A stretch of 64,000 nucleotides of DNA. Source: Spirochaetia bacterium (GTDB lineage Bacteria > Spirochaetota > Spirochaetia > UBA9216). The notes beneath the pieces were generated by a model. That model was not told the DNA's origin, did no database searches, and saw nothing but the letters and a program-made list of their open reading frames with translations. A program made the position numbers and the translations under genes. Below are positions 1 through 64,000 of the stretch, piece by piece. Where the stretch lies: positions 1,824,001 to 1,888,000 of the forward strand of contig OY776510.1 of NCBI GenBank assembly GCA_963675665.1, read 5' to 3'. How positions within the stretch are numbered: position 1 is the stretch's first letter; the number at the start of each line of letters is the position of its first letter.

Positions 1-330
1 AACATAGATCATATGGATTTTACACTGAACAGGATATTCGATTCGGTCTCGGACAAAATCAGGATTGCTCATGCAAAGGACTGTAAAAGAGCTGAAAACA
101 CGGTTGAAAAGCACGCTGAAATAGATGCATCGGAAGCGCACACCTTCCGCGGCGCCGGCGCTGTAGAACTTCCTGCACCGGGGACTGGCTCGCTTAATTA
201 TGAACTGTATTTCAGAAGACTATCAGAGCGGCACACGAATATTCCGATTATCATTGAACACCTTGAAGAGGATTATATTCCGACAGCCAAGAAGTTTGTT
301 GATGATACATTGAAGAAAGTAGGTTATTAA
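1..330 (+). CDS. Sugar phosphate isomerase/epimerase (TIM-barrel, xylose-isomerase-like) C-terminal part, truncated by window start
   Basis: HAKD, PGTGSLNY and IIIEH motifs typical of the family C-terminus; lies upstream of a sugar ABC operon. Confidence 0.7.
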   Translation, partial: NIDHMDFTLNRIFDSVSDKIRIAHAKDCKRAENTVEKHAEIDASEAHTFRGAGAVELPAPGTGSLNYELYFRRLSERHTNIPIIIEHLEEDYIPTAKKFVDDTLKKVGY

Positions 331-544
331 CATGGAAATAAACTGGAACAACGCCGTTCCGTGCGCGTTTAACCCATGCGGCAACATGGATTATTATAAC
401 GACACACAGAACAACGAAGTATTGGTACCTTCATTATAGCTGTTCCGGTTAATTAATTCAATCTCGGCTTCTCTTTGCACCATGTTACATGACGGATCTG
501 TCTGTATGCAGATGTCAGGAGGCCGGTATTCTCAGGAGGAGAAA

Positions 545-1600
545 ATGAAAAGAGCAGCTATCGTATTGATGATGGCGCTGGTAATGCTTGCCATTACCGG
601 AGGATTTGTTCTTGCTGAAGGTCAGCAGGAAAAAGCGGACGGCGGTTTTGTAATCGGGTTCAGTAACGGTTATATAGGAAACGGCTGGAGGACCCAGATG
701 ATCGATTCGGTTGAAGATCTGGGCGCTTTCTATAAGGGAAAAGGCTGGGTAGAAGATATTATCATTCAGAATGCGGGTCTTGATGTAAATACCCAGATCG
801 GACAGATTCGTAATATGATCGCAATGGGTGTTGACCTTCTTCTTATTGATCCCAATTCGGAAACAGCCCTGAACCCGGTTATAGAAGAAGCCTCCGATAT
901 GGGAATTCCCGTTATAGCGCTTGATGCACCAGTAACCAGTCCTGATGCAATAAATATTGTAATCGATCAGGTAAAATGGGGTGCCAATCTTGCTGAATGG
1001 TTCTGCAAAGAGATCGGCGGAAAAGGCGATATTGTAATCGTCAGCGGAATAGCGGGGCATCCTGCAAATGTTAACAGGCTCAGGGGCATGCATGCAGTCC
1101 TTGATAAGTATCCCGGAATAAATGTTCTTACCGAAGTAAACGGAAACTGGGACCAGGCAAGTTCGCAGCAGGTGGTTTCAAACCTTCTTACTTCCTATCC
1201 TGAAATAGACGGTGTTCTGACCCAGGACGGAATGGCCCTTGGTGCAGTTAATGCATTTATCGCTGCCGGCCGGGATGTACCTGTTGTTACCGGTGAGCTG
1301 ATGATGGGGTATGTAAAAAAATGGAAAGAACTTAAAGATTCAACCGGGTTCGCTTCATACGGACAGAATAACCCTCCGGGAATCGGCGCAACAGCTCTCG
1401 GTGTGGGCGTTAGAATGCTGATGGGAAAAGAACTCAAGGACGGACTTCTTGAAGACGGAAATTTCCTTTATTACAATGTTAAAGACCATGTGACAAATGA
1501 TAATCTTGATAAGTACTTTGATAAATATCAGTTTGAACCTGACGCATATTTTATTGACGAATGGATGGCTGAAGAAGAACTGGACGCATTGTTCAAGTAG
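545..1600 (+). CDS. Sugar ABC transporter substrate-binding protein (RbsB/CUT2 family)
   Basis: Signal peptide MKRAAIVLMM...LA after SD AGGAGG (start reassigned from 482); IGFSN, LLLIDP, GIPVIALD, GNWD motifs. Confidence 0.9.
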   Translation: MKRAAIVLMMALVMLAITGGFVLAEGQQEKADGGFVIGFSNGYIGNGWRTQMIDSVEDLGAFYKGKGWVEDIIIQNAGLDVNTQIGQIRNMIAMGVDLLLIDPNSETALNPVIEEASDMGIPVIALDAPVTSPDAINIVIDQVKWGANLAEWFCKEIGGKGDIVIVSGIAGHPANVNRLRGMHAVLDKYPGINVLTEVNGNWDQASSQQVVSNLLTSYPEIDGVLTQDGMALGAVNAFIAAGRDVPVVTGELMMGYVKKWKELKDSTGFASYGQNNPPGIGATALGVGVRMLMGKELKDGLLEDGNFLYYNVKDHVTNDNLDKYFDKYQFEPDAYFIDEWMAEEELDALFK

Positions 1601-1614
1601 GTTTTAAAGCGGAA

Positions 1615-1656
1615 AGCAGGTGTATTCAGTCTTTTTTTGGGCTGAAAACACCTGCT
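1615..1656 (+). other. Intercistronic stem-loop after the substrate-binding protein gene
   Basis: AGCAGGTGT..TTCAG pairs with CTGAA..ACACCTGCT; typical position for differential mRNA stability or partial termination in ABC operons. Confidence 0.6.
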
Positions 1657-1698
1657 GCCGTATTGCTTTTCTTAATCTATGATAAATGAGGTATTTCT

Positions 1699-3231
1699 AT
1701 GTTTCCACAGGATGAAATTCTGTTTGAAGCCCGAAGTATAGAAAAATATTTCGGCGGTGTAACCGCTCTTGCGGATGGAAATCTGAAAATATATAACGGT
1801 AGAATTTGCGGTCTTCTCGGGGCGAACGGTTCAGGGAAATCAACAATATCCAGGATTATTAACGGTATTTACCAGCCTAGCGGCGGCGAACTGCTTTACA
1901 GGGGAAAGCCTGTGGACATCAACTCGCCTGCGGCTGCTGCAGCAATGAATATAGCCATGATACACCAGCACCTAAGTCTTGTGCCCGAGCTTACCGTATG
2001 GCAGAACATCTGCCTTGGCATAGAAACACGTTCGCGAGCCGGTTTCCTGACAGATTCCGATTCGAAACGGGCTGCAGAGAAGGTTTTAAGAGAATTTTCA
2101 GATTCCATAGGTCTTGATGACCGGGTTAAGAATCTTTCTCCGGCTGAAAAGCAACTGGTAGAAATAGCCAAAGCTTTTATAAAAGAACCCGATATTCTGA
2201 TACTGGATGAACCGACTGCAGCATTGGAGCAGGAAGAGGTTAAAAAGCTTTTTACTGTTCTTCGGAGATTCAAGAACCGTATGGCAATGATTTTTATCTC
2301 ACATCGAATGTGGGAGGTTTTTCAGATTTGTGATTATATAACCGTTTTTAAGGACGGTAAAAGTGTAGGCGATATTAATTTCGGCACCGAGAAAAAGGAT
2401 GAGAAAAGAATAGTCTCCATGATCACCGGCGATGACGAAGGCTGCAGTGAGCGAGAGATTATTCCTGCTGAACAAAGAGTGAAAGAAACGCAGTTCAGGG
2501 TCAAAGGACTCTCTATAAAAGGACTGCTGCATGATATAGAGCTGGACGTTAAAGAAGGAGAAATACTCGGATTGTCCGGATTGCAGGGGCAGGGACAGGA
2601 AGAGCTGCTGCTTGCGCTTGCGGGATTTCTTCCATGTTCGGGTGAATTTCTGTTCAGGGGCGAGTCCATAAAGGTCAGGCATACGAAAGATGCAATAGCA
2701 AACGGAATAGTACTGGTGCCCGGCGAGCGCAATGAGGAAGGGCTTTTTGTGCAGCATGATATAAACACTAACCTGGTATTTCCACAATTCTCCGGAAAAC
2801 GGCACAAAGGTGTTTTGAAAACCGCGGCAATCAGGGAGCAGTCACTGTCTGTAATGAAAAAACTGTCTGTAGCTGCCCGTGATGAAACCCAGAAAGTGAG
2901 CGAGCTTTCGGGAGGAAATCAGCAAAAGGTTGTTGTCGGTAAATGGCTGGCTCTTGAACCGAAGGTCCTGCTTTTGTCGGACCCCGCAAAGGGTGTTGAT
3001 GTTCACGCAAAGGAAGAGCTTTACAACGTTGTGCGTGAGCTTGCTGAAAAAGGAACATCTGTTGTTCTGTTTGCCAGTGATAATACCGAGCTGATTTCCA
3101 TATGCGATCGGATTTGCGTAATGTTTGAAGGCTGTATTGTGGAAAATCTTGAAAACGACTGTCTGACGGATGAAGTTCTGGTAACTCACGCGCTTCAGGT
3201 CGGATGCAGACGGGGGGAAGATGATGAATAA
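1699..3231 (+). CDS. Sugar ABC transporter ATP-binding protein (two fused NBDs)
   Basis: Walker A GANGSGKST, Walker B ILILDEPT, second-domain signature LSGGNQQKV. Confidence 0.95.
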   Translation: MFPQDEILFEARSIEKYFGGVTALADGNLKIYNGRICGLLGANGSGKSTISRIINGIYQPSGGELLYRGKPVDINSPAAAAAMNIAMIHQHLSLVPELTVWQNICLGIETRSRAGFLTDSDSKRAAEKVLREFSDSIGLDDRVKNLSPAEKQLVEIAKAFIKEPDILILDEPTAALEQEEVKKLFTVLRRFKNRMAMIFISHRMWEVFQICDYITVFKDGKSVGDINFGTEKKDEKRIVSMITGDDEGCSEREIIPAEQRVKETQFRVKGLSIKGLLHDIELDVKEGEILGLSGLQGQGQEELLLALAGFLPCSGEFLFRGESIKVRHTKDAIANGIVLVPGERNEEGLFVQHDINTNLVFPQFSGKRHKGVLKTAAIREQSLSVMKKLSVAARDETQKVSELSGGNQQKVVVGKWLALEPKVLLLSDPAKGVDVHAKEELYNVVRELAEKGTSVVLFASDNTELISICDRICVMFEGCIVENLENDCLTDEVLVTHALQVGCRRGEDDE

Positions 3232-4186
3232 AAGAATTAAACAGTTGAAAAACAGTACCGTCTTTCCTGTTTTTGCAGTGCTTGTCCTGCTTGTAATAAT
3301 CAATGCTGTAATTCAGCCGAGATTTTTCAGTCTTGTTACCTTCAGGATTAATGCATCAACATTTACGCCGATGATTCTGGTGGCAATGGCCCAGGCAATT
3401 GCAATTCTACTGGGTGCGATTGACCTGTCGGTGGGTTCGACCATTACTCTTATTAATGTTGTGCTTGCGGTTATGATGAAGGATACAGGCGCAAGCGTTG
3501 TCCTGGCCATTGCTGCCGGCGTTCTAATCGGTATGGCAACCGGACTTGTTAACGGGCTGACCATAGGTGTTTTAAAACTGCCGGCAATGGTCGCCACCTT
3601 TGCGACTTCTTCGATATGGTACGGAATCTCACTGCTGATAATGCCGCAGCCCGGCGGGTATGTTCCGCCGTTTTTTTACCGATTGTACAGAAAGATGTTT
3701 ATTTTTATGCCGGCGCCCCTGCTTGTTGTGGGTCTTGCGCTGCTGATCTGGTATGTAATAACAAAACGAACGCTTTTCCGCTACATTATGGCGGTTGGAG
3801 GGAATGAAGCCGCAGCCGATGCCGCGGGAATTAATGTTATTGCAGTAAAAATGAAGGCTTTTATTGTCAGCGGAATATTCACGTCGCTTGCCGCTATAGC
3901 CATTACGTGTCAGGCGGCTTCCGGAGATGCCAGTATTGGGCAGCCGTTTACCCTTCAGTCTGTAGCAGCGGTTATAGTCGGCGGTGTGGCTTTCTCAGGC
4001 GGAAGGGGAAAGATGACGGGCGCCGTTGCCGGAGCCCTTGTGTTCGGTTTTCTGACGAATGTAGTATTCTTTGCAAATATTCCGTCGCTGTATCAGGATT
4101 TAATACGCGGACTGATAATTATCGCGGCCCTCGGTATAGCCATAATTCCCAATTTAAGAAAAACAATACCGGGAACGGAGGTCTGA
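3221..4186 (+). CDS. Sugar ABC transporter permease
   Basis: IDLSVG, AVGGNEAAA, AAVIVGG motifs; multiple TM helices. Confidence 0.93.
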   Translation: MMNKRIKQLKNSTVFPVFAVLVLLVIINAVIQPRFFSLVTFRINASTFTPMILVAMAQAIAILLGAIDLSVGSTITLINVVLAVMMKDTGASVVLAIAAGVLIGMATGLVNGLTIGVLKLPAMVATFATSSIWYGISLLIMPQPGGYVPPFFYRLYRKMFIFMPAPLLVVGLALLIWYVITKRTLFRYIMAVGGNEAAADAAGINVIAVKMKAFIVSGIFTSLAAIAITCQAASGDASIGQPFTLQSVAAVIVGGVAFSGGRGKMTGAVAGALVFGFLTNVVFFANIPSLYQDLIRGLIIIAALGIAIIPNLRKTIPGTEV

Positions 4187-4187
4187 T

Positions 4188-5162
4188 ATGAGTGAAAATA
4201 TTGGCAGAAACTACAGATTTTCCATAAGGCGACTAAAAGAAAACCGGGTGGCAATGGCTTATATAATAGCAGTACTTCTTTTTCTGCTTGGCGGTATCAT
4301 CAATCCGGGATTCCTGCATCCTAATCACCTTCTGAATATTCTGAGCCTTTCGTCCTTCCTTGGGATAGTTGTTCTTTCACAGACCCTTGTAATAATTTCC
4401 GGGGGTGAAGGTATTGATTTGTCTGTCGGTGCGATCATCTCGCTGAGTACTGTTATTGCTTCACAGATTATGAACGGATCCGACGCCATGCTTGTACCGG
4501 CTGCTCTGGCTGTTCTTGGAGTGGGGTTTCTGCTCGGCCTTGTAAACGGTGCAGGGACGGCATTTCTTCGGATTCCGCCGCTTGTAATGACCCTCGCGAT
4601 GTCAAGCGTTATACAGGGAGTAGCGCTTGTCTACACACAGGGGCAGCCGAAAGGAAGGGCGTCTGACCTTCTGATTGCAGCAGGATCCGGTCGAAGCGGT
4701 CCGTTTCCCAACATTCTGTTTATCTGGATTATTGTAGTAGCAGCTGCGGTTGTTATTCTGCAGCGTACACGTACCGGCAGGATATTATACGGAACAGGTG
4801 AAAATGATCTGACTGCGGAGCTGTCCGGAATCAGAACACGACGGGTACGTTTTCTTGTTTTCGGTTTCAGCGGTATGATGTCGGCTTTTGCAGGGTTATG
4901 TCTTCTCGGTTATACGGGAACATCATATCTGGATCTTGGCTCAACATATGTAATGCCGACAATAGCAGCGGCCGTTATCGGCGGGGTAGCTTTATCGGGT
5001 GGCAACGGTTCTTACCTTGGAGCTGTTGCCGGGACCATTGTTCTGACTACGCTTAACAGCATAATGATAAGTCTGAAATCGGGTGAAGGCGGAAGGCAGA
5101 TTGTATATGGAGCAGTAATTCTTCTGGTGCTTACAATATATTCAAAAAGGGAGAGACGATAA
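4188..5162 (+). CDS. Sugar ABC transporter permease (second)
   Basis: GIDLSVG, TGENDLTAELSGI, IAAAVIGG motifs; multiple TM helices. Confidence 0.93.
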   Translation: MSENIGRNYRFSIRRLKENRVAMAYIIAVLLFLLGGIINPGFLHPNHLLNILSLSSFLGIVVLSQTLVIISGGEGIDLSVGAIISLSTVIASQIMNGSDAMLVPAALAVLGVGFLLGLVNGAGTAFLRIPPLVMTLAMSSVIQGVALVYTQGQPKGRASDLLIAAGSGRSGPFPNILFIWIIVVAAAVVILQRTRTGRILYGTGENDLTAELSGIRTRRVRFLVFGFSGMMSAFAGLCLLGYTGTSYLDLGSTYVMPTIAAAVIGGVALSGGNGSYLGAVAGTIVLTTLNSIMISLKSGEGGRQIVYGAVILLVLTIYSKRERR

Positions 5163-5163
5163 G

Positions 5164-6414
5164 GTGAATCATAAAGAGAGAATACGTGCAGCATTAAATC
5201 ACAAACCGGGGCCCGTACCGATTGATTTCGGGGCTTTTCCTACCACCGGTATACATATCTCCATTGTAGAGAAATTGCGTGAATTCTACGGCCTGGAAAA
5301 ACATCCGGTTAAGGCCATTGAGCCGTACCAGATGCTTGGCGAAATCGAGGACGACCTGAAAGATGCATTGGGCGTAAGCACAAAGCCTGTCTGGGGACAG
5401 TGGACAATGTATGGGTTCAAGAATGAAGATTTCAGGCCGTGGAAAACCCCCTGGGGACAGGAAATCCTTGTTGCCCGTGATTTTGTAACAACTGAAAAAA
5501 ACGGTGAAATCTCAATATATGCCGGTGGTGATACAAATTATCCACCCGCGGCAATTCTTCCCGATGGCGGTTATTTTTTTGATTCAACAATAAGGCAGAA
5601 GCCTATTATTGAAAGTGAGCTTGATCCGGCTGATAATCTTGAAGAATTCGGGCTGATAAGCGCAGAAGATCTTGAATACTATAAAAGAACTGCTGAGCAG
5701 CTGGATGCCGACGATCGTTTTATTGTGGGAAATCTCGGCGGCACTGCCATCGGCGATATAGCCTGTGTCCCCGGGCCGATGCTTAAAGACCCGAAGGGAA
5801 TCAGGGATGTCACCGAATGGTATATGTCTACGGCAATAAGACAGGATTATATCCATGAAGTTTTTGAAGCACAGACAAATACAGCAATAGCAAACCTGGA
5901 GAAAATACACGCTGTGCTGGGAGATACCATATCGGTTGCCTATATGTGCGGAAATGATTTCGGAACGCAGAACGGACCTTTCTGTTCAAACAAAACCTTT
6001 CAGACACTATATATGCCTTACTATAAAAAGATGAATAACTGGGTCCATGCGAATACTGAATGGAAGACGTTTAAACACTCGTGCGGTGCAATAATGCCGC
6101 TGATTCCAGAGCTGATTGAATCCGGGTTTGACATTCTTAACCCGGTTCAGTGGACCGCAACCGGAATGGATATGACCCAGCTCAAGGACAAATTCGGTGC
6201 AGATATTGTGTTCTGGGGAGGCGGGGTTGATACCCAGCAGACTCTTCCTTTCGGAACGCCGGAAGATGTCCGCAGGCAGGTATTGAAAACATGTGAAAAT
6301 TTTTCAGGGAACGGAGGCTTTGTTTTCAATACTATCCATAATGTTCAGGCAAAAACTCCTGTTGAAAATTTTGTGGCAATGATAGATGCTGTTAAAGAGT
6401 TCAACGGGGAATAA
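5164..6414 (+). CDS. Uroporphyrinogen decarboxylase / MtaA-CmuA methyltransferase family protein
   Basis: N-terminal KERIRAALNH, DFGTQ, HSCG, FWGGGVDTQ..LPFGTPEDV, HNVQ motifs. Confidence 0.8.
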   Translation: MNHKERIRAALNHKPGPVPIDFGAFPTTGIHISIVEKLREFYGLEKHPVKAIEPYQMLGEIEDDLKDALGVSTKPVWGQWTMYGFKNEDFRPWKTPWGQEILVARDFVTTEKNGEISIYAGGDTNYPPAAILPDGGYFFDSTIRQKPIIESELDPADNLEEFGLISAEDLEYYKRTAEQLDADDRFIVGNLGGTAIGDIACVPGPMLKDPKGIRDVTEWYMSTAIRQDYIHEVFEAQTNTAIANLEKIHAVLGDTISVAYMCGNDFGTQNGPFCSNKTFQTLYMPYYKKMNNWVHANTEWKTFKHSCGAIMPLIPELIESGFDILNPVQWTATGMDMTQLKDKFGADIVFWGGGVDTQQTLPFGTPEDVRRQVLKTCENFSGNGGFVFNTIHNVQAKTPVENFVAMIDAVKEFNGE

Positions 6415-6454
6415 TAAAAAACCGCCGAAGGCTGGGCGCCACGGCGGTTTTTTT
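6415..6454. terminator. Bidirectional rho-independent terminator
   Basis: AAAAAACCGCCG...CGGCGGTTTTTTT between convergent genes. Confidence 0.8.
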
Positions 6455-6482
6455 ATCATCTTGTTTCTTTATACTAAAATAT

Positions 6483-9400
6483 TTATTTTGAGTTTATAAG
6501 CTCTTTTTTCTTTTCCTCATCGTTCATCATTCCTGCAAGCCCTGACGAGTAAACGGTGTCCGAATCTTCAACAAGGTCCTTGATGTCCATATCATGCTTG
6601 AAACGAAGCACGTTCAGCATAAAAATGTTCAGCTGGTTCAGGATGTTGGGAGGAAGCTGGTTGCCGTCTACCTCAACAGACATTGTCGGAAAGTTCCTTT
6701 CGCGGGCCCATGGAGTATAGATTCCCTGAATAACGCGTCCGATAAGACAGGCGAAAGGCGATATATTGACAACGCCGGAGTAGCCTTCTTCCATTGCGGT
6801 TGCAGCCGAGCCTGAAGATACTGCAATCTCGGAGTTAAGTTCAAGGTTAACGAAGTTGTCTTCAACAGTCTTCATTATCCTGTTCATGTCGTGCGGCGCG
6901 GAAGGTACGAGGTTGTTAACATTAAGCGCATGAAGAGCTTTGTGTTCCATGGATGCTTTCCATTTCTTTTCAATCTGATAGTACACCCAGGTTCTGAATT
7001 CTTTTGTAAAAGGTCTGAGAATAACCGGTTTAAGCTTTATTCGTTTCTTGATATCGTAATCGCGGACAAAATCTGTGTAATGAATCCATTCGGCGATACT
7101 CGAAACTTTAGCAATTATTCCCTTGTTGGCAAAGTTTTCGATCAGTTCGTCTACAGCAAAGTCGTCCCGCCTTACGAATATTTCACCTACAATAAGGACC
7201 TTCGGGCACTCAAGCGGGTTTTTCTTAAGCGGTATTTTTGCCATTTCATGGCCCATCTGTTTCAGCGCCGGATAGAGAGAATCAAGGTTATCGCCTACCG
7301 ATTTAACTACCTTCTTCCAGGATTTCTTGTATTCAATCATCGCTGTTTTCGAATTTTCGGCACATGCTCTAAGTGTAGTCTGCATATCTTTCAGATAATC
7401 TGTTGCAGTTACTGCTTTCCAGACGTACTGTGAAAAGCCGGGACCGAGTTCATTGTACGAGTTGTCGGCGCTCAGCGTAAACACAACTATATTATCAATC
7501 CGGAGATCCTTGAAGAGGTTCTCATAGAACACATAATACTGCCCTGTCCGGCACGGGCCGGTTGTAATCGGAACGAAGAGAGCATAAATCTTGTCTTTTC
7601 TGTATGCAGGCGAGGCCATGAACTTAAGCGCACCGCCGAGAACAAGCTGTGAAGGAACACATTCCTTTCCGGACATGTAATTTCTTGCATGCTCAAGGGT
7701 TTTTGCATCGGCTACGGGCATTGACCGGGCATTGAAACCCTGTGCGGTAAGCGCTGCGGCAACAAGTTCGGATGCAATCTCTCCCATGTTTGAAACAATC
7801 AGCTCAACACGGTCGTTGTTCATAACCGGGATTTTTTCGCCTGTGTTGATGTTCTCAATAAACAGGTTTCCTTCGTTTTTGAATCTCAGACCGTTGTCGT
7901 AGCGTTCCTGCTCGATATTTTCGATCTTGCTTCTGTACCCGTCGATAATATCAAGGAAAGCCTCAACACGTGTATCAATACCTGCATCGGCGCTGTGTGA
8001 ATCAAGTTCGAGGACCAGGAAGGGTTTTGTTCCCATTATCCACTTGAGATAATGGAGCATAAAGGAGTCAGGCGCACATGAAAAATTGCTTATCCATGTT
8101 GCATATATATTATCTTCCTGTTTGATCATCCGGGCGGCTTTCATGTCCTGCTGACCGTAATACCAGTACATATTGTCGTATATTTCTTCATTTTCAAAAG
8201 GAAGAATGTCATATGGAATAACTGTAAAATTCTTTGATGTGAATTTTTTCGGAATGCCCATGTTTGCTTCACGGGTGAAAGCGTTGTACGGACGACCGAG
8301 GAGCGCAATAACCGGTTTTTCACTCTTGCGTGCAAACTCAAGCGCTTCAAGTCCGAGTTCTTTCAGTTTATGCAGAAACTCTTCCTGCTTCTGAACAGCG
8401 ACGCCAAACGCTTTTTTTATCTCGCTTTCCGAAATATCAAGCTGTTTACCGAGTTTCTGGAAAAGCTCAAGCGCCTTGTCGCGTCCGAATTTAAAGGAAA
8501 CAACAAGTTCGAGAATCTTGTTTTCTGCAATTTCCGGGAATGCTTTCTTTATGTAGTAAGGCAGACCCTGCGTTATGGGACAGAAATTGGCATGCACGTC
8601 GGCTTCATAGGAAGGCATATCGCGAAAATGCGGCAGGAAGATGTAATCACATCCCTTGTCTATAATGTCCTGGACAGCACCGTGAGCAATTTCCGAAGGA
8701 AAGCAGTATGTGCTTTCGCATCTGGCAACGCCGTCATGTGCGATTTTATCCGAGAGAACTGTTTTGATTCCCAGCGTATGGAAGAACCATGAATACAACG
8801 GGTAAAGTGTATGAACCGAGAAAGCCCGCGGGATACCTACGGTATAATCACGTTTTTGAACGAAGGTTTCAGGATCGGCGGCACAATCAACGAAAAGCAG
8901 ATCTGATCGCCTCTGTACAAAATCGGCCGTATCTGTGGCGGTCTCAATCTTTTTCCGGCTGTTTGTGTATTTTGAACAGCGTCCGCCGAACATGTACTTG
9001 TGGCCGTTGACCTGCAGCACCTGTATGGGACAGTCGTTTTCACAGGCCTTGCATCTGAATTCCTTTTCGTAGACAATTTCGGTATTGAGGATCGCATCAA
9101 GATCGTAATCAGTTTTTTCAAGCAGTCCGTCGGCATATTTCTGCTTTGCAAGCAGACCTACGCCGAAACATCCCATCAGTTCGGGCGACGGCGGAACAAG
9201 AATTTCCTTGCCTACCATCATTGCAAAAGCCAGTGGAATAGCCTTGTTTTTTGCAACTCCGCCCTGGAGGAAAATTTTGTTTCCTATTGTTCTGTTTCCG
9301 ACAACCCTGTTAAGGTAGTTTGATACGATCGAAGTAACAATTCCGGCGGTAATGTCCTCGCGGACAGCTCCCTGCTGAATTGCTTTTCTGATATCGGAGT

Positions 9401-10820
9401 TGATAAAGGCTGAACAGTGTTCGCCGAATTTGAGCGGGTTTTCCGCCTTGATTGCTATGTCCCCGATTTCAGCAGCGCTCCTGATGTTAAGATCTCCTGA
9501 AGCGGATTCCTCAAGAAATGAACCTGTTCCTGCCGAACAGGCTTCGTTCATGGCATAATCAATCGGTACTTTGTGGTTGAGAAGCACATACTTGGCGTCC
9601 TGACCGCCTATTTCGAAAATAGTGTCTACGTCATCGCTGAAGTATGTAGTGCCGTACGCGTGGGCGATAATCTCGTTGTATACGCCGGATGTTTCCAGGA
9701 AAACGCCCAGAATCTCACGTGAAGAACCGGTGGTTGAAGTCAGGCTGATTTTTATTTTTTTATCGCCGATGTCTTCCTTGATTTTTTTCTTTATTTCAAC
9801 GATACAGCCTTTAAGTGCTTTAACCGGATCGCCGTGTGTCCGTCCGTAATGTTCGGCTACAATCTGATCGGTTTCAATATCGATAAGACAGGCCTTGGTT
9901 GTTGTTGAACCTCCGTCGACGCCGAGTATATACTCTTTCCCCGCAACGACCTTGCCCATATCAGCCTTGAAATAGGTAACCTTGTCCATAACGCTGGACA
10001 GTTTGTCGTACCTGGGAAACTTGATTTCATTATTTTTAAGAAGCTTGTCGACGGAAGGCATTGTGCTTCCGTTTGCTTCCGCAAGAAAAGCCGCTCCGTA
10101 TGCTTCAAAATAAGGAGCTTCTTCAGGAATGATAAACTCGATTTCAGGGGCTTTTTCCCTGATGAACCGGATAATATGCTTATTCAGCGTAATTCCACCG
10201 GCAAGAAGGACTTTGCCCTTTTTAATTCTGGCCCTGTTAAGAAAGTCTATAACCTTGGTTGCCATGACATCGCTTAACGAAAGTACAATATCGTCCTTGG
10301 TTGCTTCGCGTTTATTCAGTCTGTGCGTACAGTCTGATTTCATAAACACCGAACATCTGGCCGAAAGAGAAAGTACTTTTGCATTCGGATCAACTCCGGC
10401 TACATCATCAAGGACCATATCCATTCGGCCAAGCTGCTGCTTGAAAAACTCTCCTGTACCTGATGCGCATTTGCTTCCGGTAAAGTTGTTGAGAATCTTG
10501 TTGTTCTTGTCAATTGTATATACGGTCAGATCTTCCCCGCCCATGCTGACAACAGCATCAATGTTGAGTCCCATCTGATTTAAAGCATTCTCAATACATA
10601 CAGTTTCTATGATGCTGTTGATATTGAAAAGATATCTGCCTTCCGTACCGGTTACGATCGCCTTGGCGTCGGAAGAAATTTTTCTTCCCTCTAAAGATTT
10701 CTTTAACGTTGAAACAAAGTCTCCCTCGTGAGGAAGGACGCTGCTCCAGGAAATCTTTCCATCTTCCAGCATAACGACTTTTATGCTTGATGATCCAATG
10801 TTAATTCCTAGATTCTGCAT
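6483..10820 (-). CDS. Fused 2-hydroxyacyl-CoA dehydratase activase (two ASKHA/BcrAD-type ATPase domains plus DUF2229/HgdB-like domains)
   Basis: GINIGSSSIK and GVDGGSTTTK phosphate loops; KCASGTG and MNEACSAGTGSFLE; CKACENDC; FSCAPD; GPCRTGQY. Confidence 0.88.
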   Translation of the reverse strand: MQNLGINIGSSSIKVVMLEDGKISWSSVLPHEGDFVSTLKKSLEGRKISSDAKAIVTGTEGRYLFNINSIIETVCIENALNQMGLNIDAVVSMGGEDLTVYTIDKNNKILNNFTGSKCASGTGEFFKQQLGRMDMVLDDVAGVDPNAKVLSLSARCSVFMKSDCTHRLNKREATKDDIVLSLSDVMATKVIDFLNRARIKKGKVLLAGGITLNKHIIRFIREKAPEIEFIIPEEAPYFEAYGAAFLAEANGSTMPSVDKLLKNNEIKFPRYDKLSSVMDKVTYFKADMGKVVAGKEYILGVDGGSTTTKACLIDIETDQIVAEHYGRTHGDPVKALKGCIVEIKKKIKEDIGDKKIKISLTSTTGSSREILGVFLETSGVYNEIIAHAYGTTYFSDDVDTIFEIGGQDAKYVLLNHKVPIDYAMNEACSAGTGSFLEESASGDLNIRSAAEIGDIAIKAENPLKFGEHCSAFINSDIRKAIQQGAVREDITAGIVTSIVSNYLNRVVGNRTIGNKIFLQGGVAKNKAIPLAFAMMVGKEILVPPSPELMGCFGVGLLAKQKYADGLLEKTDYDLDAILNTEIVYEKEFRCKACENDCPIQVLQVNGHKYMFGGRCSKYTNSRKKIETATDTADFVQRRSDLLFVDCAADPETFVQKRDYTVGIPRAFSVHTLYPLYSWFFHTLGIKTVLSDKIAHDGVARCESTYCFPSEIAHGAVQDIIDKGCDYIFLPHFRDMPSYEADVHANFCPITQGLPYYIKKAFPEIAENKILELVVSFKFGRDKALELFQKLGKQLDISESEIKKAFGVAVQKQEEFLHKLKELGLEALEFARKSEKPVIALLGRPYNAFTREANMGIPKKFTSKNFTVIPYDILPFENEEIYDNMYWYYGQQDMKAARMIKQEDNIYATWISNFSCAPDSFMLHYLKWIMGTKPFLVLELDSHSADAGIDTRVEAFLDIIDGYRSKIENIEQERYDNGLRFKNEGNLFIENINTGEKIPVMNNDRVELIVSNMGEIASELVAAALTAQGFNARSMPVADAKTLEHARNYMSGKECVPSQLVLGGALKFMASPAYRKDKIYALFVPITTGPCRTGQYYVFYENLFKDLRIDNIVVFTLSADNSYNELGPGFSQYVWKAVTATDYLKDMQTTLRACAENSKTAMIEYKKSWKKVVKSVGDNLDSLYPALKQMGHEMAKIPLKKNPLECPKVLIVGEIFVRRDDFAVDELIENFANKGIIAKVSSIAEWIHYTDFVRDYDIKKRIKLKPVILRPFTKEFRTWVYYQIEKKWKASMEHKALHALNVNNLVPSAPHDMNRIMKTVEDNFVNLELNSEIAVSSGSAATAMEEGYSGVVNISPFACLIGRVIQGIYTPWARERNFPTMSVEVDGNQLPPNILNQLNIFMLNVLRFKHDMDIKDLVEDSDTVYSSGLAGMMNDEEKKKELINSK

Positions 10821-10952
10821 TTAGCTATCCTTATATATAAATAAGTTAATATTAGTGTTTTAAAATAGTAAGCTTTCAGCTTAAACAGATGTAATCTATC
10901 ATAAATAGGAGATTGTGTCAGTATATCAGCAACAGGCTGGGATGGAATTCGG

Positions 10953-11597
10953 TCAATTGTGCCTTACAAGCGGATTGGGAAAGCCGATACCGCTCAAAAG
11001 ACTTTTTATATGCGCAATGTCTTCTTTTTTTACTGCCGGAATAATAATACGCATCATACCGCTATCCGATAATTCAAGTTCCGCTTCAAGGCCGGCGTTT
11101 TTAACCTTTTTCAGACAGTTTTGGGCATTATCAGCCCGGGAATATGAGGCAATCTGGATTTTATAACTTTCGGGAATGCCCTCGGGATGGACCTCTTCAG
11201 TTTTTACAAGTGTGTTTTCAGATACGCCTGCCGGAAGCGATACCACCTCAAGCTTTACAAGGGCAATCCCGCTTACAGACATATCTATCTGTTCGGCGGC
11301 TGCATGCGAAAGGTCAATCACCCTGCCGGCAACAAACGGGCCCCGATCGTTGATTCTTACGGTTACGGAACGGTCATTTTGCAGGTTTGTTACTTTTACC
11401 AATGTGTTGAACGGGAGGGTTTTGTGGGCAGCCGTGAGTTTGTTAGTATCGAAGATCTCTCCGTTGGCGGTTTTTCTTCCCTGAAACTTTCCTCCGTACC
11501 AGGAGGCCTGCCCGGTTTCAAAGGCGAAGAGGGGGATAACTGCAAGTATAAATAAAACCGGTATTAATACCGTGATAATTCTGAGGGTTCTGTTCAT
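10953..11597 (-). CDS. rlpA: Septal ring lytic transglycosylase RlpA with C-terminal SPOR domain
   Basis: GQASWYG, TANGE, TAAHKTLPF, INDRGPF, IDLS motifs; SPOR-like YKIQIASYS. Confidence 0.92.
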   Translation of the reverse strand: MNRTLRIITVLIPVLFILAVIPLFAFETGQASWYGGKFQGRKTANGEIFDTNKLTAAHKTLPFNTLVKVTNLQNDRSVTVRINDRGPFVAGRVIDLSHAAAEQIDMSVSGIALVKLEVVSLPAGVSENTLVKTEEVHPEGIPESYKIQIASYSRADNAQNCLKKVKNAGLEAELELSDSGMMRIIIPAVKKEDIAHIKSLLSGIGFPNPLVRHN

Positions 11598-11741
11598 AGG
11601 TTACTTATCGGCAAAAATATGGGATCAATTCAAGAGTAAAGGAATAGCGGATTAGGTATATCCAATTTATTTAGATACTTTTATATTTTGCCCACCTTTA
11701 CCTGTTATAAAATTTCTATTTGCTGTTTTTCTTATCAAGTA

Positions 11742-12965
11742 TTATAAATTTCCATATTCTGATAGATTTCCGGCTTCATCAATGTAAGACTCATTATATT
11801 TGTAAGTATAGTCACCACTTAATGAAAAATTATGAGAAATAGATGGATCTACCCATCCTGAAGAATTTGTAAAGATAAATACAAATCCACCTGATTCATT
11901 TTCAACTTGAACGTCATATTTTGCTTTAAAACAATCATCGCCATTATAGGGATTCATATAGGCTGTTCCATTAGAAACGAAACATGAACTTCTATATTGT
12001 GGTGCTACAGTATCAAGCGTGAAAGTAAAATTCTTTGAAAAAGAACTGATTATGCCTATTCGATCACTGACATCGACATAAAGATTATGAACTCCTTCTT
12101 CTTCTGGCAGTTGAATTGTTTTTGAATTATTATAGTAAAATGAGGTCAGTAGTGTTTCTTTTGAGGGATCAGTCCAAATTTGAACTCTATAAACATTTTG
12201 CATATCACCAGTAAAAACAATATCACGACTATTACTATACCCTTCCTCATTAGACGCATCCAAATCATCTATAAGATAATCCCCATAAATTTCACCCAAA
12301 ACAGAGCAAAATTTTGAATTTGACGGTTCGCTCCATCCATATTTATTTGAAGCAAGAGCTCTTATATAGTATGAGCCAGCTTCTACATTTTCAAACATAA
12401 ACTCTGCTTCAGTCTCAGTTGTCTCATAGAAATGAACAATATTAGTGAAATCTGTTTCAGTTGAAACTTCTATTCTATTTATAAAGTTATCAGGATCATA
12501 ATAATTATAGGTTCTCCATTCAACATATATTCGGGAACTACCGCCTACTGTAGAAGAATAAATATAGGGAGTTGATGGTGTATAGTCATTTGGATCATAT
12601 ACATAAAACGAACCAGAACGTGGGTAATTAGAATCTCCATAAGAATTATAAGAGCATAACTCAAATAAGTACAATTGAGGAGATAGAATACCAACATTTA
12701 TCAAAGTATTATCATTGCCTTCTACAGAAAATTTAAAAATCTGTTCTGATTCGTCAGTTAATAATAATTTATAACCTTCAGCATCAGAAACAGATTCGAA
12801 AGTAAATATAACTTCTTCTCCAATTACATTATATATCTCATAATTACTTGGTGCGGATGGTGGATCTTCAGTTGTCGTATCTGGAGCTTGAATACAACTT
12901 ATAAAGATAAAGATTATCAAGATAATAAATACTAATATCACTTTTTTCAAAATACTGCTCTCCAA
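11742..12965 (-). CDS. Putative surface lipoprotein with fibronectin-III/Ig-like domains in an AT-rich segment
   Basis: Lipobox-like FISC after a hydrophobic stretch; FN3-like strands (YLFELCSYNSYG, YYIRALASNKYGWS), LDTVAP; visibly AT-richer than neighbours. Confidence 0.65.
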   Translation of the reverse strand: MESSILKKVILVFIILIIFIFISCIQAPDTTTEDPPSAPSNYEIYNVIGEEVIFTFESVSDAEGYKLLLTDESEQIFKFSVEGNDNTLINVGILSPQLYLFELCSYNSYGDSNYPRSGSFYVYDPNDYTPSTPYIYSSTVGGSSRIYVEWRTYNYYDPDNFINRIEVSTETDFTNIVHFYETTETEAEFMFENVEAGSYYIRALASNKYGWSEPSNSKFCSVLGEIYGDYLIDDLDASNEEGYSNSRDIVFTGDMQNVYRVQIWTDPSKETLLTSFYYNNSKTIQLPEEEGVHNLYVDVSDRIGIISSFSKNFTFTLDTVAPQYRSSCFVSNGTAYMNPYNGDDCFKAKYDVQVENESGGFVFIFTNSSGWVDPSISHNFSLSGDYTYKYNESYIDEAGNLSEYGNL

Positions 12966-13313
12966 AGTATGTTTACATCATTTAATATTAATAATAACTG
13001 ATTATATCTCCATATATTCTATATCTCAATTAGAATTTTACATTCTTAAAAAAGCTGATCCTGGTTTATGTTTATTTCTATTATTTATGATATTGTCTTT
13101 TTAACAAAAAGCGGGACTTTAGATGAACATTCTATACCACCGATGCTAACTTTGAGCGGAATCGGCATCGGATTGAATGTGGTCAGAGCCATAATCCACA
13201 GGTCAATACAACCAGTTTATGATTTAAACGGCGAACTAACTTCTACTACATATCAACATTTCTTAACTGAGTAACCTGTTCTAATTGGCAGCTTTCATTC
13301 ATTCGTTCGACAG

Positions 13314-13342
13314 TTGATATATTCCTTTTCTATCTATATAAT
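13314..13342 (+). promoter_or_regulatory. Sigma70-type promoter of lysS
   Basis: TTGATA-17 bp-TATAAT, 9 nt before the ATG; no SD. Confidence 0.65.
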
Positions 13343-13351
13343 TTCCGAACT

Positions 13352-14941
13352 ATGAAATCTAATTCGACACACTGGGCCGATATAACGGCTGATAAAATTA
13401 TAAGAGAAAAGGGCAAAAAAGACGTCTATGTCTGTGCTTCTGGTATTACACCTTCGGGAACGGTGCATATAGGGAATTTTCGCGAGATAATTTCGGTGGA
13501 ACTTGTGGTAAGAGCGCTGCGCGAAAAGGGCTGCAACGTAAGGTTTATATACTCCTGGGATGAATACGACGTGTTCCGCAAGGTGCCTGCAAACATGCCA
13601 GAGCAGGAGACCCTGGAAAAATGCCTGAGGCAGCCGATTACTCTTGTGCCTGATGTACTGGGAAATGAAGAGAGTTACGCGCGGGCCAATGAAAAAAGGC
13701 TGGAAGTTCTGCTGCCGTCGGTAGGCGTTATCCCTGAATATATCTACCAGGCTGCCGAATATCGTAAGGGAAGGTATGCCCCGGGAATGAAAACGGCGCT
13801 CGAAAAGCGTTCCAAAATTATAGATATCCTGAATGAACACCGCACAGCGCCGCTCGCTGAAGACTGGATGCCGGTAAGCGTTTTCTGTACAGCCTGTAAT
13901 CGCGACACTACAAAGGTTGAAAGTTTCGACGGCGACTGGAGCATAAACTACAGTTGCGAGTCATGCGGAAACAGGGAAAATCTTGACCTTCGAAATACGG
14001 GCGCAGCAAAGCTGCCCTGGAGAATCGACTGGCCCATGAGATGGAAAGAAGAGGGTGTTGATTTTGAACCGGCGGGGAAAGATCATCACTCCGAAGGCGG
14101 ATCATTTGATACTGCCGAGATGGTGGTTGAGAAGATTTACGGAGGAACTCCTCCGGTAAGTTTTCAGTATGATTTTATCAGGATAAAGGGACGCGGCGGA
14201 AAAATATCGTCTTCATCAGGCGAAGTCGTCAGCTTGCCCGACGTGCTTGAAGTTTATCAGCCCGAAGTTGTCCGTTATATGTTTGCCGGAACAAGGCCGA
14301 ATACGGAATTTGCAATCTCGTTTGATCTTGATGTATTAAAAATCTATGAAGATTACGATAAATGCGAAAGAACGTACTACAATAAGCCCGATTCTGAAAA
14401 AGCCCTTAAAAAATGGGAAAAGCAGGCCAGGATCTATGAGCTTTCCCAGGTAGACAAGCCGGAAGCGGAGATGCCGTATCAGATTCAAATCAGGCACCTT
14501 TGCAACCTGCTTCAGATTCAGTCCGGGGATATCGGGAAGGTAATAGAGAATCTGGGTGATGTTGCCGATAATCAGAAAGCCAAGCTCGGAAAACGTGCGG
14601 AATGCGCCTGGAACTGGGTAAAGGAATTTGCACCGGATGATTTCAGGTTTGAAATTAAAGCGTTGGGCGATAAACCGGCTGATGTTACCGAAGCCCAGGC
14701 AGGAGCCCTTGGGTATCTGGCTGAGGCGGTCAGGGATAAAATGGATGTGATGGATGAGAAGGAATTCAGCACTAACGTATATGCCGCGGCTGAAGAATTC
14801 GGTCTTGATTCAGCTGAGTTTTTCCCGGCCGTTTATCTGGCGCTTATAGGAAAGAGCAAGGGGCCGAGGCTTGTCGGGTTTCTTTATGCTATCGGAAGCG
14901 AAAGGGTCTATTCTCTTCTTTCCGTTTACGGCAGGAAATAA
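13352..14941 (+). CDS. lysS: Lysine--tRNA ligase, class I
   Basis: HWAD, SGITPSGTVHIGNFRE (HIGH-like), KLPWRIDWPMRW, EPAGKDH, KISSS (KMSKS-like), two CxxC. Confidence 0.97.
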   Translation: MKSNSTHWADITADKIIREKGKKDVYVCASGITPSGTVHIGNFREIISVELVVRALREKGCNVRFIYSWDEYDVFRKVPANMPEQETLEKCLRQPITLVPDVLGNEESYARANEKRLEVLLPSVGVIPEYIYQAAEYRKGRYAPGMKTALEKRSKIIDILNEHRTAPLAEDWMPVSVFCTACNRDTTKVESFDGDWSINYSCESCGNRENLDLRNTGAAKLPWRIDWPMRWKEEGVDFEPAGKDHHSEGGSFDTAEMVVEKIYGGTPPVSFQYDFIRIKGRGGKISSSSGEVVSLPDVLEVYQPEVVRYMFAGTRPNTEFAISFDLDVLKIYEDYDKCERTYYNKPDSEKALKKWEKQARIYELSQVDKPEAEMPYQIQIRHLCNLLQIQSGDIGKVIENLGDVADNQKAKLGKRAECAWNWVKEFAPDDFRFEIKALGDKPADVTEAQAGALGYLAEAVRDKMDVMDEKEFSTNVYAAAEEFGLDSAEFFPAVYLALIGKSKGPRLVGFLYAIGSERVYSLLSVYGRK

Positions 14942-15015
14942 TTTTTATTATTCTGGAAAAAGAATAAATGGTGATATAAGATTAATATTATATAGATTGT
15001 AAAGTATGAACAAAG

Positions 15016-15390
15016 ATGAAAACTAAAGCTATTATTGCTGAAGATGAAAGTATTTTAAGATTATTTCTCTCAATGACCCTTTCCGCGTTCGGGGTTGATA
15101 TAAAATATGAGGCTCAGAACGGTGCTGAAGCTGTGAAAGCCGTACGGGAACACAATCCCGATGTTGCCTTTCTTGATATTAATATGGATTCAAAGGAAGA
15201 CGGTCTCGATGCCTGTGAGGCAATAAAATCGGAATATCCGGAGACCAAAGTCTATTTTATTTCAGCTTACCCGGAACGTGTTTTTCAGAATCGACTTAAG
15301 TCTCTGAGTTATGACGGCTATCTCGAAAAGCCCGTTAACAAAGAGTTTCTGAAAACTTTTCTTATAAATAATTCTTTAATAACAGTTTAA
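15016..15390 (+). CDS. Stand-alone response regulator receiver protein
   Basis: IIAEDE, FLDINM, ISAY, EKP motifs. Confidence 0.9.
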   Translation: MKTKAIIAEDESILRLFLSMTLSAFGVDIKYEAQNGAEAVKAVREHNPDVAFLDINMDSKEDGLDACEAIKSEYPETKVYFISAYPERVFQNRLKSLSYDGYLEKPVNKEFLKTFLINNSLITV

Positions 15391-16586
15391 TATCTGAACC
15401 AATCCAGAAGCCTTCTTAACAGGGTTCCTTTATCTGTGTTCTCGGCTGCAGTCAGAATTCCCGACTGAAGAACTTCATTATTACCGAGATGTAATTCCCA
15501 TCGGCCGATAATGCTTCCGGCGGTCACCGGAAGTTTGATATCGTTGTAATATGTTTTAAATTCAAGTTCATCTATGGCTGCTGTTTCGATTAATTCTCTG
15601 GTCGGCATGCTGAACCTGACGCCAAGCAGCGGTTTCGCTGCGCCGCGAAGCGGGATTGTTTTATCCCCGGGAGGAACAGGCGTATAAGCTGTCCAGGCAT
15701 GGAAACCGTAGGTTAAAAGAACTGCGGCGTCAAACGCCCTTCGCAGTCCGCCGTCCGACGCGGTTGTTCCGGGACCGCCCATTGTAACAAGAATAAGCCT
15801 TCTTCCGTTCTGCTCGGCGGTTACGGCGAAATTATAGCCTGATTCGTCTATATACCCGGTTTTGAGCCCGTCGACACCCGGCATTCTGCCGATCAGCAGG
15901 TTGTGATTAGGCTGGGTTATCGGGCCGTAAACGGATTCACCGGAAGGCGGAAGATTTTCGGGTTTCGGATAGGTAAAGTTCCGTTGTGTATGCAGGTCTT
16001 CAAAATAATTGAGATTTTCATCAATATAGATGCGGCAGAACGAAGCGTATTCGCGTGCAGTCGTGATATTCTTTTCCGACAATCCTGAGGAATCATCAAA
16101 ATGGGTTTTGTTCATTCCAAGACGTTCAGCTTCCTTGTTCATCAAACCTACGAAATCGGCAACGCTGCCGGCGAGAAATTCCGCAACGGCAATTCCCGCG
16201 TCGTTGCCCGAAGGCAGAGCCAGCCCCTGCATGAGCTCCATCAGGGTAACCTTCTGCCCCTGCTCAATAAACATCAGTGAAGAGCGCGGAGGAAGGTTTC
16301 TGAAGTCGGCATTTTCAGATATCGGAACAATGGTGTCGGGCGAAACCTTGCCGTCTTTGATAAAACCCGAAATCACATATAAAGTCATCAGTTTCGTCAT
16401 TGACGCCGGCGGCGCAGGGTTGTCGGCATTTTTCTCAAATAATACCTTGCCGGTTTCAGCATCAATAAGGATAGCGGATTCTGCATTTATCAGGGGGGCG
16501 GGAGTTTTGGGAGCTGAGAATAACGTAACCGGTATTAAAACAGCTACTAACAGGATAATAAGTATACAACTCAGGATCTTTTTCAT
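15387..16586 (-). CDS. D-alanyl-D-alanine carboxypeptidase (peptidase S11)
   Basis: SMTK (SxxK), SGN (SxN), KTG motifs; signal peptide from MKKILSC. Confidence 0.92.
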   Translation of the reverse strand: MKKILSCILIILLVAVLIPVTLFSAPKTPAPLINAESAILIDAETGKVLFEKNADNPAPPASMTKLMTLYVISGFIKDGKVSPDTIVPISENADFRNLPPRSSLMFIEQGQKVTLMELMQGLALPSGNDAGIAVAEFLAGSVADFVGLMNKEAERLGMNKTHFDDSSGLSEKNITTAREYASFCRIYIDENLNYFEDLHTQRNFTYPKPENLPPSGESVYGPITQPNHNLLIGRMPGVDGLKTGYIDESGYNFAVTAEQNGRRLILVTMGGPGTTASDGGLRRAFDAAVLLTYGFHAWTAYTPVPPGDKTIPLRGAAKPLLGVRFSMPTRELIETAAIDELEFKTYYNDIKLPVTAGSIIGRWELHLGNNEVLQSGILTAAENTDKGTLLRRLLDWFRY

Positions 16587-16626
16587 GAAAGCAGTATTAC
16601 AGTAATCCGTTGCTGAATGCAAGGGT

Positions 16627-17898
16627 TTAAAAGTCATGAAGGCTTTGTTCTATTTCATACATTAAATCTTCAGGCAGGAGTTGCGACGGGGCAAAATCCA
16701 TCAGGTTAATATACATTTTTTCTTTTTCCTCATCTGAAACAGGCACTATGTCTGTTACAGATCTGCTGCCCTTCGACATGTCGGAACCTGAAGCATGATA
16801 AGGTCTGACGGCCGGGTCTCCCATGGTTATAATACCCAGAAACCATGTATCGTCGGCATACCCTTCGGTATTGTACCACGATTTAAAAGCTGCGCCCCAG
16901 CAGGCCCCAAGCCCCAGTGATTTATGAAACTCAACCGGATAATATACTCCGCCGGTTTTTGTCGAGCCGAGGATGGCAATGCATGAATCGGTTTGGGTAA
17001 GGTAGTAATCAGCAAGGTTGTTTACAGTGTATCTTGCAGCCTGACAATCAAACAGGTTATAGAAATTTCCTTTAACATTATTATTTGCTATATCTTCGGT
17101 TTTTATAATTTCGTAATTGTCGTCGACATCTATAAAAAGTGCGGGCGGAAAGGCATGAATCCACTGATAAACATATTCAGATCCCCCGGATGTCAGTTTG
17201 TCCAGATATGCTGATTTTGTAGTGTTACCGTCATCCTGGTAGAGTTCAACCGAACCGTATATTGAATCCAGCCCGAAATCGTTATTCCGGTAGTTTTTAT
17301 GCCAGTCGTCGTCCTTGAAAATGAATGCTCCATCGTAAACAGGTGTGGAATTCGAACGGATTCGATAATTATGAAGCTTGTCGAAATAAAAATTAATCTC
17401 ATCTGCAGTTCCGTCTATTCTTGATACATAAAAGTCAATTGCAAGATCACTGTGAGAATCAAAATACCCGTTGCTGTCGGTATCGAGCCAGTTTGCATCA
17501 AGATCCATATAATAAAGATCCGTAGGAAACACCTCGTAGGTTCCGAAGGCGGTCTGTTCATACCAGACGGGCGGAATGTCCCCGATAAAAAAACCGCATT
17601 CTGCTTTTCCATTATATGATTGAAGGAGTAATTTCAATTCATAAGAATCTTCCGCGGGATCCAGCAATATTATATTTGAAGCAATTCCGTCTTTTGAGAT
17701 ATCCGTGCAGTAGGTTTTAATTCTGCTTTCAGTTTGGTCATAGATCGATTCATTTACTATCACCAGTACTGTATTCGGAAGATACTCGTCCGGTGTGAGA
17801 GATGGTTCAAGTACAAACAGTGAACAGCCCGATAGAACAGCAAAGGTCAGAACAACAATTGCCGGAGAAAGAAATGCTGCTGTTCGGGATGCCTTCAT
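16627..17898 (-). CDS. Lipoprotein with probable peptidase C25 (gingipain-like) fold
   Basis: LSGC lipobox; FIGDIP, PTDLYYMDLD, VSRI, His (WIHA) and Cys (FDCQ), GDP motifs resemble C25. Confidence 0.55.
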   Translation of the reverse strand: MKASRTAAFLSPAIVVLTFAVLSGCSLFVLEPSLTPDEYLPNTVLVIVNESIYDQTESRIKTYCTDISKDGIASNIILLDPAEDSYELKLLLQSYNGKAECGFFIGDIPPVWYEQTAFGTYEVFPTDLYYMDLDANWLDTDSNGYFDSHSDLAIDFYVSRIDGTADEINFYFDKLHNYRIRSNSTPVYDGAFIFKDDDWHKNYRNNDFGLDSIYGSVELYQDDGNTTKSAYLDKLTSGGSEYVYQWIHAFPPALFIDVDDNYEIIKTEDIANNNVKGNFYNLFDCQAARYTVNNLADYYLTQTDSCIAILGSTKTGGVYYPVEFHKSLGLGACWGAAFKSWYNTEGYADDTWFLGIITMGDPAVRPYHASGSDMSKGSRSVTDIVPVSDEEKEKMYINLMDFAPSQLLPEDLMYEIEQSLHDF

Positions 17899-18005
17899 GC
17901 TAATAATTATATGTTCATCTTTTCAGTAATCAAGAATATATAGGTATTTTTTTAAAAACAGGTTATGATATATGTATATTAGAATCAGCAATGAGGAGAA
18001 AAAAT

Positions 18006-19172
18006 ATGAAAAGTTTTAAACGTCCTGCAAGTATTCTGTTTTTTACGATAATCATGCTGATAGCGCCGATTCTAACGGTTCTTGCCAACGCGTTTATCAA
18101 CATACTTCCTCTCTGGGGGGCCGGTAATCTTTTTGCCAGAATGACAGTTTCGGATATCATTATTCTGTTAATATATCCTTTGGCCGCCGTTTCCATCTAT
18201 ACTGTAACAAAAGCCGGGTGGTGGATTTTCATTGCTTCGGCAATCAGTATTTTTGTTTATAATATTGCCGCATATATAAATAACCCGATGATTTCGTTAA
18301 TCGGCGTTTTTCTTTTTAATCTGCTGCTGTTTGTTGCCGCGGGTTTCTTTTTCAGAAAGCATATTATTGCTCCGTACTTCAACCCGCGTCTGCGGTGGTG
18401 GGAGCAGGCCAGCCGTTATGACATAAACCTGGGGGTATCGCTTGAATACAGCGATTCGTATGAACTCGGATATCTTGAGGATGTTTCATTGGGCGGATGT
18501 TTTATAAGAATTTCCGAGAATATCAAAATCGGGCATGTCTATCAGCTCAGGTTATCATTGGGAAATGAAATGTCCATATCGGTAAAGGGCAGAATAATGA
18601 GAAGCGTTTTTGACGACTGCAGTCTGCCCGGATACGGAGTGATGTTTTCCAACCTTACGGAAACTGAAAAAGACGGTCTGCTGAATATGATATCCGGTCT
18701 GAATAAAATTGGAATCGGTGAAAACGGCGTAAGCGGCGAAGGCAAGACCGAATCCATTAATCAGCGTGCTTATGATCGCTATACGGTGAACATCAGTATT
18801 TCTTTTCGCTACAAGGGTGAAATATTGCCTGCAAAGCTTATCAATCTTTCAAGTACGGGAGCTTGCCTTGAAACAATGCTGGATATGGAGATGGGGGAAT
18901 TCTGCGGTTTTTACTGTACCCTTGGGTATAATTCAGCAGACGTGGACGGAGTAATCAAATGGAAAAGAAAGCTTGAGCATCACCGTCACTATGGAATAGC
19001 ATTTATAAATGAATCCAAAAGGCAGAAAGCCGATATAAGTCAAATTCTGGGCACCATAAAAGCTCTCGGCGGCAAAATCAGGCCCCGCGACCGGAAAGAA
19101 TACGACAAGCTTGTTGAGAAGACCCTGCCAGGAACACCGTATAGAATTTTCCAGAAATCCAGGAAAATTTAG
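18006..19172 (+). CDS. Membrane protein with two PilZ domains
   Basis: About 4 N-terminal TM helices, YFNPRLRWWE linker, DVSLGG; RAYDR plus NLSSTGA; SD AGGAG before 18006. Confidence 0.8.
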   Translation: MKSFKRPASILFFTIIMLIAPILTVLANAFINILPLWGAGNLFARMTVSDIIILLIYPLAAVSIYTVTKAGWWIFIASAISIFVYNIAAYINNPMISLIGVFLFNLLLFVAAGFFFRKHIIAPYFNPRLRWWEQASRYDINLGVSLEYSDSYELGYLEDVSLGGCFIRISENIKIGHVYQLRLSLGNEMSISVKGRIMRSVFDDCSLPGYGVMFSNLTETEKDGLLNMISGLNKIGIGENGVSGEGKTESINQRAYDRYTVNISISFRYKGEILPAKLINLSSTGACLETMLDMEMGEFCGFYCTLGYNSADVDGVIKWKRKLEHHRHYGIAFINESKRQKADISQILGTIKALGGKIRPRDRKEYDKLVEKTLPGTPYRIFQKSRKI

Positions 19173-19206
19173 GGTAACTGTCTGCGGGATTGCATTCTAA
19201 AATGCT

Positions 19207-20109
19207 TTAAAAAAGTATTCGCTTAAGCAGGCCGTCGTTTCTACGCCATTTAGGATTGACCTTGACTCTTAAATCAAGATGAACGAAATAGGGAAACAGG
19301 CCGTTCAGTTCTTTCTGGGATTCAACTCTGATCCTTTTAATATTTTCGCCTTCGCGCCCGACAAGAATTCCCTTCTGGCTGTCTCTTTCGGTTACGAGAA
19401 ATGCCCTGACCCAGAGTTTTTTTATTTCCCCCGTTTCTTTATATTTCATTTCCATATCGGCTATTTCGACATAGATTGAATGAGGCAGTTCCTGCCTGGA
19501 CAATCCTATGGCTTTTTCCCTGACAATTTCCATTATTCTGAATTCAGGCTGCTGGTCGGTATAGTAATCTTCCGGATACATGGGTTCTCCCTCAGGCGCC
19601 ATCTCAAACAAACGGTCGACTACCGCCCTGACCCCCGTACCCTTTGCTGCCGAGACTGGAAAGACTCTGCCCGAGTCCAGTATTTCTGCTGCACCCTGCT
19701 CGCGAATAAAGACCGCTGCTGTGTCCGGAGAGCTTTCCGGAAGATCTGTCTTGTTCAGCAGAACAAGTGTTTTGTCCAGATGCGGCAAAAGCATCCGGAG
19801 GATTTCAGTTTCTTCTTTTCCCGGGGGACGGCTTGTGTCCATCATATAAATTACTATATCAGACTCTTCAAGCGATGAGCCGGCAAGCTCCTTGAGGCAG
19901 TTGTTGAATTTTTTATCGGAGTTGTGATACCCCGGTGTGTCTATAAAAATCAACTGTCCTGCGTCTTCTGTTATGATTCCGCGGATTTTGTTTCTTGTAG
20001 TTTGAGGAACCGGAGAAACTATAGAAACTTTCTCCCCGCAGATACTGTTTAAAAGAGTTGATTTTCCTGCCGAAGGCCGGCCGATTATCGATATAAAAGC
20101 TGACTTCAT
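19207..20109 (-). CDS. era: GTPase Era
   Basis: GRPSAGKSTL, PQTTR, DTPG, NKTD; KH-domain SQKGILVG. Confidence 0.97.
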   Translation of the reverse strand: MKSAFISIIGRPSAGKSTLLNSICGEKVSIVSPVPQTTRNKIRGIITEDAGQLIFIDTPGYHNSDKKFNNCLKELAGSSLEESDIVIYMMDTSRPPGKEETEILRMLLPHLDKTLVLLNKTDLPESSPDTAAVFIREQGAAEILDSGRVFPVSAAKGTGVRAVVDRLFEMAPEGEPMYPEDYYTDQQPEFRIMEIVREKAIGLSRQELPHSIYVEIADMEMKYKETGEIKKLWVRAFLVTERDSQKGILVGREGENIKRIRVESQKELNGLFPYFVHLDLRVKVNPKWRRNDGLLKRILF

Positions 20110-20257
20110 TGCTATATTTTAGTAAATTATATAAAATAAACAATAGTAAAAGCAAATGAAACATGGAATAGTACAGTTAAACTGAATTATTTAATCAGTA
20201 ACATCGCTATCGGGCTGCTCTGCAGCTTAAAGCGTATATTTTGGAGGATCTTTGTAA

Positions 20258-20845
20258 ATGAGCGAAAAAGAAAAAGATAAAGATAAAGGCAAAGAACAGG
20301 AGCAGGAAGCAACACTGGAAAAAATGTTGAAGACCAGAACAATTATTCTTTCCGGTGAAGTAAACAAGGAGCTTGCCGAGAAGGTTATCAGGCAGCTTCT
20401 CCTTCTTGAAGCTGATTCTGATGAACCTGTAAAAGTGTTTATAGATTCTCCCGGCGGAGATGTTGATGCCGGATTTGCAATATTCGACATGATCAGATTT
20501 GTTAAACCGGAAGTTTATACAATAGGGATGGGACTTGTCGCAAGCGCCGGAGCGCTGATTCTTCTTGCTGCTCCCAAAGACAGAAGAATAGGACTTCCCA
20601 ACTCTCATTATCTTATCCATCAGCCGCTTTCCGGAATGCGTGGTGTAGCAACAGAAATTGAAATACATGCCAAAGAGCTTGAGAAGCTCCGGATTAAACT
20701 AAATAATCTTATAGCTGAAGAAACCGGCCAGAAAATTGACCAGGTTGAGAAGGACACTGATCGCGATTACTGGATGGGTTCTGCTGAAGCGCTTGATTAC
20801 GGACTTATTTCAAAGGTTGTCAAAAGCAGAAATGAGATGGAATGA
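20258..20845 (+). CDS. clpP: ATP-dependent Clp protease proteolytic subunit
   Basis: IDSPGG, VASAG (Ser), IHQP (His), DTDRD (Asp). Confidence 0.96.
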   Translation: MSEKEKDKDKGKEQEQEATLEKMLKTRTIILSGEVNKELAEKVIRQLLLLEADSDEPVKVFIDSPGGDVDAGFAIFDMIRFVKPEVYTIGMGLVASAGALILLAAPKDRRIGLPNSHYLIHQPLSGMRGVATEIEIHAKELEKLRIKLNNLIAEETGQKIDQVEKDTDRDYWMGSAEALDYGLISKVVKSRNEME

Positions 20846-20908
20846 TAAAAGTACATCCATGTACTTTTATCATTTTGAAGTTTAAGAAACTGCGTTTCTT
20901 AAACTTCA
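20841..20908. repeat. Two adjacent perfect inverted repeats (REP-like)
   Basis: AATGATAAAAGTACAT-CC-ATGTACTTTTATCATT (16-bp arms) and TGAAGTTTAAGAAAC-TGC-GTTTCTTAAACTTCA (15-bp arms). Confidence 0.85.
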
Positions 20909-20969
20909 CTACAATAGTGTCCGTACTTGGACTATGTTGATCTGCGAACAAGAGTTTTTTACGGGAGTA

Positions 20970-21923
20970 ATGATGAATATTTCAGATGCTTTAAAGAATA
21001 CTTTCGGCGGGTTTGAAAAATCTGCAGTTCCAGCCGGCTCGAATTTTATCTCGGGAAAGGTCCGCGATATTTTTGATAAGGGCGACAAGCTGGTCATTTC
21101 AACAACGGACAGAATCTCCGCTTTCGACAGGGTACTTTCTACTATTCCGTACAAGGGAGAAGTTCTGAACCGGTTGTCGCTTTTCTGGTTTGAGAATACA
21201 TCGGATATCGTGTGCAATCATATTGCTGAAAAGATAACAGCCCGCACCGTAGCGGTGAAGAAATGTGAAGTTCTTCCAGTCGAGGTTATAGTTCGAGGGT
21301 ATCTGACGGGTTCCGCCTGGCGTGATTACAATGAAGGTCGGTCCGTTTCCGGGATAAATCTTCCTTCCGGAATGAAAATGAACCAGAGATTTGATACCCC
21401 TCTGTTGACTCCTTCGACCAAGGCGGAGCAGGGAGAGCATGATATGCCGGTAAGCTGTGATGAAATAGTAAAAACCGGTCTTGTAGAAGAAAGCCTGTGG
21501 CGGAAGGTTGAGAAAGCGGCCCTTGATTTATTTAAATTCGGAAGCGAGGTCCTTGAATCAAGAGGATTGATTCTGGTTGATACAAAATATGAATTCGGCC
21601 TTCTCGACGGAGAGCTTGTTGTTGTTGACGAGATGCATACGCCTGATTCCAGCCGGTTCTGGTATGCAGACACCTATAACAAGCTTTTTGAAGCCGGAGA
21701 AAAGCAACGGAAGATAGACAAGGAATATCTGCGGCAGTGGTTAATGGAAGAAAAGAACTTTATGGGAAATGGAGAATCTCCGGAGATTCCGGACGATGTC
21801 CGAATGGAAGTAAGCCGCCGTTATGTACAGGCTTTTGAACTTATTACAGGTCTTGATTTTGTTCCCGAGGCGCCGGTGCCTGAGGAAGAAATCATGGCGA
21901 TTACCGCATACCTTGAGCAGTAA
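20970..21923 (+). CDS. purC: SAICAR synthetase
   Basis: GKVRD, TDRISAFD, PVEVIVRGYLTGS, TPSTKA, VDTKYEFG, DEMHTPDSSRFW. Confidence 0.96.
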   Translation: MMNISDALKNTFGGFEKSAVPAGSNFISGKVRDIFDKGDKLVISTTDRISAFDRVLSTIPYKGEVLNRLSLFWFENTSDIVCNHIAEKITARTVAVKKCEVLPVEVIVRGYLTGSAWRDYNEGRSVSGINLPSGMKMNQRFDTPLLTPSTKAEQGEHDMPVSCDEIVKTGLVEESLWRKVEKAALDLFKFGSEVLESRGLILVDTKYEFGLLDGELVVVDEMHTPDSSRFWYADTYNKLFEAGEKQRKIDKEYLRQWLMEEKNFMGNGESPEIPDDVRMEVSRRYVQAFELITGLDFVPEAPVPEEEIMAITAYLEQ

Positions 21924-21945
21924 ACCCGGTACAGAGGAATAATAT

Positions 21946-21980
21946 AAAAGCCGTAAAGTAATTCGCTATGCGGCTTTTTT
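21946..21980 (+). terminator. Rho-independent terminator after purC
   Basis: AAAAGCCG...CGGCTTTTTT. Confidence 0.65.
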
Positions 21981-22016
21981 AAAAGCATCAGAAAAAAAGC
22001 CCGGTATACAATCAAT

Positions 22017-23066
22017 ATGAGAGCTTTATTCTGCCTTGTAATCGCCGCCGGATTGTTTTTCTGCAGCTGTGAATCCGGTAATTCCGAAGATGAATCTTTT
22101 CTTATCATGTCCTGGAACGTTCAGAATCTCTTCGACGATGTAGATAATGGCACCGAATACCGGGAATACGATCCCGCTAACGGAGAATGGGATTATGATA
22201 ATTTCAGCAGGAAAGCTGAAGCTCTGGCGGAAGTTATTATAGCCGCAGCTGCCGGAGGGCCTGATATAGTACTTCTGCAGGAAGTAGAAAATGAAAATGC
22301 CCTTGCACATCTGAATGATAACTATCTTAAAGACTGCGATTATATTTATTCTTTGTTTTTACCCACAGCGGAATCCGCTATAGGCTGCGGAGTCCTGAGC
22401 AGACTGCCGATCAGCGGAGTAAGCAGCCATTCGGTCATGCTTGACGGTAAGGCGATGGGCAGAAACATTTCTGCCGTTGATTTCGCCATGGACGATAACT
22501 CAACTGCGTTCAGGGTCTTTGTTAATCACTGGAAGTCGAAACTCGGGGGAGCTGAAGAGACCGAACCTGCCCGCCTTGCAGCAGCTGAAATGCTTGGAGG
22601 ACTGATGAAAAAATCGGTTGAAAAGAATGCGGCCCTTGCCGTAATTGCCGCCGGAGATTTTAATGAGTCTCACGATGAGTTCAGAAGGACTGAGGGCAGC
22701 TATCCCACGGCGCTTTGTCCGGTGTCTGCATTGCCCCCAGACGGTGTTGAATCAGCTTTGGGATTATTGTATTCTTCAGATCCTGACGATGTTGCGGTAA
22801 ATCCCGGAACGGTGTTCTTTAATCCCTGGTCTTCTTCAGAGTTTTTCGGAAGCTATTTTTACAGTGGCTGCTGGGAGACCATAGACCAGTTCTTCTGTAC
22901 CGCCGCTCTTTTTGACGGAACAGGATGGGAGTATTCAGGTTTTTCGGTTGCCGTTACCGGATTCAATTCCACGTCTGAAGGTTATCCGCTGGAATGGCGG
23001 ACTTCGTCGTCAGACGGATATTCGGATCATTACCCTGTGCTGCTTGAATTAAAGAGGGCTGAATGA
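22017..23066 (+). CDS. Endonuclease/exonuclease/phosphatase (EEP) family lipoprotein
   Basis: SWNVQNLFD, LQEVE, NHWKS, GDFN, IDQ, SDHYP motifs; lipoprotein-type signal. Confidence 0.88.
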   Translation: MRALFCLVIAAGLFFCSCESGNSEDESFLIMSWNVQNLFDDVDNGTEYREYDPANGEWDYDNFSRKAEALAEVIIAAAAGGPDIVLLQEVENENALAHLNDNYLKDCDYIYSLFLPTAESAIGCGVLSRLPISGVSSHSVMLDGKAMGRNISAVDFAMDDNSTAFRVFVNHWKSKLGGAEETEPARLAAAEMLGGLMKKSVEKNAALAVIAAGDFNESHDEFRRTEGSYPTALCPVSALPPDGVESALGLLYSSDPDDVAVNPGTVFFNPWSSSEFFGSYFYSGCWETIDQFFCTAALFDGTGWEYSGFSVAVTGFNSTSEGYPLEWRTSSSDGYSDHYPVLLELKRAE

Positions 23067-23714
23067 TCACTCTGTCTCGTTAACCATGTTTACCTGATAA
23101 AAAAGGTGTTCAAGTTCCAGACAGATGTTTATATTGTGTATTGTACAGGCTGGTTCCTCTTTATCAATTTCTCCCCGCTGGTTAATTCTGAGTTCGATTG
23201 ATGCAAAGTTGAGAATCCCGCGGATGCCGGAATCTATCATGAGTTCGAGTGTTGCCGCAGCTTCGCTGTCCGGTACAGCAATTATCCCAACACGTGTATC
23301 GTTTTTTCTGACAAACTCTTTCATCTCTCTGACGTGGTAGATTGGCACTCCGGAGGTTTTTGAAACATTTTCCGGCGCAATATCAAATCCTGCAATTATT
23401 TTAATTCCTTCGGTTCTGAATTCTTCATATTGCATCAGTGCTGTTCCGATCCGTCCGCATCCGGCTACTATTACCTCCTGGGGTTTGTCGCGGCCAAGGA
23501 CGACATCAAGCTTTTCTATAAGCATGTCTATATCGTAGCCTCCGCGTTTGTTGCCGGGCAGACTTAGTACTGAAAAGTCTTTTCTTACAAGGGAAGGGGT
23601 TACTCCAATTGCATCTCCGAGGTTGTTGGAGAAGACCCGTTCGAGGCCGAGTGCTTTTAATTTAAACAACAGTCTTTTGTATTTTGATAATCTGAGTATC
23701 AATTCCTTGTTCAT
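23067..23714 (-). CDS. rex: Redox-sensing transcriptional repressor Rex
   Basis: RLSKY, VRKDFS, GKR-like GNKRGGY, Rossmann GCGRIG, GILNFA; SD AAGGAG before 23714. Confidence 0.92.
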   Translation of the reverse strand: MNKELILRLSKYKRLLFKLKALGLERVFSNNLGDAIGVTPSLVRKDFSVLSLPGNKRGGYDIDMLIEKLDVVLGRDKPQEVIVAGCGRIGTALMQYEEFRTEGIKIIAGFDIAPENVSKTSGVPIYHVREMKEFVRKNDTRVGIIAVPDSEAAATLELMIDSGIRGILNFASIELRINQRGEIDKEEPACTIHNINICLELEHLFYQVNMVNETE

Positions 23715-23764
23715 TTGCAGAAAACTCTCCTTGTTGTGAAAAATGGACAATATAATAATTTTTG

Positions 23765-23782
23765 TTGTTATTTGAATCACAA
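23765..23782. promoter_or_regulatory. Rex operator
   Basis: TTGTTAT-TTGA-ATCACAA fits TTGTGAA-N4-TTCACAA and extends to a 24-bp imperfect palindrome (23762-23785) between divergent rex and the hydrogenase operon. Confidence 0.75.
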
Positions 23783-23882
23783 CAACTTGTCTATTATATA
23801 TTTTTATTTTATTATATGCAAGATTTTATTTTAAAAAGCATCAAAATAATGCAAGAAATGACCTATATTTTATTTAAATGTA

Positions 23883-23910
23883 TTGACTTTTTACATAATC
23901 TAACTATTCT
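23883..23910 (+). promoter_or_regulatory. Putative sigma70 promoter of the hydrogenase operon
   Basis: TTGACT-16 bp-TATTCT upstream of SD AGGAGG. Confidence 0.5.
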
Positions 23911-23957
23911 CTATTAATAAGGTTAAATCCCAAATACAAAGATACACAGGAGGAACT

Positions 23958-24446
23958 ATGGCTGTAGAGACGGCTCCTCAAATAGAATTTTCCAATGAAT
24001 TAGTATCATTTATCGAGGACTGGAAATCCAAACCCGGTAATTTGATCATGGTACTGCACAGGGTGCAGCAGGAATTCGGTTTTATACCTCGTGAAGCGGC
24101 AATCAGGGTTGCCGAAATGCTTGATACTCCGTTGGCAAAGATCTACGGAGTTATTACGTTTTATCATTTTTTCAAACTTGATAAGCCCGGAAAATACAAT
24201 ATTCAGGTATGTATGGGAACGGCATGCTATCTGAAGGGAGGAGAAGATCTTCTTAATGAACTTGAGACACTTCTCGGTATCAGCGTGAATGAAGTGACCG
24301 ACGACGGACTGTTTTCAATCGAATCAGTTAGATGTGTCGGCTGCTGCGGTCTGGCTCCGGTAATGATAGTAGGCGGAGAGGTTTTCGGCAAAGTTACCAG
24401 GGACGAACTGCCTGAGGTAATCGCAAGGTTTAGAGAAAAAGAATAA
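23958..24446 (+). CDS. hndA: [FeFe]-hydrogenase NuoE-like 2Fe-2S subunit (HndA/HydC)
   Basis: TFYHFF, CMGTAC, CVGCCGLAP. Confidence 0.9.
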   Translation: MAVETAPQIEFSNELVSFIEDWKSKPGNLIMVLHRVQQEFGFIPREAAIRVAEMLDTPLAKIYGVITFYHFFKLDKPGKYNIQVCMGTACYLKGGEDLLNELETLLGISVNEVTDDGLFSIESVRCVGCCGLAPVMIVGGEVFGKVTRDELPEVIARFREKE

Positions 24447-24447
24447 A

Positions 24448-25029
24448 ATGCATGCAGCTGTCTGCGATTTCATACTGGATTGTCTGCAGAATTCAATTGA
24501 AGCGGATGCTTCGGAAATCAGATTATTGATTGACGAGACCGACGATTTTTTTTCTGTGACGATTGCGGATAACGGAATCGGAATGACGGATGCAGAGCAG
24601 TGCAGAGCTGTTGATCCTTTTTATACCGACGGACTGAAGCATTCAAAACGCAGGGTAGGTCTTGGCCTGCCGTTTATGATTCAGGCGGTACAGCTTGCCG
24701 ACGGCGCATGGTCGCTGTCATCGGAAAAAGGCATCGGTACCGAAGTGAGTTTTTCCTTCAGGTCCGGGCATGTCGATACGCCTCCGACAGGCGATATCAG
24801 CGGTATGATTTTACAGGCTTTTATGTTCGACGGTGATTATGAACTTGTGGTTGAACGGAAGTTGGTTAGGAACAACAGGAGCAATTGTTACTTTTTAAAA
24901 CGATCGGAGATTAGGGAAGTTCTTGGTGATTTGAACGACGCAGATTCGCTTGTTATGGCAAGAGAGTTTCTACGTTCCCAGGAAGAAGATTATCTTCTTA
25001 ATAAAGAAGATTTAGAAGGAGACAGATGA
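24448..25029 (+). CDS. HATPase_c (GHKL) ATP-binding protein within the hydrogenase operon
   Basis: N-box QNSIEA, DNGIGM, DPFYT, RVGLGLP. Confidence 0.8.
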   Translation: MHAAVCDFILDCLQNSIEADASEIRLLIDETDDFFSVTIADNGIGMTDAEQCRAVDPFYTDGLKHSKRRVGLGLPFMIQAVQLADGAWSLSSEKGIGTEVSFSFRSGHVDTPPTGDISGMILQAFMFDGDYELVVERKLVRNNRSNCYFLKRSEIREVLGDLNDADSLVMAREFLRSQEEDYLLNKEDLEGDR

Positions 25030-25421
25030 TGGCTAAAATGACTCTGGAAGAACTCAGAAAGCTGCGGGACAGCAAAAAGGGTGAGCTTCATAAAAGAGAT
25101 ACAGAAGGTAAAAGTATACATATTATCATTGGAATGGGTACCTGCGGTATTGCTGCCGGGGCTAAGGTATCGCTTGATGCATTCCTTGATGAAATCGAAA
25201 AGCACAAAGTTGAGAACGTGACTGTAAAACAGACCGGTTGTATGGGTCTGTGTTACGTTGAACCAACTGTTGAAGTGAAGGTTCCCGGAATGCCCGATAC
25301 TATTTATGGAAATGTAGATGCGCAAACCGCGCGCAAAATTATTACGGAGCATATCCTTGAGGGAAAGCTTGTGGATAATCATATCTTCGACAAGCCCGCC
25401 AAAGATATTGTCAAGGAATAA
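25026..25421 (+). CDS. hndB: Thioredoxin-like 2Fe-2S ferredoxin subunit (HndB)
   Basis: GMGTCGIAAGA, TGCMGLCYVEP. Confidence 0.88.
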   Translation: MMAKMTLEELRKLRDSKKGELHKRDTEGKSIHIIIGMGTCGIAAGAKVSLDAFLDEIEKHKVENVTVKQTGCMGLCYVEPTVEVKVPGMPDTIYGNVDAQTARKIITEHILEGKLVDNHIFDKPAKDIVKE

Positions 25422-25432
25422 CGGAGGTTAGT

Positions 25433-27226
25433 ATGGCAGTAAAGAACTATATACTTGTTTGCGGCGGTACAGCCTGCGAATCAAGTAAGGCAACAGAAAT
25501 CTTCGATGCGCTTAAGTCTGAAGCGGAAGCCCAGGGCGTGCATAATGAAGTTCAGATAGTTAAAACAGGATGTTTCGGTTTCTGTGAAAAAGGACCGATT
25601 GTTAAAATTCTTCCGGAAGAAGCTTTTTACGTCGAGGTCAAACCGGAAGACGCAAAAGAAATCATTTCCGAATCTATTGTTAAAGGAAGAATGGTAAAAA
25701 GACTTCTTTATGTAGATGAAGAAGAACAGAATAAAGATGAATTTGATATTGAAAATATAAAGTTTTATCAAAAACAGGTAAGAATTGTACTTCGAAACTG
25801 CGGTTTTATTGATCCCGAAAAGATTGATGAATATATCGCCCGTGAAGGCTATGCAGCACTTGAAAAGGTCCTGTTTGATATGAGTCCTGATGATGTGATC
25901 AATGAACTCAGGGAGTCGGGACTCAGGGGGCGCGGCGGTGCCGGTTTCCCGACCTGGATGAAATGGAATTTCACAAAGAATGTTACAAACGACCAGAAAT
26001 TTATAGTCTGTAATGCCGATGAGGGCGACCCCGGCGCATACATGGACAGATCTACTCTTGAAGGCGACCCGCACTCCGTACTTGAAGCTATGACTATAGC
26101 CGGATACGCTGTGGGTGCAAGCAAGGGTGTTATTTATATCCGGGCGGAATATCCGCTTGCAATTGAAAGGCTTGAAATTGCCATCAAACAGGCACGGGAA
26201 TACGGCCTGTTGGGAAAAGATATTCTCGGAAGCGGTTTTGATTTTGATTTTGAGATCAGGCTTGGCGCCGGTGCATTTGTCTGCGGTGAAGAAACTGCTC
26301 TGCTTCGTTCAATAGAAGGCAACCGGGGTATGCCTACTCCCAAACCGCCTTTTCCGGCAGTTGAAGGTCTGTGGGGAAAACCGACAGTTATAAACAATGT
26401 TGAAACCTGGGCGAATATTCCCATGATTATTATCAAAGGCGGCGAATGGTTCCGTTCAATCGGTACCGAGCGTTCATCAGGAACCAAGGTATTTGCCCTT
26501 ACCGGTAAAATAAATAACTCGGGTCTTGTTGAGGTTCCTATGGGAACAACTCTTCGCGAGATCGTTTTTGATATCGGCGGAGGAATCCGCGGCGGTAAGA
26601 AATTCAAGGCTGTACAGACCGGCGGACCGTCAGGCGGTGTAATCACGTCCGAGTTCCTCGATACTCCGATTGATTTTGATCAGTTGACGGCAATCGGCTC
26701 CATGATGGGTTCCGGCGGAATGATTGTCATGGACGAGGACGACTGTATCATCGATGTCGCCAAATTTTACCAGGCGTTCTGTGTTGAAGAATCCTGCGGA
26801 AAATGTGCTCCATGCCGAATCGGAACAAGAAAACTCTATGATATTCTGGACAAGATTTCAAAGGGAAAAGGCACACATAAAGACCTTGAAAACCTCGAGA
26901 TTATCGGTACTGCAATGAAAAAAGCTGCTCTCTGCGGCCTCGGACAAACTGCGCCGAACCCGATTCTTTCATCAATGAATTATTTCAGGAATGAATATCT
27001 TGAACATATTGACGACAAGGTATGTAAGGCCGGCAAATGTAAGGATCTTGTCAGGTTTGAAATAAACCCGGACAAGTGTATCGGTTGTACCGTATGCGCC
27101 AGAAAGTGTCCGGTCGGATGTATCAGCGGCGAAAGAAAACTGCCGCATGTAATAGATCAGGATCAGTGTGTCAAGTGTGGTGAATGTTATGCTGCATGTA
27201 AATTCGGCGCAATTACCAAGAGATAA
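25433..27226 (+). CDS. hndC: NuoF-like FMN/NAD(P)H-binding subunit (HndC/HydB)
   Basis: GLRGRGGAGFP, CNADEGDPG, GAGAFVCGEE, ESCGKCAPCR, C-terminal 2x[4Fe-4S]. Confidence 0.95.
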   Translation: MAVKNYILVCGGTACESSKATEIFDALKSEAEAQGVHNEVQIVKTGCFGFCEKGPIVKILPEEAFYVEVKPEDAKEIISESIVKGRMVKRLLYVDEEEQNKDEFDIENIKFYQKQVRIVLRNCGFIDPEKIDEYIAREGYAALEKVLFDMSPDDVINELRESGLRGRGGAGFPTWMKWNFTKNVTNDQKFIVCNADEGDPGAYMDRSTLEGDPHSVLEAMTIAGYAVGASKGVIYIRAEYPLAIERLEIAIKQAREYGLLGKDILGSGFDFDFEIRLGAGAFVCGEETALLRSIEGNRGMPTPKPPFPAVEGLWGKPTVINNVETWANIPMIIIKGGEWFRSIGTERSSGTKVFALTGKINNSGLVEVPMGTTLREIVFDIGGGIRGGKKFKAVQTGGPSGGVITSEFLDTPIDFDQLTAIGSMMGSGGMIVMDEDDCIIDVAKFYQAFCVEESCGKCAPCRIGTRKLYDILDKISKGKGTHKDLENLEIIGTAMKKAALCGLGQTAPNPILSSMNYFRNEYLEHIDDKVCKAGKCKDLVRFEINPDKCIGCTVCARKCPVGCISGERKLPHVIDQDQCVKCGECYAACKFGAITKR

Positions 27227-27241
27227 TCAAGGAGAATAACA

Positions 27242-28993
27242 GTGAGTACTGTAGATATAAAGATTAACGGCAGACCGATGACTGTACCTGCCGGAACTTC
27301 GATTTTAAAAGCTGCAAAGCTTGCCGGATCCAAGATTCCGACGCTTTGCTATCATTCGGACCTTGCCCCCTGGGCAGCATGCGGCATCTGTGTTGTCAAG
27401 ATTGAGGGAAATCCGAGAATGGTAAGATCATGCTCGACCCTGGTTTCGGAAGGTCAGAATTATATTACCCAGGATCCGGAGATTCATCAGATCAGAAAGA
27501 CCGTCATCGAGATGACTCTTGCCGATCACCCGCAGGAATGTCTGACCTGCGGAAGAAACCAGACATGCGAGCTTCAGAGGCTTGCGGCTGAATACGGGAT
27601 AAGGGAAATTCCGTTCGACAGAAATGTCAAACGGCTTGAAAAGGACACTTCAACACCTGCTATTGTTCTTGACCCTTCAAAATGTATCCAGTGCGGACGC
27701 TGCGCCCAGGTTTGTCAGCAGCTGCAGGATGTATGGGCCCTTGAGTTTATCGGCCGCGGCGAAAAGACAAGACTTATGCCTTCCGCTGGTGTTCTTTTGA
27801 ATGAAAGCCCATGTATCAAGTGCGGCCAGTGTTCCGCTCACTGCCCGGTCGGCGCTATTTATGAAAAGGATGAAACAAACCTGTTTCTTAATGCTCTCAA
27901 GGATGAATCGAAGCACATTGCCGTGCAGATTGCTCCTGCAGTCCGCGTAGCTATTGGCGAAGCTTTTGATATGGAACCGGGCTCTATAGTGACCGGAAAG
28001 ATTTACGCAGCGCTGCGACGTCTTGGCGTTCATGCTGTTTTCGATACAAACTTTTCTGCCGACCTGACAATAATGGAAGAAGGTTCGGAGTTTGTTGAAC
28101 GTGTTGTAAACGGCAAGGGAGCGCTTCCTCAGCTTACTTCATGCTGCCCTGCATGGACAGATTACATGGAAAAATACTATCCGGATATGATTCCGAACTT
28201 CTCAACGGCAAAATCCCCGCAGATGATGCAGGGTGCGATTATCAAAACCTACTATGCCGAGAATAAGGGCATTGATCCCAAAGATATCTACTCAGTGTCA
28301 ATAATGCCCTGTACCGCAAAAAAGTTTGAAAGAATACGGGATGAGAACATGACATCTTCCGGTTATGATGATGTCGATCTTGTTTTAACGACAAGGGAGC
28401 TTGCCAGAATAATCAAGACAGCCGGTATCGATTTTGCAAACCTTCCTGAAGAAGAAGCAGACAGCCCGATTGGGAAATACACCGGCGCCGGAACAATTTT
28501 CGGTGTTACCGGAGGCGTTATGGAAGCCGCGATTCGTTCTGCATATTTCCTTATTACAAAAGAGGAGCTTGCAGACGTAAATGTCAAGGCTGTTCGGGGA
28601 ATGGAAGGCGTCAAGGCAGGCGAAGTTGACATAAAAGGTACAAAGGTCAAGGTTGCCGTGGCCCATGGAATGGCTAATGTCAAGTCGGTTCTGGACGAAG
28701 TCAGGGAAGCGAGAGAGAAAGGTCTTGAGCCTCCTTATCACTTCATTGAAGTTATGGCATGCCGCGGCGGTTGTATTGCCGGTGGCGGACAGCCTTACGG
28801 AACAGAAGATGATGTACGCGAAAAGAGAATCGCGGGACTGTATACCGATGACGAGAAAAGCGAGATCAGATGTTCACATAACAATCCTGAAATCACGCAG
28901 ATCTATAAGGATTTCCTCGGTACACCGCTGTCAGAGAAATCACATCATCTTCTTCATACACACTACACGCCAAGGCCTGTATATCAGAAATAG
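27242..28993 (+). CDS. hndD: Group A [FeFe]-hydrogenase catalytic subunit (HndD/HydA)
   Basis: H-cluster motifs TSCCPAW, MPCTAKKFE, EVMACRGGCIAGGGQP; N-terminal 2Fe-2S, His-ligated and 2x[4Fe-4S] clusters. Confidence 0.96.
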   Translation: MSTVDIKINGRPMTVPAGTSILKAAKLAGSKIPTLCYHSDLAPWAACGICVVKIEGNPRMVRSCSTLVSEGQNYITQDPEIHQIRKTVIEMTLADHPQECLTCGRNQTCELQRLAAEYGIREIPFDRNVKRLEKDTSTPAIVLDPSKCIQCGRCAQVCQQLQDVWALEFIGRGEKTRLMPSAGVLLNESPCIKCGQCSAHCPVGAIYEKDETNLFLNALKDESKHIAVQIAPAVRVAIGEAFDMEPGSIVTGKIYAALRRLGVHAVFDTNFSADLTIMEEGSEFVERVVNGKGALPQLTSCCPAWTDYMEKYYPDMIPNFSTAKSPQMMQGAIIKTYYAENKGIDPKDIYSVSIMPCTAKKFERIRDENMTSSGYDDVDLVLTTRELARIIKTAGIDFANLPEEEADSPIGKYTGAGTIFGVTGGVMEAAIRSAYFLITKEELADVNVKAVRGMEGVKAGEVDIKGTKVKVAVAHGMANVKSVLDEVREAREKGLEPPYHFIEVMACRGGCIAGGGQPYGTEDDVREKRIAGLYTDDEKSEIRCSHNNPEITQIYKDFLGTPLSEKSHHLLHTHYTPRPVYQK

Positions 28994-29013
28994 GCAATAG
29001 AAGTGTTTATTAT

Positions 29014-29058
29014 GCCGCACCGGGTTTCGTAAAACAGAGCCGGGTGCGGTTTTTTTTA
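29014..29058 (+). terminator. Rho-independent terminator after hydrogenase operon
   Basis: GCCGCACCGG...CGGGTGCGGT followed by a T run. Confidence 0.8.
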
Positions 29059-29176
29059 TTAATTTAAAACAGGAAAACAGGTATAGCAGCGCCTTCCGGA
29101 TAGAATCGATTATTAAAACATTCTTTAAATATCGGGTTTTATATATCCGTGTTAGAATAAAAAAAAGGAGAATTTT

Positions 29177-30874
29177 ATGAAAAGATTTTTAGTTTTAACA
29201 ATCATGATCTTCGTTGTTCTTCTGGGGGCATGCGTCACAACCGGTGAGACTTCAAATGTCTCGGCAACGGAGGTGAAAGAGCAGCCGAAAAGCCCTGTTG
29301 CAGAAGTGCCGGAAGCTGTCGGAGGCAGCGGGACACTTGTAATTCTTCACACGAATGATCACCACGGGCACCCTCTCAGTTTTTATAATTACCCGGCGGC
29401 CGGGCAGGGGGGACTTCCTGCACGGGCGACACTTGTCGATGATATCAGAGGGCAATATAAGAATGTGCTTGTTCTTGACGCCGGCGACATAAACACCGGC
29501 AGACCGGAATCAATGTTCTTTGATGCAGAACCGGATATTATCGGATATAACTATATAGGTTATGATGCCGCAGCTTTGGGGAATCATGAATTTGATAAAC
29601 CGCATCAAATTTTAAAAAATCAGATGGCGCTTGCTGAATTTCCTTTTCTGTCTGCAAATGTTAAATATAAAACCGGCGGATATGTAGCGGAACCCTATAT
29701 CATAAAAGAATTCAATGATTTGAAAGTCGGAATCTTTGGATTAACAACAACCGAAATAAACGAAATTGCGGGTGATGTTGACACAATAAAGGATCTTCTG
29801 ATTGAGGATGAGGTGAAAGCCGCTAAAGAAATGGTAGCAATCCTTAAAGACAGGGAGAAGGTTGATGTCATTGTAGCTCTTACACATCTTGGAAATTACA
29901 GCACTGCAGATCTCGGCACACGTTATGTGGCCGCAAATGTTCCTGAAATTGATCTTATAATTGGAGGACATACTCATATGCCTGATATCATGGCAAGCGG
30001 GCATTGGGATATGACGACTCCTTTTGAGGAAAATGGAGTGCCTATTGTGATAACGCAGGAATGGGGCCTTCAGCTTGGAAAGGTTGTTATGGAAATCGAA
30101 GACGGCGAAGTAACTGATCTTAGTTGGGAGATGCTTCCCGTAAATGTTATGACGGGTGGCGGGGACAACGTAACGTACGTCACGGAAAAAATAGAGGAGG
30201 ATCCGGAACTTCTGTCAATACTTCAGCCTTATGCAGATCAGGTGGATGCTGTTCTTTCTGAAGAAATCGGCACGGCAGCTGATGAATTTCCATCGGAAAA
30301 TGTTCGTGTAAGCGAAACTGCTGTAGGTGACCTTGTTGCGGATGCGTTGTTGTGGAAAACAAGAGAGCTGGGCGCGCAATTTGCAATCGTCAATTCGGGC
30401 GGAATACGAAGTCCGATTGCAAAGGGAACAATAACAAAAAAAGATATCTATTCCTGTGTCCCTTATGATAACTCAGTGTTTCTTCTGACTATGAAGGGAA
30501 CGGACGTTCTTGAATTGTTTAATACAATAGGAAAAATCAAACAAGGTAAAGGCGGATTCCCTCAGGTTTCATCGGGAATTTCATTTGTAATTGATGCAGG
30601 CTCAGAAAAAGTAAGTGATATTCTTATAAACGGTAAAGCTGTTGATCCTGAAGGTCTTTACATAATCGCAACTAATTCATTTCTTGCGGGCGGCGGCGAC
30701 GGTTACTCCGTGTTTAAAAATGCTGAAAAAAGATACGACACCTCGGTTTTTCAAAGAGATGTACTGATTGAATATATTCAGTCTTTCGGGAAGCCGGTAG
30801 AACCGAAAACATACGACAGATTCGACGTTATAAACGGAGTTTCCATGATTGAAGAATTCGATGATGCTGCATAA
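29177..30874 (+). CDS. 5'-nucleotidase / UDP-sugar hydrolase lipoprotein
   Basis: LGAC lipobox; HTNDHHG, LDAGD, GNHEFD, GGHTH, NSGGIR, GGDGY. Confidence 0.93.
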   Translation: MKRFLVLTIMIFVVLLGACVTTGETSNVSATEVKEQPKSPVAEVPEAVGGSGTLVILHTNDHHGHPLSFYNYPAAGQGGLPARATLVDDIRGQYKNVLVLDAGDINTGRPESMFFDAEPDIIGYNYIGYDAAALGNHEFDKPHQILKNQMALAEFPFLSANVKYKTGGYVAEPYIIKEFNDLKVGIFGLTTTEINEIAGDVDTIKDLLIEDEVKAAKEMVAILKDREKVDVIVALTHLGNYSTADLGTRYVAANVPEIDLIIGGHTHMPDIMASGHWDMTTPFEENGVPIVITQEWGLQLGKVVMEIEDGEVTDLSWEMLPVNVMTGGGDNVTYVTEKIEEDPELLSILQPYADQVDAVLSEEIGTAADEFPSENVRVSETAVGDLVADALLWKTRELGAQFAIVNSGGIRSPIAKGTITKKDIYSCVPYDNSVFLLTMKGTDVLELFNTIGKIKQGKGGFPQVSSGISFVIDAGSEKVSDILINGKAVDPEGLYIIATNSFLAGGGDGYSVFKNAEKRYDTSVFQRDVLIEYIQSFGKPVEPKTYDRFDVINGVSMIEEFDDAA

Positions 30875-30910
30875 TAGACTGTTATCAGGGATTTTTATTT
30901 AATGAGAAAA

Positions 30911-30938
30911 TACAGCCTGCCTGTCCGGGCAGGCTGTA
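30911..30938. terminator. Hairpin between convergent genes
   Basis: TACAGCCTGCC-TGTCCG-GGCAGGCTGTA. Confidence 0.7.
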
Positions 30939-30953
30939 ATTATATTTGCATTT

Positions 30954-32771
30954 TCAGTCTATCGGAAGTGTGAAACTGAATGTGGAACCTTTGCCGGGTG
31001 TTGATTTTGCATTTATTTTGCCTCCCATCCGTTCGATTATGGAACGTGAAATGGCAAGACCCAGCCCGGTGCCTTTGCTGAAATGATCAATCTGATAGAA
31101 GCGTTCGAATATGTACCCGATTGTTTCGTGCGGAATTCCCTCTCCGGTGTCGGAAACTGAAAACAGTGCGGAATTATTAACCTTTTTACATTTTACTGTT
31201 ATTGTTCCGTGTTCCGTATATTTAAATGCGTTGTTAATAAGATTGATGAAAACCTGTTTAAGTCGTTCCCTATCCGCTTTCAGGAGTATCGGTTTTTCCG
31301 GTTTTTCTACTGTAAATTCGATATCCTCAGATTCAAGATCGGAGTATAGTAATGCTACATCATCCAGAATTGCATATGCATCTATGATTTCCGGTGATAA
31401 TTCCATTGTTCCGGATTCTATTGATGATATGTCCAGAATATCATCAATAATTTTAAGAAGGAGACGGCTGCTCTGGTTGATTATTTTCTTGAATTTTACC
31501 TTCTCTTCTTCTGTAGGATCCAGTGTCAGCAGATCCGAAAAACCCAGAATGGCGTTCAGAGGCGTGCGGATTTCATGGCTCATATTTGCAAGAAATGCAG
31601 ATTTCAGCCGTTCCGATTCTTCCGCCTTGTTGCGGGCATTTCGAAGCTCATCTTCGATAAGTTTATATTCGGTAATATCCTGTGTCCAGCCGAAGAGCCT
31701 GTCGTTTTCATAATAGGCCTCTCCGGAAAGCCATTTGGGAGTACTGTATTTCGAAAGAATCTTATATTCAAATTTTTGACTCGAATTGCCGGTTTCAGAT
31801 GAGAATAATTGTGATATTTGGGTTTCAAGTTCCAATATTACTTCTTCAGACATAAAAGATTTAATGATATCGTCTGTTATCTGAGTATCTTCTTTTATTC
31901 CGTATATTTTATAAACTTCATTCGACCAAATCCAGAGGTTGTTTTTTAAATTCTTTTCCCAGTATCCTATCTTTGCATAACGCATAACTGAGGCAAGAGT
32001 TTTTCTGGTTTTTTCGGTTTCGCTTTCTGCAAGTTTCCTTTCCGTGATGTCTTCAATTAAACAAAGATTAATATTTTTACCGTTGTAGTTTTCAAGATTG
32101 CGGTCAAGAGAAATCCACCGTTCATATCCCGAAGATGTCTGAAATTTTATCTCGTACGTAGCCTTGGACTTGTATGAGTCCGGAATAAAAGGCTCTTCAG
32201 GGAACTCGGGATCCGCAAGTTTAAATATTTCGGCAAGCCCGCAGCTCTCCGGAATTTCATCAGGTTCGATGCATAAGATTTCATATACTTTATCGCTTAT
32301 GTATGAGGTTTTTTGTCCTATTGAAATTATGAAACCCGGAAAAGATGCTTTTATAATGGTATTTGCAACCAAATCTGCTTCAATATTATTTTGTCCGTTT
32401 TTTTTATTCTGTGCCGTACTGCTGTTAATGCAATAGTAATACAGGAGTTTACCTGACTCGTCAAAAATACCTTCGTTATGCCATTCTTCAACCAGAACGG
32501 AACCGTCTTTTAAAATGGCGGGGAAAATGTTGTTGAACGACGGATTTTCAGGATTAATATTACGGATTTTTTTATCTAATTTTATAAAATCTTCATCAGA
32601 AAGCAGAGTCCTGAGTTCAATGGATGTAATGCTGTCGTTCGGAATTCCTGTCAGTCTGGAAAAAGCCCTGTTGGCCATTATAATATGTAAATCTGCACCA
32701 AGCAGGAAAAAAGGATCTGAAGTTTGATTGATAATTTTATAGAAAATATCAGACTGCAGAACAGGTTTCAT
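30954..32771 (-). CDS. Soluble PAS-domain sensor histidine kinase
   Basis: PAS/PAC ends (EDITERK, QDITEYK); H-box FLANMSHEIRTPLN, N-box NLINNAFKYT, DTGEG, GTGLGL. Confidence 0.93.
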   Translation of the reverse strand: MKPVLQSDIFYKIINQTSDPFFLLGADLHIIMANRAFSRLTGIPNDSITSIELRTLLSDEDFIKLDKKIRNINPENPSFNNIFPAILKDGSVLVEEWHNEGIFDESGKLLYYYCINSSTAQNKKNGQNNIEADLVANTIIKASFPGFIISIGQKTSYISDKVYEILCIEPDEIPESCGLAEIFKLADPEFPEEPFIPDSYKSKATYEIKFQTSSGYERWISLDRNLENYNGKNINLCLIEDITERKLAESETEKTRKTLASVMRYAKIGYWEKNLKNNLWIWSNEVYKIYGIKEDTQITDDIIKSFMSEEVILELETQISQLFSSETGNSSQKFEYKILSKYSTPKWLSGEAYYENDRLFGWTQDITEYKLIEDELRNARNKAEESERLKSAFLANMSHEIRTPLNAILGFSDLLTLDPTEEEKVKFKKIINQSSRLLLKIIDDILDISSIESGTMELSPEIIDAYAILDDVALLYSDLESEDIEFTVEKPEKPILLKADRERLKQVFINLINNAFKYTEHGTITVKCKKVNNSALFSVSDTGEGIPHETIGYIFERFYQIDHFSKGTGLGLAISRSIIERMGGKINAKSTPGKGSTFSFTLPID

Positions 32772-32848
32772 ACATTAATTATTATAATTGAAATACGATT
32801 TCAATACAAATATTAATAATTAGAAAATTTTATGGTGTAAAATACTTA

Positions 32849-33556
32849 TCATTGTCCCGGCCGGCAGTTGCCGTTCTTTATGGCATTTCTTATCGAGTTG
32901 AAACTAACGGAATCAGCTTCATAAACTGTATATCTGCAGCCTATATCATCCGGGTAATGGGCATCGGAATTCTGAATCAGGGTATGTTCCGCTGTTTCAA
33001 CAGGGCAAGGCAGGGTGACTGTTTCAAGGGCGCTGTAGTGAATCGGAGGAAGAAAGCCGAGCTGTGAAGGAATGCTGAAAACCGGTTTGTCGATATGAGC
33101 GGGAATAAATAAACCGTCGTCTTCGGTGACCAACTTAAAAAGATCATCAATCGATATTTCGGCAGCGCTTACAAGGTACTTTTCAACTTCGCCGATTATG
33201 TTCTCATTCTCATCGACATAAACCTGGTCGCCGAATTTTTCCGGTTTGTTGGGAATATCGGGCAGCCTTTCGTAGATGATGCTTCCGAGTTTTTCGGCCT
33301 GTTCTGCTGTCTCAAAAAGGCAGAGTATGTGGGCTTCCTCTATGCTCGTTACTTCAATGCCGTATAGGGGGAGTATCCCGAATTCTCGGCAGCAGGAGCC
33401 GAAAGCCCTGCAGTTCAAAGCGGAATTGTGATCCGTAATTGCCGCGGCATCAATTTTGAGTTCAGCAAGTTTTTCAGCAATGGCTGCCGGAGACATCTCC
33501 AGGCTGCCGCAGGGGCTGAGGCAGGAATGTATGTGAAAGTCGGCTTTTATCAGCAA
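32849..33556 (-). CDS. PHP-domain phosphoesterase
   Basis: DFHIHSCLSPC, ITDHN, EEAH, PAH, SDAH. Confidence 0.88.
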   Translation of the reverse strand: MLIKADFHIHSCLSPCGSLEMSPAAIAEKLAELKIDAAAITDHNSALNCRAFGSCCREFGILPLYGIEVTSIEEAHILCLFETAEQAEKLGSIIYERLPDIPNKPEKFGDQVYVDENENIIGEVEKYLVSAAEISIDDLFKLVTEDDGLFIPAHIDKPVFSIPSQLGFLPPIHYSALETVTLPCPVETAEHTLIQNSDAHYPDDIGCRYTVYEADSVSFNSIRNAIKNGNCRPGQ

Positions 33557-33882
33557 AGCTCAAGTGCACGGGCGACTGCAAGTGAGGCTTCAAATTGATT
33601 CAGTTCAGTTTTCAGTATGGCTATGTTTTCATTTTCAGCTGCCGGTATCATATCTTCAGGGGCTGTACGGTTGTTGCAGAGAACAATCGCATTAATTCCG
33701 GCAAGAGATGATACAGCTACAGTATTTTTATGCGCCTGTATGGTAATCAGTACCGAATCTTCAGGAGCGTTACCCATCACATCGGAAAGAAGATCCGAGG
33801 TATAGGCTGCAACGATTTCCTTGTCCGGACATTTTGTCAGTAATTCAAAACCGAGCTTTTCTTTTAGATTCATTATTTTCAT
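33550..33882 (-). CDS. DRTGG-domain protein
   Basis: SDLLSDVMG, ITIQAH motifs. Confidence 0.8.
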   Translation of the reverse strand: MKIMNLKEKLGFELLTKCPDKEIVAAYTSDLLSDVMGNAPEDSVLITIQAHKNTVAVSSLAGINAIVLCNNRTAPEDMIPAAENENIAILKTELNQFEASLAVARALELC

Positions 33883-33890
33883 ACGGTATT

Positions 33891-34841
33891 TTATATTTTT
33901 TTAGGTTGATTGTCGAGTGAACCTGTATTGGCAGGCAGGTTTATAACAACCCTTATTTCAGTTCCGGATTCTGATGAGTTTATCACAAACTCATCAGATA
34001 CGCGTTTAATATTGGGCAGGCCCATTCCTGCGCCGAACCCCATCGAACGGATCCAGTCGGTTGCCGTAGAATAACCTTCGCTTAAAGCCAGATCGACATC
34101 AACTATTCCCGGACCGCGGTCGCGTGCAAGAATCTCAACATATTCATCTGAAATTCTGCAAAGAATTTCACCCCCGAGAGAATGAACAACCTGGTTGATT
34201 TCAAGTTCATATATAGCTGTAGCAACAGATCTGATGGTTTTTCGATCAACTTCATGTTCCCGTAAAATGGATTTTATTTCACTGGCGGCCTTTCCGGCGT
34301 TCTTGAAATCATTTTGAACAACTGCGTACCGCCTTATAATATTTCCTATTTCCGTATGGGCGCCGTCTCTGGCCAGCTCTTCAAGTCTCTGGATTTCACG
34401 ATTCATTACATTGATCATGTGCATAATAATATCGCGCCCGGTCAGCATACCGACAAGTTCCTTGTTTTCGTTTAAAACCGGAAAACGGTTGAAGCTGTAG
34501 TTTTCAAAATAATCGATCGCAAAACTGACCGGCATTTGCTCTTCGATAATAACCGGATTGCGCGACATATGTTTTTCAACAGTATCTTCCATATGACCTG
34601 CTTCAAGCGCATTCAGCAGATCCTCTACACTGATTATGCCTATAAGCCGCTTGTTCTGAACCACCGGCATTCCGCTGATTCCCCGTTCTTTCATCATTGT
34701 TTTTACTTCACGCATTGTGACATCAGGTGTTACGCTGATTACGTTTCGAGACATTATTTCGGATATTTTATGACCCTGAATCAGTTCGAGAACAATCAGC
34801 GGTTTCTGATTTTCATATACGGGAATGAATTTCTTAATCAT
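33891..34841 (-). CDS. CBS-pair plus anti-sigma/Ser-Thr-kinase-type HATPase fusion
   Basis: CBS motifs ISGMPVV/GIIS and FPVL/GMLT; C-terminal YELEIN, DRGPGI, GYSTA, GFGAGMGLPNI. Confidence 0.85.
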   Translation of the reverse strand: MIKKFIPVYENQKPLIVLELIQGHKISEIMSRNVISVTPDVTMREVKTMMKERGISGMPVVQNKRLIGIISVEDLLNALEAGHMEDTVEKHMSRNPVIIEEQMPVSFAIDYFENYSFNRFPVLNENKELVGMLTGRDIIMHMINVMNREIQRLEELARDGAHTEIGNIIRRYAVVQNDFKNAGKAASEIKSILREHEVDRKTIRSVATAIYELEINQVVHSLGGEILCRISDEYVEILARDRGPGIVDVDLALSEGYSTATDWIRSMGFGAGMGLPNIKRVSDEFVINSSESGTEIRVVINLPANTGSLDNQPKKI

Positions 34842-35199
34842 GGTCTCCGTTCAGCAGGGAATGCACTAAAAAGCAGGATTTATACATGGTTAATTCTGTT
34901 GATAAAAGTGTAATGTCAAACTCTTTGGCAAGTTTAATCATCCCCGGTTGAGGTTTTTTTCCGTTTATAAGCAGAATTCCGAGAGCGTCTACAATATTGG
35001 CTGTTCGGATAGTTTGTTCCGTGTTTAGAGCTGTTATTAAAAGAAGGTTTTCTTCTTCCGCTACAAGAACTTCGCTCATCAGGTCGCTTGCGGCAACATG
35101 CTCAACTGATGATGTGGAGTAGTTGCTGCTTATGTTGAATTCTCTGCATGAAAGCGCGCCGGCGATATGTTCAATAGTTATCATAAATCCATTTTCCAT
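34834..35199 (-). CDS. DRTGG-domain protein
   Basis: ASDLMSEVL, LLITAL, IRTA, GKKP motifs. Confidence 0.8.
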   Translation of the reverse strand: MENGFMITIEHIAGALSCREFNISSNYSTSSVEHVAASDLMSEVLVAEEENLLLITALNTEQTIRTANIVDALGILLINGKKPQPGMIKLAKEFDITLLSTELTMYKSCFLVHSLLNGDHD

Positions 35200-35358
35200 T
35201 ATTTGAGGATTGAGGTCAACTATCGTTTGGATGTTGTTGTTTTAACAGCAGTTACAGCTTTGCGGAAAAACTCTTTTGTAATAGCCGTATATGAGTTATA
35301 ATTATTTTATAGATACAAATGTATCTTTAAATTTCTTTTCAACAAACAGGAGCAATCA

Positions 35359-36324
35359 ATGAAACGTTTTTTTTGCTCCGTCATCATCTTTTCTGTTCTG
35401 ACAATGTCTCTTATGGCGGAAAAACCGGTTACAACCGTACTTGACTTTCAAACGAACGGTATATCTGAAAATGATATGAAATCAATAATTTCCTTTCTGT
35501 CTGCCGAACTTTTTGCTACGGGAAAATACAGGGTTATCGATACTGCTCAGCGTGAGACCATACTACATGAGCTTGAGTTCTCGGCTTCCGGCTGTACCGA
35601 TGAAAGCTGCCAGCTTGAAATAGGCAAACTGCTTTCGGCCGAGTATATTGTAGTCGGTGATATTGCGGTTGTAGGTACCCGTTATATACTTTCCGCCAGA
35701 ATTCTTGAAACTGAAACCTCCGAAACAACCGGAATAGCCAGGGGCGTCTATAAGAACTTTGATGAGCTTGTGGATGATATGTCTTTATTCGCCGCCGGGC
35801 TTTCGGAAAACAGTGAAACAGTTTCTGCTGAACCGGGGCTCGATGCTGCTGTAGAGCCTGAACCTGCCGGGACCGTAGAGCCTGCGGTTTTAACGGAAGA
35901 AGAACCGGTAGCCGAAAAAACCGCGGCAATACCTTCAGGCAGGCGGACAGTCTGGGCCTGGTCGACTATGGGCGTCGGCGTTGCTGCAGCGGGACTCGGC
36001 GGGTATTTAATGTATTCAGCATTCAGTTATAAAACGTCAACAGTAGATCCTGCCTATACCGCTTACATTGAAGCGGAATCAGATACTTTTGAAACCTCGG
36101 CAATAGATTATTATAACGATTTTTGGACAGCCTACGATTCCGCATACAGCAAGTTTGCAGGAAAGCTTATTCTTTCATCAGTACTTTCCGGTGTCGGGCT
36201 GGTATCTGTCGGAGTATCGGTCTATTTATTTTTAACCGATGCAAAAGATGACGATCCGGAAATATCATTATTATTTCTGCCTGCAAATGACGCGGCAACG
36301 GTTTCGTTCAGGATAAGGAAGTAG
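35359..36324 (+). CDS. Secreted protein with CsgG/HfaB-like N-terminal domain and C-terminal hydrophobic hairpin
   Basis: Signal peptide; TVLDF...TGKYRVID..QR..IL.E..FS.SGC.DESC..EIGKLL.A..IVVG pattern; paralog of 62680. Confidence 0.65.
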   Translation: MKRFFCSVIIFSVLTMSLMAEKPVTTVLDFQTNGISENDMKSIISFLSAELFATGKYRVIDTAQRETILHELEFSASGCTDESCQLEIGKLLSAEYIVVGDIAVVGTRYILSARILETETSETTGIARGVYKNFDELVDDMSLFAAGLSENSETVSAEPGLDAAVEPEPAGTVEPAVLTEEEPVAEKTAAIPSGRRTVWAWSTMGVGVAAAGLGGYLMYSAFSYKTSTVDPAYTAYIEAESDTFETSAIDYYNDFWTAYDSAYSKFAGKLILSSVLSGVGLVSVGVSVYLFLTDAKDDDPEISLLFLPANDAATVSFRIRK

Positions 36325-36333
36325 GTGGTTATT

Positions 36334-38091
36334 ATGAAATTAGTCAAAAGTATTATAATAGTTTCTGCTGCCGTACAGCTGATTTTTTTCGGCTGTAAAC
36401 TGCCGCGTGATAATATAAATGATCCCCTTTCTCCCGCCAATGATGATGGTAAATCTCCGGCAATAGTAAGCATAACCCCGGCCGGCGGTGCCGCCGATGT
36501 CAGCTCGGATACGTCCATCGTTGTGACCTTTTCCGAAACTATGGATAGAACTTCAGTTGAAGCTGCATTCAGCCTGGCAGGTACTGGTTCCGTCAGCGGA
36601 ACATTCAGCTGGGCAGTTGCTGATACTGTTATGACATTTACGCCTGATGATCTGCTTGCATACTATCAAAACCATTCAGTAGTCATCAGCTCGGACTCAG
36701 CTGATGCGTTCGGCAACAAGCTGGCTACGGACTGGTCAGGCGATTTTACAAGCAGCGGGGCTGCCGGAAGGCTTGATACGGACTTTAACGGACAGGGATA
36801 TGTACTACATCACAATGCGGCCGGCGGAAACGGTACCGATTCGGGAAACGATATTGTAATAGATAATAACGGGAAACTTGTTATAACCGGTCACAGCGAC
36901 AATGCCGCGGGGAATAAGGACATGGTCATCTGGCGATATAACAGCAACGGGAGTCTCGATACTACATTCAATTCTCCGAACGGCTATGTAGTTCATGACA
37001 ATGCTGCAGGCGGCGGGGGTGATGATTATGGCAACGGGATTGCGATAGATACCGACGGCAATATTGTCGTATGCGGCTACAGTTTTAATGCCTCCGGCGA
37101 TGAGGATATGGTGATTTGGCGGTATAACAGCAGCGGGAGCCTCGATACAACATTCAATTCTCCGAACGGCTATGCAGTTCACGGTAATGCAGCGGGGGGC
37201 AACGGAGCGGATATAGGCAATGATATTGCTGCAAATAACACTGGTAAGATTATCGTTACGGGAGAAAGCATGAATGATACCCCCGGTGTTTTCAGAGATA
37301 TGGTAATCTGGCAGTATAACAGCGATGGAACTCTTGATACAGGCGGGTTTAACTCTCCGGAAGGTTATACATTATTTAACAGTGTTGGAGGAGCCGGCGG
37401 GAGCGGTGAATACCGGGACTATGGATACGATATCACACTGAGCAGCAGCGGCAAAATCCTTGTGGCAGGAAAAAATTACACTTATGTCCCCGATCCGGAT
37501 GAAGAGGACATGATGCTTTGGAGGTACGACACCGACGGAGGTCTTGATGATTCCTTCAACGGTCAGGGCTGGGCAACGCACGACAATGCAGCCGGCGGAA
37601 ACGGGTTTGATTTGGCCTACGGAGTAGCGATTGACCGTGACAGCAGGATTCTTGTAACCGGTAACAGCCACAGCGGCGCAAGCTATGATATGGCGACCTG
37701 GCGCTACAACAGTAACGGGACAATTGATACGACATTTAACGGACAGGGCTGGGTAACTCACCATGATGCAGCCGGCGGAAACGGTTATGACACCGGTGGA
37801 ATTGTATCTGATGATTCAGGTGGAAAGATAGTGGTGGCAGGTAAAAGCATCAGTGAGGATTATGATGAGGATATCGCGATCTGGCGATATAATCACGACG
37901 GAAGCCTTGATACCAGCTTCGGCGCTGTTGATAATAAATGCGGGTGGGTAACTCACAACTCCGCCGCCGGAGGAAATTCTTCTGAGTCAGCTAATGGTAT
38001 GGTATTCGATTCCGATGGGAAAATCGTCCTTGTCGGCAGCAGTAAAAATGCCTCAGGCAATTCCGATATGGTGATCTGGCGGTATGAATAG
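36334..38091 (+). CDS. Lipoprotein with SbsA/Big_5-type Ig domain and about 7 delta-60-like repeats (beta-propeller)
   Basis: FFGC lipobox; IVVTFSETMD; repeats DMVIWRYNxxGxLDTTFNxxGY...AAGG of about 62 aa. Confidence 0.8.
   Translation: MKLVKSIIIVSAAVQLIFFGCKLPRDNINDPLSPANDDGKSPAIVSITPAGGAADVSSDTSIVVTFSETMDRTSVEAAFSLAGTGSVSGTFSWAVADTVMTFTPDDLLAYYQNHSVVISSDSADAFGNKLATDWSGDFTSSGAAGRLDTDFNGQGYVLHHNAAGGNGTDSGNDIVIDNNGKLVITGHSDNAAGNKDMVIWRYNSNGSLDTTFNSPNGYVVHDNAAGGGGDDYGNGIAIDTDGNIVVCGYSFNASGDEDMVIWRYNSSGSLDTTFNSPNGYAVHGNAAGGNGADIGNDIAANNTGKIIVTGESMNDTPGVFRDMVIWQYNSDGTLDTGGFNSPEGYTLFNSVGGAGGSGEYRDYGYDITLSSSGKILVAGKNYTYVPDPDEEDMMLWRYDTDGGLDDSFNGQGWATHDNAAGGNGFDLAYGVAIDRDSRILVTGNSHSGASYDMATWRYNSNGTIDTTFNGQGWVTHHDAAGGNGYDTGGIVSDDSGGKIVVAGKSISEDYDEDIAIWRYNHDGSLDTSFGAVDNKCGWVTHNSAAGGNSSESANGMVFDSDGKIVLVGSSKNASGNSDMVIWRYE
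36922..37200 (+). repeat. Intragenic tandem repeat with 186-bp period
   Basis: ATGGTCATCTGGCG...CATTCAATTCTCCGAACGGCTATG recurs nearly identically at 36922 and 37108. Confidence 0.8.
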
Positions 38092-38165
38092 AAAATAAAC
38101 GGATTGGTAAAAATTGTATCAACTTTTCAGGTCTGTATCTGTTTAAATTATATAGAGGAATTATT

Positions 38166-38933
38166 ATGACCAAAATGATTGTAGCCTTTCTGAGCGTTTT
38201 TATTCTCGTTATCGCCGTGCTTATTACAGTTTTTCATATAACGGGCAATATGAGTATTTTTTTCATATCGACCTGGGTTCCGACACTCTCCGCGGTAATT
38301 GCCTTGCTTGTAATCCGGCAGAGTGCAGAGCTTAAGACGCTTTTAAGCTCAATTCGTTTTAATGCAGGGCTGCTGCGTGTGCTTCCGATGCTGCTTTTGA
38401 CCGCCGCCCTGATAATTGCCGCTCTTATTGTGTTTGTAAAGGGCTATGGGCTGAAAACACCGTACAGTCTGCAGCAGGCGCTTTTAAATATTCCGATGAT
38501 GCTTTTTACCGGGGCGCTGGGCGAAGAGCTCGGCTGGCGCGGGGTTTTTCTTAAGCAGCTGCTTAAAAAGACCTACTTTATTTTAGCGGCTGCCGTGATG
38601 GGCGCGCTCTGGGCCGCTTCGCATCTGCCGCTCTGGCTGATGCCGGAGCTTGAGTCAATGGGATATGCCGGCAACCCCTTTCTGCTGTTTACGGCGGCGC
38701 TGATCGGAGGCTCGTTTATCTACACATGGGTATACATCTACAGCGGAGGAAATCTGCTTTCCTGCATCATTCTTCATTTTATCCAGAACTATCTTCTTGC
38801 ATTCACAATCAATCTGAATACTGAGCCTTCGAATTTCTTTGCCGTATATACGGTAATTAACCTTGTTCTGGCAATTATTATCGTCGCTAACCGGAGGAAA
38901 GTGGAAGAGAAAAAACTGGATCTTTTCGGATGA
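38166..38933 (+). CDS. CPBP (Abi/CAAX) intramembrane glutamic protease
   Basis: EELGWRG, WAASH, HFIQN motifs; multiple TM helices. Confidence 0.88.
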   Translation: MTKMIVAFLSVFILVIAVLITVFHITGNMSIFFISTWVPTLSAVIALLVIRQSAELKTLLSSIRFNAGLLRVLPMLLLTAALIIAALIVFVKGYGLKTPYSLQQALLNIPMMLFTGALGEELGWRGVFLKQLLKKTYFILAAAVMGALWAASHLPLWLMPELESMGYAGNPFLLFTAALIGGSFIYTWVYIYSGGNLLSCIILHFIQNYLLAFTINLNTEPSNFFAVYTVINLVLAIIIVANRRKVEEKKLDLFG

Positions 38934-39002
38934 ACAGTCTCAATCTAAATATGTTTTATTATATGTTTGACATTACAGGCAAAATCATTAAATATAATAA
39001 GT

Positions 39003-39986
39003 ATGGAAAAAGCTAAACCCAAAAAGCCTTTAATATTAAAACAGAAAGTAATGAATCAGGTCCTGTTTGCACTGATTCCCGTTTCATTGTTTTCTGTTTA
39101 TCTGTTCGGATGGCGTTCGCTGACCTTGCTTGCGGTTGTTAATGCGGCAGGGTTTCTGAGTGAATTCGTTTTTGCCAAAATTTATAAAAAACAGGTTTCG
39201 ACGGCCGTTTTCGTCTCCAATTTTCTTTTTGCGCTGTCGCTTCCGCCGGCCGTGCCTTACTGGATAGCGGTAGTCGGTATTGTATTCGGCATTGTGTTCG
39301 GCAAGATGGTATTCGGCGGTTTCGGCCGCAACGTTTTTAATCCGGCAATATCGGGAAGGGCCTTTGTTTATATCAGTTTCGGCGCCCCCATGACGGCCTC
39401 GTTTGTTCAGCCTGCTTCAGGTTTCCCGGGCGGTTTTGCCCAATGGCTTTCCGGCGCAGACGCCGTATCGAGGGCCACCCCGTTATTTGAGTTCAATTCG
39501 GGCGGCGAAGTGCCCCTGCTTAATCTGATAACGGGACTGACGTCGGGGTCGCTAGGCGAAACAAGCGCGATACTCATTGCTGCCGCTGCGATATTTCTGA
39601 TTATCCGTAAAGCGGCAAACTGGCGTATTATTGTTTCAGGTCTTGCGGGGTTTCTTGTCCTGCAGACAATACTGTATCTTGCCGGTGTTGATGCTGCATT
39701 GAATCCCCTGAGCAGTCTTTTCTGCGGAAGCCTGATGTACGGAATTGTCTTTATGGCCACCGATCCGATTTCTTCATCGCAGACAACCGATACGGGACGA
39801 TGGATATACGGAGCCCTGATCGGTGTTCTGATTTCACTGATAAGGGTTTTTTCGATATGGATAGAAGCTGTAACCTTTGCGATACTTCTTGCTAATATGT
39901 TTGCGCCGCTTCTTGATCATATTCTTAAAGAACAGAAGAAAAAACGCAAAGCCGGAGGCGGCACCTCGCAGGGAGGTGTTGCATGA
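39003..39986 (+). CDS. nqrB: NqrB/RnfD-like membrane subunit (short form)
   Basis: GKMVFGGFGRNVFNPA, SRATPL (FMN Thr), GSLGETS, FMATDP, ILLAN. Confidence 0.8.
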   Translation: MEKAKPKKPLILKQKVMNQVLFALIPVSLFSVYLFGWRSLTLLAVVNAAGFLSEFVFAKIYKKQVSTAVFVSNFLFALSLPPAVPYWIAVVGIVFGIVFGKMVFGGFGRNVFNPAISGRAFVYISFGAPMTASFVQPASGFPGGFAQWLSGADAVSRATPLFEFNSGGEVPLLNLITGLTSGSLGETSAILIAAAAIFLIIRKAANWRIIVSGLAGFLVLQTILYLAGVDAALNPLSSLFCGSLMYGIVFMATDPISSSQTTDTGRWIYGALIGVLISLIRVFSIWIEAVTFAILLANMFAPLLDHILKEQKKKRKAGGGTSQGGVA

Positions 39987-40582
39987 AACAGCCGTCATTC
40001 TTTTCCGAGAGAATCAAACCTGTAATTATAATGGCTGTGATGACCATTATCTGTATTGCGCTTGTGTCGGGAATCCACCTTTCAACGCAGGACCTTGTTA
40101 TAGCGAATGAAGGTCTTGTTCTTAAAAAAGCGGTGCTGTACGCGGCAGGCATAGAGCTGCCTGAAACTAATTCGGGAGTAAATGATCTTTATGATCAAAT
40201 GGTGGTTGAGAAAGGCGAACTCTTTCTTGTGAATGATTCGGCAGGCAAAATCAAAGCCGTGGCTTTTATTACTGCAGGACCGGGTCTCTGGGGAGAGATT
40301 GAGGTGGTTACAGCATTCGACGCGGAGCTTGAATCATTTGCGGGAGTTGAATTCATAAAGCAGAATGAAACGCCGGGACTCGGGGCCAGGATAACCGAAG
40401 AATGGTTCAAGGAGCAGCTCCGGGACAAGGTCCCGCCGCTGACTATGGTTCCCGAGGGCACCGCTGCGGCTGAAAGCGAGATTGACGCTATAACCGGCGC
40501 AACGCGTACAAGCAGGTATGTGCTTCAGCTTTTTAATGATGCCGGTCTGCGCGCGGCTGAACTTTCAAAGGAGGGCTTCTGA
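39983..40582 (+). CDS. nqrC: NqrC/RnfG-like FMN-binding subunit
   Basis: GPGLWG, ETPGLGARI, DAITGAT flavinylation motif; N-terminal TM. Confidence 0.82.
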   Translation: MKQPSFFSERIKPVIIMAVMTIICIALVSGIHLSTQDLVIANEGLVLKKAVLYAAGIELPETNSGVNDLYDQMVVEKGELFLVNDSAGKIKAVAFITAGPGLWGEIEVVTAFDAELESFAGVEFIKQNETPGLGARITEEWFKEQLRDKVPPLTMVPEGTAAAESEIDAITGATRTSRYVLQLFNDAGLRAAELSKEGF

Positions 40583-41175
40583 TGACCTCAAAAATTGCCA
40601 AAACATTTACTGCGCCTTTGGGAAAGGAAAACCCGGTTTTTGTACAGATCCTGGGAATTTGTTCTACCCTTGCTGTGACTAACAAGCTTGAGAATACGAT
40701 AGTAATGGTTCTGGGGGTAATTTTCACGACAACCTTGTCGTCTTTTACCTTTTCGATTCTTCGAAAAGTAATTCCGGGCCGAATACGAATGATGGTTGAA
40801 ACCCTTATAATAGCAACCTATGTAATAATTGTTGATATTGTTCTTAAAGCGTACATGCCGGAAATCTGGCAGCAGCTTGGACCGTATGTAGGGCTTATTA
40901 TCACCAACTGTATTGTAATGGGACGCATGGAGGCCTTTGCGGCAAGCAATCCTCCCGGATTGAGTCTGATCGACGGGCTTTCTTCGGGTATCGGATATGC
41001 CTATGTTCTTGTTATTATTGCTTTTTTCAGGGAGCTTCTCGGTTCGGGTACTATTCTGGGCATGTCGGTTTTCGGCAGCTGGTGGACAAACTGGGCAATT
41101 ATGATAATGCCGCCCGGAGCTTTTTTCATGCTGGCTATTTTTATCTGGATAGTTAAAGGGAGGATAAAAGAATGA
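40582..41175 (+). CDS. nqrD: NqrD/RnfE-like membrane subunit
   Basis: QILGICSTLAVT, GLIITNCIVMGR, RELLGSG, PPGAF. Confidence 0.85.
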   Translation: MTSKIAKTFTAPLGKENPVFVQILGICSTLAVTNKLENTIVMVLGVIFTTTLSSFTFSILRKVIPGRIRMMVETLIIATYVIIVDIVLKAYMPEIWQQLGPYVGLIITNCIVMGRMEAFAASNPPGLSLIDGLSSGIGYAYVLVIIAFFRELLGSGTILGMSVFGSWWTNWAIMIMPPGAFFMLAIFIWIVKGRIKE

Positions 41176-41765
41176 ACGGTGAACTTTTACCTGCCGCGGT
41201 TTTTTTCGGCTCAATATTTACCGGCAATATCCTGCTGTCGAATTATCTTGGGATGTGTTCTTTTCTTTCGGTTTCAAAGGAAATCAAGACATCAACCGGG
41301 CTCGGCGCGGCTGTTATTTTTGTAATGGCGGTTACAAGCCTTCTTAACTGGATAGTCTATCACTATCTTCTTATTCCGCTTCACCTTGAATATCTCAGAT
41401 TTATCGTGTTTATAGTGGTTATTGCGGCCTTTGTTCAGCTTGTAGAGATGATTATCGAACGCGTAAGCGAGGGGCTGTATGCGGCCCTGGGGATTTTTCT
41501 GCCGCTGATAACCGTTAACTGCGCCATTCTCGGCGTCAGCCTTTTTATGGTTATCCGCGACTATTCGCTTGTCAACTCGTTTTTCTTCGGTCTCGGAAGC
41601 GGTATAGGCTGGTTTCTTGCCATTATTGCGATGGCCGGAATACGGAAAAAAATATCCGGAGCGAATATTCCCAAAGGACTTGAAGGCCCGGGAATCACTC
41701 TGATAATTGCAGGCATGATGGCCCTAGCTTTCATGGGATTTTCCGGCATGATCAATATAAGTTAG
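41172..41765 (+). CDS. nqrE: NqrE/RnfA-like membrane subunit
   Basis: YLGMCSFLSVSK, VIAAFVQLVE, LPLITVNCAILG, MALAFMGF. Confidence 0.85.
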   Translation: MNGELLPAAVFFGSIFTGNILLSNYLGMCSFLSVSKEIKTSTGLGAAVIFVMAVTSLLNWIVYHYLLIPLHLEYLRFIVFIVVIAAFVQLVEMIIERVSEGLYAALGIFLPLITVNCAILGVSLFMVIRDYSLVNSFFFGLGSGIGWFLAIIAMAGIRKKISGANIPKGLEGPGITLIIAGMMALAFMGFSGMINIS

Positions 41766-41774
41766 GGGGGCGCA

Positions 41775-42884
41775 GTGTTTTCATTATCAGCATTATTAAT
41801 AAGCATCGGTGCAATTACCGCCCTGACTGTGGTGCTTGCCGTCATCCTTGTAGTAGCCGACGCATTTATCGCCAATTACGGCGAGTGCAGGGTAACGGTA
41901 AACGATAAAAAGGAACTTACGGTCAAAGGCGGCCGCTCGCTGCTTGCCACGCTGATGGAAGAAGAAATCTTTATTCCGTCTGCCTGCGGCGGGCGCGGTT
42001 CATGCGGTTTGTGCAAGGTTAAGGTTGAAAGCGGCGCGGGACAGTATCTGCCTACCGAGCTCCCCTGGATAAGCGCAGAAGAGCAGGCCGAAAACGTGAG
42101 ATTGTCGTGCCAGGTAAAAGTCAAACAGGACATGTCAATCCGCATTCCTGAAGAGCTTTTCAGTGTCAAACAGTATAAAACCCGTGTTGAAAGCATAAGG
42201 GACCTGACGCATGATATAAAGGAGGTCCGGTTCCGGCTGATCAGCCCTGATAAAATTGAGTACAGGGCAGGACAGTTTGTGCAGATACTTACCCCCGAAT
42301 ACAAGCTCAGCGATGAGCAGGTTTTCAGGGCATATTCAATGTCCTCGGTCCCGTCTGAACAGAACGTGATTGAACTTGAAATACGGCTGGTACCCGAGGG
42401 TATATGTACAACCTGGGTGCATCAGTACCTGAAAGAAGGCGATGAGGTTACCATCAACGGTCCGTATGGAGATTTCTATCTGAGAGATACCGAACGGGAT
42501 ATCATCTGCATTGCGGGCGGTTCGGGTAATGCTCCCATCAAGTCCATTCTTCTCGATATGGCCGAAAAGGGGAATACCCGTAATGTAAGTTATTTTTACG
42601 GCGCCCGCGGTAAAAAAGACCTGGTGCTTCCTGACGAGATGGCTGCGATTTCCGAAAGGTTGCCGAATTACAAATATATTCCGGTTCTCTCTGATCCTGA
42701 CGAGAACGATGCCTGGGACGGCGAGACCGGCTGGGTTACGGACGCCGTTGCCGGTCATTTGAAATCCGGGAACAATGTGGAAGCCTATCTTTGCGGAAGC
42801 CCGGGGATGATCGATGCCTGTGTGAAGGTTTTAACTGAAAAGGGCGTGCCTGAAGAGTTAATCTTCTATGATAAATTTGCCTGA
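41775..42884 (+). CDS. nqrF: NqrF-like NADH oxidoreductase (TM anchor, 2Fe-2S, FAD, NAD domains)
   Basis: ACGGRGSCGLC, RLSCQ, RAYS, GPYG, AGGSG, YLCG, C-terminal YDKF. Confidence 0.88.
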   Translation: MFSLSALLISIGAITALTVVLAVILVVADAFIANYGECRVTVNDKKELTVKGGRSLLATLMEEEIFIPSACGGRGSCGLCKVKVESGAGQYLPTELPWISAEEQAENVRLSCQVKVKQDMSIRIPEELFSVKQYKTRVESIRDLTHDIKEVRFRLISPDKIEYRAGQFVQILTPEYKLSDEQVFRAYSMSSVPSEQNVIELEIRLVPEGICTTWVHQYLKEGDEVTINGPYGDFYLRDTERDIICIAGGSGNAPIKSILLDMAEKGNTRNVSYFYGARGKKDLVLPDEMAAISERLPNYKYIPVLSDPDENDAWDGETGWVTDAVAGHLKSGNNVEAYLCGSPGMIDACVKVLTEKGVPEELIFYDKFA

Positions 42885-42928
42885 TTACGGAACCTGCCGT
42901 TTGCGGCGGCACTATAGGGGAGAGATGA

Positions 42929-43387
42929 ATGAAAAAGAATCCTGCAATGGCCAAGATATATGAAAATATGAAACCCGGAGTAATCTCGCTTCACGGGTTT
43001 CTTGGTGATGATAAACGCGAGATCGGGCAGATCATAGAACATGATGCTGCCGAACTTGAGCGGCTTGAGATTACCGCTGAAGAAATCGCAGACGGGCTGG
43101 ATCGGATAAAAACCAGAGCCCTTGAAGGACTGGGCGATTATATCAGTCTGGATGCCGGTTATTCAGCACGGGCCGATTCGATCAGAGGCAAACTGCCCTG
43201 TCCGTTCGAACATAAAGGGCTTTATCGCAAGACAGTGGTAAGTCTGCGCAGACCGGGAATTGCCGGCGAACTGCTTTTTACCGATCTTGGTGTGCACATG
43301 ATAAGAGAACACGGTTTTTTTCAGGGAAAGGGCAGCCCTTTCCGACTGGAGCCGAATGAAATCATGGAAATAATAAATACTTTGTAA
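42929..43387 (+). CDS. Hypothetical protein following the Nqr-like operon
   Basis: 152-aa ORF with SD GGGAG; Cys/His motifs LPCPFEH and HMIREHGFF. Confidence 0.7.
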   Translation: MKKNPAMAKIYENMKPGVISLHGFLGDDKREIGQIIEHDAAELERLEITAEEIADGLDRIKTRALEGLGDYISLDAGYSARADSIRGKLPCPFEHKGLYRKTVVSLRRPGIAGELLFTDLGVHMIREHGFFQGKGSPFRLEPNEIMEIINTL

Positions 43388-43464
43388 GTGCCGGCTGCAT
43401 AATATTCTCTATATAGAGAATATTTTACTTGAATTCCCGATATATATTACTTATTTTATCAAAC

Positions 43465-44265
43465 ATGAGGACGAATACAGAAAGTATCCTTAATGATAAT
43501 TATAAAAAATATCACAGGCCGGAGTATATCGATCCTGATCCGCTGCTTTTCCCAAGGCGTTATACCGACAACCTTGATATCGAAGCAGCGGCTTTTATTG
43601 CTGCATCATTTGCTTTAGGCCGGGTAGGAAATATTATCAGTTTTCTTGAAAGGATTTTTGATGTTCTTGGAAATCCGTATAAGGGTCTTGTCGAACGCAG
43701 CCCTGAAGAAATTCGTTCTCTTTTTTCAGGTTTCAAATACAGGTTTTATTCATCAGCCGACATTTCGCAGTTTATGCTCGGACTTCGCAGAATCTATATT
43801 GATTATGGAAGCATTGAAGCCTGTTTCATGGAAGGCTATTCTTCGGCTGCAAATGATGATTTGTCTGTCCCCCCGGTTATCGCGGGGTTAATCAGAATAG
43901 CGAATAATGTCAACCGTGAAGGCTGCGGTCGCAATGTTGTCTCAAACCCGGAGTGCGGAAGCGCATGCAAGCGGCTGTTTTTATTTCTCCGCTGGGTTGT
44001 AAGAAGAGACGAAATAGATCCCGGGTTCTGGAAGTTTAGTCCTTCCGAGCTGTTGATTCCCGTCGATACCCATGTAATGAAAGTCAGCCGGTACCTGGGC
44101 CTTTCATCACGCAGAACTGCGGATATCAAAACAGCAAGAGAAATTACTGAAAATCTGAAATTATTTGACAAAGAAGATCCCGTAAAGTATGATTTTAGCA
44201 TGTCCAGAATTGGAATCCATCCGGATCTGTCATATGCAGATCTGGAAAATAATATAGGAGTATAA
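43465..44265 (+). CDS. TIGR02757/DUF2400 family protein (HhH-GPD-like)
   Basis: [32 protein letters not shown]. Confidence 0.85.
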
Positions 44266-44266
44266 A

Positions 44267-44644
44267 GTGGCGGTAAAAAAAGAAATTTACAAATGCAACC
44301 TCTGCGGTAATGTTGTAGAGGTTGTTCATGGTGCAGACGGGCAGCTGGTATGCTGCGGACAGCCGATGGAATGTCTTAAAGAGAAGACTGCCGATTCTGC
44401 TACTGAAAAACATGTTCCGGTAATAGAGAAGATAGACGGCGGTTACAGAGTCACTGTCGGAAGTACTATCCATCCAATGGTTGATGAACACTTTATTGAG
44501 TGGATTGAATTGAGTTATGACGGCAAAAGCGGTAAAAAATTCCTTAAACCGGGTGACGAACCTGTTGCGGAGTTTCTGTGCGGTCATCATGACGATGTAT
44601 CAGCCCGTGAATACTGTAATGTACACGGTTTGTGGAAAGCTTAA
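44267..44644 (+). CDS. dfx: Desulfoferrodoxin (superoxide reductase, 2Fe)
   Basis: [34 protein letters not shown]. Confidence 0.96.
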
Positions 44645-44669
44645 ACATATTATATTAAGGAGTATGTGA

Positions 44670-44828
44670 ATGAAGTATGTATGCGATGTTTGCGGATATG
44701 TTTATGATCCGGCAGAAGGTGATCCGGATAACGGTGTAGCTGCAGGTACAGCTTTTGCTGATCTTCCGGAAGATTGGGTTTGTCCTCTTTGCGGTGCATC
44801 AAAGGATGATTTCTCACCGGAAGATTAA
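44670..44828 (+). CDS. Rubredoxin (52 aa; absent from the ORF track)
   Basis: Translated by hand: [52 protein letters not shown]; SD AAGGAG. Confidence 0.97.
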
Positions 44829-44946
44829 AATCCAAGCCCATCCGGGAAGACCCGGCTGAGCTTAGATTCCTCGGAGTTTTAGTGCTTCCTGAAGGAAGTA
44901 CTAAAACATCCATGATGTCACAGCGGAATATTATTAAATATCATTA

Positions 44947-45100
44947 GAGCTTCTTGCAAAACTCGGTTAGTTTAGCAAGAAGCTTTGAAGAAAAAAATTA
45001 CAATTTTAAGTTATTATATACAGCATAAGAAGTTGTAATTTTTTCTTCAGTTACATTATGGAAGCTCTTTACAAAACTCCCTGAGTTTTGAAAGAGCCTC
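44947..45100. mobile_element. MITE-like non-autonomous element
   Basis: Ends GAGCTTCTTGCAAAACTC and GAGTTTTGAAAGAGCCTC are inverted repeats (15/18 match); ATTA flanks both sides; no ORF. Confidence 0.55.
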
Positions 45101-45101
45101 A

Positions 45102-46028
45102 TTAGTTTATTATTTCCTTTTTATACCTTATAACAGCTTTAACTGCCTTGTGGTCCGATATCCTGTCCGGAAGTACCTCATAACTTACAAATTCAAGGTC
45201 TTTTGTGATCATTATCCAGTCCAGGCGCCTGTTGCCGGGTTGATGGGTACCAAGTTTTTCTGATTTTTCATCCCAAACACAAAGATTAAGCCTGTCGGCA
45301 AGAAGTTTTACAGCGGAGTTCCTGTTATACCCGCAGTTGAAATCCCCGGCTATAACAAGCGGGTAATCAAGTTTTTCCAGGTTTCTTATTATTATATCAG
45401 CCTGTCGCCTGCGCATCGGTGCAAGCAGCGGCGCCAGGTGAACTGAAACGACACAGACATGTTTGCCGGTATTCTCGGATATCCTGAATATACCCATGGT
45501 GAAGCCTTTTGGGAGAATGAAAGGCCGTGCTTTAAAAGTGTAGGATTCAGCATGGGAATAGGCTGCGTCGCTTAACAATGCCGTCCCGTAACTGAGTGCG
45601 GCGGTTTCTACATTTTTGGTCCATATTCCGTGGGGATAGCCTGATTTCTCGGCAATGTTTTCAATTAAATCAAGCCCGCCGTTCCATAATCCAGGGCCGT
45701 CTACCTCCTGCAGGGCTGTAATGTCAATTTCTTCCCTGTTTATTGTTTCTGCAATAGCCTCTGCATTTGATGATATTTTTTCTCTGCTTTGAATAAGCTG
45801 GTGAAATCCTTTTCCCCGTCCGTGTCCGATATTGAGCGTAAGTATGGCAAGCTGATTTTCCCTGTGGTGCGGATATTCTCCGGGGATGTTCTGTTCAAAA
45901 TAGAAGGATACGGGAACTGCTTCAACCTTTCCCGAGATTAGAAAAGGCAGTGTTAAAATAATGGAGGTTATTACTATTCCGATTATCAGTAATGGAAAAA
46001 TGATCTTGTTCTTTCTCCTCTTTGACAT
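45102..46028 (-). CDS. EEP family protein with N-terminal membrane anchor
   Basis: TLNIGHG, LQEVD, SVHL, AGDFN, LDWI, SDH. Confidence 0.88.
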   Translation of the reverse strand: MSKRRKNKIIFPLLIIGIVITSIILTLPFLISGKVEAVPVSFYFEQNIPGEYPHHRENQLAILTLNIGHGRGKGFHQLIQSREKISSNAEAIAETINREEIDITALQEVDGPGLWNGGLDLIENIAEKSGYPHGIWTKNVETAALSYGTALLSDAAYSHAESYTFKARPFILPKGFTMGIFRISENTGKHVCVVSVHLAPLLAPMRRRQADIIIRNLEKLDYPLVIAGDFNCGYNRNSAVKLLADRLNLCVWDEKSEKLGTHQPGNRRLDWIMITKDLEFVSYEVLPDRISDHKAVKAVIRYKKEIIN

Positions 46029-46153
46029 ATATATACTAATAATCTAATACCTTTAAATCTTTATATCAAATGCTAATTAGATGAATCTATTCGTATATAA
46101 AAAAATGTACGGTCAAATGTCTCTGTATAATTCCATGAATATGCATCCGGGTT

Positions 46154-47002
46154 TCAGCTTAAAAACTCCGTGATTTCTTCCCTGAGGGTTTCGGCCCTGT
46201 TAAGACCGTGGTTATATAGATTCTGCAGTTTCCCAGTATCTTTTTCAGTGCGGCCGACTTCCATTGTTGTTTCGGGCCTGATAATCAGGGCTCTGCCTTC
46301 TTTTTCAGCCTGCTCACAGTATTCAACCGCATTGTTGTATTCGTTATGTCTGTTTTCAAAGCGCGATGTCATTTCAGGCCATTTGCGATAGACTATATTG
46401 ACGAGACGATTGAGTGATGATTCTTTTTTTCTGTAGCCCGGCTCTCTTGTAAGAATGATGATGTTTTTATTGCACCCGTCATGCTCAGCCCTTCGAACGG
46501 GGATGGAATCGCTTATTCCTCCGTCAAGGTAGAACCTGCCGTTCAGGCTGACCGCCGGCGACAAAAGCGGAAGGCTGTTTGAGCCGGCAAGCACCTTCAT
46601 CATAAAGTCTTCCCTGCTGAAGTTGCCGCGCTCGAGATATACAGGTTTTCCGGTTATACAGTCGGTAAGGACCGAATAGAATTTTGACGGTGAAGATTCA
46701 AAAGTCTCGTAATCAAAAGGAATCAGAATATTGGGATAGGTGTTGAACAACAGCTCAACATCAAGCAGGTTATGTTGAGTGAAGATATTTACAGGACTGA
46801 AATAACTGTATTTTCCCACATAATCCACAAAGACCTTTTTATTGCGCTGAAATTGCCGGGCTACATAACTTGCCCCGTTGCTGGCCCCGGCGGAGACGCC
46901 GTAGACAGAATCGAAATGAATGTTGTTGTTTAAGAAAGCATCAAGTACGCCGGCGGTAAACGCTCCGCGCATACCGCCGCCTTCGAGGATGAGTCCTGTC
47001 AT
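46154..47002 (-). CDS. Patatin-like phospholipase (DUF6363-type)
   Basis: EGGGMRG, GVSAG, DGG motifs. Confidence 0.92.
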   Translation of the reverse strand: MTGLILEGGGMRGAFTAGVLDAFLNNNIHFDSVYGVSAGASNGASYVARQFQRNKKVFVDYVGKYSYFSPVNIFTQHNLLDVELLFNTYPNILIPFDYETFESSPSKFYSVLTDCITGKPVYLERGNFSREDFMMKVLAGSNSLPLLSPAVSLNGRFYLDGGISDSIPVRRAEHDGCNKNIIILTREPGYRKKESSLNRLVNIVYRKWPEMTSRFENRHNEYNNAVEYCEQAEKEGRALIIRPETTMEVGRTEKDTGKLQNLYNHGLNRAETLREEITEFLS

Positions 47003-47859
47003 TCAGTAATTTTAATCGAGCCGGAAACTGTGCTTATTTCAACATCCGTTCCGCCGCTGCCGATAACTCCTCTTATTGTATTTCGTTTTGTTTCGGTTAC
47101 GGAAACCGGCAGTTCTGATGAAACAGATCCGCTGACTGAATGAAGATCCACATCAGCATTAAAACCGGATGGAACTTCAAGCATAACTCTTCCTGAAACC
47201 GAACTGATGTCAATTTTACCGGAAGGATGATTTTTTTCAAGTACCCCCTGTATCCGGCCTGATGTAGTTGAAGCTTCTATTTCATCGCCGAACGCGCTGA
47301 ATGATAATGCGCCGCTGACGCTTGATATATCCAGGTCGCCGGCGCTGTCAGTCGTGATGTTTCCGGATGTTGTTGAAAGTTTTTGTTCGGTATCTTCGCC
47401 GAGTCCGCTTATATTAATTCTTCCGCTGACTGAATTCACTTTCAGAAACATCAGGTCTTCAGGTACCTTCAGAAAAAAATCGACAGAGCCGAAGTTGCCC
47501 GGAGATTTGGGGTAGACAGCCGCAATAGTCAGTTCGGTGCCTGCAAGATCCGTTTTTACCTCGGGAGCTTTCCCCGGGCCGTGTTTTCTAAAGTCAAGTT
47601 TGATGTAGTTTTCATTCCAGCTTTCTGCTTCTATAATTCCGGATATATTCTTGATGTACAGTTTGTCGACAGGTTTATCGCTTTCATAAGTGCCCGATTC
47701 TTCTCCTTCGTTAATTGCAGTTCCTGAACCGTTGTTCCAGTATGAAGACGGTTCATAAAACGGTTTGTCGATGAACAGTGAATAAAAAGCGAAAATAATG
47801 ACGGCGGCTACCAGGATGGCCCCGAGAATGTTTATGATATCAATAAATGACCTGTTCAT
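46999..47859 (-). CDS. DUF4097 beta-strand repeat (adhesin-like) membrane-anchored protein
   Basis: N-terminal TM; repeated SVSG/TTSG motifs. Confidence 0.82.
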   Translation of the reverse strand: MNRSFIDIINILGAILVAAVIIFAFYSLFIDKPFYEPSSYWNNGSGTAINEGEESGTYESDKPVDKLYIKNISGIIEAESWNENYIKLDFRKHGPGKAPEVKTDLAGTELTIAAVYPKSPGNFGSVDFFLKVPEDLMFLKVNSVSGRINISGLGEDTEQKLSTTSGNITTDSAGDLDISSVSGALSFSAFGDEIEASTTSGRIQGVLEKNHPSGKIDISSVSGRVMLEVPSGFNADVDLHSVSGSVSSELPVSVTETKRNTIRGVIGSGGTDVEISTVSGSIKITE

Positions 47860-47860
47860 T

Positions 47861-48151
47861 TCAATCCCGGTAATCCTGGCGTTCGTCTTCCATCTGGTCA
47901 AGTTCCCGCTGTATCATTCTCTCCTCAAAAAGGCTTCCTTTAAATGCGTAAACCTGAAAGAAGTGCGAGACAATTCCAATTCCCCAGCCAAGCGCCGCCC
48001 ACAGCCACCACTGGTATCCGCCCCAGGTCATATTATTTACTATAGCGAGAAAACAGATAACAATTATATAAGTGATAAGGTGACGTAAAAAATCAATCTT
48101 CGCTTTAGCTCTTTTTCTGGCTATCTTGTATTTTTCTTCTCTTTCGTCCAT
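47861..48151 (-). CDS. 2TM-domain protein
   Basis: ARKR..F..HL.TY, W.LW...GWGIG...H pattern; SD GGAGG. Confidence 0.82.
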   Translation of the reverse strand: MDEREEKYKIARKRAKAKIDFLRHLITYIIVICFLAIVNNMTWGGYQWWLWAALGWGIGIVSHFFQVYAFKGSLFEERMIQRELDQMEDERQDYRD

Positions 48152-48240
48152 TAGTTCCTCCAAACGTTTATACTAACTTTAAGTATTTAATATAACACAG
48201 CGGCATTTTCAAAGTGTCACTTTTTATGTAAAATTTGATT

Positions 48241-48864
48241 ATGGAAAATTCAAGGCGCAAACTGGAATATATACGTGATTTGATTAAACCGGAACTTTCT
48301 GTTCTGGAAAGGATAGAGAATGAAAACCTGCAAAGGAACGATGTACAGCCGTCAATTGAGCCTGAGACCGGACGTTTCCTGGAATTGCTTGTAAGGCTGA
48401 CGGGGGCAAAACGGGTTCTTGAGATTGGAACAAGCAACGGCTGCTCGGCTTTATGGATTCTTAAAGCACTGTCGGTCACGGGCGGCCGGCTTGTAACGAT
48501 TGATTCGAAAGAAAGGCTTCACCTTGAAGCAGTCCGTAATTTCAGGGAAGCAGGTTTTTCAAATGTAAGGGCGATATTGGGCGATGCAGCAGAAGAACTT
48601 GATAAACTTGAGCCGGAATTCGACATTATCTTTCAGGATTGCGGTAAATATCTTTATCCTGAATTGTTTGAAAGAACAGTTGATCTTTTAAAGCCCGGAG
48701 GACTCTTGATAGCGGACGATACACTATTCAGTTTTGAACCGCGGGTCCGGCCCAACCTGGGAAAATTTACCGATCAATATAACGAACTTGCATTCGGTAG
48801 TAACAAACTTCTAACTTCAATAATTCCGATTGGACATGGATTAACGTTGAGTTTTAAATTATAA
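48241..48864 (+). CDS. O-methyltransferase (YrrM/caffeoyl-CoA OMT-like)
   Basis: VLEIGTSNGCS, FDIIFQD, LKPGGLLIAD. Confidence 0.88.
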   Translation: MENSRRKLEYIRDLIKPELSVLERIENENLQRNDVQPSIEPETGRFLELLVRLTGAKRVLEIGTSNGCSALWILKALSVTGGRLVTIDSKERLHLEAVRNFREAGFSNVRAILGDAAEELDKLEPEFDIIFQDCGKYLYPELFERTVDLLKPGGLLIADDTLFSFEPRVRPNLGKFTDQYNELAFGSNKLLTSIIPIGHGLTLSFKL

Positions 48865-48871
48865 TATCAGT

Positions 48872-49678
48872 ATGAGTGATTTAACGGAGAAAAAAGCGTT
48901 TATTTGCGATATGGACGGTGTTATCTATCATGGTAACAAATTGCTTCCGGGTGTAAAGGAATTTGTAAACTGGCTCAGAAAAGAAGACAAGAAATTTCTT
49001 TTTCTGACGAACGGAAGTCAGCGTTCACCTCTTGAGCTGCAGCAGAAGCTTTCCAGGCTTGGCGTTGTAGTTGAGAAAGAGCATTTCTACACAAGCGCTC
49101 TTGCTACGGCAGGGTTCCTTGCGCAGCAGCAGCCGGGCGGCTCTGCCTTTGTAATAGGCGAAGCCGGTCTTATAAATGCCCTCTATGATGCCGGAATGAC
49201 GATGAATGATGTAAATCCTGATTACGTAGTTGTCGGAGAGTCCAAAACATATAATATGGACATGCTTGAACATGCTGTTAATCTTGTTATAGGCGGGGCT
49301 AAACTGGTTGGGACCAATCCTGATCTTACCGGTCCTATTGAAAACGGAATAGCTCCGGCAACCGGGGCGCTGATGGCGCCGATAGAGCTTGCCACAGGCA
49401 ATAAGGCCTACTATATCGGCAAGCCCAATCCGCTGATGATGCGGCAGGCTCTCAAGCGTCTTGAAACCAAACGTGAAGATACGGTAATAGTCGGCGACAG
49501 GATGGATACCGATATAGTATCGGGAATCGAATCCGAAATAGAAACAGTTCTTGTTTTGAGCGGCGTTACTGATGAAACCGAGATGAATCGGTTTGCCTAC
49601 AGGCCCGGTTATATTTTCAGCGGTGTGGGTGATATCCCCAATGCAGGGGCCAAAGAACACCCTGTTGCGAATAAATAA
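48872..49678 (+). CDS. HAD-IIA hydrolase (NagD-like)
   Basis: DMDGV, LTN, TNPD, GKPNP, GDRMDTDI. Confidence 0.92.
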   Translation: MSDLTEKKAFICDMDGVIYHGNKLLPGVKEFVNWLRKEDKKFLFLTNGSQRSPLELQQKLSRLGVVVEKEHFYTSALATAGFLAQQQPGGSAFVIGEAGLINALYDAGMTMNDVNPDYVVVGESKTYNMDMLEHAVNLVIGGAKLVGTNPDLTGPIENGIAPATGALMAPIELATGNKAYYIGKPNPLMMRQALKRLETKREDTVIVGDRMDTDIVSGIESEIETVLVLSGVTDETEMNRFAYRPGYIFSGVGDIPNAGAKEHPVANK

Positions 49679-49695
49679 AAGGCAAGCGGGGCGCA

Positions 49696-50490
49696 ATGAT
49701 TCTCAATTATAAGGAATATGGCTCAGACCGCTTTCGGGCGGTCTTTTTTCTTCATGGTTTGCTCGGAAGTTCTGATAACTGGGGTTCAACCTGCAGGGCG
49801 CTTTCAGAATATGGTTTTCGCTGTATTGCTGTTGACCAGCGCAATCACGGCTCATCTCCGCACAGCCCGGAAATGAATTACCCGCTGATGGCCGAAGATC
49901 TTGTAAAACTTGCAGATGCGCTGAAGCTGGAACGGTTCAGCGTTGCGGGCCATTCAATGGGCGGCAAGACTGCAATGGAAGCGGCTCTTGGTTATCCGGA
50001 CAGGATTGATTCGGTTATTGTGGCCGATATTGCGCCGATTCAATACAAACCGGCATATATCGATTATATTGATTCATTAAAACAGATTGATTTAAGCGGA
50101 ATAAAACGGCGGTCAGACGCAGATTCACTTCTGGCGGAATATGTACCCGACAGGCACTTAAGGATGTTTTTTCTTACCAACCTGAGAAGGTCGGATGACG
50201 GACGGTTTAAATGGCGGATAAATATTGACGGGATAACCGGAAATTATGAGAATATCTGGCAGGCTGTTGACGGCGGCAGGGTTTATAACGGTCCTGTTTT
50301 GTTTATAAAGGGAGGCAATTCCGGTTTTATCCAGGATAAGAACAGGGACATAATCAGGCAGCTTTTCCCGTCGTATACTATTAAGGTGATCGACGGGGCC
50401 GGACACTGGATTCATTCCGAAAAGCCGGCAGAATTCAGAGAGGAAGTCAGGAGGTTTCTGGCTGACACTTTGCAGATTTCTGAATCATGA
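49696..50490 (+). CDS. Alpha/beta hydrolase (YbfF/ABHD11-like esterase)
   Basis: HGLLGS, DQRNHG, GHSMGG, GHWIH. Confidence 0.92.
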   Translation: MILNYKEYGSDRFRAVFFLHGLLGSSDNWGSTCRALSEYGFRCIAVDQRNHGSSPHSPEMNYPLMAEDLVKLADALKLERFSVAGHSMGGKTAMEAALGYPDRIDSVIVADIAPIQYKPAYIDYIDSLKQIDLSGIKRRSDADSLLAEYVPDRHLRMFFLTNLRRSDDGRFKWRINIDGITGNYENIWQAVDGGRVYNGPVLFIKGGNSGFIQDKNRDIIRQLFPSYTIKVIDGAGHWIHSEKPAEFREEVRRFLADTLQISES

Positions 50491-50538
50491 CCCGGCTGTG
50501 CTTTATTAAAACCGTATAAAAATGTAAGATGTCCCGGT

Positions 50539-52158
50539 ATGAGCGAGTTCATTTATCAGGAAATCTTCGAACATGCAACACCTGAATGTGAATACAGGCT
50601 GCTTGCGAATAAGTTTGTAACAACGTTTACGGCTGCCGGGCGGACTATTCTGTCTGTTGAGCCGGAAGGGCTGAGTTTTCTTGCCGAACAGGCCGTAAGA
50701 GAGATTTCTTATCTGCTGCGGACTTCTCATCTTGAGGGTCTTCAAAAAATTATTGAAGATCCGGAGTCTTCGGAAAATGATGTTTATATTGCCGAAACCC
50801 TTCTTGAGAATGCAGTTATATCGGCTGAAATGGAGTATCCGGGATGCCAGGACACCGGGACGGCAATCGTGGTAGCCCACAAAGGCGAGAACGTTTATAC
50901 CGGGACCGATGATGCCGAAGCTCTCAGCCGGGGAATTTATCAGGCTTATCAGGGAAATAATCTCCGTTTTTCACAGACCGTTCCCCTTTCAATGTACGAA
51001 GAAGTCAACTCCGGAACAAATCTTCCGGCCCAGATTGATATTGCCGCTGTACCGGGCGGAAGCTATGAGTTTCTGTTTATTACCAAGGGCGGCGGTTCTG
51101 CAAACAAGACCTTTTTGTTTCAGGAGACAAAAGCCCTGCTCGAACCCGACAGGCTCAGGGTTTTTCTGGCGGAAAAGATTGCCTCAATCGGCACCTCAGC
51201 CTGTCCGCCGTATCATCTTGCAGTTGTGATAGGGGGAACATCCCCGGAAATGAACCTGAAGACTGTTAAACTTGCTTCAGCGAAATATTATGATAACCTG
51301 CCCGAAAACGGGAACCGGTACGGCCGCGCGTTTCGCGACAGGCATCTTGAAGCGGATATTCTTGAAATGACCCGCAGCCTGGGAATAGGGGCGCAGTTCG
51401 GTGGAAAGTATTTCTGCCATGATGTAAGGGTTATACGGTTGCCGAGGCACGGAGCCTCCTGTTCGGTTGGGATAGGAGTAAGCTGCAGCGCCGACCGTAA
51501 TATCAGGGCAAAGATTACAGCCGACGGTATCTTCCTCGAAAAGCTTGAGACCGACCCTTCGAGATTTCTTAAAACTTCAGCCGGCAGGAAGCCGGGAAAG
51601 AAAATCGGCGAAGCGGTCGGAATTGATCTGTCGGCAGGGATGGAAGAATTGCGCCGGACGTTAAGCCGGTATCCGGTCAAAACAAGGGTAATGCTCAGCG
51701 GAAAGATTATTGTAGCCCGCGATATTGCACACGCAAAGCTTTATGAACGGCTTAAAAAAGGGGAAGGGGTGCCTGAATATTTTAAGGAGCATATCATTTA
51801 CTACGCCGGTCCCGCGAAAACCCCGGAAGGCAGGGCTTCAGGTTCCCTGGGACCTACTACCGCCGGCCGTATGGATCCATATGTTCCGGAGTTTCAGAAA
51901 GAAGGCGCGTCCCTTGTTATGCTTGCAAAGGGCAACCGGTCGCAGGCGGTTGTTGATTCCTGCCGGAAATACGGCGGTTTTTACCTGGGTTCTGTCGGAG
52001 GCGCCGCGGCAATCCTGGGTCGTGATTGTGTGACCTCATCCGAAGTCGTTGAGTTTCCCGAGCTCGGAATGGAGGCGGTTTACATGATTACCGTGAGAGA
52101 CCTGCCTGCGTTTATTCTGATAGACGATAAGGGAAATGATTTTTTCCCGCTATTATAG
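50539..52158 (+). CDS. Fumarate hydratase class I (Fe-S, fused alpha/beta)
   Basis: [40 protein letters not shown]. Confidence 0.95.
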
Positions 52159-52169
52159 GTCCCTTTGAA

Positions 52170-52979
52170 TTAGAATCCCCGTAACTCAGTACTGCTTCTT
52201 ACCGGCAGGCCTTCTTTTGGTGTTCTTTTCAGAATCAGGTACTGAAGGTTGTATTTTTCACAGAACTCACGTTTTTCGGGTTTGTCACCGTCTTCGTTGA
52301 CTGCATAGATGTCCGGTTTCAGGATTTTTATTTCAGGTTCGGCATCCATCCATCCGCTGCCGGTTGAAATACAGGCGCCCTTTACGTACTTTATGGACTG
52401 AACAATGAAAAGACGTTCGTCTTCGCTGTAATGCGGATGTCCTTCTCCCTTTAGCATCTCAACATTCCTGTCGCTGCCTATTATTACATACAGCTCTCCG
52501 TATTCAGAGACTTCTTCAAAAAACCTGATGTGGCCGGTATGAAAATAATCATAACATCCGGTAACGACGATTTTTTTCCCGTCGCTGTCAGGCAGATGTT
52601 CAGCGTATTTATTCAATTTGAAATCCGAATGGCCGGCAGCGACAAGTGCAGGTCCGTTATCTCTGCAGTATGCTTTTTTTGAATCGTTCTGATCTTCCGG
52701 AAAAACAAGCCAGTAATCAGCAGCACCGGCTTCTTCCGGTAACCGATCCGGGTCGAACGCGGTATTTACCGTGATTACGGTATCAATGTATTTTATTGAT
52801 TCCGTAAAGTACAATCGTTCCTGCAGATTGAACCTGGGATATGCGCCGTATACGTTTTTATGCATTTCATCGGGCCACAGAACAAGATTTACAGAGCCGT
52901 ATTCAGCGGCAGTTCTAAGAAAAGCAATATGAGAAGTTCTGATATCATCGAAGCTGCCTGAAACAATAACCTTTTTCAC
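52170..52979 (-). CDS. Protein with two tandem cytidylyltransferase-like (HIGH-superfamily) domains
   Basis: Domain 1 VSGSFDDIRTSH (degenerate); domain 2 VTGCYDYFHTGH, ER, C-terminal SST. Confidence 0.82.
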   Translation of the reverse strand: MKKVIVSGSFDDIRTSHIAFLRTAAEYGSVNLVLWPDEMHKNVYGAYPRFNLQERLYFTESIKYIDTVITVNTAFDPDRLPEEAGAADYWLVFPEDQNDSKKAYCRDNGPALVAAGHSDFKLNKYAEHLPDSDGKKIVVTGCYDYFHTGHIRFFEEVSEYGELYVIIGSDRNVEMLKGEGHPHYSEDERLFIVQSIKYVKGACISTGSGWMDAEPEIKILKPDIYAVNEDGDKPEKREFCEKYNLQYLILKRTPKEGLPVRSSTELRGF

Positions 52980-53746
52980 AATCTGACCTTTATCCTTATT
53001 CCGCCCGGAACATCCTGTTCCGAAACAACATACAGGTATCCGCCGCCGCAGCCCGAATACATTGCACCGTCATACCGTTCCTGGTAATGCCTCATTACTT
53101 TTTTCAGATCTACTTTCAGTGTCTGGTGAAGAACGGTTCCCGGCAGGATTTTTTCCCAGCATTCCATGCAGGTGTTCATTGATGCACCGAGCGCTTTTGA
53201 GTCCATATTTATTATGGCGTCAAAGCAGTCCCTGCCTGTCTGTCCCAGCCGGCGGACATCTTCAGGTTCGAGGTTCCTGGTTTCAAGCGGATTATACCCT
53301 TCAGGCCGCTGTGCGACAGGAACCAGACTGATGTTTCTTTCAAGCCATTCAGCTGTTTCCTGTCCGGTGTTCGATTCGATATGAAAAGGAAAATAACCGC
53401 CTTCATGCTCAATGGAATAGTCAAGCCTGCTTATTCCCGGGTAGATGATTCCTACCATATCCTGTGAACCCGACGGCGCCGGAAGATCCTTGTTTTCTTC
53501 ATTGTATAATTCGCGTGTCAGTCGGCCGTAATCTTCATCAGGAATTTTTCCGTTCCAGATCCGCTGGGCAACTTTCCGTGAGCTGGTGGCCATCCCGCAT
53601 CTGTCCATCAGCCTGAATTGCGGTTGAATGCTTACTACGACCATTGATCCGAAAGAGTCGGGGTTTACGGCGGAAACAAACGGCTGATCGATCCAGCCGC
53701 CTGCAAACGCCATTCGGTAGGGAATCATGCCGATTGCATCAGTCAT
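52976..53746 (-). CDS. Short GHMP-superfamily kinase-like protein
   Basis: PYRMAFAGGWID, GMATS, GSQD, SGCGGG. Confidence 0.7.
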   Translation of the reverse strand: MTDAIGMIPYRMAFAGGWIDQPFVSAVNPDSFGSMVVVSIQPQFRLMDRCGMATSSRKVAQRIWNGKIPDEDYGRLTRELYNEENKDLPAPSGSQDMVGIIYPGISRLDYSIEHEGGYFPFHIESNTGQETAEWLERNISLVPVAQRPEGYNPLETRNLEPEDVRRLGQTGRDCFDAIINMDSKALGASMNTCMECWEKILPGTVLHQTLKVDLKKVMRHYQERYDGAMYSGCGGGYLYVVSEQDVPGGIRIKVRL

Positions 53747-53748
53747 TT

Positions 53749-54756
53749 TCAGCTGACGGTCCTTTTTCCGGCTTTACGGTCGCTGTACTGCTGTTTGATC
53801 CATCTGTATGTCTTTGCAATCCCTTCGGCCAGCGGGGTTGACGGCTCCCAGTTCAGGACGGATTTGATGAATGTATTATCCGAGTTTCTGCCTGCAACGC
53901 CTTTGGGTGCGTCCGGGTTATATGTTCTTTTCACTTTGAAATCGGCAACTTTTTCCACGGTGTCAACAAGCTCGTTTACCGAAACAAGCTCGGATGAGCC
54001 GAGGTTGATCGGTGTGGCTATGAGATCATCACAGTGGGTGATTATATCTATGCCCTTTGTACAGTCGTCGATATACATGTATGAACGGGTTTGAGATCCG
54101 TCGCCCCAGATTTCCATTTCACCGGTTCCGCTGTCCCGGGCTTCAATAACCTTGCGGCACATTGCTGCGGGAGCCTTTTCACGTCCGCCGTCCCAGGTTC
54201 CGTAGGGTCCGTAAACATTGTGGAATCTTGCAATAAAGGTTTTCATTCCCCTCTCTGCAGCATATTCCTCGCAGAACATCTCTGAAAGAAGTTTTTCCCA
54301 TCCGTATCCACGTTCAGCCATAGCCGGATAAGCATCGGATTCCTTAAGAGCTATAACATCAGGGTTTTTCTGCAAATCAGTGTTATAGGCACAGGCTGAT
54401 GATGAAAAGAAATATCTGCCGACTCCCGCATTGTATGCTGCTTCAATCATATTTGTGTTTATAAGAATTGAACGCAGGCATTCCACACGGTTTTTTTCGA
54501 TAAATCCCATTCCGCCCATATCTGCAGCCAGGTTGTAAACCTCTTTTGCATTTTCAACCGCACGGACGCAGTTTTGGTACTCGCTTACATCAAGGCAGAG
54601 GCTTTCGGCTCCTTCTACAACCTGGTACCACTGGTAGAGGGGTTTCTTGTCAACCGCCCTCAGATTGGTAAAGCCTTTTTCCGTGAAATATCTTACAAGC
54701 GCACCGGCAATAAACCCGCCCGCGCCGGTAACAACAATCAAGTCATCTTTCTTCAT
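53749..54756 (-). CDS. GDP-mannose 3,5-epimerase-like NAD-dependent epimerase
   Basis: GAGGFIA, NLAADMGGMGFI, SSAC, YGWEK, RFHNVYGP.GTW.GGREKAPAA.CRK, WGDG.QTRS; these match motifs of plant GME. Confidence 0.85.
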   Translation of the reverse strand: MKKDDLIVVTGAGGFIAGALVRYFTEKGFTNLRAVDKKPLYQWYQVVEGAESLCLDVSEYQNCVRAVENAKEVYNLAADMGGMGFIEKNRVECLRSILINTNMIEAAYNAGVGRYFFSSSACAYNTDLQKNPDVIALKESDAYPAMAERGYGWEKLLSEMFCEEYAAERGMKTFIARFHNVYGPYGTWDGGREKAPAAMCRKVIEARDSGTGEMEIWGDGSQTRSYMYIDDCTKGIDIITHCDDLIATPINLGSSELVSVNELVDTVEKVADFKVKRTYNPDAPKGVAGRNSDNTFIKSVLNWEPSTPLAEGIAKTYRWIKQQYSDRKAGKRTVS

Positions 54757-54836
54757 AATTGTCCTCCATAATAAATACATCATAGAGCCGGGATTGCTTG
54801 ATAACAATGCTCAAAAAGCGTAGTATTTATAATGAA

Positions 54837-55970
54837 ATGCGCAATATAGCTCTCTGTATGGGAATTAATGATCACTATGAACACGGAATAGCCCGCGGTG
54901 TTGTTCGCTTCGCAAAAGAGAGAGGCTGGAAACTGTCGGGTTACGGATGGATGTTCGGCAGTCTTGACGATATAACCGAATGGAAAGGAGACGGAATTAT
55001 TACCAGAATCGAGTTTGCCGGTGATGCCGATCTTTTCGGCAGTCTTGATATTCCGGTTATTGATGTTGCTGGTGCATACAGCCGAAGATCTTTTCACCAG
55101 GTCAGCAATGATGACTTTATGACGGGGAAGAAAGCCGGCATTCACCTGTCGGAACGCGGATTCATTCATTATGCTTACTGCGGTGTCGAAAATGTCGGCT
55201 GGTCTCAAAAGCGCAAGGAGGGGTTCGTCGCCGGTATCGGAAAGAGCTCTTTCCCGGTTTTTGAACGCAGCCTTGAGTGGTGGGAGCAGTTTGACCGGTC
55301 AGATTCGCTTAACGATTGGCTTAAATCGCTTCCCATCTCGGGCGCTGTGTTTGCATGCAACGATACCGCCGGTGTGAAAGTCACATCGGTTTGCCGAAGC
55401 CTCGGTATATCTGTTCCGGAAGAACTGGCCATTTTGGGTGTGGATAATGAAGATATCCTCTGTGAGCTGGCGGCACCGTCCTTGTCCAGCGTACAGCTTG
55501 ACTGCGAACAAATCGGCTACAGGGCAGCCGGGCTGCTTGATACGTTGCTTCACAGGAAAAATCCTGTTCGGTCTTATACTTCCGAAATTCTTGTCATGCC
55601 GAAAGGAATCATGGAGCGTGAATCAACAAGGATTTTTGTCAGCCGTGATCAGCTTGTTCAAAGCGCCGTCAACCTGATAAGAACCGATGTAAGTTCCGGA
55701 ATCACAGTATCTGAACTGGCGGACAGAATGGCTGTCTCCCGCAGAACACTGGAAACACGTTTCAGGAAGATTCTGAAGACAAGTGTTCATGATGAGATAG
55801 TTTCGGCACGACTGTCTTTTGCCGAAAAGCTTCTAATAAGTACCGACGCCACTGTTGAATCAGTCGCATCCGATTCGGGTTATAATTCCATGCAGCGGTT
55901 TCATGCAGGGTTCAGGTCAAGGCACGGAATGACGCCGGGAGAATACAGGAAAAAGTATCGGCGGGGATAA
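54837..55970 (+). CDS. XylR-type regulator (LacI-like sensor plus AraC HTH)
   Basis: FACND, VPEELAILGVDN, LSSV, SRRTLE.RF, C-terminal GMTPGEYR; start could be 54798-54837. Confidence 0.88.
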   Translation: MRNIALCMGINDHYEHGIARGVVRFAKERGWKLSGYGWMFGSLDDITEWKGDGIITRIEFAGDADLFGSLDIPVIDVAGAYSRRSFHQVSNDDFMTGKKAGIHLSERGFIHYAYCGVENVGWSQKRKEGFVAGIGKSSFPVFERSLEWWEQFDRSDSLNDWLKSLPISGAVFACNDTAGVKVTSVCRSLGISVPEELAILGVDNEDILCELAAPSLSSVQLDCEQIGYRAAGLLDTLLHRKNPVRSYTSEILVMPKGIMERESTRIFVSRDQLVQSAVNLIRTDVSSGITVSELADRMAVSRRTLETRFRKILKTSVHDEIVSARLSFAEKLLISTDATVESVASDSGYNSMQRFHAGFRSRHGMTPGEYRKKYRRG

Positions 55971-55993
55971 TATACGGATTCATAAAGAATATA

Positions 55994-56467
55994 TCATAGA
56001 GAATCTGAGCCGGGAGACCCTTCAGTTCCCCACTCATATGTACGTTTGAGATAGTTCATTACTACAGAGGAGTCGGCTCTTAGTACTCCTCTTATATTAT
56101 ATATTTTTTTAAATATTAAATCTTCCATCTCCTGAAGCGATCTTACGTTGAACTCAACATCCAGATCATGGGCGCCGGTAGTGACTGCTATATACCAAAT
56201 TTCTTTAATCTGCTTGATTTCATTAATAACGCTATCTGCATAATACGGATCCAGCTGCACTTTTATTAATCCGGATATGGGAAATCCCAGCTTGATAGGG
56301 TCGCACACGGCTACAATCTGAAAAACCTTGTTGTCTTTCAGGATCTGAACCCTTTTCCGGATTGTTGTTTCCGATACTCCGATTTTTTCAGCTATTGTTT
56401 TAAACGGCAGTCTGCCGTCCTGCTGCAGTAATTTGATTATCTCGGTATCAATTTTATCAATTTCCAA
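55994..56467 (-). CDS. Lrp/AsnC family regulator
   Basis: D.ID..II..LQ.DGR, IAEKIGVSE.T, TTGAHD; TTG start after SD CAGGAG. Confidence 0.93.
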   Translation of the reverse strand: MEIDKIDTEIIKLLQQDGRLPFKTIAEKIGVSETTIRKRVQILKDNKVFQIVAVCDPIKLGFPISGLIKVQLDPYYADSVINEIKQIKEIWYIAVTTGAHDLDVEFNVRSLQEMEDLIFKKIYNIRGVLRADSSVVMNYLKRTYEWGTEGSPGSDSL

Positions 56468-56576
56468 AACGCAGCTCCTGTTTTTGTCTCATTAACAATA
56501 TACTTGCATAACCTTCCATGTTCAAGATTCAGGGCTGTTTTAAGAAGTTAATTTGATATGGATTAAATATATAAGT

Positions 56577-56647
56577 CGTAAAACAAATAAATATATCAAA
56601 ATAAAACGTAAAACAAACTAAAAAGGCAAAAAAAAGCGAAATACAAA
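56577..56647. promoter_or_regulatory. Three direct repeats at 30-bp spacing (putative Lrp/FFRP sites)
   Basis: CGTAAAACAAA at 56577 and 56607, CGAAATACAAA at 56637. Confidence 0.65.
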
Positions 56648-56656
56648 CATTTTTTC

Positions 56657-56685
56657 TTGACATAAGAAAATTTTGACCTTACCAT
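56657..56685 (+). promoter_or_regulatory. Sigma70 promoter of the NhaC/dehydrogenase operon
   Basis: TTGACA-17 bp-TACCAT. Confidence 0.7.
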
Positions 56686-56721
56686 AAATGAAATTCATAT
56701 ATTTGGAGGGTAGAAATTAGT

Positions 56722-58092
56722 ATGGATCATTATGGAATTCTTTCCCTGGTTCCGGCGATAGTAATAATACTGTTCGCACTGAAAACACGGAAAACATTTG
56801 AGGCTCTGCTTCTTGGATCGGTTATAGCGTATATAATCATCCATGGGTTCAGGTTTTTCATGCCGTGGCTGAACAAGCTGCTGGAGGTTTGCTCCGACGG
56901 TGATACAGCCTGGTATGTAATAGCTTTCGGCCTGTTCGGAGCTTTTCTTGCGCTTGCGGAAGAATCGAGAGGTTCATTTGCATTCTCAAAACTGTTGCTG
57001 AAATGGTGCAGGAACCAGAGACGAAGTCTCATCTCAACTTTTATAATCGGCGTTGTACTGTTTGTTGATGATTACCTTGATTCAATTACCTCAGGGGCCG
57101 TCATGAAACCCATCTGCGACAAGAACAAGCTTCCCCGTGAATCAATGGCTTATGTTATCGATTCAACAGCAGCCCCCATGTGCGTAATTGTACCGATCTC
57201 AACCTGGGTTATTTTTTATTCGGGTGTATTCGGCAACGACGAATCTTTTGCGCACCTCGGTTCCGGGATGGAAATATATCTTAAGGCCTTGCCGTTTATC
57301 TTTTATGCATGGATAGCCCTGGTAATTGTTTTTCTTTTCTCGATGCAGATTATTCCGCCGATCGGTCCAATGAAAAAGGCCTACCAGAGGGTTAAGGATA
57401 CCGGTAAAACATTTTCGGATCGCAGCATTGAACTGAATGCTGAAACTGAAGAGGTTAATCTTGATGAAATCAACACAGTTAAGGGTGTAATAAACTTCCT
57501 GGCCCCGCTGGCTCTTCTTGTTGTTGTTACCTTACTTACTGAAGATATACTTGTTGCTGTTATAGCGGCAGTAGCATTACAGTTTGTTTTATACGTACCT
57601 ACTAAAACCATAGGGTTTGATCACTTTTTTAAATCTGTAGTGAAGGGTTTTCAGAACATGCTGCCGATGATCTTCATTCTTGTCGGTGCATTTATGGTGC
57701 AGGCAACTTCAAAGGAAATAGGTCTGGCGAATTTTGTAGTTGAGAAACTTGAACCCATAATGGGTGCAAACATATTCCCTGCGATAACGTTTCTGGCCGT
57801 TTCCGTTGTCTCCTTCATTACAGGCAGCAACTGGGGTGTTCCGGCCCTTATGGTACCGATAATATTTCCTCTTGCCATCGCTGTCGGCGCAAATCCTTAC
57901 CTTACGGCAGCGGCTATAGTCGGCGGAGGAACTTTCAGCAGTCATATATGTTTCTATTCAGATGCGACTGTTCTTACTTCCATAGCATCAGGCTGCGATA
58001 ACATGGATCACGCGTTGACGCAGGCTCCGTACGGTTTTATAGGTGCGGCAGTTACCTTCGTATTAACCCTGATTCTGGGATTTATTTTGTAA
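56722..58092 (+). CDS. NhaC-family (Na+/H+ antiporter-like, probable amino acid/amine) transporter
   Basis: FVDDY, AYVIDSTAAP, PISTW, TGSNWG, SDATVL..S, DHALTQ. Confidence 0.85.
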   Translation: MDHYGILSLVPAIVIILFALKTRKTFEALLLGSVIAYIIIHGFRFFMPWLNKLLEVCSDGDTAWYVIAFGLFGAFLALAEESRGSFAFSKLLLKWCRNQRRSLISTFIIGVVLFVDDYLDSITSGAVMKPICDKNKLPRESMAYVIDSTAAPMCVIVPISTWVIFYSGVFGNDESFAHLGSGMEIYLKALPFIFYAWIALVIVFLFSMQIIPPIGPMKKAYQRVKDTGKTFSDRSIELNAETEEVNLDEINTVKGVINFLAPLALLVVVTLLTEDILVAVIAAVALQFVLYVPTKTIGFDHFFKSVVKGFQNMLPMIFILVGAFMVQATSKEIGLANFVVEKLEPIMGANIFPAITFLAVSVVSFITGSNWGVPALMVPIIFPLAIAVGANPYLTAAAIVGGGTFSSHICFYSDATVLTSIASGCDNMDHALTQAPYGFIGAAVTFVLTLILGFIL

Positions 58093-58143
58093 TCATTTAC
58101 GGCTGCCGGGAGGGTATTCCCGGCGGCTTACAAGAGGTTTTTT

Positions 58144-59346
58144 ATGAAGATATTAATTTTAGGCGGCGGCGGGTTAATGGGTTCCGGTACTGTGAGGGAT
58201 CTTGTTTCCGGCCAGTCCTCCGGTTCCGGTATTAAAGAGGTAATAGCAGCTGATTATGACATTGCTGCGGTTAGGAAACTTGCAACTGAGCTTGGTGATC
58301 CGAGAATTACACCGGTCGGGGTTGACGTCAGGGACGCAGCCGGCGTAAAGGACCTGCTCGAAAAGGCGGATCTGTGCATAAATGCTGTTCCCACTTTTTT
58401 GGATCTGCAGCTTGATATTTTTCATTACTGTCTTGAAACGCACACGCCCTATGTTGATTACGGCGGAATGGGAATATACACTGAAAAACAGAAAGCTGAA
58501 CATGATAAATGGGTTGCTGCCGGCGTTCCGGCAATTCTCGGGCTGGGAGCTGATCCGGGAATGTCCAATGTTATCTGCCGTTCTGTGGCCGATGAACTTG
58601 ACACGATCGACAGTATTAACCTTTTTTGGGCGGCGAAGCTTGACGGACCGGATAACCCGGTGCTGGTGCCGGCATACAGTACTTTAACTCTGCTTGCAGA
58701 GTTTGCCCGCCCGAGCAAACAGTTTTACGACGGAAAACTGGTGGAGATGCCGCCGCAAAGCGGTAAAGTTACAAAAATTCTGCCGGAGCCTTTCGGCAAA
58801 ACGGAATTTATGCATTCGATGCATTCCGAACCGTTAACCGTACCTTTTTCAAGGGGTATTAAAGAAAAGGGAATCAGGGAAATGACATGGCGGCTGCATC
58901 TGCCCGAATATGAAAATTCATTATGGAAATCCATGGTTTCAGCCGGGTTCGGAGATTTTGATGATCCTGTTGATTTTCATGGTAATAAAATTATGCCCGG
59001 AGAGTTTCTGGAATTATTGATAAAAAGAAATATTGAGCGGAACAGCTCGCTGATTCCGGAACAAACCTATTATGAGATTCATTTCGCAACGGGCATCGGA
59101 ACAATAAACGGTATGCCGGCTGAGGTTACAACAACAGTAATGGTGAATCCGGATCCCTTATATGAAAAGTATAATGATGCGGGAACATCAATGAACTGTT
59201 CAATAGGAGCACAGATGCTTGGTCTTGATCTTGTCCGGCCCGGAGTCTGGGGGCCTGAAGAGTGCCTTGATGTCGGCAGATATTTTGAAGAATTGAGAAA
59301 AAGAAAATTTGAAATCAAAACTGAAATCACAGTTATTAAAAAATAA
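58144..59346 (+). CDS. Saccharopine dehydrogenase-like oxidoreductase (paralog 1)
   Basis: GGGGLMG Rossmann, YVDY, GLGADPG, HSEP. Confidence 0.85.
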   Translation: MKILILGGGGLMGSGTVRDLVSGQSSGSGIKEVIAADYDIAAVRKLATELGDPRITPVGVDVRDAAGVKDLLEKADLCINAVPTFLDLQLDIFHYCLETHTPYVDYGGMGIYTEKQKAEHDKWVAAGVPAILGLGADPGMSNVICRSVADELDTIDSINLFWAAKLDGPDNPVLVPAYSTLTLLAEFARPSKQFYDGKLVEMPPQSGKVTKILPEPFGKTEFMHSMHSEPLTVPFSRGIKEKGIREMTWRLHLPEYENSLWKSMVSAGFGDFDDPVDFHGNKIMPGEFLELLIKRNIERNSSLIPEQTYYEIHFATGIGTINGMPAEVTTTVMVNPDPLYEKYNDAGTSMNCSIGAQMLGLDLVRPGVWGPEECLDVGRYFEELRKRKFEIKTEITVIKK

Positions 59347-59367
59347 AACGCTTTTAAGGAGATAAAA

Positions 59368-60627
59368 TTGAAACGAGTATTGGTCATCGGTGCAGGTGCA
59401 CAGGGCGGACCCTGTGCTTCGATACTTGCCAGGGGTTCCGAAATGGAGGAAGTTATTCTTGCCGATATTGATATGGATTTATGCCGAAAGGTTAAAAATA
59501 AAATCGGAAGCGGCAAGGTTTCTGCCGTGAAACTAAACGCGGGCAACGTAGAAGAGATTGAAAGAGCTGCCCGGGGGTGTGATGTTGTCATTAACCTGAC
59601 CCTTCCTGTATTCAGCGAAAAAATAATGCAGGCAGCTTTGAATGCGGGGGCCCATTATGTGGATACCTCGTTCGGCGAACCCGAACTGATGGATATCTGC
59701 GCAAGGGACAACATATTGTCCCAGATTATAGAAGGACGAGACCTTCTGCTTGATAAGGAATTTAAAAATGCCGGCTTGACAGCACTTGTCGGCTGCGGCG
59801 GAACCCCGGGTTTTCTTAATGTGGGCGTAAGATACCTGTGCGATAAACTCGATGAAGTTGAAGAAATACGAATGAAATTCGGCGAAGGTCCTGTAGGGAA
59901 TCAGCCTGAAGAACTTGTCGCCGGAGCATGGAATCCCGGATGGAACCCTTTCAGGGCCCTTTGGGGTTATGCGGTTGAACCCGCAATATTCAGAAACGGC
60001 AAATACGAAACATCTCCGATATTCGGCGAACCTGAAGTGTACAAGTTTCCCGATCCTCTTGGAGAGATAGCAATATGTCACCACCAGCACCAGGAGCAGG
60101 TTACGCTGCCGTTTTTTATCGGAAAGGGAATAAAGTACTGTGAATTTAAATACCCGGTTGATAATCAGGCTGCAACCTTCGTTAAAATGGGATTTGGTAA
60201 ACCAGATACAATAACGGTGAATGGTCAGGAAGTCTCACCAAGGGACGTTCTTATGAAAATGATGGTGCCGCCTGGTAATGTTTTTCTGGAAGAAAATGAG
60301 AAAACCGCGGCGGAACCTCTTGAGGCCACACAGATATGGGTAGTTGAAGTTAAGGGCCTTGAAGGCGGAAAACCCGTTACCTATACCTTGTCGGAGCCCT
60401 ATACCTTCATCCTGACAACCGAGGATAAAATAAAGGTTTACGACCTCTTCGGCTCCACTGATGTCGGCGTGGCCCTGCCTGCCGTTATCGGTGCGAAGAT
60501 GTGTTCATCGGGACGTACAGAATCAGGGACAATATCCTCCGAATGCCTCGATCCGAATATTTTTCTGAAACTTCTGGCGGAAACCGGCGTCCCCCTTTCC
60601 GTGGAAGATAGAGTCGTAAGGAGTTGA
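59368..60627 (+). CDS. Saccharopine dehydrogenase-like oxidoreductase (paralog 2)
   Basis: GAGAQG, HYVDT, GCGGTPG, HQEQVTLP. Confidence 0.85.
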   Translation: MKRVLVIGAGAQGGPCASILARGSEMEEVILADIDMDLCRKVKNKIGSGKVSAVKLNAGNVEEIERAARGCDVVINLTLPVFSEKIMQAALNAGAHYVDTSFGEPELMDICARDNILSQIIEGRDLLLDKEFKNAGLTALVGCGGTPGFLNVGVRYLCDKLDEVEEIRMKFGEGPVGNQPEELVAGAWNPGWNPFRALWGYAVEPAIFRNGKYETSPIFGEPEVYKFPDPLGEIAICHHQHQEQVTLPFFIGKGIKYCEFKYPVDNQAATFVKMGFGKPDTITVNGQEVSPRDVLMKMMVPPGNVFLEENEKTAAEPLEATQIWVVEVKGLEGGKPVTYTLSEPYTFILTTEDKIKVYDLFGSTDVGVALPAVIGAKMCSSGRTESGTISSECLDPNIFLKLLAETGVPLSVEDRVVRS

Positions 60628-60631
60628 CTGT

Positions 60632-61849
60632 ATGTTTAAATACCTGATAGTCGGCGCCGGGGCACAGGGCGCCGCTTGCGCGTCAATTCTGGCCAATGAT
60701 GAGGAAACGGAAAAAGTTGTTCTGGCCGATATAAATATTGATCAGGCCCGAAGGGTCGTTGAACACATCGGATCAGCAAAATTTTTTGCAGAACGGGTAG
60801 ATGCTTCTGACGTAGAAGATATTGTAAGGCTTGCGAACGGGGTTGATATAATCCTTAATTTTGCTCTTCTGAAATTTAATCCGCAGATAATGCAGGCGGC
60901 AATGAAAGCCGGGGTGCATTATATTGATACGGCTTTTGATAACCCTATCTGGAATGAGCTTGAAACTGAATTCCCGCTGAAAGTCGGGCTGCAGTTTGAA
61001 GAGAAAAATATTACCGGAATTGTCGGTTGTGGAGGAGCCCCGGGGCTTATTAATGTGTTCGCCAGGCTTATCTGCGATACTATGGATACAGTCGAATCGA
61101 TAAAACTGAAAGTCGGCCACAGGGACCTGGCTAAAAAGGACAGGATAACAACCTGGATCCCATCATGGTGCCCGGAAATAGCATTAACGGATTATGCCGA
61201 TCCTCCGACAGTTTTTACAAACGGGAAATATACACAGGTTCCGGCATTTGCCGGGCAGGAGGAATATGAATTCCCCGGGCCGGTGGGAAAGAACCTGATA
61301 GCGCACCATCACCATGAAGAGCCGGTGACCCTTCCCAGGTTTATCGGAAAGGGTGTAAAGCATGTTGAGTTCAAATACGCGGTGGATCTTAACGCGGCGT
61401 CTTTTGTAAAGATGGGGTTTGCCGGTTACGACAAGATAAACGTAAAGGGCGTAGAAGTAGCGCCTATCGATGTATTAATGAAACTGGTAAAGCAGCCTTC
61501 GGACAATTTTTTCACGGAAAATGAAGAAACAGCGGCAAAAGATTCAACAATTCTGCACCCCTACCTGGTTGAAGTGGAAGGCGCCGTGAACGGTAAAATA
61601 TATAAACACAAGCTGTGGTATCCGTGTTCATTGACATCAAGCGGCAGTGAAAAACTGGAAGTCTTCAGGAAATTCGGAACAACAAATATTGCTGTCGCGT
61701 TGCCTGCTGTCGCCGGCGCAAAAATGATCCTCAAAGGAAAAGCCGATTTCGGAGTTATAGCTCCGGAATGTCTTGATCCGAAAGCATTCCTTAACGAAAT
61801 GGCTGAAACAGGGTGGGCCGTAAAGTATGAGGAAGAAATCGGTCGATAG
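60632..61849 (+). CDS. Saccharopine/carboxynorspermidine dehydrogenase-like oxidoreductase (paralog 3)
   Basis: GAGAQG, HYIDTA, GCGGAPG, HEEPVTLP. Confidence 0.85.
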   Translation: MFKYLIVGAGAQGAACASILANDEETEKVVLADINIDQARRVVEHIGSAKFFAERVDASDVEDIVRLANGVDIILNFALLKFNPQIMQAAMKAGVHYIDTAFDNPIWNELETEFPLKVGLQFEEKNITGIVGCGGAPGLINVFARLICDTMDTVESIKLKVGHRDLAKKDRITTWIPSWCPEIALTDYADPPTVFTNGKYTQVPAFAGQEEYEFPGPVGKNLIAHHHHEEPVTLPRFIGKGVKHVEFKYAVDLNAASFVKMGFAGYDKINVKGVEVAPIDVLMKLVKQPSDNFFTENEETAAKDSTILHPYLVEVEGAVNGKIYKHKLWYPCSLTSSGSEKLEVFRKFGTTNIAVALPAVAGAKMILKGKADFGVIAPECLDPKAFLNEMAETGWAVKYEEEIGR

Positions 61850-61872
61850 ACCTCCAGAAAGTATTTAAAAAT

Positions 61873-61908
61873 GGGAATCTCTAAAAACTGCAGTTTTTAG
61901 AGATTCCC
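61873..61908. repeat. Perfect 36-bp palindrome
   Basis: GGGAATCTCTAAAAACTG|CAGTTTTTAGAGATTCCC between convergent genes. Confidence 0.85.
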
Positions 61909-61966
61909 CAATATCAAAACCGGTTTCCCCGTTGTTTTCGCTCAGACATCGGGGAAGCCTTTTACC

Positions 61967-62578
61967 CTACTTGACCTTTATATAGTAATAAACAGCAACG
62001 TTTTTGGGACGGGTTTCGGGGCCTGTGCGCGGCGTCCCGTTTGTTCCGTCTGTGTAGATTTCTGCAAACGAATCCTGATTGTTAAATCGTGCTATTGCGT
62101 AAGATCCGTTACCAATGTTTGTATACTCGTCGTTGCCTAATGCCTCAGCTCCAACTGACAGGGTGTGACCCTGGAACTGATCCTCCTGGAAATCTCCGAC
62201 GGATCTTGTGTCTGGGTCCTGATACCCGTCGTTTCTGCTCTCGTTAAGGCCTCTCAGAAACATTCCCCTCAAGTCGGGCAGATTTGCCTTACCCGTTGCG
62301 GCGGTGTATTCGGCAGTGGCTGCCGAGCCGTCGGCAAGAGCATACCTGTCTCCTGCTGTCGCATACATCTGAACGGGAGTAAGCATGGAGGTTATTATCG
62401 TACCTACAGGGGCTTCTCCGGCATTTAAAGTTTTAATATAATTCAGCAGTGTGTTAAAGTTTTCGTTCATTGAGGCTGCCGACACCACCTCGCCTGCTGA
62501 AAAGATGTTGGGTCTAGTCTGTGCAGAAAGATCTAAACTGATCAGGATAAGACAAAGAATAACAATTATTTTTTTCAC
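61967..62578 (-). CDS. Secreted protein with phage tail-collar/tail-fibre-like domain
   Basis: GTG start after SD CAGGAG; signal peptide ending LSA-Q; PVGTI, NLPDLRGMFLRG, GDFQEDQFQGH, ETRPKNVAVYYYIK. Confidence 0.8.
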   Translation of the reverse strand: MKKIIVILCLILISLDLSAQTRPNIFSAGEVVSAASMNENFNTLLNYIKTLNAGEAPVGTIITSMLTPVQMYATAGDRYALADGSAATAEYTAATGKANLPDLRGMFLRGLNESRNDGYQDPDTRSVGDFQEDQFQGHTLSVGAEALGNDEYTNIGNGSYAIARFNNQDSFAEIYTDGTNGTPRTGPETRPKNVAVYYYIKVK

Positions 62579-62679
62579 TTTTATTAACTCCTGATATATC
62601 TTAGAGTTAGATTGGATCATTGTCAATGAAAATTACTATCCTTGTGTTCTTGGATAACTCATGGTACTCTTTAAACATA

Positions 62680-63549
62680 ATGAAAAAAAGATTACCTTTC
62701 AGATTAAAATTTATTTGGTTTACATGTTTGATTCCGTTCTTTTTTGCTGTTGAAATATCTGCTCAGGAATCTAATCCCATCATAACTGTTCTTGATTTTA
62801 AAACCGGCAGTATTGCCGAAAGCGATATGCAGCTCATTGTGACTATGCTTTCAACTGAACTGTTCAATACCGGAAAATACACTGTTATTGATGCCAGTCA
62901 ACGAGATGTAATTCTGGCCGAGATGGCATTCTCTCTTTCCGGATGTGCTGACGAATCGTGTCAGTTGGAAGTAGGAAAAATGCTATCGGCGGATATGATT
63001 GTTGTCGGAAGCGTCGGCAGGGCCGGAAGCAGACTGATTCTTGATACGAAGATCCTGAGGACCGAGACAGGAGAAACTGTATATACGGCCAACGGTAAAT
63101 ACGTTGAAACTGATGAGCTGATCGATGATCTCCCTTTTATTGCACTGAAACTGACCGGAGATACTGCTGCCGGGCTCGAACCGGTTGAAAAGCAGCTGAC
63201 GGCAAGAGAAATTACCGGCTGGTCGCTAATCGGCGGCGGTGCTGTTCTGGGCATGATCGGAGGGGTTCTTATGGCTACTGCAGCTGATTATAAAATTTCA
63301 ACGGTCGATGTTTCTTACCAGGCTTATCAGGATGCCTGGTACGGGGATGATTTTGAGACCCTTCGCGCAGATTATCTTGATAATCTTGAATCGTATAAAC
63401 TGAAATCGATATCGGGTACGGCTGCTGCAGGAGCAGGCATTGGATGTCTGGCTGCGGGTATTGTTCTTCTGCTGTTGCCCGATACGGCTGATAACAATGT
63501 CAGTGTAGAAGCAGGGCCTTCGGCTTTGGCTTTCAGGTTGTCGTATTAG
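62680..63549 (+). CDS. Secreted protein with CsgG/HfaB-like domain and C-terminal hydrophobic hairpin (paralog of 35359)
   Basis: Signal peptide; TVLDF, ELFNTGKYTVID, FSLSGCADESCQLEVGKMLSA, IVVG; ends LAFRLSY. Confidence 0.65.
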   Translation: MKKRLPFRLKFIWFTCLIPFFFAVEISAQESNPIITVLDFKTGSIAESDMQLIVTMLSTELFNTGKYTVIDASQRDVILAEMAFSLSGCADESCQLEVGKMLSADMIVVGSVGRAGSRLILDTKILRTETGETVYTANGKYVETDELIDDLPFIALKLTGDTAAGLEPVEKQLTAREITGWSLIGGGAVLGMIGGVLMATAADYKISTVDVSYQAYQDAWYGDDFETLRADYLDNLESYKLKSISGTAAAGAGIGCLAAGIVLLLLPDTADNNVSVEAGPSALAFRLSY

Positions 63550-63558
63550 GGGGCCGGA

Positions 63559-63750
63559 ATGAAAAAAATAATCTTGTTGATATTGGTTGCAACGGTATTT
63601 TTACTGACGACATGTAAAAATTTATGGGATTTTGAGCAGCTGCCTCTGAACAATATTGCAGATCCATCAGCTGCTGAATATATAGACAGATTAACCGTTA
63701 CCGCTGTCTGGGAGGACAGCCAGTGGGACGGCGCCGTTTTCGGCGAATAA
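63559..63750 (+). CDS. Small lipoprotein (63 aa)
   Basis: MKKIILLILVATVFLLTTC signal; LPLNNIADP; C-terminal WEDSQWDGAVF. Confidence 0.7.
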   Translation: MKKIILLILVATVFLLTTCKNLWDFEQLPLNNIADPSAAEYIDRLTVTAVWEDSQWDGAVFGE

Positions 63751-63778
63751 TATAAGGAAAGGTCTTTAAGGAAAGAGT

Positions 63779-64000
63779 ATGAAAAAATCATTATTAATTA
63801 TTATCATCGCTGCTTTGTTTTCAGCGGCAGTCACAGCACAGAGCATCCCGAACAGCTTTACCGCCGGAGATGTAATTTCGGCCGCGGATATGAATGAGAA
63901 CTTCCAGGCGCTTCTACTTTTAATCAATCAGGTTGAAGGCGGCGGCACTGTAGGCGATGTGGTCTGCTCAATGCTTACCGAAGCCCAGTTTCAGTCCCAG
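63779..64000 (+). CDS. Second secreted tail-collar-like protein (paralog of 61967), truncated by window end; absent from the ORF track
   Basis: Translated by hand: MKKSLLIIIIAALFSAAVTAQSIPNSFTAGDVISAADMNENFQALLLLINQVEGGGTVGDVVCSMLTEAQFQSQ. Confidence 0.8.
   Translation, partial: MKKSLLIIIIAALFSAAVTAQSIPNSFTAGDVISAADMNENFQALLLLINQVEGGGTVGDVVCSMLTEAQFQSQ

Follow-up and report, generated by a model that had tools for sequence, protein, structure and literature searches.

We describe a three-gene operon that, on balance and by a modest margin over even chance, we take to encode the core steps of an L-galactose assimilation pathway of the nucleotide-sugar ("Leloir-like", pyrophosphorylase) type. 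Along this route, L-galactose (L-Gal) would be converted to L-Gal-1-P, GDP-L-Gal, GDP-mannose (GDP-Man), and finally mannose-1-phosphate (Man-1-P). Our argument draws on fold and family identities, catalytic residues, gene order, and the catabolic neighborhoods in which these genes are found.

Organization of the locus

The operon occupies the minus strand of the window (the whole 64,000-nucleotide stretch analyzed) from 54756 to 52170, and encodes an epimerase, a 256–amino acid (aa) protein, and a tandem cytidylyltransferase-like protein in sequence. The first gene, a GDP-mannose 3,5-epimerase homologue by sequence and profile evidence (53749..54756; 335 aa from its ATG), stops 2 nt before the start of the middle, putative kinase gene (52976..53746), which overlaps by 4 nt the gene for a predicted nucleotidyltransferase (NT; 52170..52979). 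Divergent from these is a XylR-type regulator with a sugar-binding PBP domain and an AraC HTH (54807..55970, plus strand). This layout confirms the operon and divergent regulator described in the initial annotation. The epimerase open reading frame (ORF) spans 53749-54807 (352 aa), up to a TTG at 54807; the ATG at 54756 is likely its true start, because homologues align from residue 18. The regulator ORF covers 54798-55970, with a probable start at the ATG at 54807 on the basis of coding conservation with a relative, L002.

The regulator matches Peripla_BP_3 (E = 1.7e-29, 103.5 bits) and HTH_18 (E = 2.7e-19, 69.7 bits), and scores 24 bits against PBP1_XylR, under the cut-off of 27. It is kept, in divergent position, in three related genomes (L002, G004, and G009, at 74, 70, and 54% identity, respectively). 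The 50–base pair control region between epimerase and regulator (54757..54806, no strand) has blocks conserved with L002; consensus promoter-like hexamers on its two strands were not above chance (3 found versus 6.3 expected). No glycosyltransferase, flippase, or polymerase domains were detected in the 16 neighboring ORFs scanned (43.4-63.5 kb of the window), and for these ORFs the earlier claim that such genes are missing nearby holds.

An epimerase with GM35E marker residues

The epimerase matches the Pfam families Epimerase (8e-34)/GDP_Man_Dehyd. Its GM35E/GME class interconverts GDP-D-Man, GDP-L-Gal, and GDP-L-Gul, and it is ~50% identical to Arabidopsis GME (AtGME; 2c59, E = 3e-81). GM35E enzymes are marked by S143, C145, Y174, K178, N203, K217, R243, and R306 (AtGME numbering), of which the Cys/Lys acid-base pair (C145 and K217) and the Cys-acidifying R306 set them apart from GalE and GDP-fucose synthase (PMC8787198). 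All eight are present in the window epimerase and invariant in 65/65 family members. In the 352-aa ORF, the Ser-Tyr-Lys triad (AtGME S143, Y174, and K178) corresponds to S137, Y168, and K172; the acid-base residues are C139 and K211; the Cys-acidifying Arg is R307; and the diphosphate-binding Arg and orange-wall Asn (AtGME R243 and N203) are R241 and N197 (PDB chain numbering in the alignment is native + 2). The N-terminal glycine motif reads GAGGFIAG, and the SSAC, YGWEK, and REKAP motifs claimed in the initial annotation were all found. By its marker residues, we thus assign the protein as a bona fide GM35E-type enzyme.

Conserved gene order and catabolic neighborhoods

Conservation was assessed across 80 loci spanning about eight phyla, with recurrent neighbors counted within 6 kb of the kinase. 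In 72 loci the epimerase immediately precedes the kinase (non-adjacent in 8), and in 62 the NT immediately follows the kinase (non-adjacent in 18). Because this order recurs in 62-72/80 loci from other phyla, the arrangement is far beyond chance. Among 41 genomes of the same class, six have an orthologous kinase; the same six, and no others, have the epimerase, and the two genes are adjacent in all of them.

The recurrent neighbors are LacI regulators (27 loci), ManC (22), ABC sugar-transport genes (19), GH29 (13), FucU/RbsD (12), and AraC regulators (6); ManC, a GDP-mannose pyrophosphorylase homologue, is the commonest enzyme neighbor after the trio itself. GH28, GH31, GH3, GH2, GH42, GH36, an apiosidase-like gene, and a sulfatase are found among 253 non-recurrent neighbors. 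The gene context of the family is catabolic: orthologous clusters keep company with genes for glycoside hydrolases, mutarotases, and sugar importers, with LacI/AraC regulators, and with ManC, and not with polysaccharide-synthesis genes, in keeping with the sugar-catabolic role first proposed for the locus. The refuting condition named in the initial annotation, orthologs mainly in polysaccharide biosynthesis loci, thus did not hold. Counting against an L-galactose route, only 26/80 loci have a gene with a fucose theme (GH29, FucU, or FucI) within 6 kb, and NT and epimerase adjacency is incomplete. ManC and FucU, which recur in these loci and were invisible to the initial annotation, would complete the route.

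This context bears on the sole role that the two cited sources propose for bacterial GM35E, which is biosynthetic (PMC6678494, PMC8787198). We see very little chance that the operon makes GDP-L-galactose or GDP-L-gulose de novo for a polysaccharide, lipid, or secondary metabolite while the kinase and NT serve an unrelated precursor. Across the 80 loci, genes for glycosyltransferases, flippases, polymerases, or export did not recur, and the window ORFs scanned were likewise without such domains; what recurs instead are hydrolases, mutarotases, importers, and repressors.

A predicted compact GHMP sugar kinase

As a single sequence, the 256-aa protein had no match in Pfam (E 0.01), NCBIfam, or the PDB, and every one of its 7668 homologues is labelled "hypothetical". 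The best PDB match of the family profile was the L-fucokinase FKP (E = 4.7e-17), and all three GHMP motifs (I, II, and III) were aligned; a heptose kinase also matched (E = 6.4e-11). The AF2 model (pLDDT 96.4) has the WcbL heptokinase as its top structural match (Foldseek E = 1.3e-8, probability 1.0; VIA Z = 22.4, 2.8 Å across 236/256 residues), and VIA gave Z scores of 20.6 for FKP fucokinase with beta-L-fucose-1-P and 20.2 for galactokinase.

The consensus GHMP motifs are P-x-R-x-x-L-A-G-G-x-x-D (I), the phosphate loop G-S-G-L-G-S/T-S (II), and G-A-G-G-G-G (III). The 256-aa protein contains PYRMAFAGGWIDQP and SGCGGGY, and its altered motif II, R-C-G-M-A-T-S-S-R, still aligns to GSGLGTSS of 3k85. 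G51 is invariant in the family, conservation of S55 and R57 is 90% or higher, and SGSQDM aligns to GGWQDQ, the G-x-Q-D motif of L-fucokinase. The Pfam GHMP models PF00288 and PF08544 did not match the kinase, and PF08544 matched 3 of 23 distant relatives; the family falls outside current Pfam GHMP models. The "GHMP-kinase-like" label given earlier was therefore borne out only via the family profile and fold model. From these, the protein has the GHMP fold of an anomeric sugar kinase in compact form; it belongs to an unannotated family, its closest sequence relationship is to L-fucokinase, and we propose that it is a beta-L-galactose (L-fucose-type) 1-kinase. FKP has been used for making GDP-L-Gal (PMC8787198), and fucokinase-type enzymes can therefore accept L-galactose.

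Two objections to an L-galactose route arise here. The nearest characterized relative of the kinase acts on L-fucose, and sequence does not separate L-Fuc from L-Gal. In addition, two distant relatives (P0201 and P0202) are fused to glycosyltransferases (GT2 and DXD-type), on account of which the wider family has anabolic uses as well. Both points, along with the L-fucose-themed neighbors (GH29, FucU, and FucI) and the published biosynthetic roles of bacterial GM35E in LPS and antibiotics (PMC6678494), would suit a salvage role in place of a catabolic one. In that case, the kinase and NT would turn scavenged L-fucose and/or L-galactose into GDP-L-fucose/GDP-L-galactose to supply the cell's own glycoconjugates, like FKP in Bacteroides, and the epimerase would merely join the GDP-L-Gal and GDP-Man pools. 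We regard this as improbable, although the strongest of the alternatives. Glycosyltransferases occur within 5 kb in just 2/80 loci, sugar regulators of the LacI/AraC/XylR types together with importers typify catabolic operons, and salvage has no need for ManC inside the operon (22/80). A GDP-L-fucose product would also render the strictly co-inherited epimerase pointless.

A two-domain HIGH-fold nucleotidyltransferase

PF01467 (CTP_transf_like) matches the NT in two stretches (E = 4.5e-15; 56.5 bits versus a cut-off of 21), and we assign it from these matches as a HIGH-type nucleotidyltransferase. Domain 2 (residues ~135-269) has TGCYDYFHTGH (HxGH) and RSSTELRGF (R-x-x-x-S-T), both kept family-wide. 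Domain 1 reads GSFDDIRTSH, and because the family consensus is without HxGH there, it is probably degenerate and noncatalytic, with domain 2 being the catalytic one. The tandem nucleotidyltransferase domains proposed initially thus stand as folds, whereas the motifs of domain 1 do not bear them out. The kinase and NT are functionally coupled, because the NT is directly downstream in most of the 80 loci and a CTP_transf_like domain is part of the same protein chain in 13 of the 23 longer or divergent kinase relatives scanned. One fused relative also bears an L-rhamnose-mutarotase domain.

The NT profile matched ethanolamine-phosphate cytidylyltransferase (3elb, E = 2.7e-23) and TagD (E = 4.6e-11) in the PDB. 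Solved structures matched were cytidylyltransferases only, and the clade's solved members (ECT, TagD, and CCT) use CTP; the NCBIfam match is to the ATP-using heptose-1-P adenylyltransferase domain (HldE domain II). We know of no GTP-using member of this clade. A CTP- or ATP-type NT beside an epimerase that is GDP-type by homology speaks against the L-galactose route, and ManC could be the GDP-sugar maker, in which case the NT would have no explanation. The same architecture could therefore perform other chemistry, in which the NT yields an L-sugar activated with CDP or ADP, or else works on L-gulose, D-altrose, or a different rare hexose, with the epimerase shifted accordingly. GM35E products do include GDP-L-gulose and GDP-D-altrose (PMC8787198), and the epimerases of these operons cluster tightly, with 66-91% identity to one another and only ~50% to plant GME. 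Nevertheless, the eight GM35E markers, the diphosphate-binding Arg included, are invariant, and a GDP-mannose pyrophosphorylase homologue is the leading enzyme neighbor. We consider such chemistry unlikely, somewhat more so than salvage.

The proposed route

For the L-galactose route that we favor, substrates, nucleotides, flux direction, regulation, and enzyme activities are predictions. A FucU mutarotase, encoded elsewhere in the genome, would bring free L-galactose to its beta-pyranose form, and the 256-aa mini-GHMP kinase would phosphorylate it at C1. The NT, as a sugar-1-phosphate nucleotidylyltransferase, would then convert L-Gal-1-P and an NTP (GTP expected) to GDP-L-galactose, which the GM35E-type epimerase would turn into GDP-D-mannose, the equilibrium-favored side. 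ManC in reverse would convert GDP-Man and PPi to Man-1-P and GTP, regenerating the nucleotide, and the carbon of Man-1-P would pass via phosphomannomutase and phosphomannose isomerase into glycolysis. Induction of the operon by the sugar would fall to the divergent XylR-type protein. Conversion of a hexose-1-P to a hexose-6-P is possible only for a 6-hydroxy sugar, and so L-galactose, not L-fucose, would give a productive catabolic end. The GM35E equilibrium is reported to be unfavorable toward L-Gal (PMC8787198), such that the proposed direction would be the favored one.

In this genome, FucU and ManC lie next to each other in divergent orientation, ~105 kb away from the operon. This ManC homologue is the genome's only one, and FucU is of the L-fucose-mutarotase type (135.5 bits; cut-off 141). 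The same-class relative G024 has epimerase, kinase, NT, ManC, and FucU in one run, beside a LacI gene and a CUT2-type ABC importer. Separate L-fucose genes are also present in our genome (FucI with a LacI regulator, plus an FGGY kinase/class II aldolase pair). GH29 and GH95 are absent from it and no transporter adjoins the operon, which count against the L-galactose route.

Comparison with known systems

One analogous system is the pyrophosphorylase (Isselbacher) form of the Leloir pathway (GalM, GalK, UDP-sugar pyrophosphorylase, and GalE). It follows the same stepwise logic: a mutarotase (here FucU), a GHMP-family anomeric kinase, a sugar-1-P nucleotidylyltransferase, an SDR epimerase from rare to common NDP-sugar, and hexose-1-P release. 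The Leloir pathway involves a D-hexose, UDP, and 4-epimerization, whereas an L-hexose, GDP, and 3,5-double epimerization are proposed here. The kinase is ~100 residues shorter than GalK, and the release step would fall to ManC, working in reverse. Leloir GalT is HIT-type, and no HIT-family domain was found among the operon proteins, the recurrent neighbors, or the 253 other neighbors scanned; the NT is instead a HIGH-fold two-domain protein. The galK/galT/galE logic suggested initially therefore survives as a kinase, nucleotidyltransferase, and epimerase series, with the pyrophosphorylase variant in place of GalT.

The kinase domain of FKP (Bacteroides fragilis L-fucokinase/L-fucose-1-P guanylyltransferase; PDB 5yys, 9iip, and 9iit) is the closest characterized relative of the 256-aa protein, and FKP performs the same first two steps on a beta-L-galacto-configured sugar. 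Its kinase occupies residues 587-941 (~360 aa) of a 949-aa polypeptide, with the pyrophosphorylase, of NTP_transferase type, in a separate domain, whereas here a stand-alone kinase is paired with a separate cytidylyltransferase-like NT. FKP feeds glycan synthesis without a partner epimerase; the operon has one. Heptose activation by HldE or HddA-HddC likewise pairs an anomeric GHMP or PfkB kinase (PfkB-type in HldE) with a nucleotidyltransferase, and the HldE NT is HIGH-fold and fused, as in many relatives of our kinase. Unlike the operon, these systems are biosynthetic (LPS/capsule), act on heptose phosphates, and have no catabolic context.

The plant Smirnoff-Wheeler (D-mannose/L-galactose) pathway (GMP, GME, the GDP-L-Gal phosphorylase VTC2, and VTC4) shares the intermediates Man-1-P, GDP-Man, GDP-L-Gal, L-Gal-1-P, and L-Gal, and an orthologous epimerase. 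Our route would run the opposite way, not to ascorbate, and use a kinase and a nucleotidyltransferase where plants use a HIT-family phosphorylase and a phosphatase. Bacterial L-galactose catabolism by an oxidative L-galactose dehydrogenase route, in which L-galactonate, D-tagaturonate, and KDG follow, is found in Bacteroides vulgatus. It is also described in Luteolibacter sp. LG18 (PMC12632266). The Luteolibacter cluster has the same presumed substrate and also an RbsD-type pyranase gene; its route is without nucleotide sugars or homologous enzymes, and the paper has 0 occurrences of "GDP" (PMC12632266).

Implications

Our literature searches found no published description of an L-galactose-to-mannose GDP-sugar route, and the initial annotation likewise knew of none. 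The broader proposition, to which we assign slightly less than even odds, is that this is widespread, undescribed central metabolism in at least eight bacterial phyla. It would run the front half of the plant vitamin C pathway backwards, from L-galactose through GDP-L-galactose and GDP-mannose to glycolysis, by means of a miniature beta-L-galactose 1-kinase and the first GTP-using HIGH-fold sugar-1-phosphate guanylyltransferase, with a pseudo-enzyme domain. If true, the route rests on two uncharacterized enzyme families, the kinase and the NT, and bacterial GM35E, until now assumed to be biosynthetic, would instead have a catabolic role.

Organization of the operon and its surroundings

The stretch 52170..55970 of the window contains four genes, three of which lie on the minus strand: an SDR epimerase of 335 aa (homolog of GDP-mannose 3,5-epimerase, GM35E; 54756, ATG, to 53749), a middle protein of 256 aa (53746-52976), and a nucleotidyltransferase (NT) of 269 aa (52979-52170). 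The epimerase and middle genes are 2 nt apart, and the middle and NT genes overlap by 4 nt. An upstream TTG at 54807 is also in frame with the epimerase; homologs align from residue 18 only, although the frame is open up to this codon. A XylR-type regulator of 388 to 390 aa is encoded divergently on the plus strand (start at 54807 or 54798, end at 55970). The gene layout described in the initial annotation is correct. Its report that no glycosyltransferase, flippase, or polymerase genes occur nearby also holds for the 16 flanking ORFs (43.4 to 63.5 kb), which include fumarase, hydrolases, a methyltransferase, and an AsnC regulator.

A promoter and terminator scan of positions 52000-56100 gave matches not above shuffled expectation and defined no operator. 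Alignment of the control region with that of the closest relative (locus L002) revealed conserved blocks, which are partly regulator coding sequence. The divergent XylR-type regulator is retained in L002 (74% identity) and in the related genomes G004 (70%) and G009 (54%), which supports a local-regulator role in the window's family. Elsewhere, LacI or AraC proteins replace it.

Several neighbors deserve mention in their own right. The genes for an AsnC/Lrp regulator (55994-56467, minus strand) and for an NhaC-type carrier of the Na+/H+ antiporter family (56722-58092) are divergently oriented, and beyond the carrier lie three consecutive saccharopine-dehydrogenase-like paralogs (58144-59346, 59368-60627, and 60632-61849), an unusual triple set. 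This region (55994-61849) may represent a cluster for amino acids or for polyamines/opines. Both the window (48235-50490) and L002 (10378-11794) encode an O-methyltransferase and a NagD-type HAD phosphatase near the operon, where a role as sugar-phosphate phosphatase is possible. A desulfoferrodoxin (superoxide reductase) gene at 44267-44644 fits an anaerobic lifestyle of the host.

Conservation of the trio

In a scan of one genome per species, at least 567 of at least 599 pattern matches were confirmed as relatives of the middle protein, and the best 80 loci were kept. These belong to Chloroflexota (37), Planctomycetota (17), Acidobacteriota (13), Verrucomicrobiota (5), spirochaetes (3), Armatimonadota (2), Victivallales (1), one Syntrophothermus, and one unclassified bacterium. 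Gene calling in these loci used a score for codon usage that had been trained on the trio; it replaced longest-ORF calling, which chose antisense frames at high GC. On the resulting maps, 20 of the 80 loci had no ORF in the cluster of the middle protein; presence and position were hence taken from tblastn. By this measure, the epimerase lies within 3 kb upstream of the middle gene on the same strand in 72 of the best 80 loci, and NT within 3 kb downstream in 62, with several of the loci that lack one or the other being contig ends.

Among 41 genomes of the same class, six carry an orthologous middle gene, and the epimerase (E <= 1e-60) occurs in exactly the same six, always adjacent. A seventh has only a 390-aa relative of the middle protein with 32% identity. 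The trio is single-copy in the genome of the window (G000) and patchy in its spread (two of five congeners), as expected of an accessory trait. A variant arrangement is found at four loci of the planctomycete family Thermoguttaceae (L034, L037, L051, and L062), where the middle and NT genes follow a DUF480 gene with no adjacent epimerase. All four also have a GH43 gene, and L034 and L051 a cytidylate-kinase-like gene.

The three enzymes

The epimerase matches the structures of Arabidopsis GDP-mannose 3,5-epimerase over its full length (E 3e-81, ~50% identity). According to a review of GM35E (PMC8787198), the enzyme is defined, and told apart from GalE and GDP-fucose synthase, by S143/Y174/K178, the acid-base pair C145/K217, R306, R243, and N203. 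All eight are present in the epimerase as S137, Y168, K172, C139, K211, R307, R241, and N197 (numbering of the 352-aa ORF), and they are unchanged in 65 of 65 operon-linked homologs of at least 320 aa, which are 66 to 91% identical to the window protein.

As a single sequence, the middle protein had no match in Pfam, NCBIfam, or the PDB (phmmer). It nevertheless belongs to a large family, with 7668 homologs at E <= 0.001 (the best 120 being 63 to 99% identical) that occur in Spirochaetes, Chloroflexi, Planctomycetota, and others; all source names shown are "hypothetical protein". Among cluster representatives at 50% identity, searched exhaustively, 650 clusters matched, 91 of them at E <= 1e-30. 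A first AlphaFold2 model, from a shallow alignment of 15 sequences, was poor (pLDDT 61.8), and one from a 59-sequence alignment with distant members reached pLDDT 96.4. In Foldseek searches and VIA-align comparisons, this model places the protein firmly among the GHMP kinases. Its structural matches were WcbL heptokinase (Z 22.4; 2.8 A over 236 residues), the fucokinase of FKP with beta-L-fucose-1-P (Z 20.6; 2.7 A over 226 residues), an archaeal galactokinase (Z 20.2; 2.9 A over 223 residues), and mevalonate kinases (Z ~19; ~2.8 to 3.1 A over 212 to 220 residues). The family profile searched against the PDB likewise had the L-fucokinase of FKP as its top match (E 4.7e-17), with heptose kinases next (6e-11). 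The three GHMP motifs are in register in the alignments, with an altered phosphate loop (R-C-G-M-A-T-S-S-R opposite G-S-G-L-G-T-S-S). Because of the structural matches, the FKP profile match, and the motifs in register, we assign the middle protein as a predicted compact anomeric sugar kinase of the fucokinase/heptokinase branch, ~100 residues shorter and outside current Pfam models.

In many longer relatives, the kinase domain is C-terminal. In 13 of 23 longer or divergent relatives scanned, the polypeptide also includes one or two CTP_transf_like domains; one of these 13 has in addition an N-terminal L-rhamnose-mutarotase domain and another an N-terminal PNP_UDP_1 domain. Two others of the 23 have glycosyltransferase domains in place of CTP_transf_like. 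Kinase and HIGH-fold transferase thus make up a recurrent two-step module, as in HldE or FKP. The four with such additional or other domains (P0171, P0201, P0202, and P0246) are distant relatives (29 to 38% identity), in which the mini-kinase is joined to an L-rhamnose mutarotase plus CTP_transf_like, to GT2 or DXD glycosyltransferases, or to a PNP_UDP_1 phosphorylase plus CTP_transf_like. Judged from these fusions, the kinase family appears to be a flexible module for activating sugars of several substrate classes.

NT contains two CTP_transf_like stretches (Pfam). Its family profile (32 sequences) matched ethanolamine-phosphate cytidylyltransferase, itself a two-domain protein (2.7e-23), glycerol-3-phosphate cytidylyltransferase (4.6e-11), and choline-phosphate cytidylyltransferases, and NT also matched the heptose-1-P adenylyltransferase domain (NCBIfam). 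Across 50 family members, the HxGH motif (T-G-C-Y-D-W-F-H-S-G-H) and the C-terminal R-x-S-T-x-L-R-G-F are found in domain 2 only, and domain 1 has lost its histidines. The solved relatives use CTP, and we know of no GTP-using member of the fold. Either NT is the first GTP user of its fold, or ManC (mannose-1-P guanylyltransferase) forms the GDP-sugar and NT does something else, or the module uses another nucleotide. A module acting on a different nucleotide or sugar would accord with the CTP-using relatives; the GM35E residues of the linked epimerase and the recurrent ManC genes point to GDP-mannose, and we consider such a module quite unlikely. A predicted complex of NT and kinase scored 0.00 with controls not run, which speaks neither for nor against binding.

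Gene neighborhoods indicate sugar uptake and breakdown

Annotation at the best 80 loci covered representatives for 32 out of 34 recurrent neighbor clusters, plus all non-recurrent neighbors of 110 aa or more that lie up to 5 kb from the trio (253 ORFs, after 312 had been thinned to 285 by keeping one per cluster). Up to 6 kb from the kinase, these loci have LacI repressors (27 of 80), ManC-type mannose-1-P guanylyltransferases (22, mostly as the fourth operon gene), ABC sugar-transport components (19), GH29 alpha-L-fucosidases (13, mostly directly 5' of the epimerase), FucU/RbsD mutarotase-pyranases (12), and AraC regulators (6). Less frequent are aldo-keto reductase and GH43 (four loci each); FucI, FGGY kinase, ZnADH, GH65, and PfkB (three each); and class II aldolase (two). 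GH29, FucU, or FucI is present within 6 kb at 26 of the 80 loci, and at 19 of the 46 loci that extend 4 kb or more to each side. Non-recurrent neighbors include further glycoside hydrolases (GH28, GH31, GH3, GH2 at two loci, GH42, and GH36-type melibiase at two loci), proteins resembling an apiosidase and a BNR sialidase, a sulfatase, MFS carriers, and additional binding proteins. The context of the trio is sugar uptake and breakdown; it is not universal, and 27 of the 80 loci have none of the listed neighbor themes.

The initial annotation had named a location of orthologs mainly in polysaccharide loci as the observation that would speak against catabolism. Glycosyltransferase domains occur at only two of the best 80 loci (L035 and L066), each several kb off, and on this neighborhood content we reject the polysaccharide-biosynthesis reading. 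Distant kinase relatives fused to glycosyltransferases show that the wider kinase family has anabolic uses too, and the published roles of bacterial GM35E are biosynthetic (PMC6678494, PMC8787198). The 80 neighborhoods speak against de novo glycan biosynthesis by the trio itself, which is highly improbable.

Two further arrangements were observed. PFL-like glycyl-radical enzymes are encoded beside the trio at three loci (L003, 3013-5394; L007, 6349-7341; L028, 56-829) and may be of the propanediol-dehydratase type of anaerobic fucose/rhamnose fermentation. At an Anaerolineae locus (L011, 10689-11674), genes for a NUDIX hydrolase, a small cupin, and FucI come after ManC in this order; the NUDIX enzyme could offer an alternative release of hexose-1-P from the GDP-sugar.

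A candidate route from L-galactose to mannose

The sole ManC homolog of G000 lies on the contig of the window (C1:1769968-1771062) and is 53% identical to the operon-linked type. About 105 kb from the trio, it forms a divergent pair with a FucU gene (1769387-1769818), which scores best against the NCBIfam model for L-fucose mutarotase (135.5 bits, below the cut-off of 141). In genome G024, of the same class, epimerase, kinase, NT, ManC, and FucU follow each other on one strand beside a divergent LacI gene and a CUT2-type ABC importer, and G027 has the order epimerase-kinase-NT-ManC. These gene orders indicate that the five genes belong together and are merely split in G000. Directly 3' of the sole ManC is a gene for a 667-aa DUF4954 and DUF6819 protein with no NCBIfam match (L082, the G000 stretch holding ManC, 11133-13136; G000:C1:1771133-1773136).

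We lean modestly toward a catabolic route for L-galactose via GDP-sugars. FucU would supply the beta-pyranose, the mini-GHMP kinase would make beta-L-galactose-1-phosphate, and the HIGH-fold transferase would convert this to GDP-L-galactose. The epimerase would then yield GDP-D-mannose, from which ManC, running in reverse with pyrophosphate, would form mannose-1-phosphate and return GTP; phosphomannomutase and phosphomannose isomerase would complete the route.

A weak point of the L-galactose route is that the nearest relative of the kinase is a fucokinase, and an FKP-like salvage role of the operon is accordingly worth weighing. A 6-deoxy sugar has no passage from 1-phosphate to 6-phosphate. 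We prefer L-galactose to L-fucose on these grounds: only a GDP-mannose product would explain the strictly co-inherited epimerase and the frequent ManC, hexose-6-P is out of reach for a 6-deoxy sugar, and G000 and several loci already have an isomerase route for L-fucose. In G000, a separate L-fucose isomerase gene (FucI) is accompanied by a dedicated LacI regulator, and an FGGY kinase and a class II aldolase are paired at another site. We regard FKP-like salvage as somewhat unlikely and reject L-fucose as the primary catabolic substrate, while still allowing it as a substrate of the kinase. Some fucosidases may release L-galactose, and GH29 enzymes and FucU would serve L-fucose and its 6-hydroxy analog alike. 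GH29 and GH95 are both absent from the G000 genome, so the free sugar is probably scavenged. Two published observations also favor L-galactose: it is a substrate for enzymes of the FKP type, and the equilibrium of GM35E lies away from GDP-L-galactose (PMC8787198); in the L-galactose route, the latter would pull flux toward mannose.

Comparison with known pathways and significance

In its workings, the proposed route would resemble the Leloir pathway in its pyrophosphorylase (Isselbacher) form, as well as FKP with a subsequent epimerase; it would be the front part of the plant Smirnoff-Wheeler pathway reversed. It has no HIT-type GalT and is therefore not a member of the classical Leloir system. 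In Bacteroides vulgatus, L-galactose catabolism is oxidative. The bacterial L-galactose catabolism that we found in print, that of Luteolibacter LG18, is likewise oxidative, and "GDP" does not occur in that paper (PMC12632266). A full-text literature search, with subscription journals outside its reach, turned up no account of a pathway that combines kinase, nucleotidyltransferase, and GM35E. The operon is a real feature with strong conservation; its folds are ordinary, and its combination is new and rests on two uncharacterized enzyme families.

If true, the route would add a third type of L-galactose metabolism to plant biosynthesis and the oxidative pathway of bacteria, and would be a rare case, apart from the Leloir pathway, of catabolism via nucleotide sugars. 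Together, the three enzymes would offer a compact enzymatic route between L-galactose and GDP-L-galactose/GDP-mannose, of a kind sought for L-sugar and glycoside synthesis in the GM35E literature (PMC8787198). The route would give a function to a family of several thousand sequences without annotation in the libraries searched, and to a two-domain nucleotidyltransferase family, and would shift the presumed role of bacterial GDP-mannose 3,5-epimerases from biosynthetic to catabolic. It would also explain L-galactose use by abundant degraders in soil, peat, sediment, and marine settings (Anaerolineae, Acidobacteriota, Planctomycetota, Verrucomicrobiota, and spirochaetes), for which plant pectin/xyloglucan and red-algal galactans are sources of this sugar.
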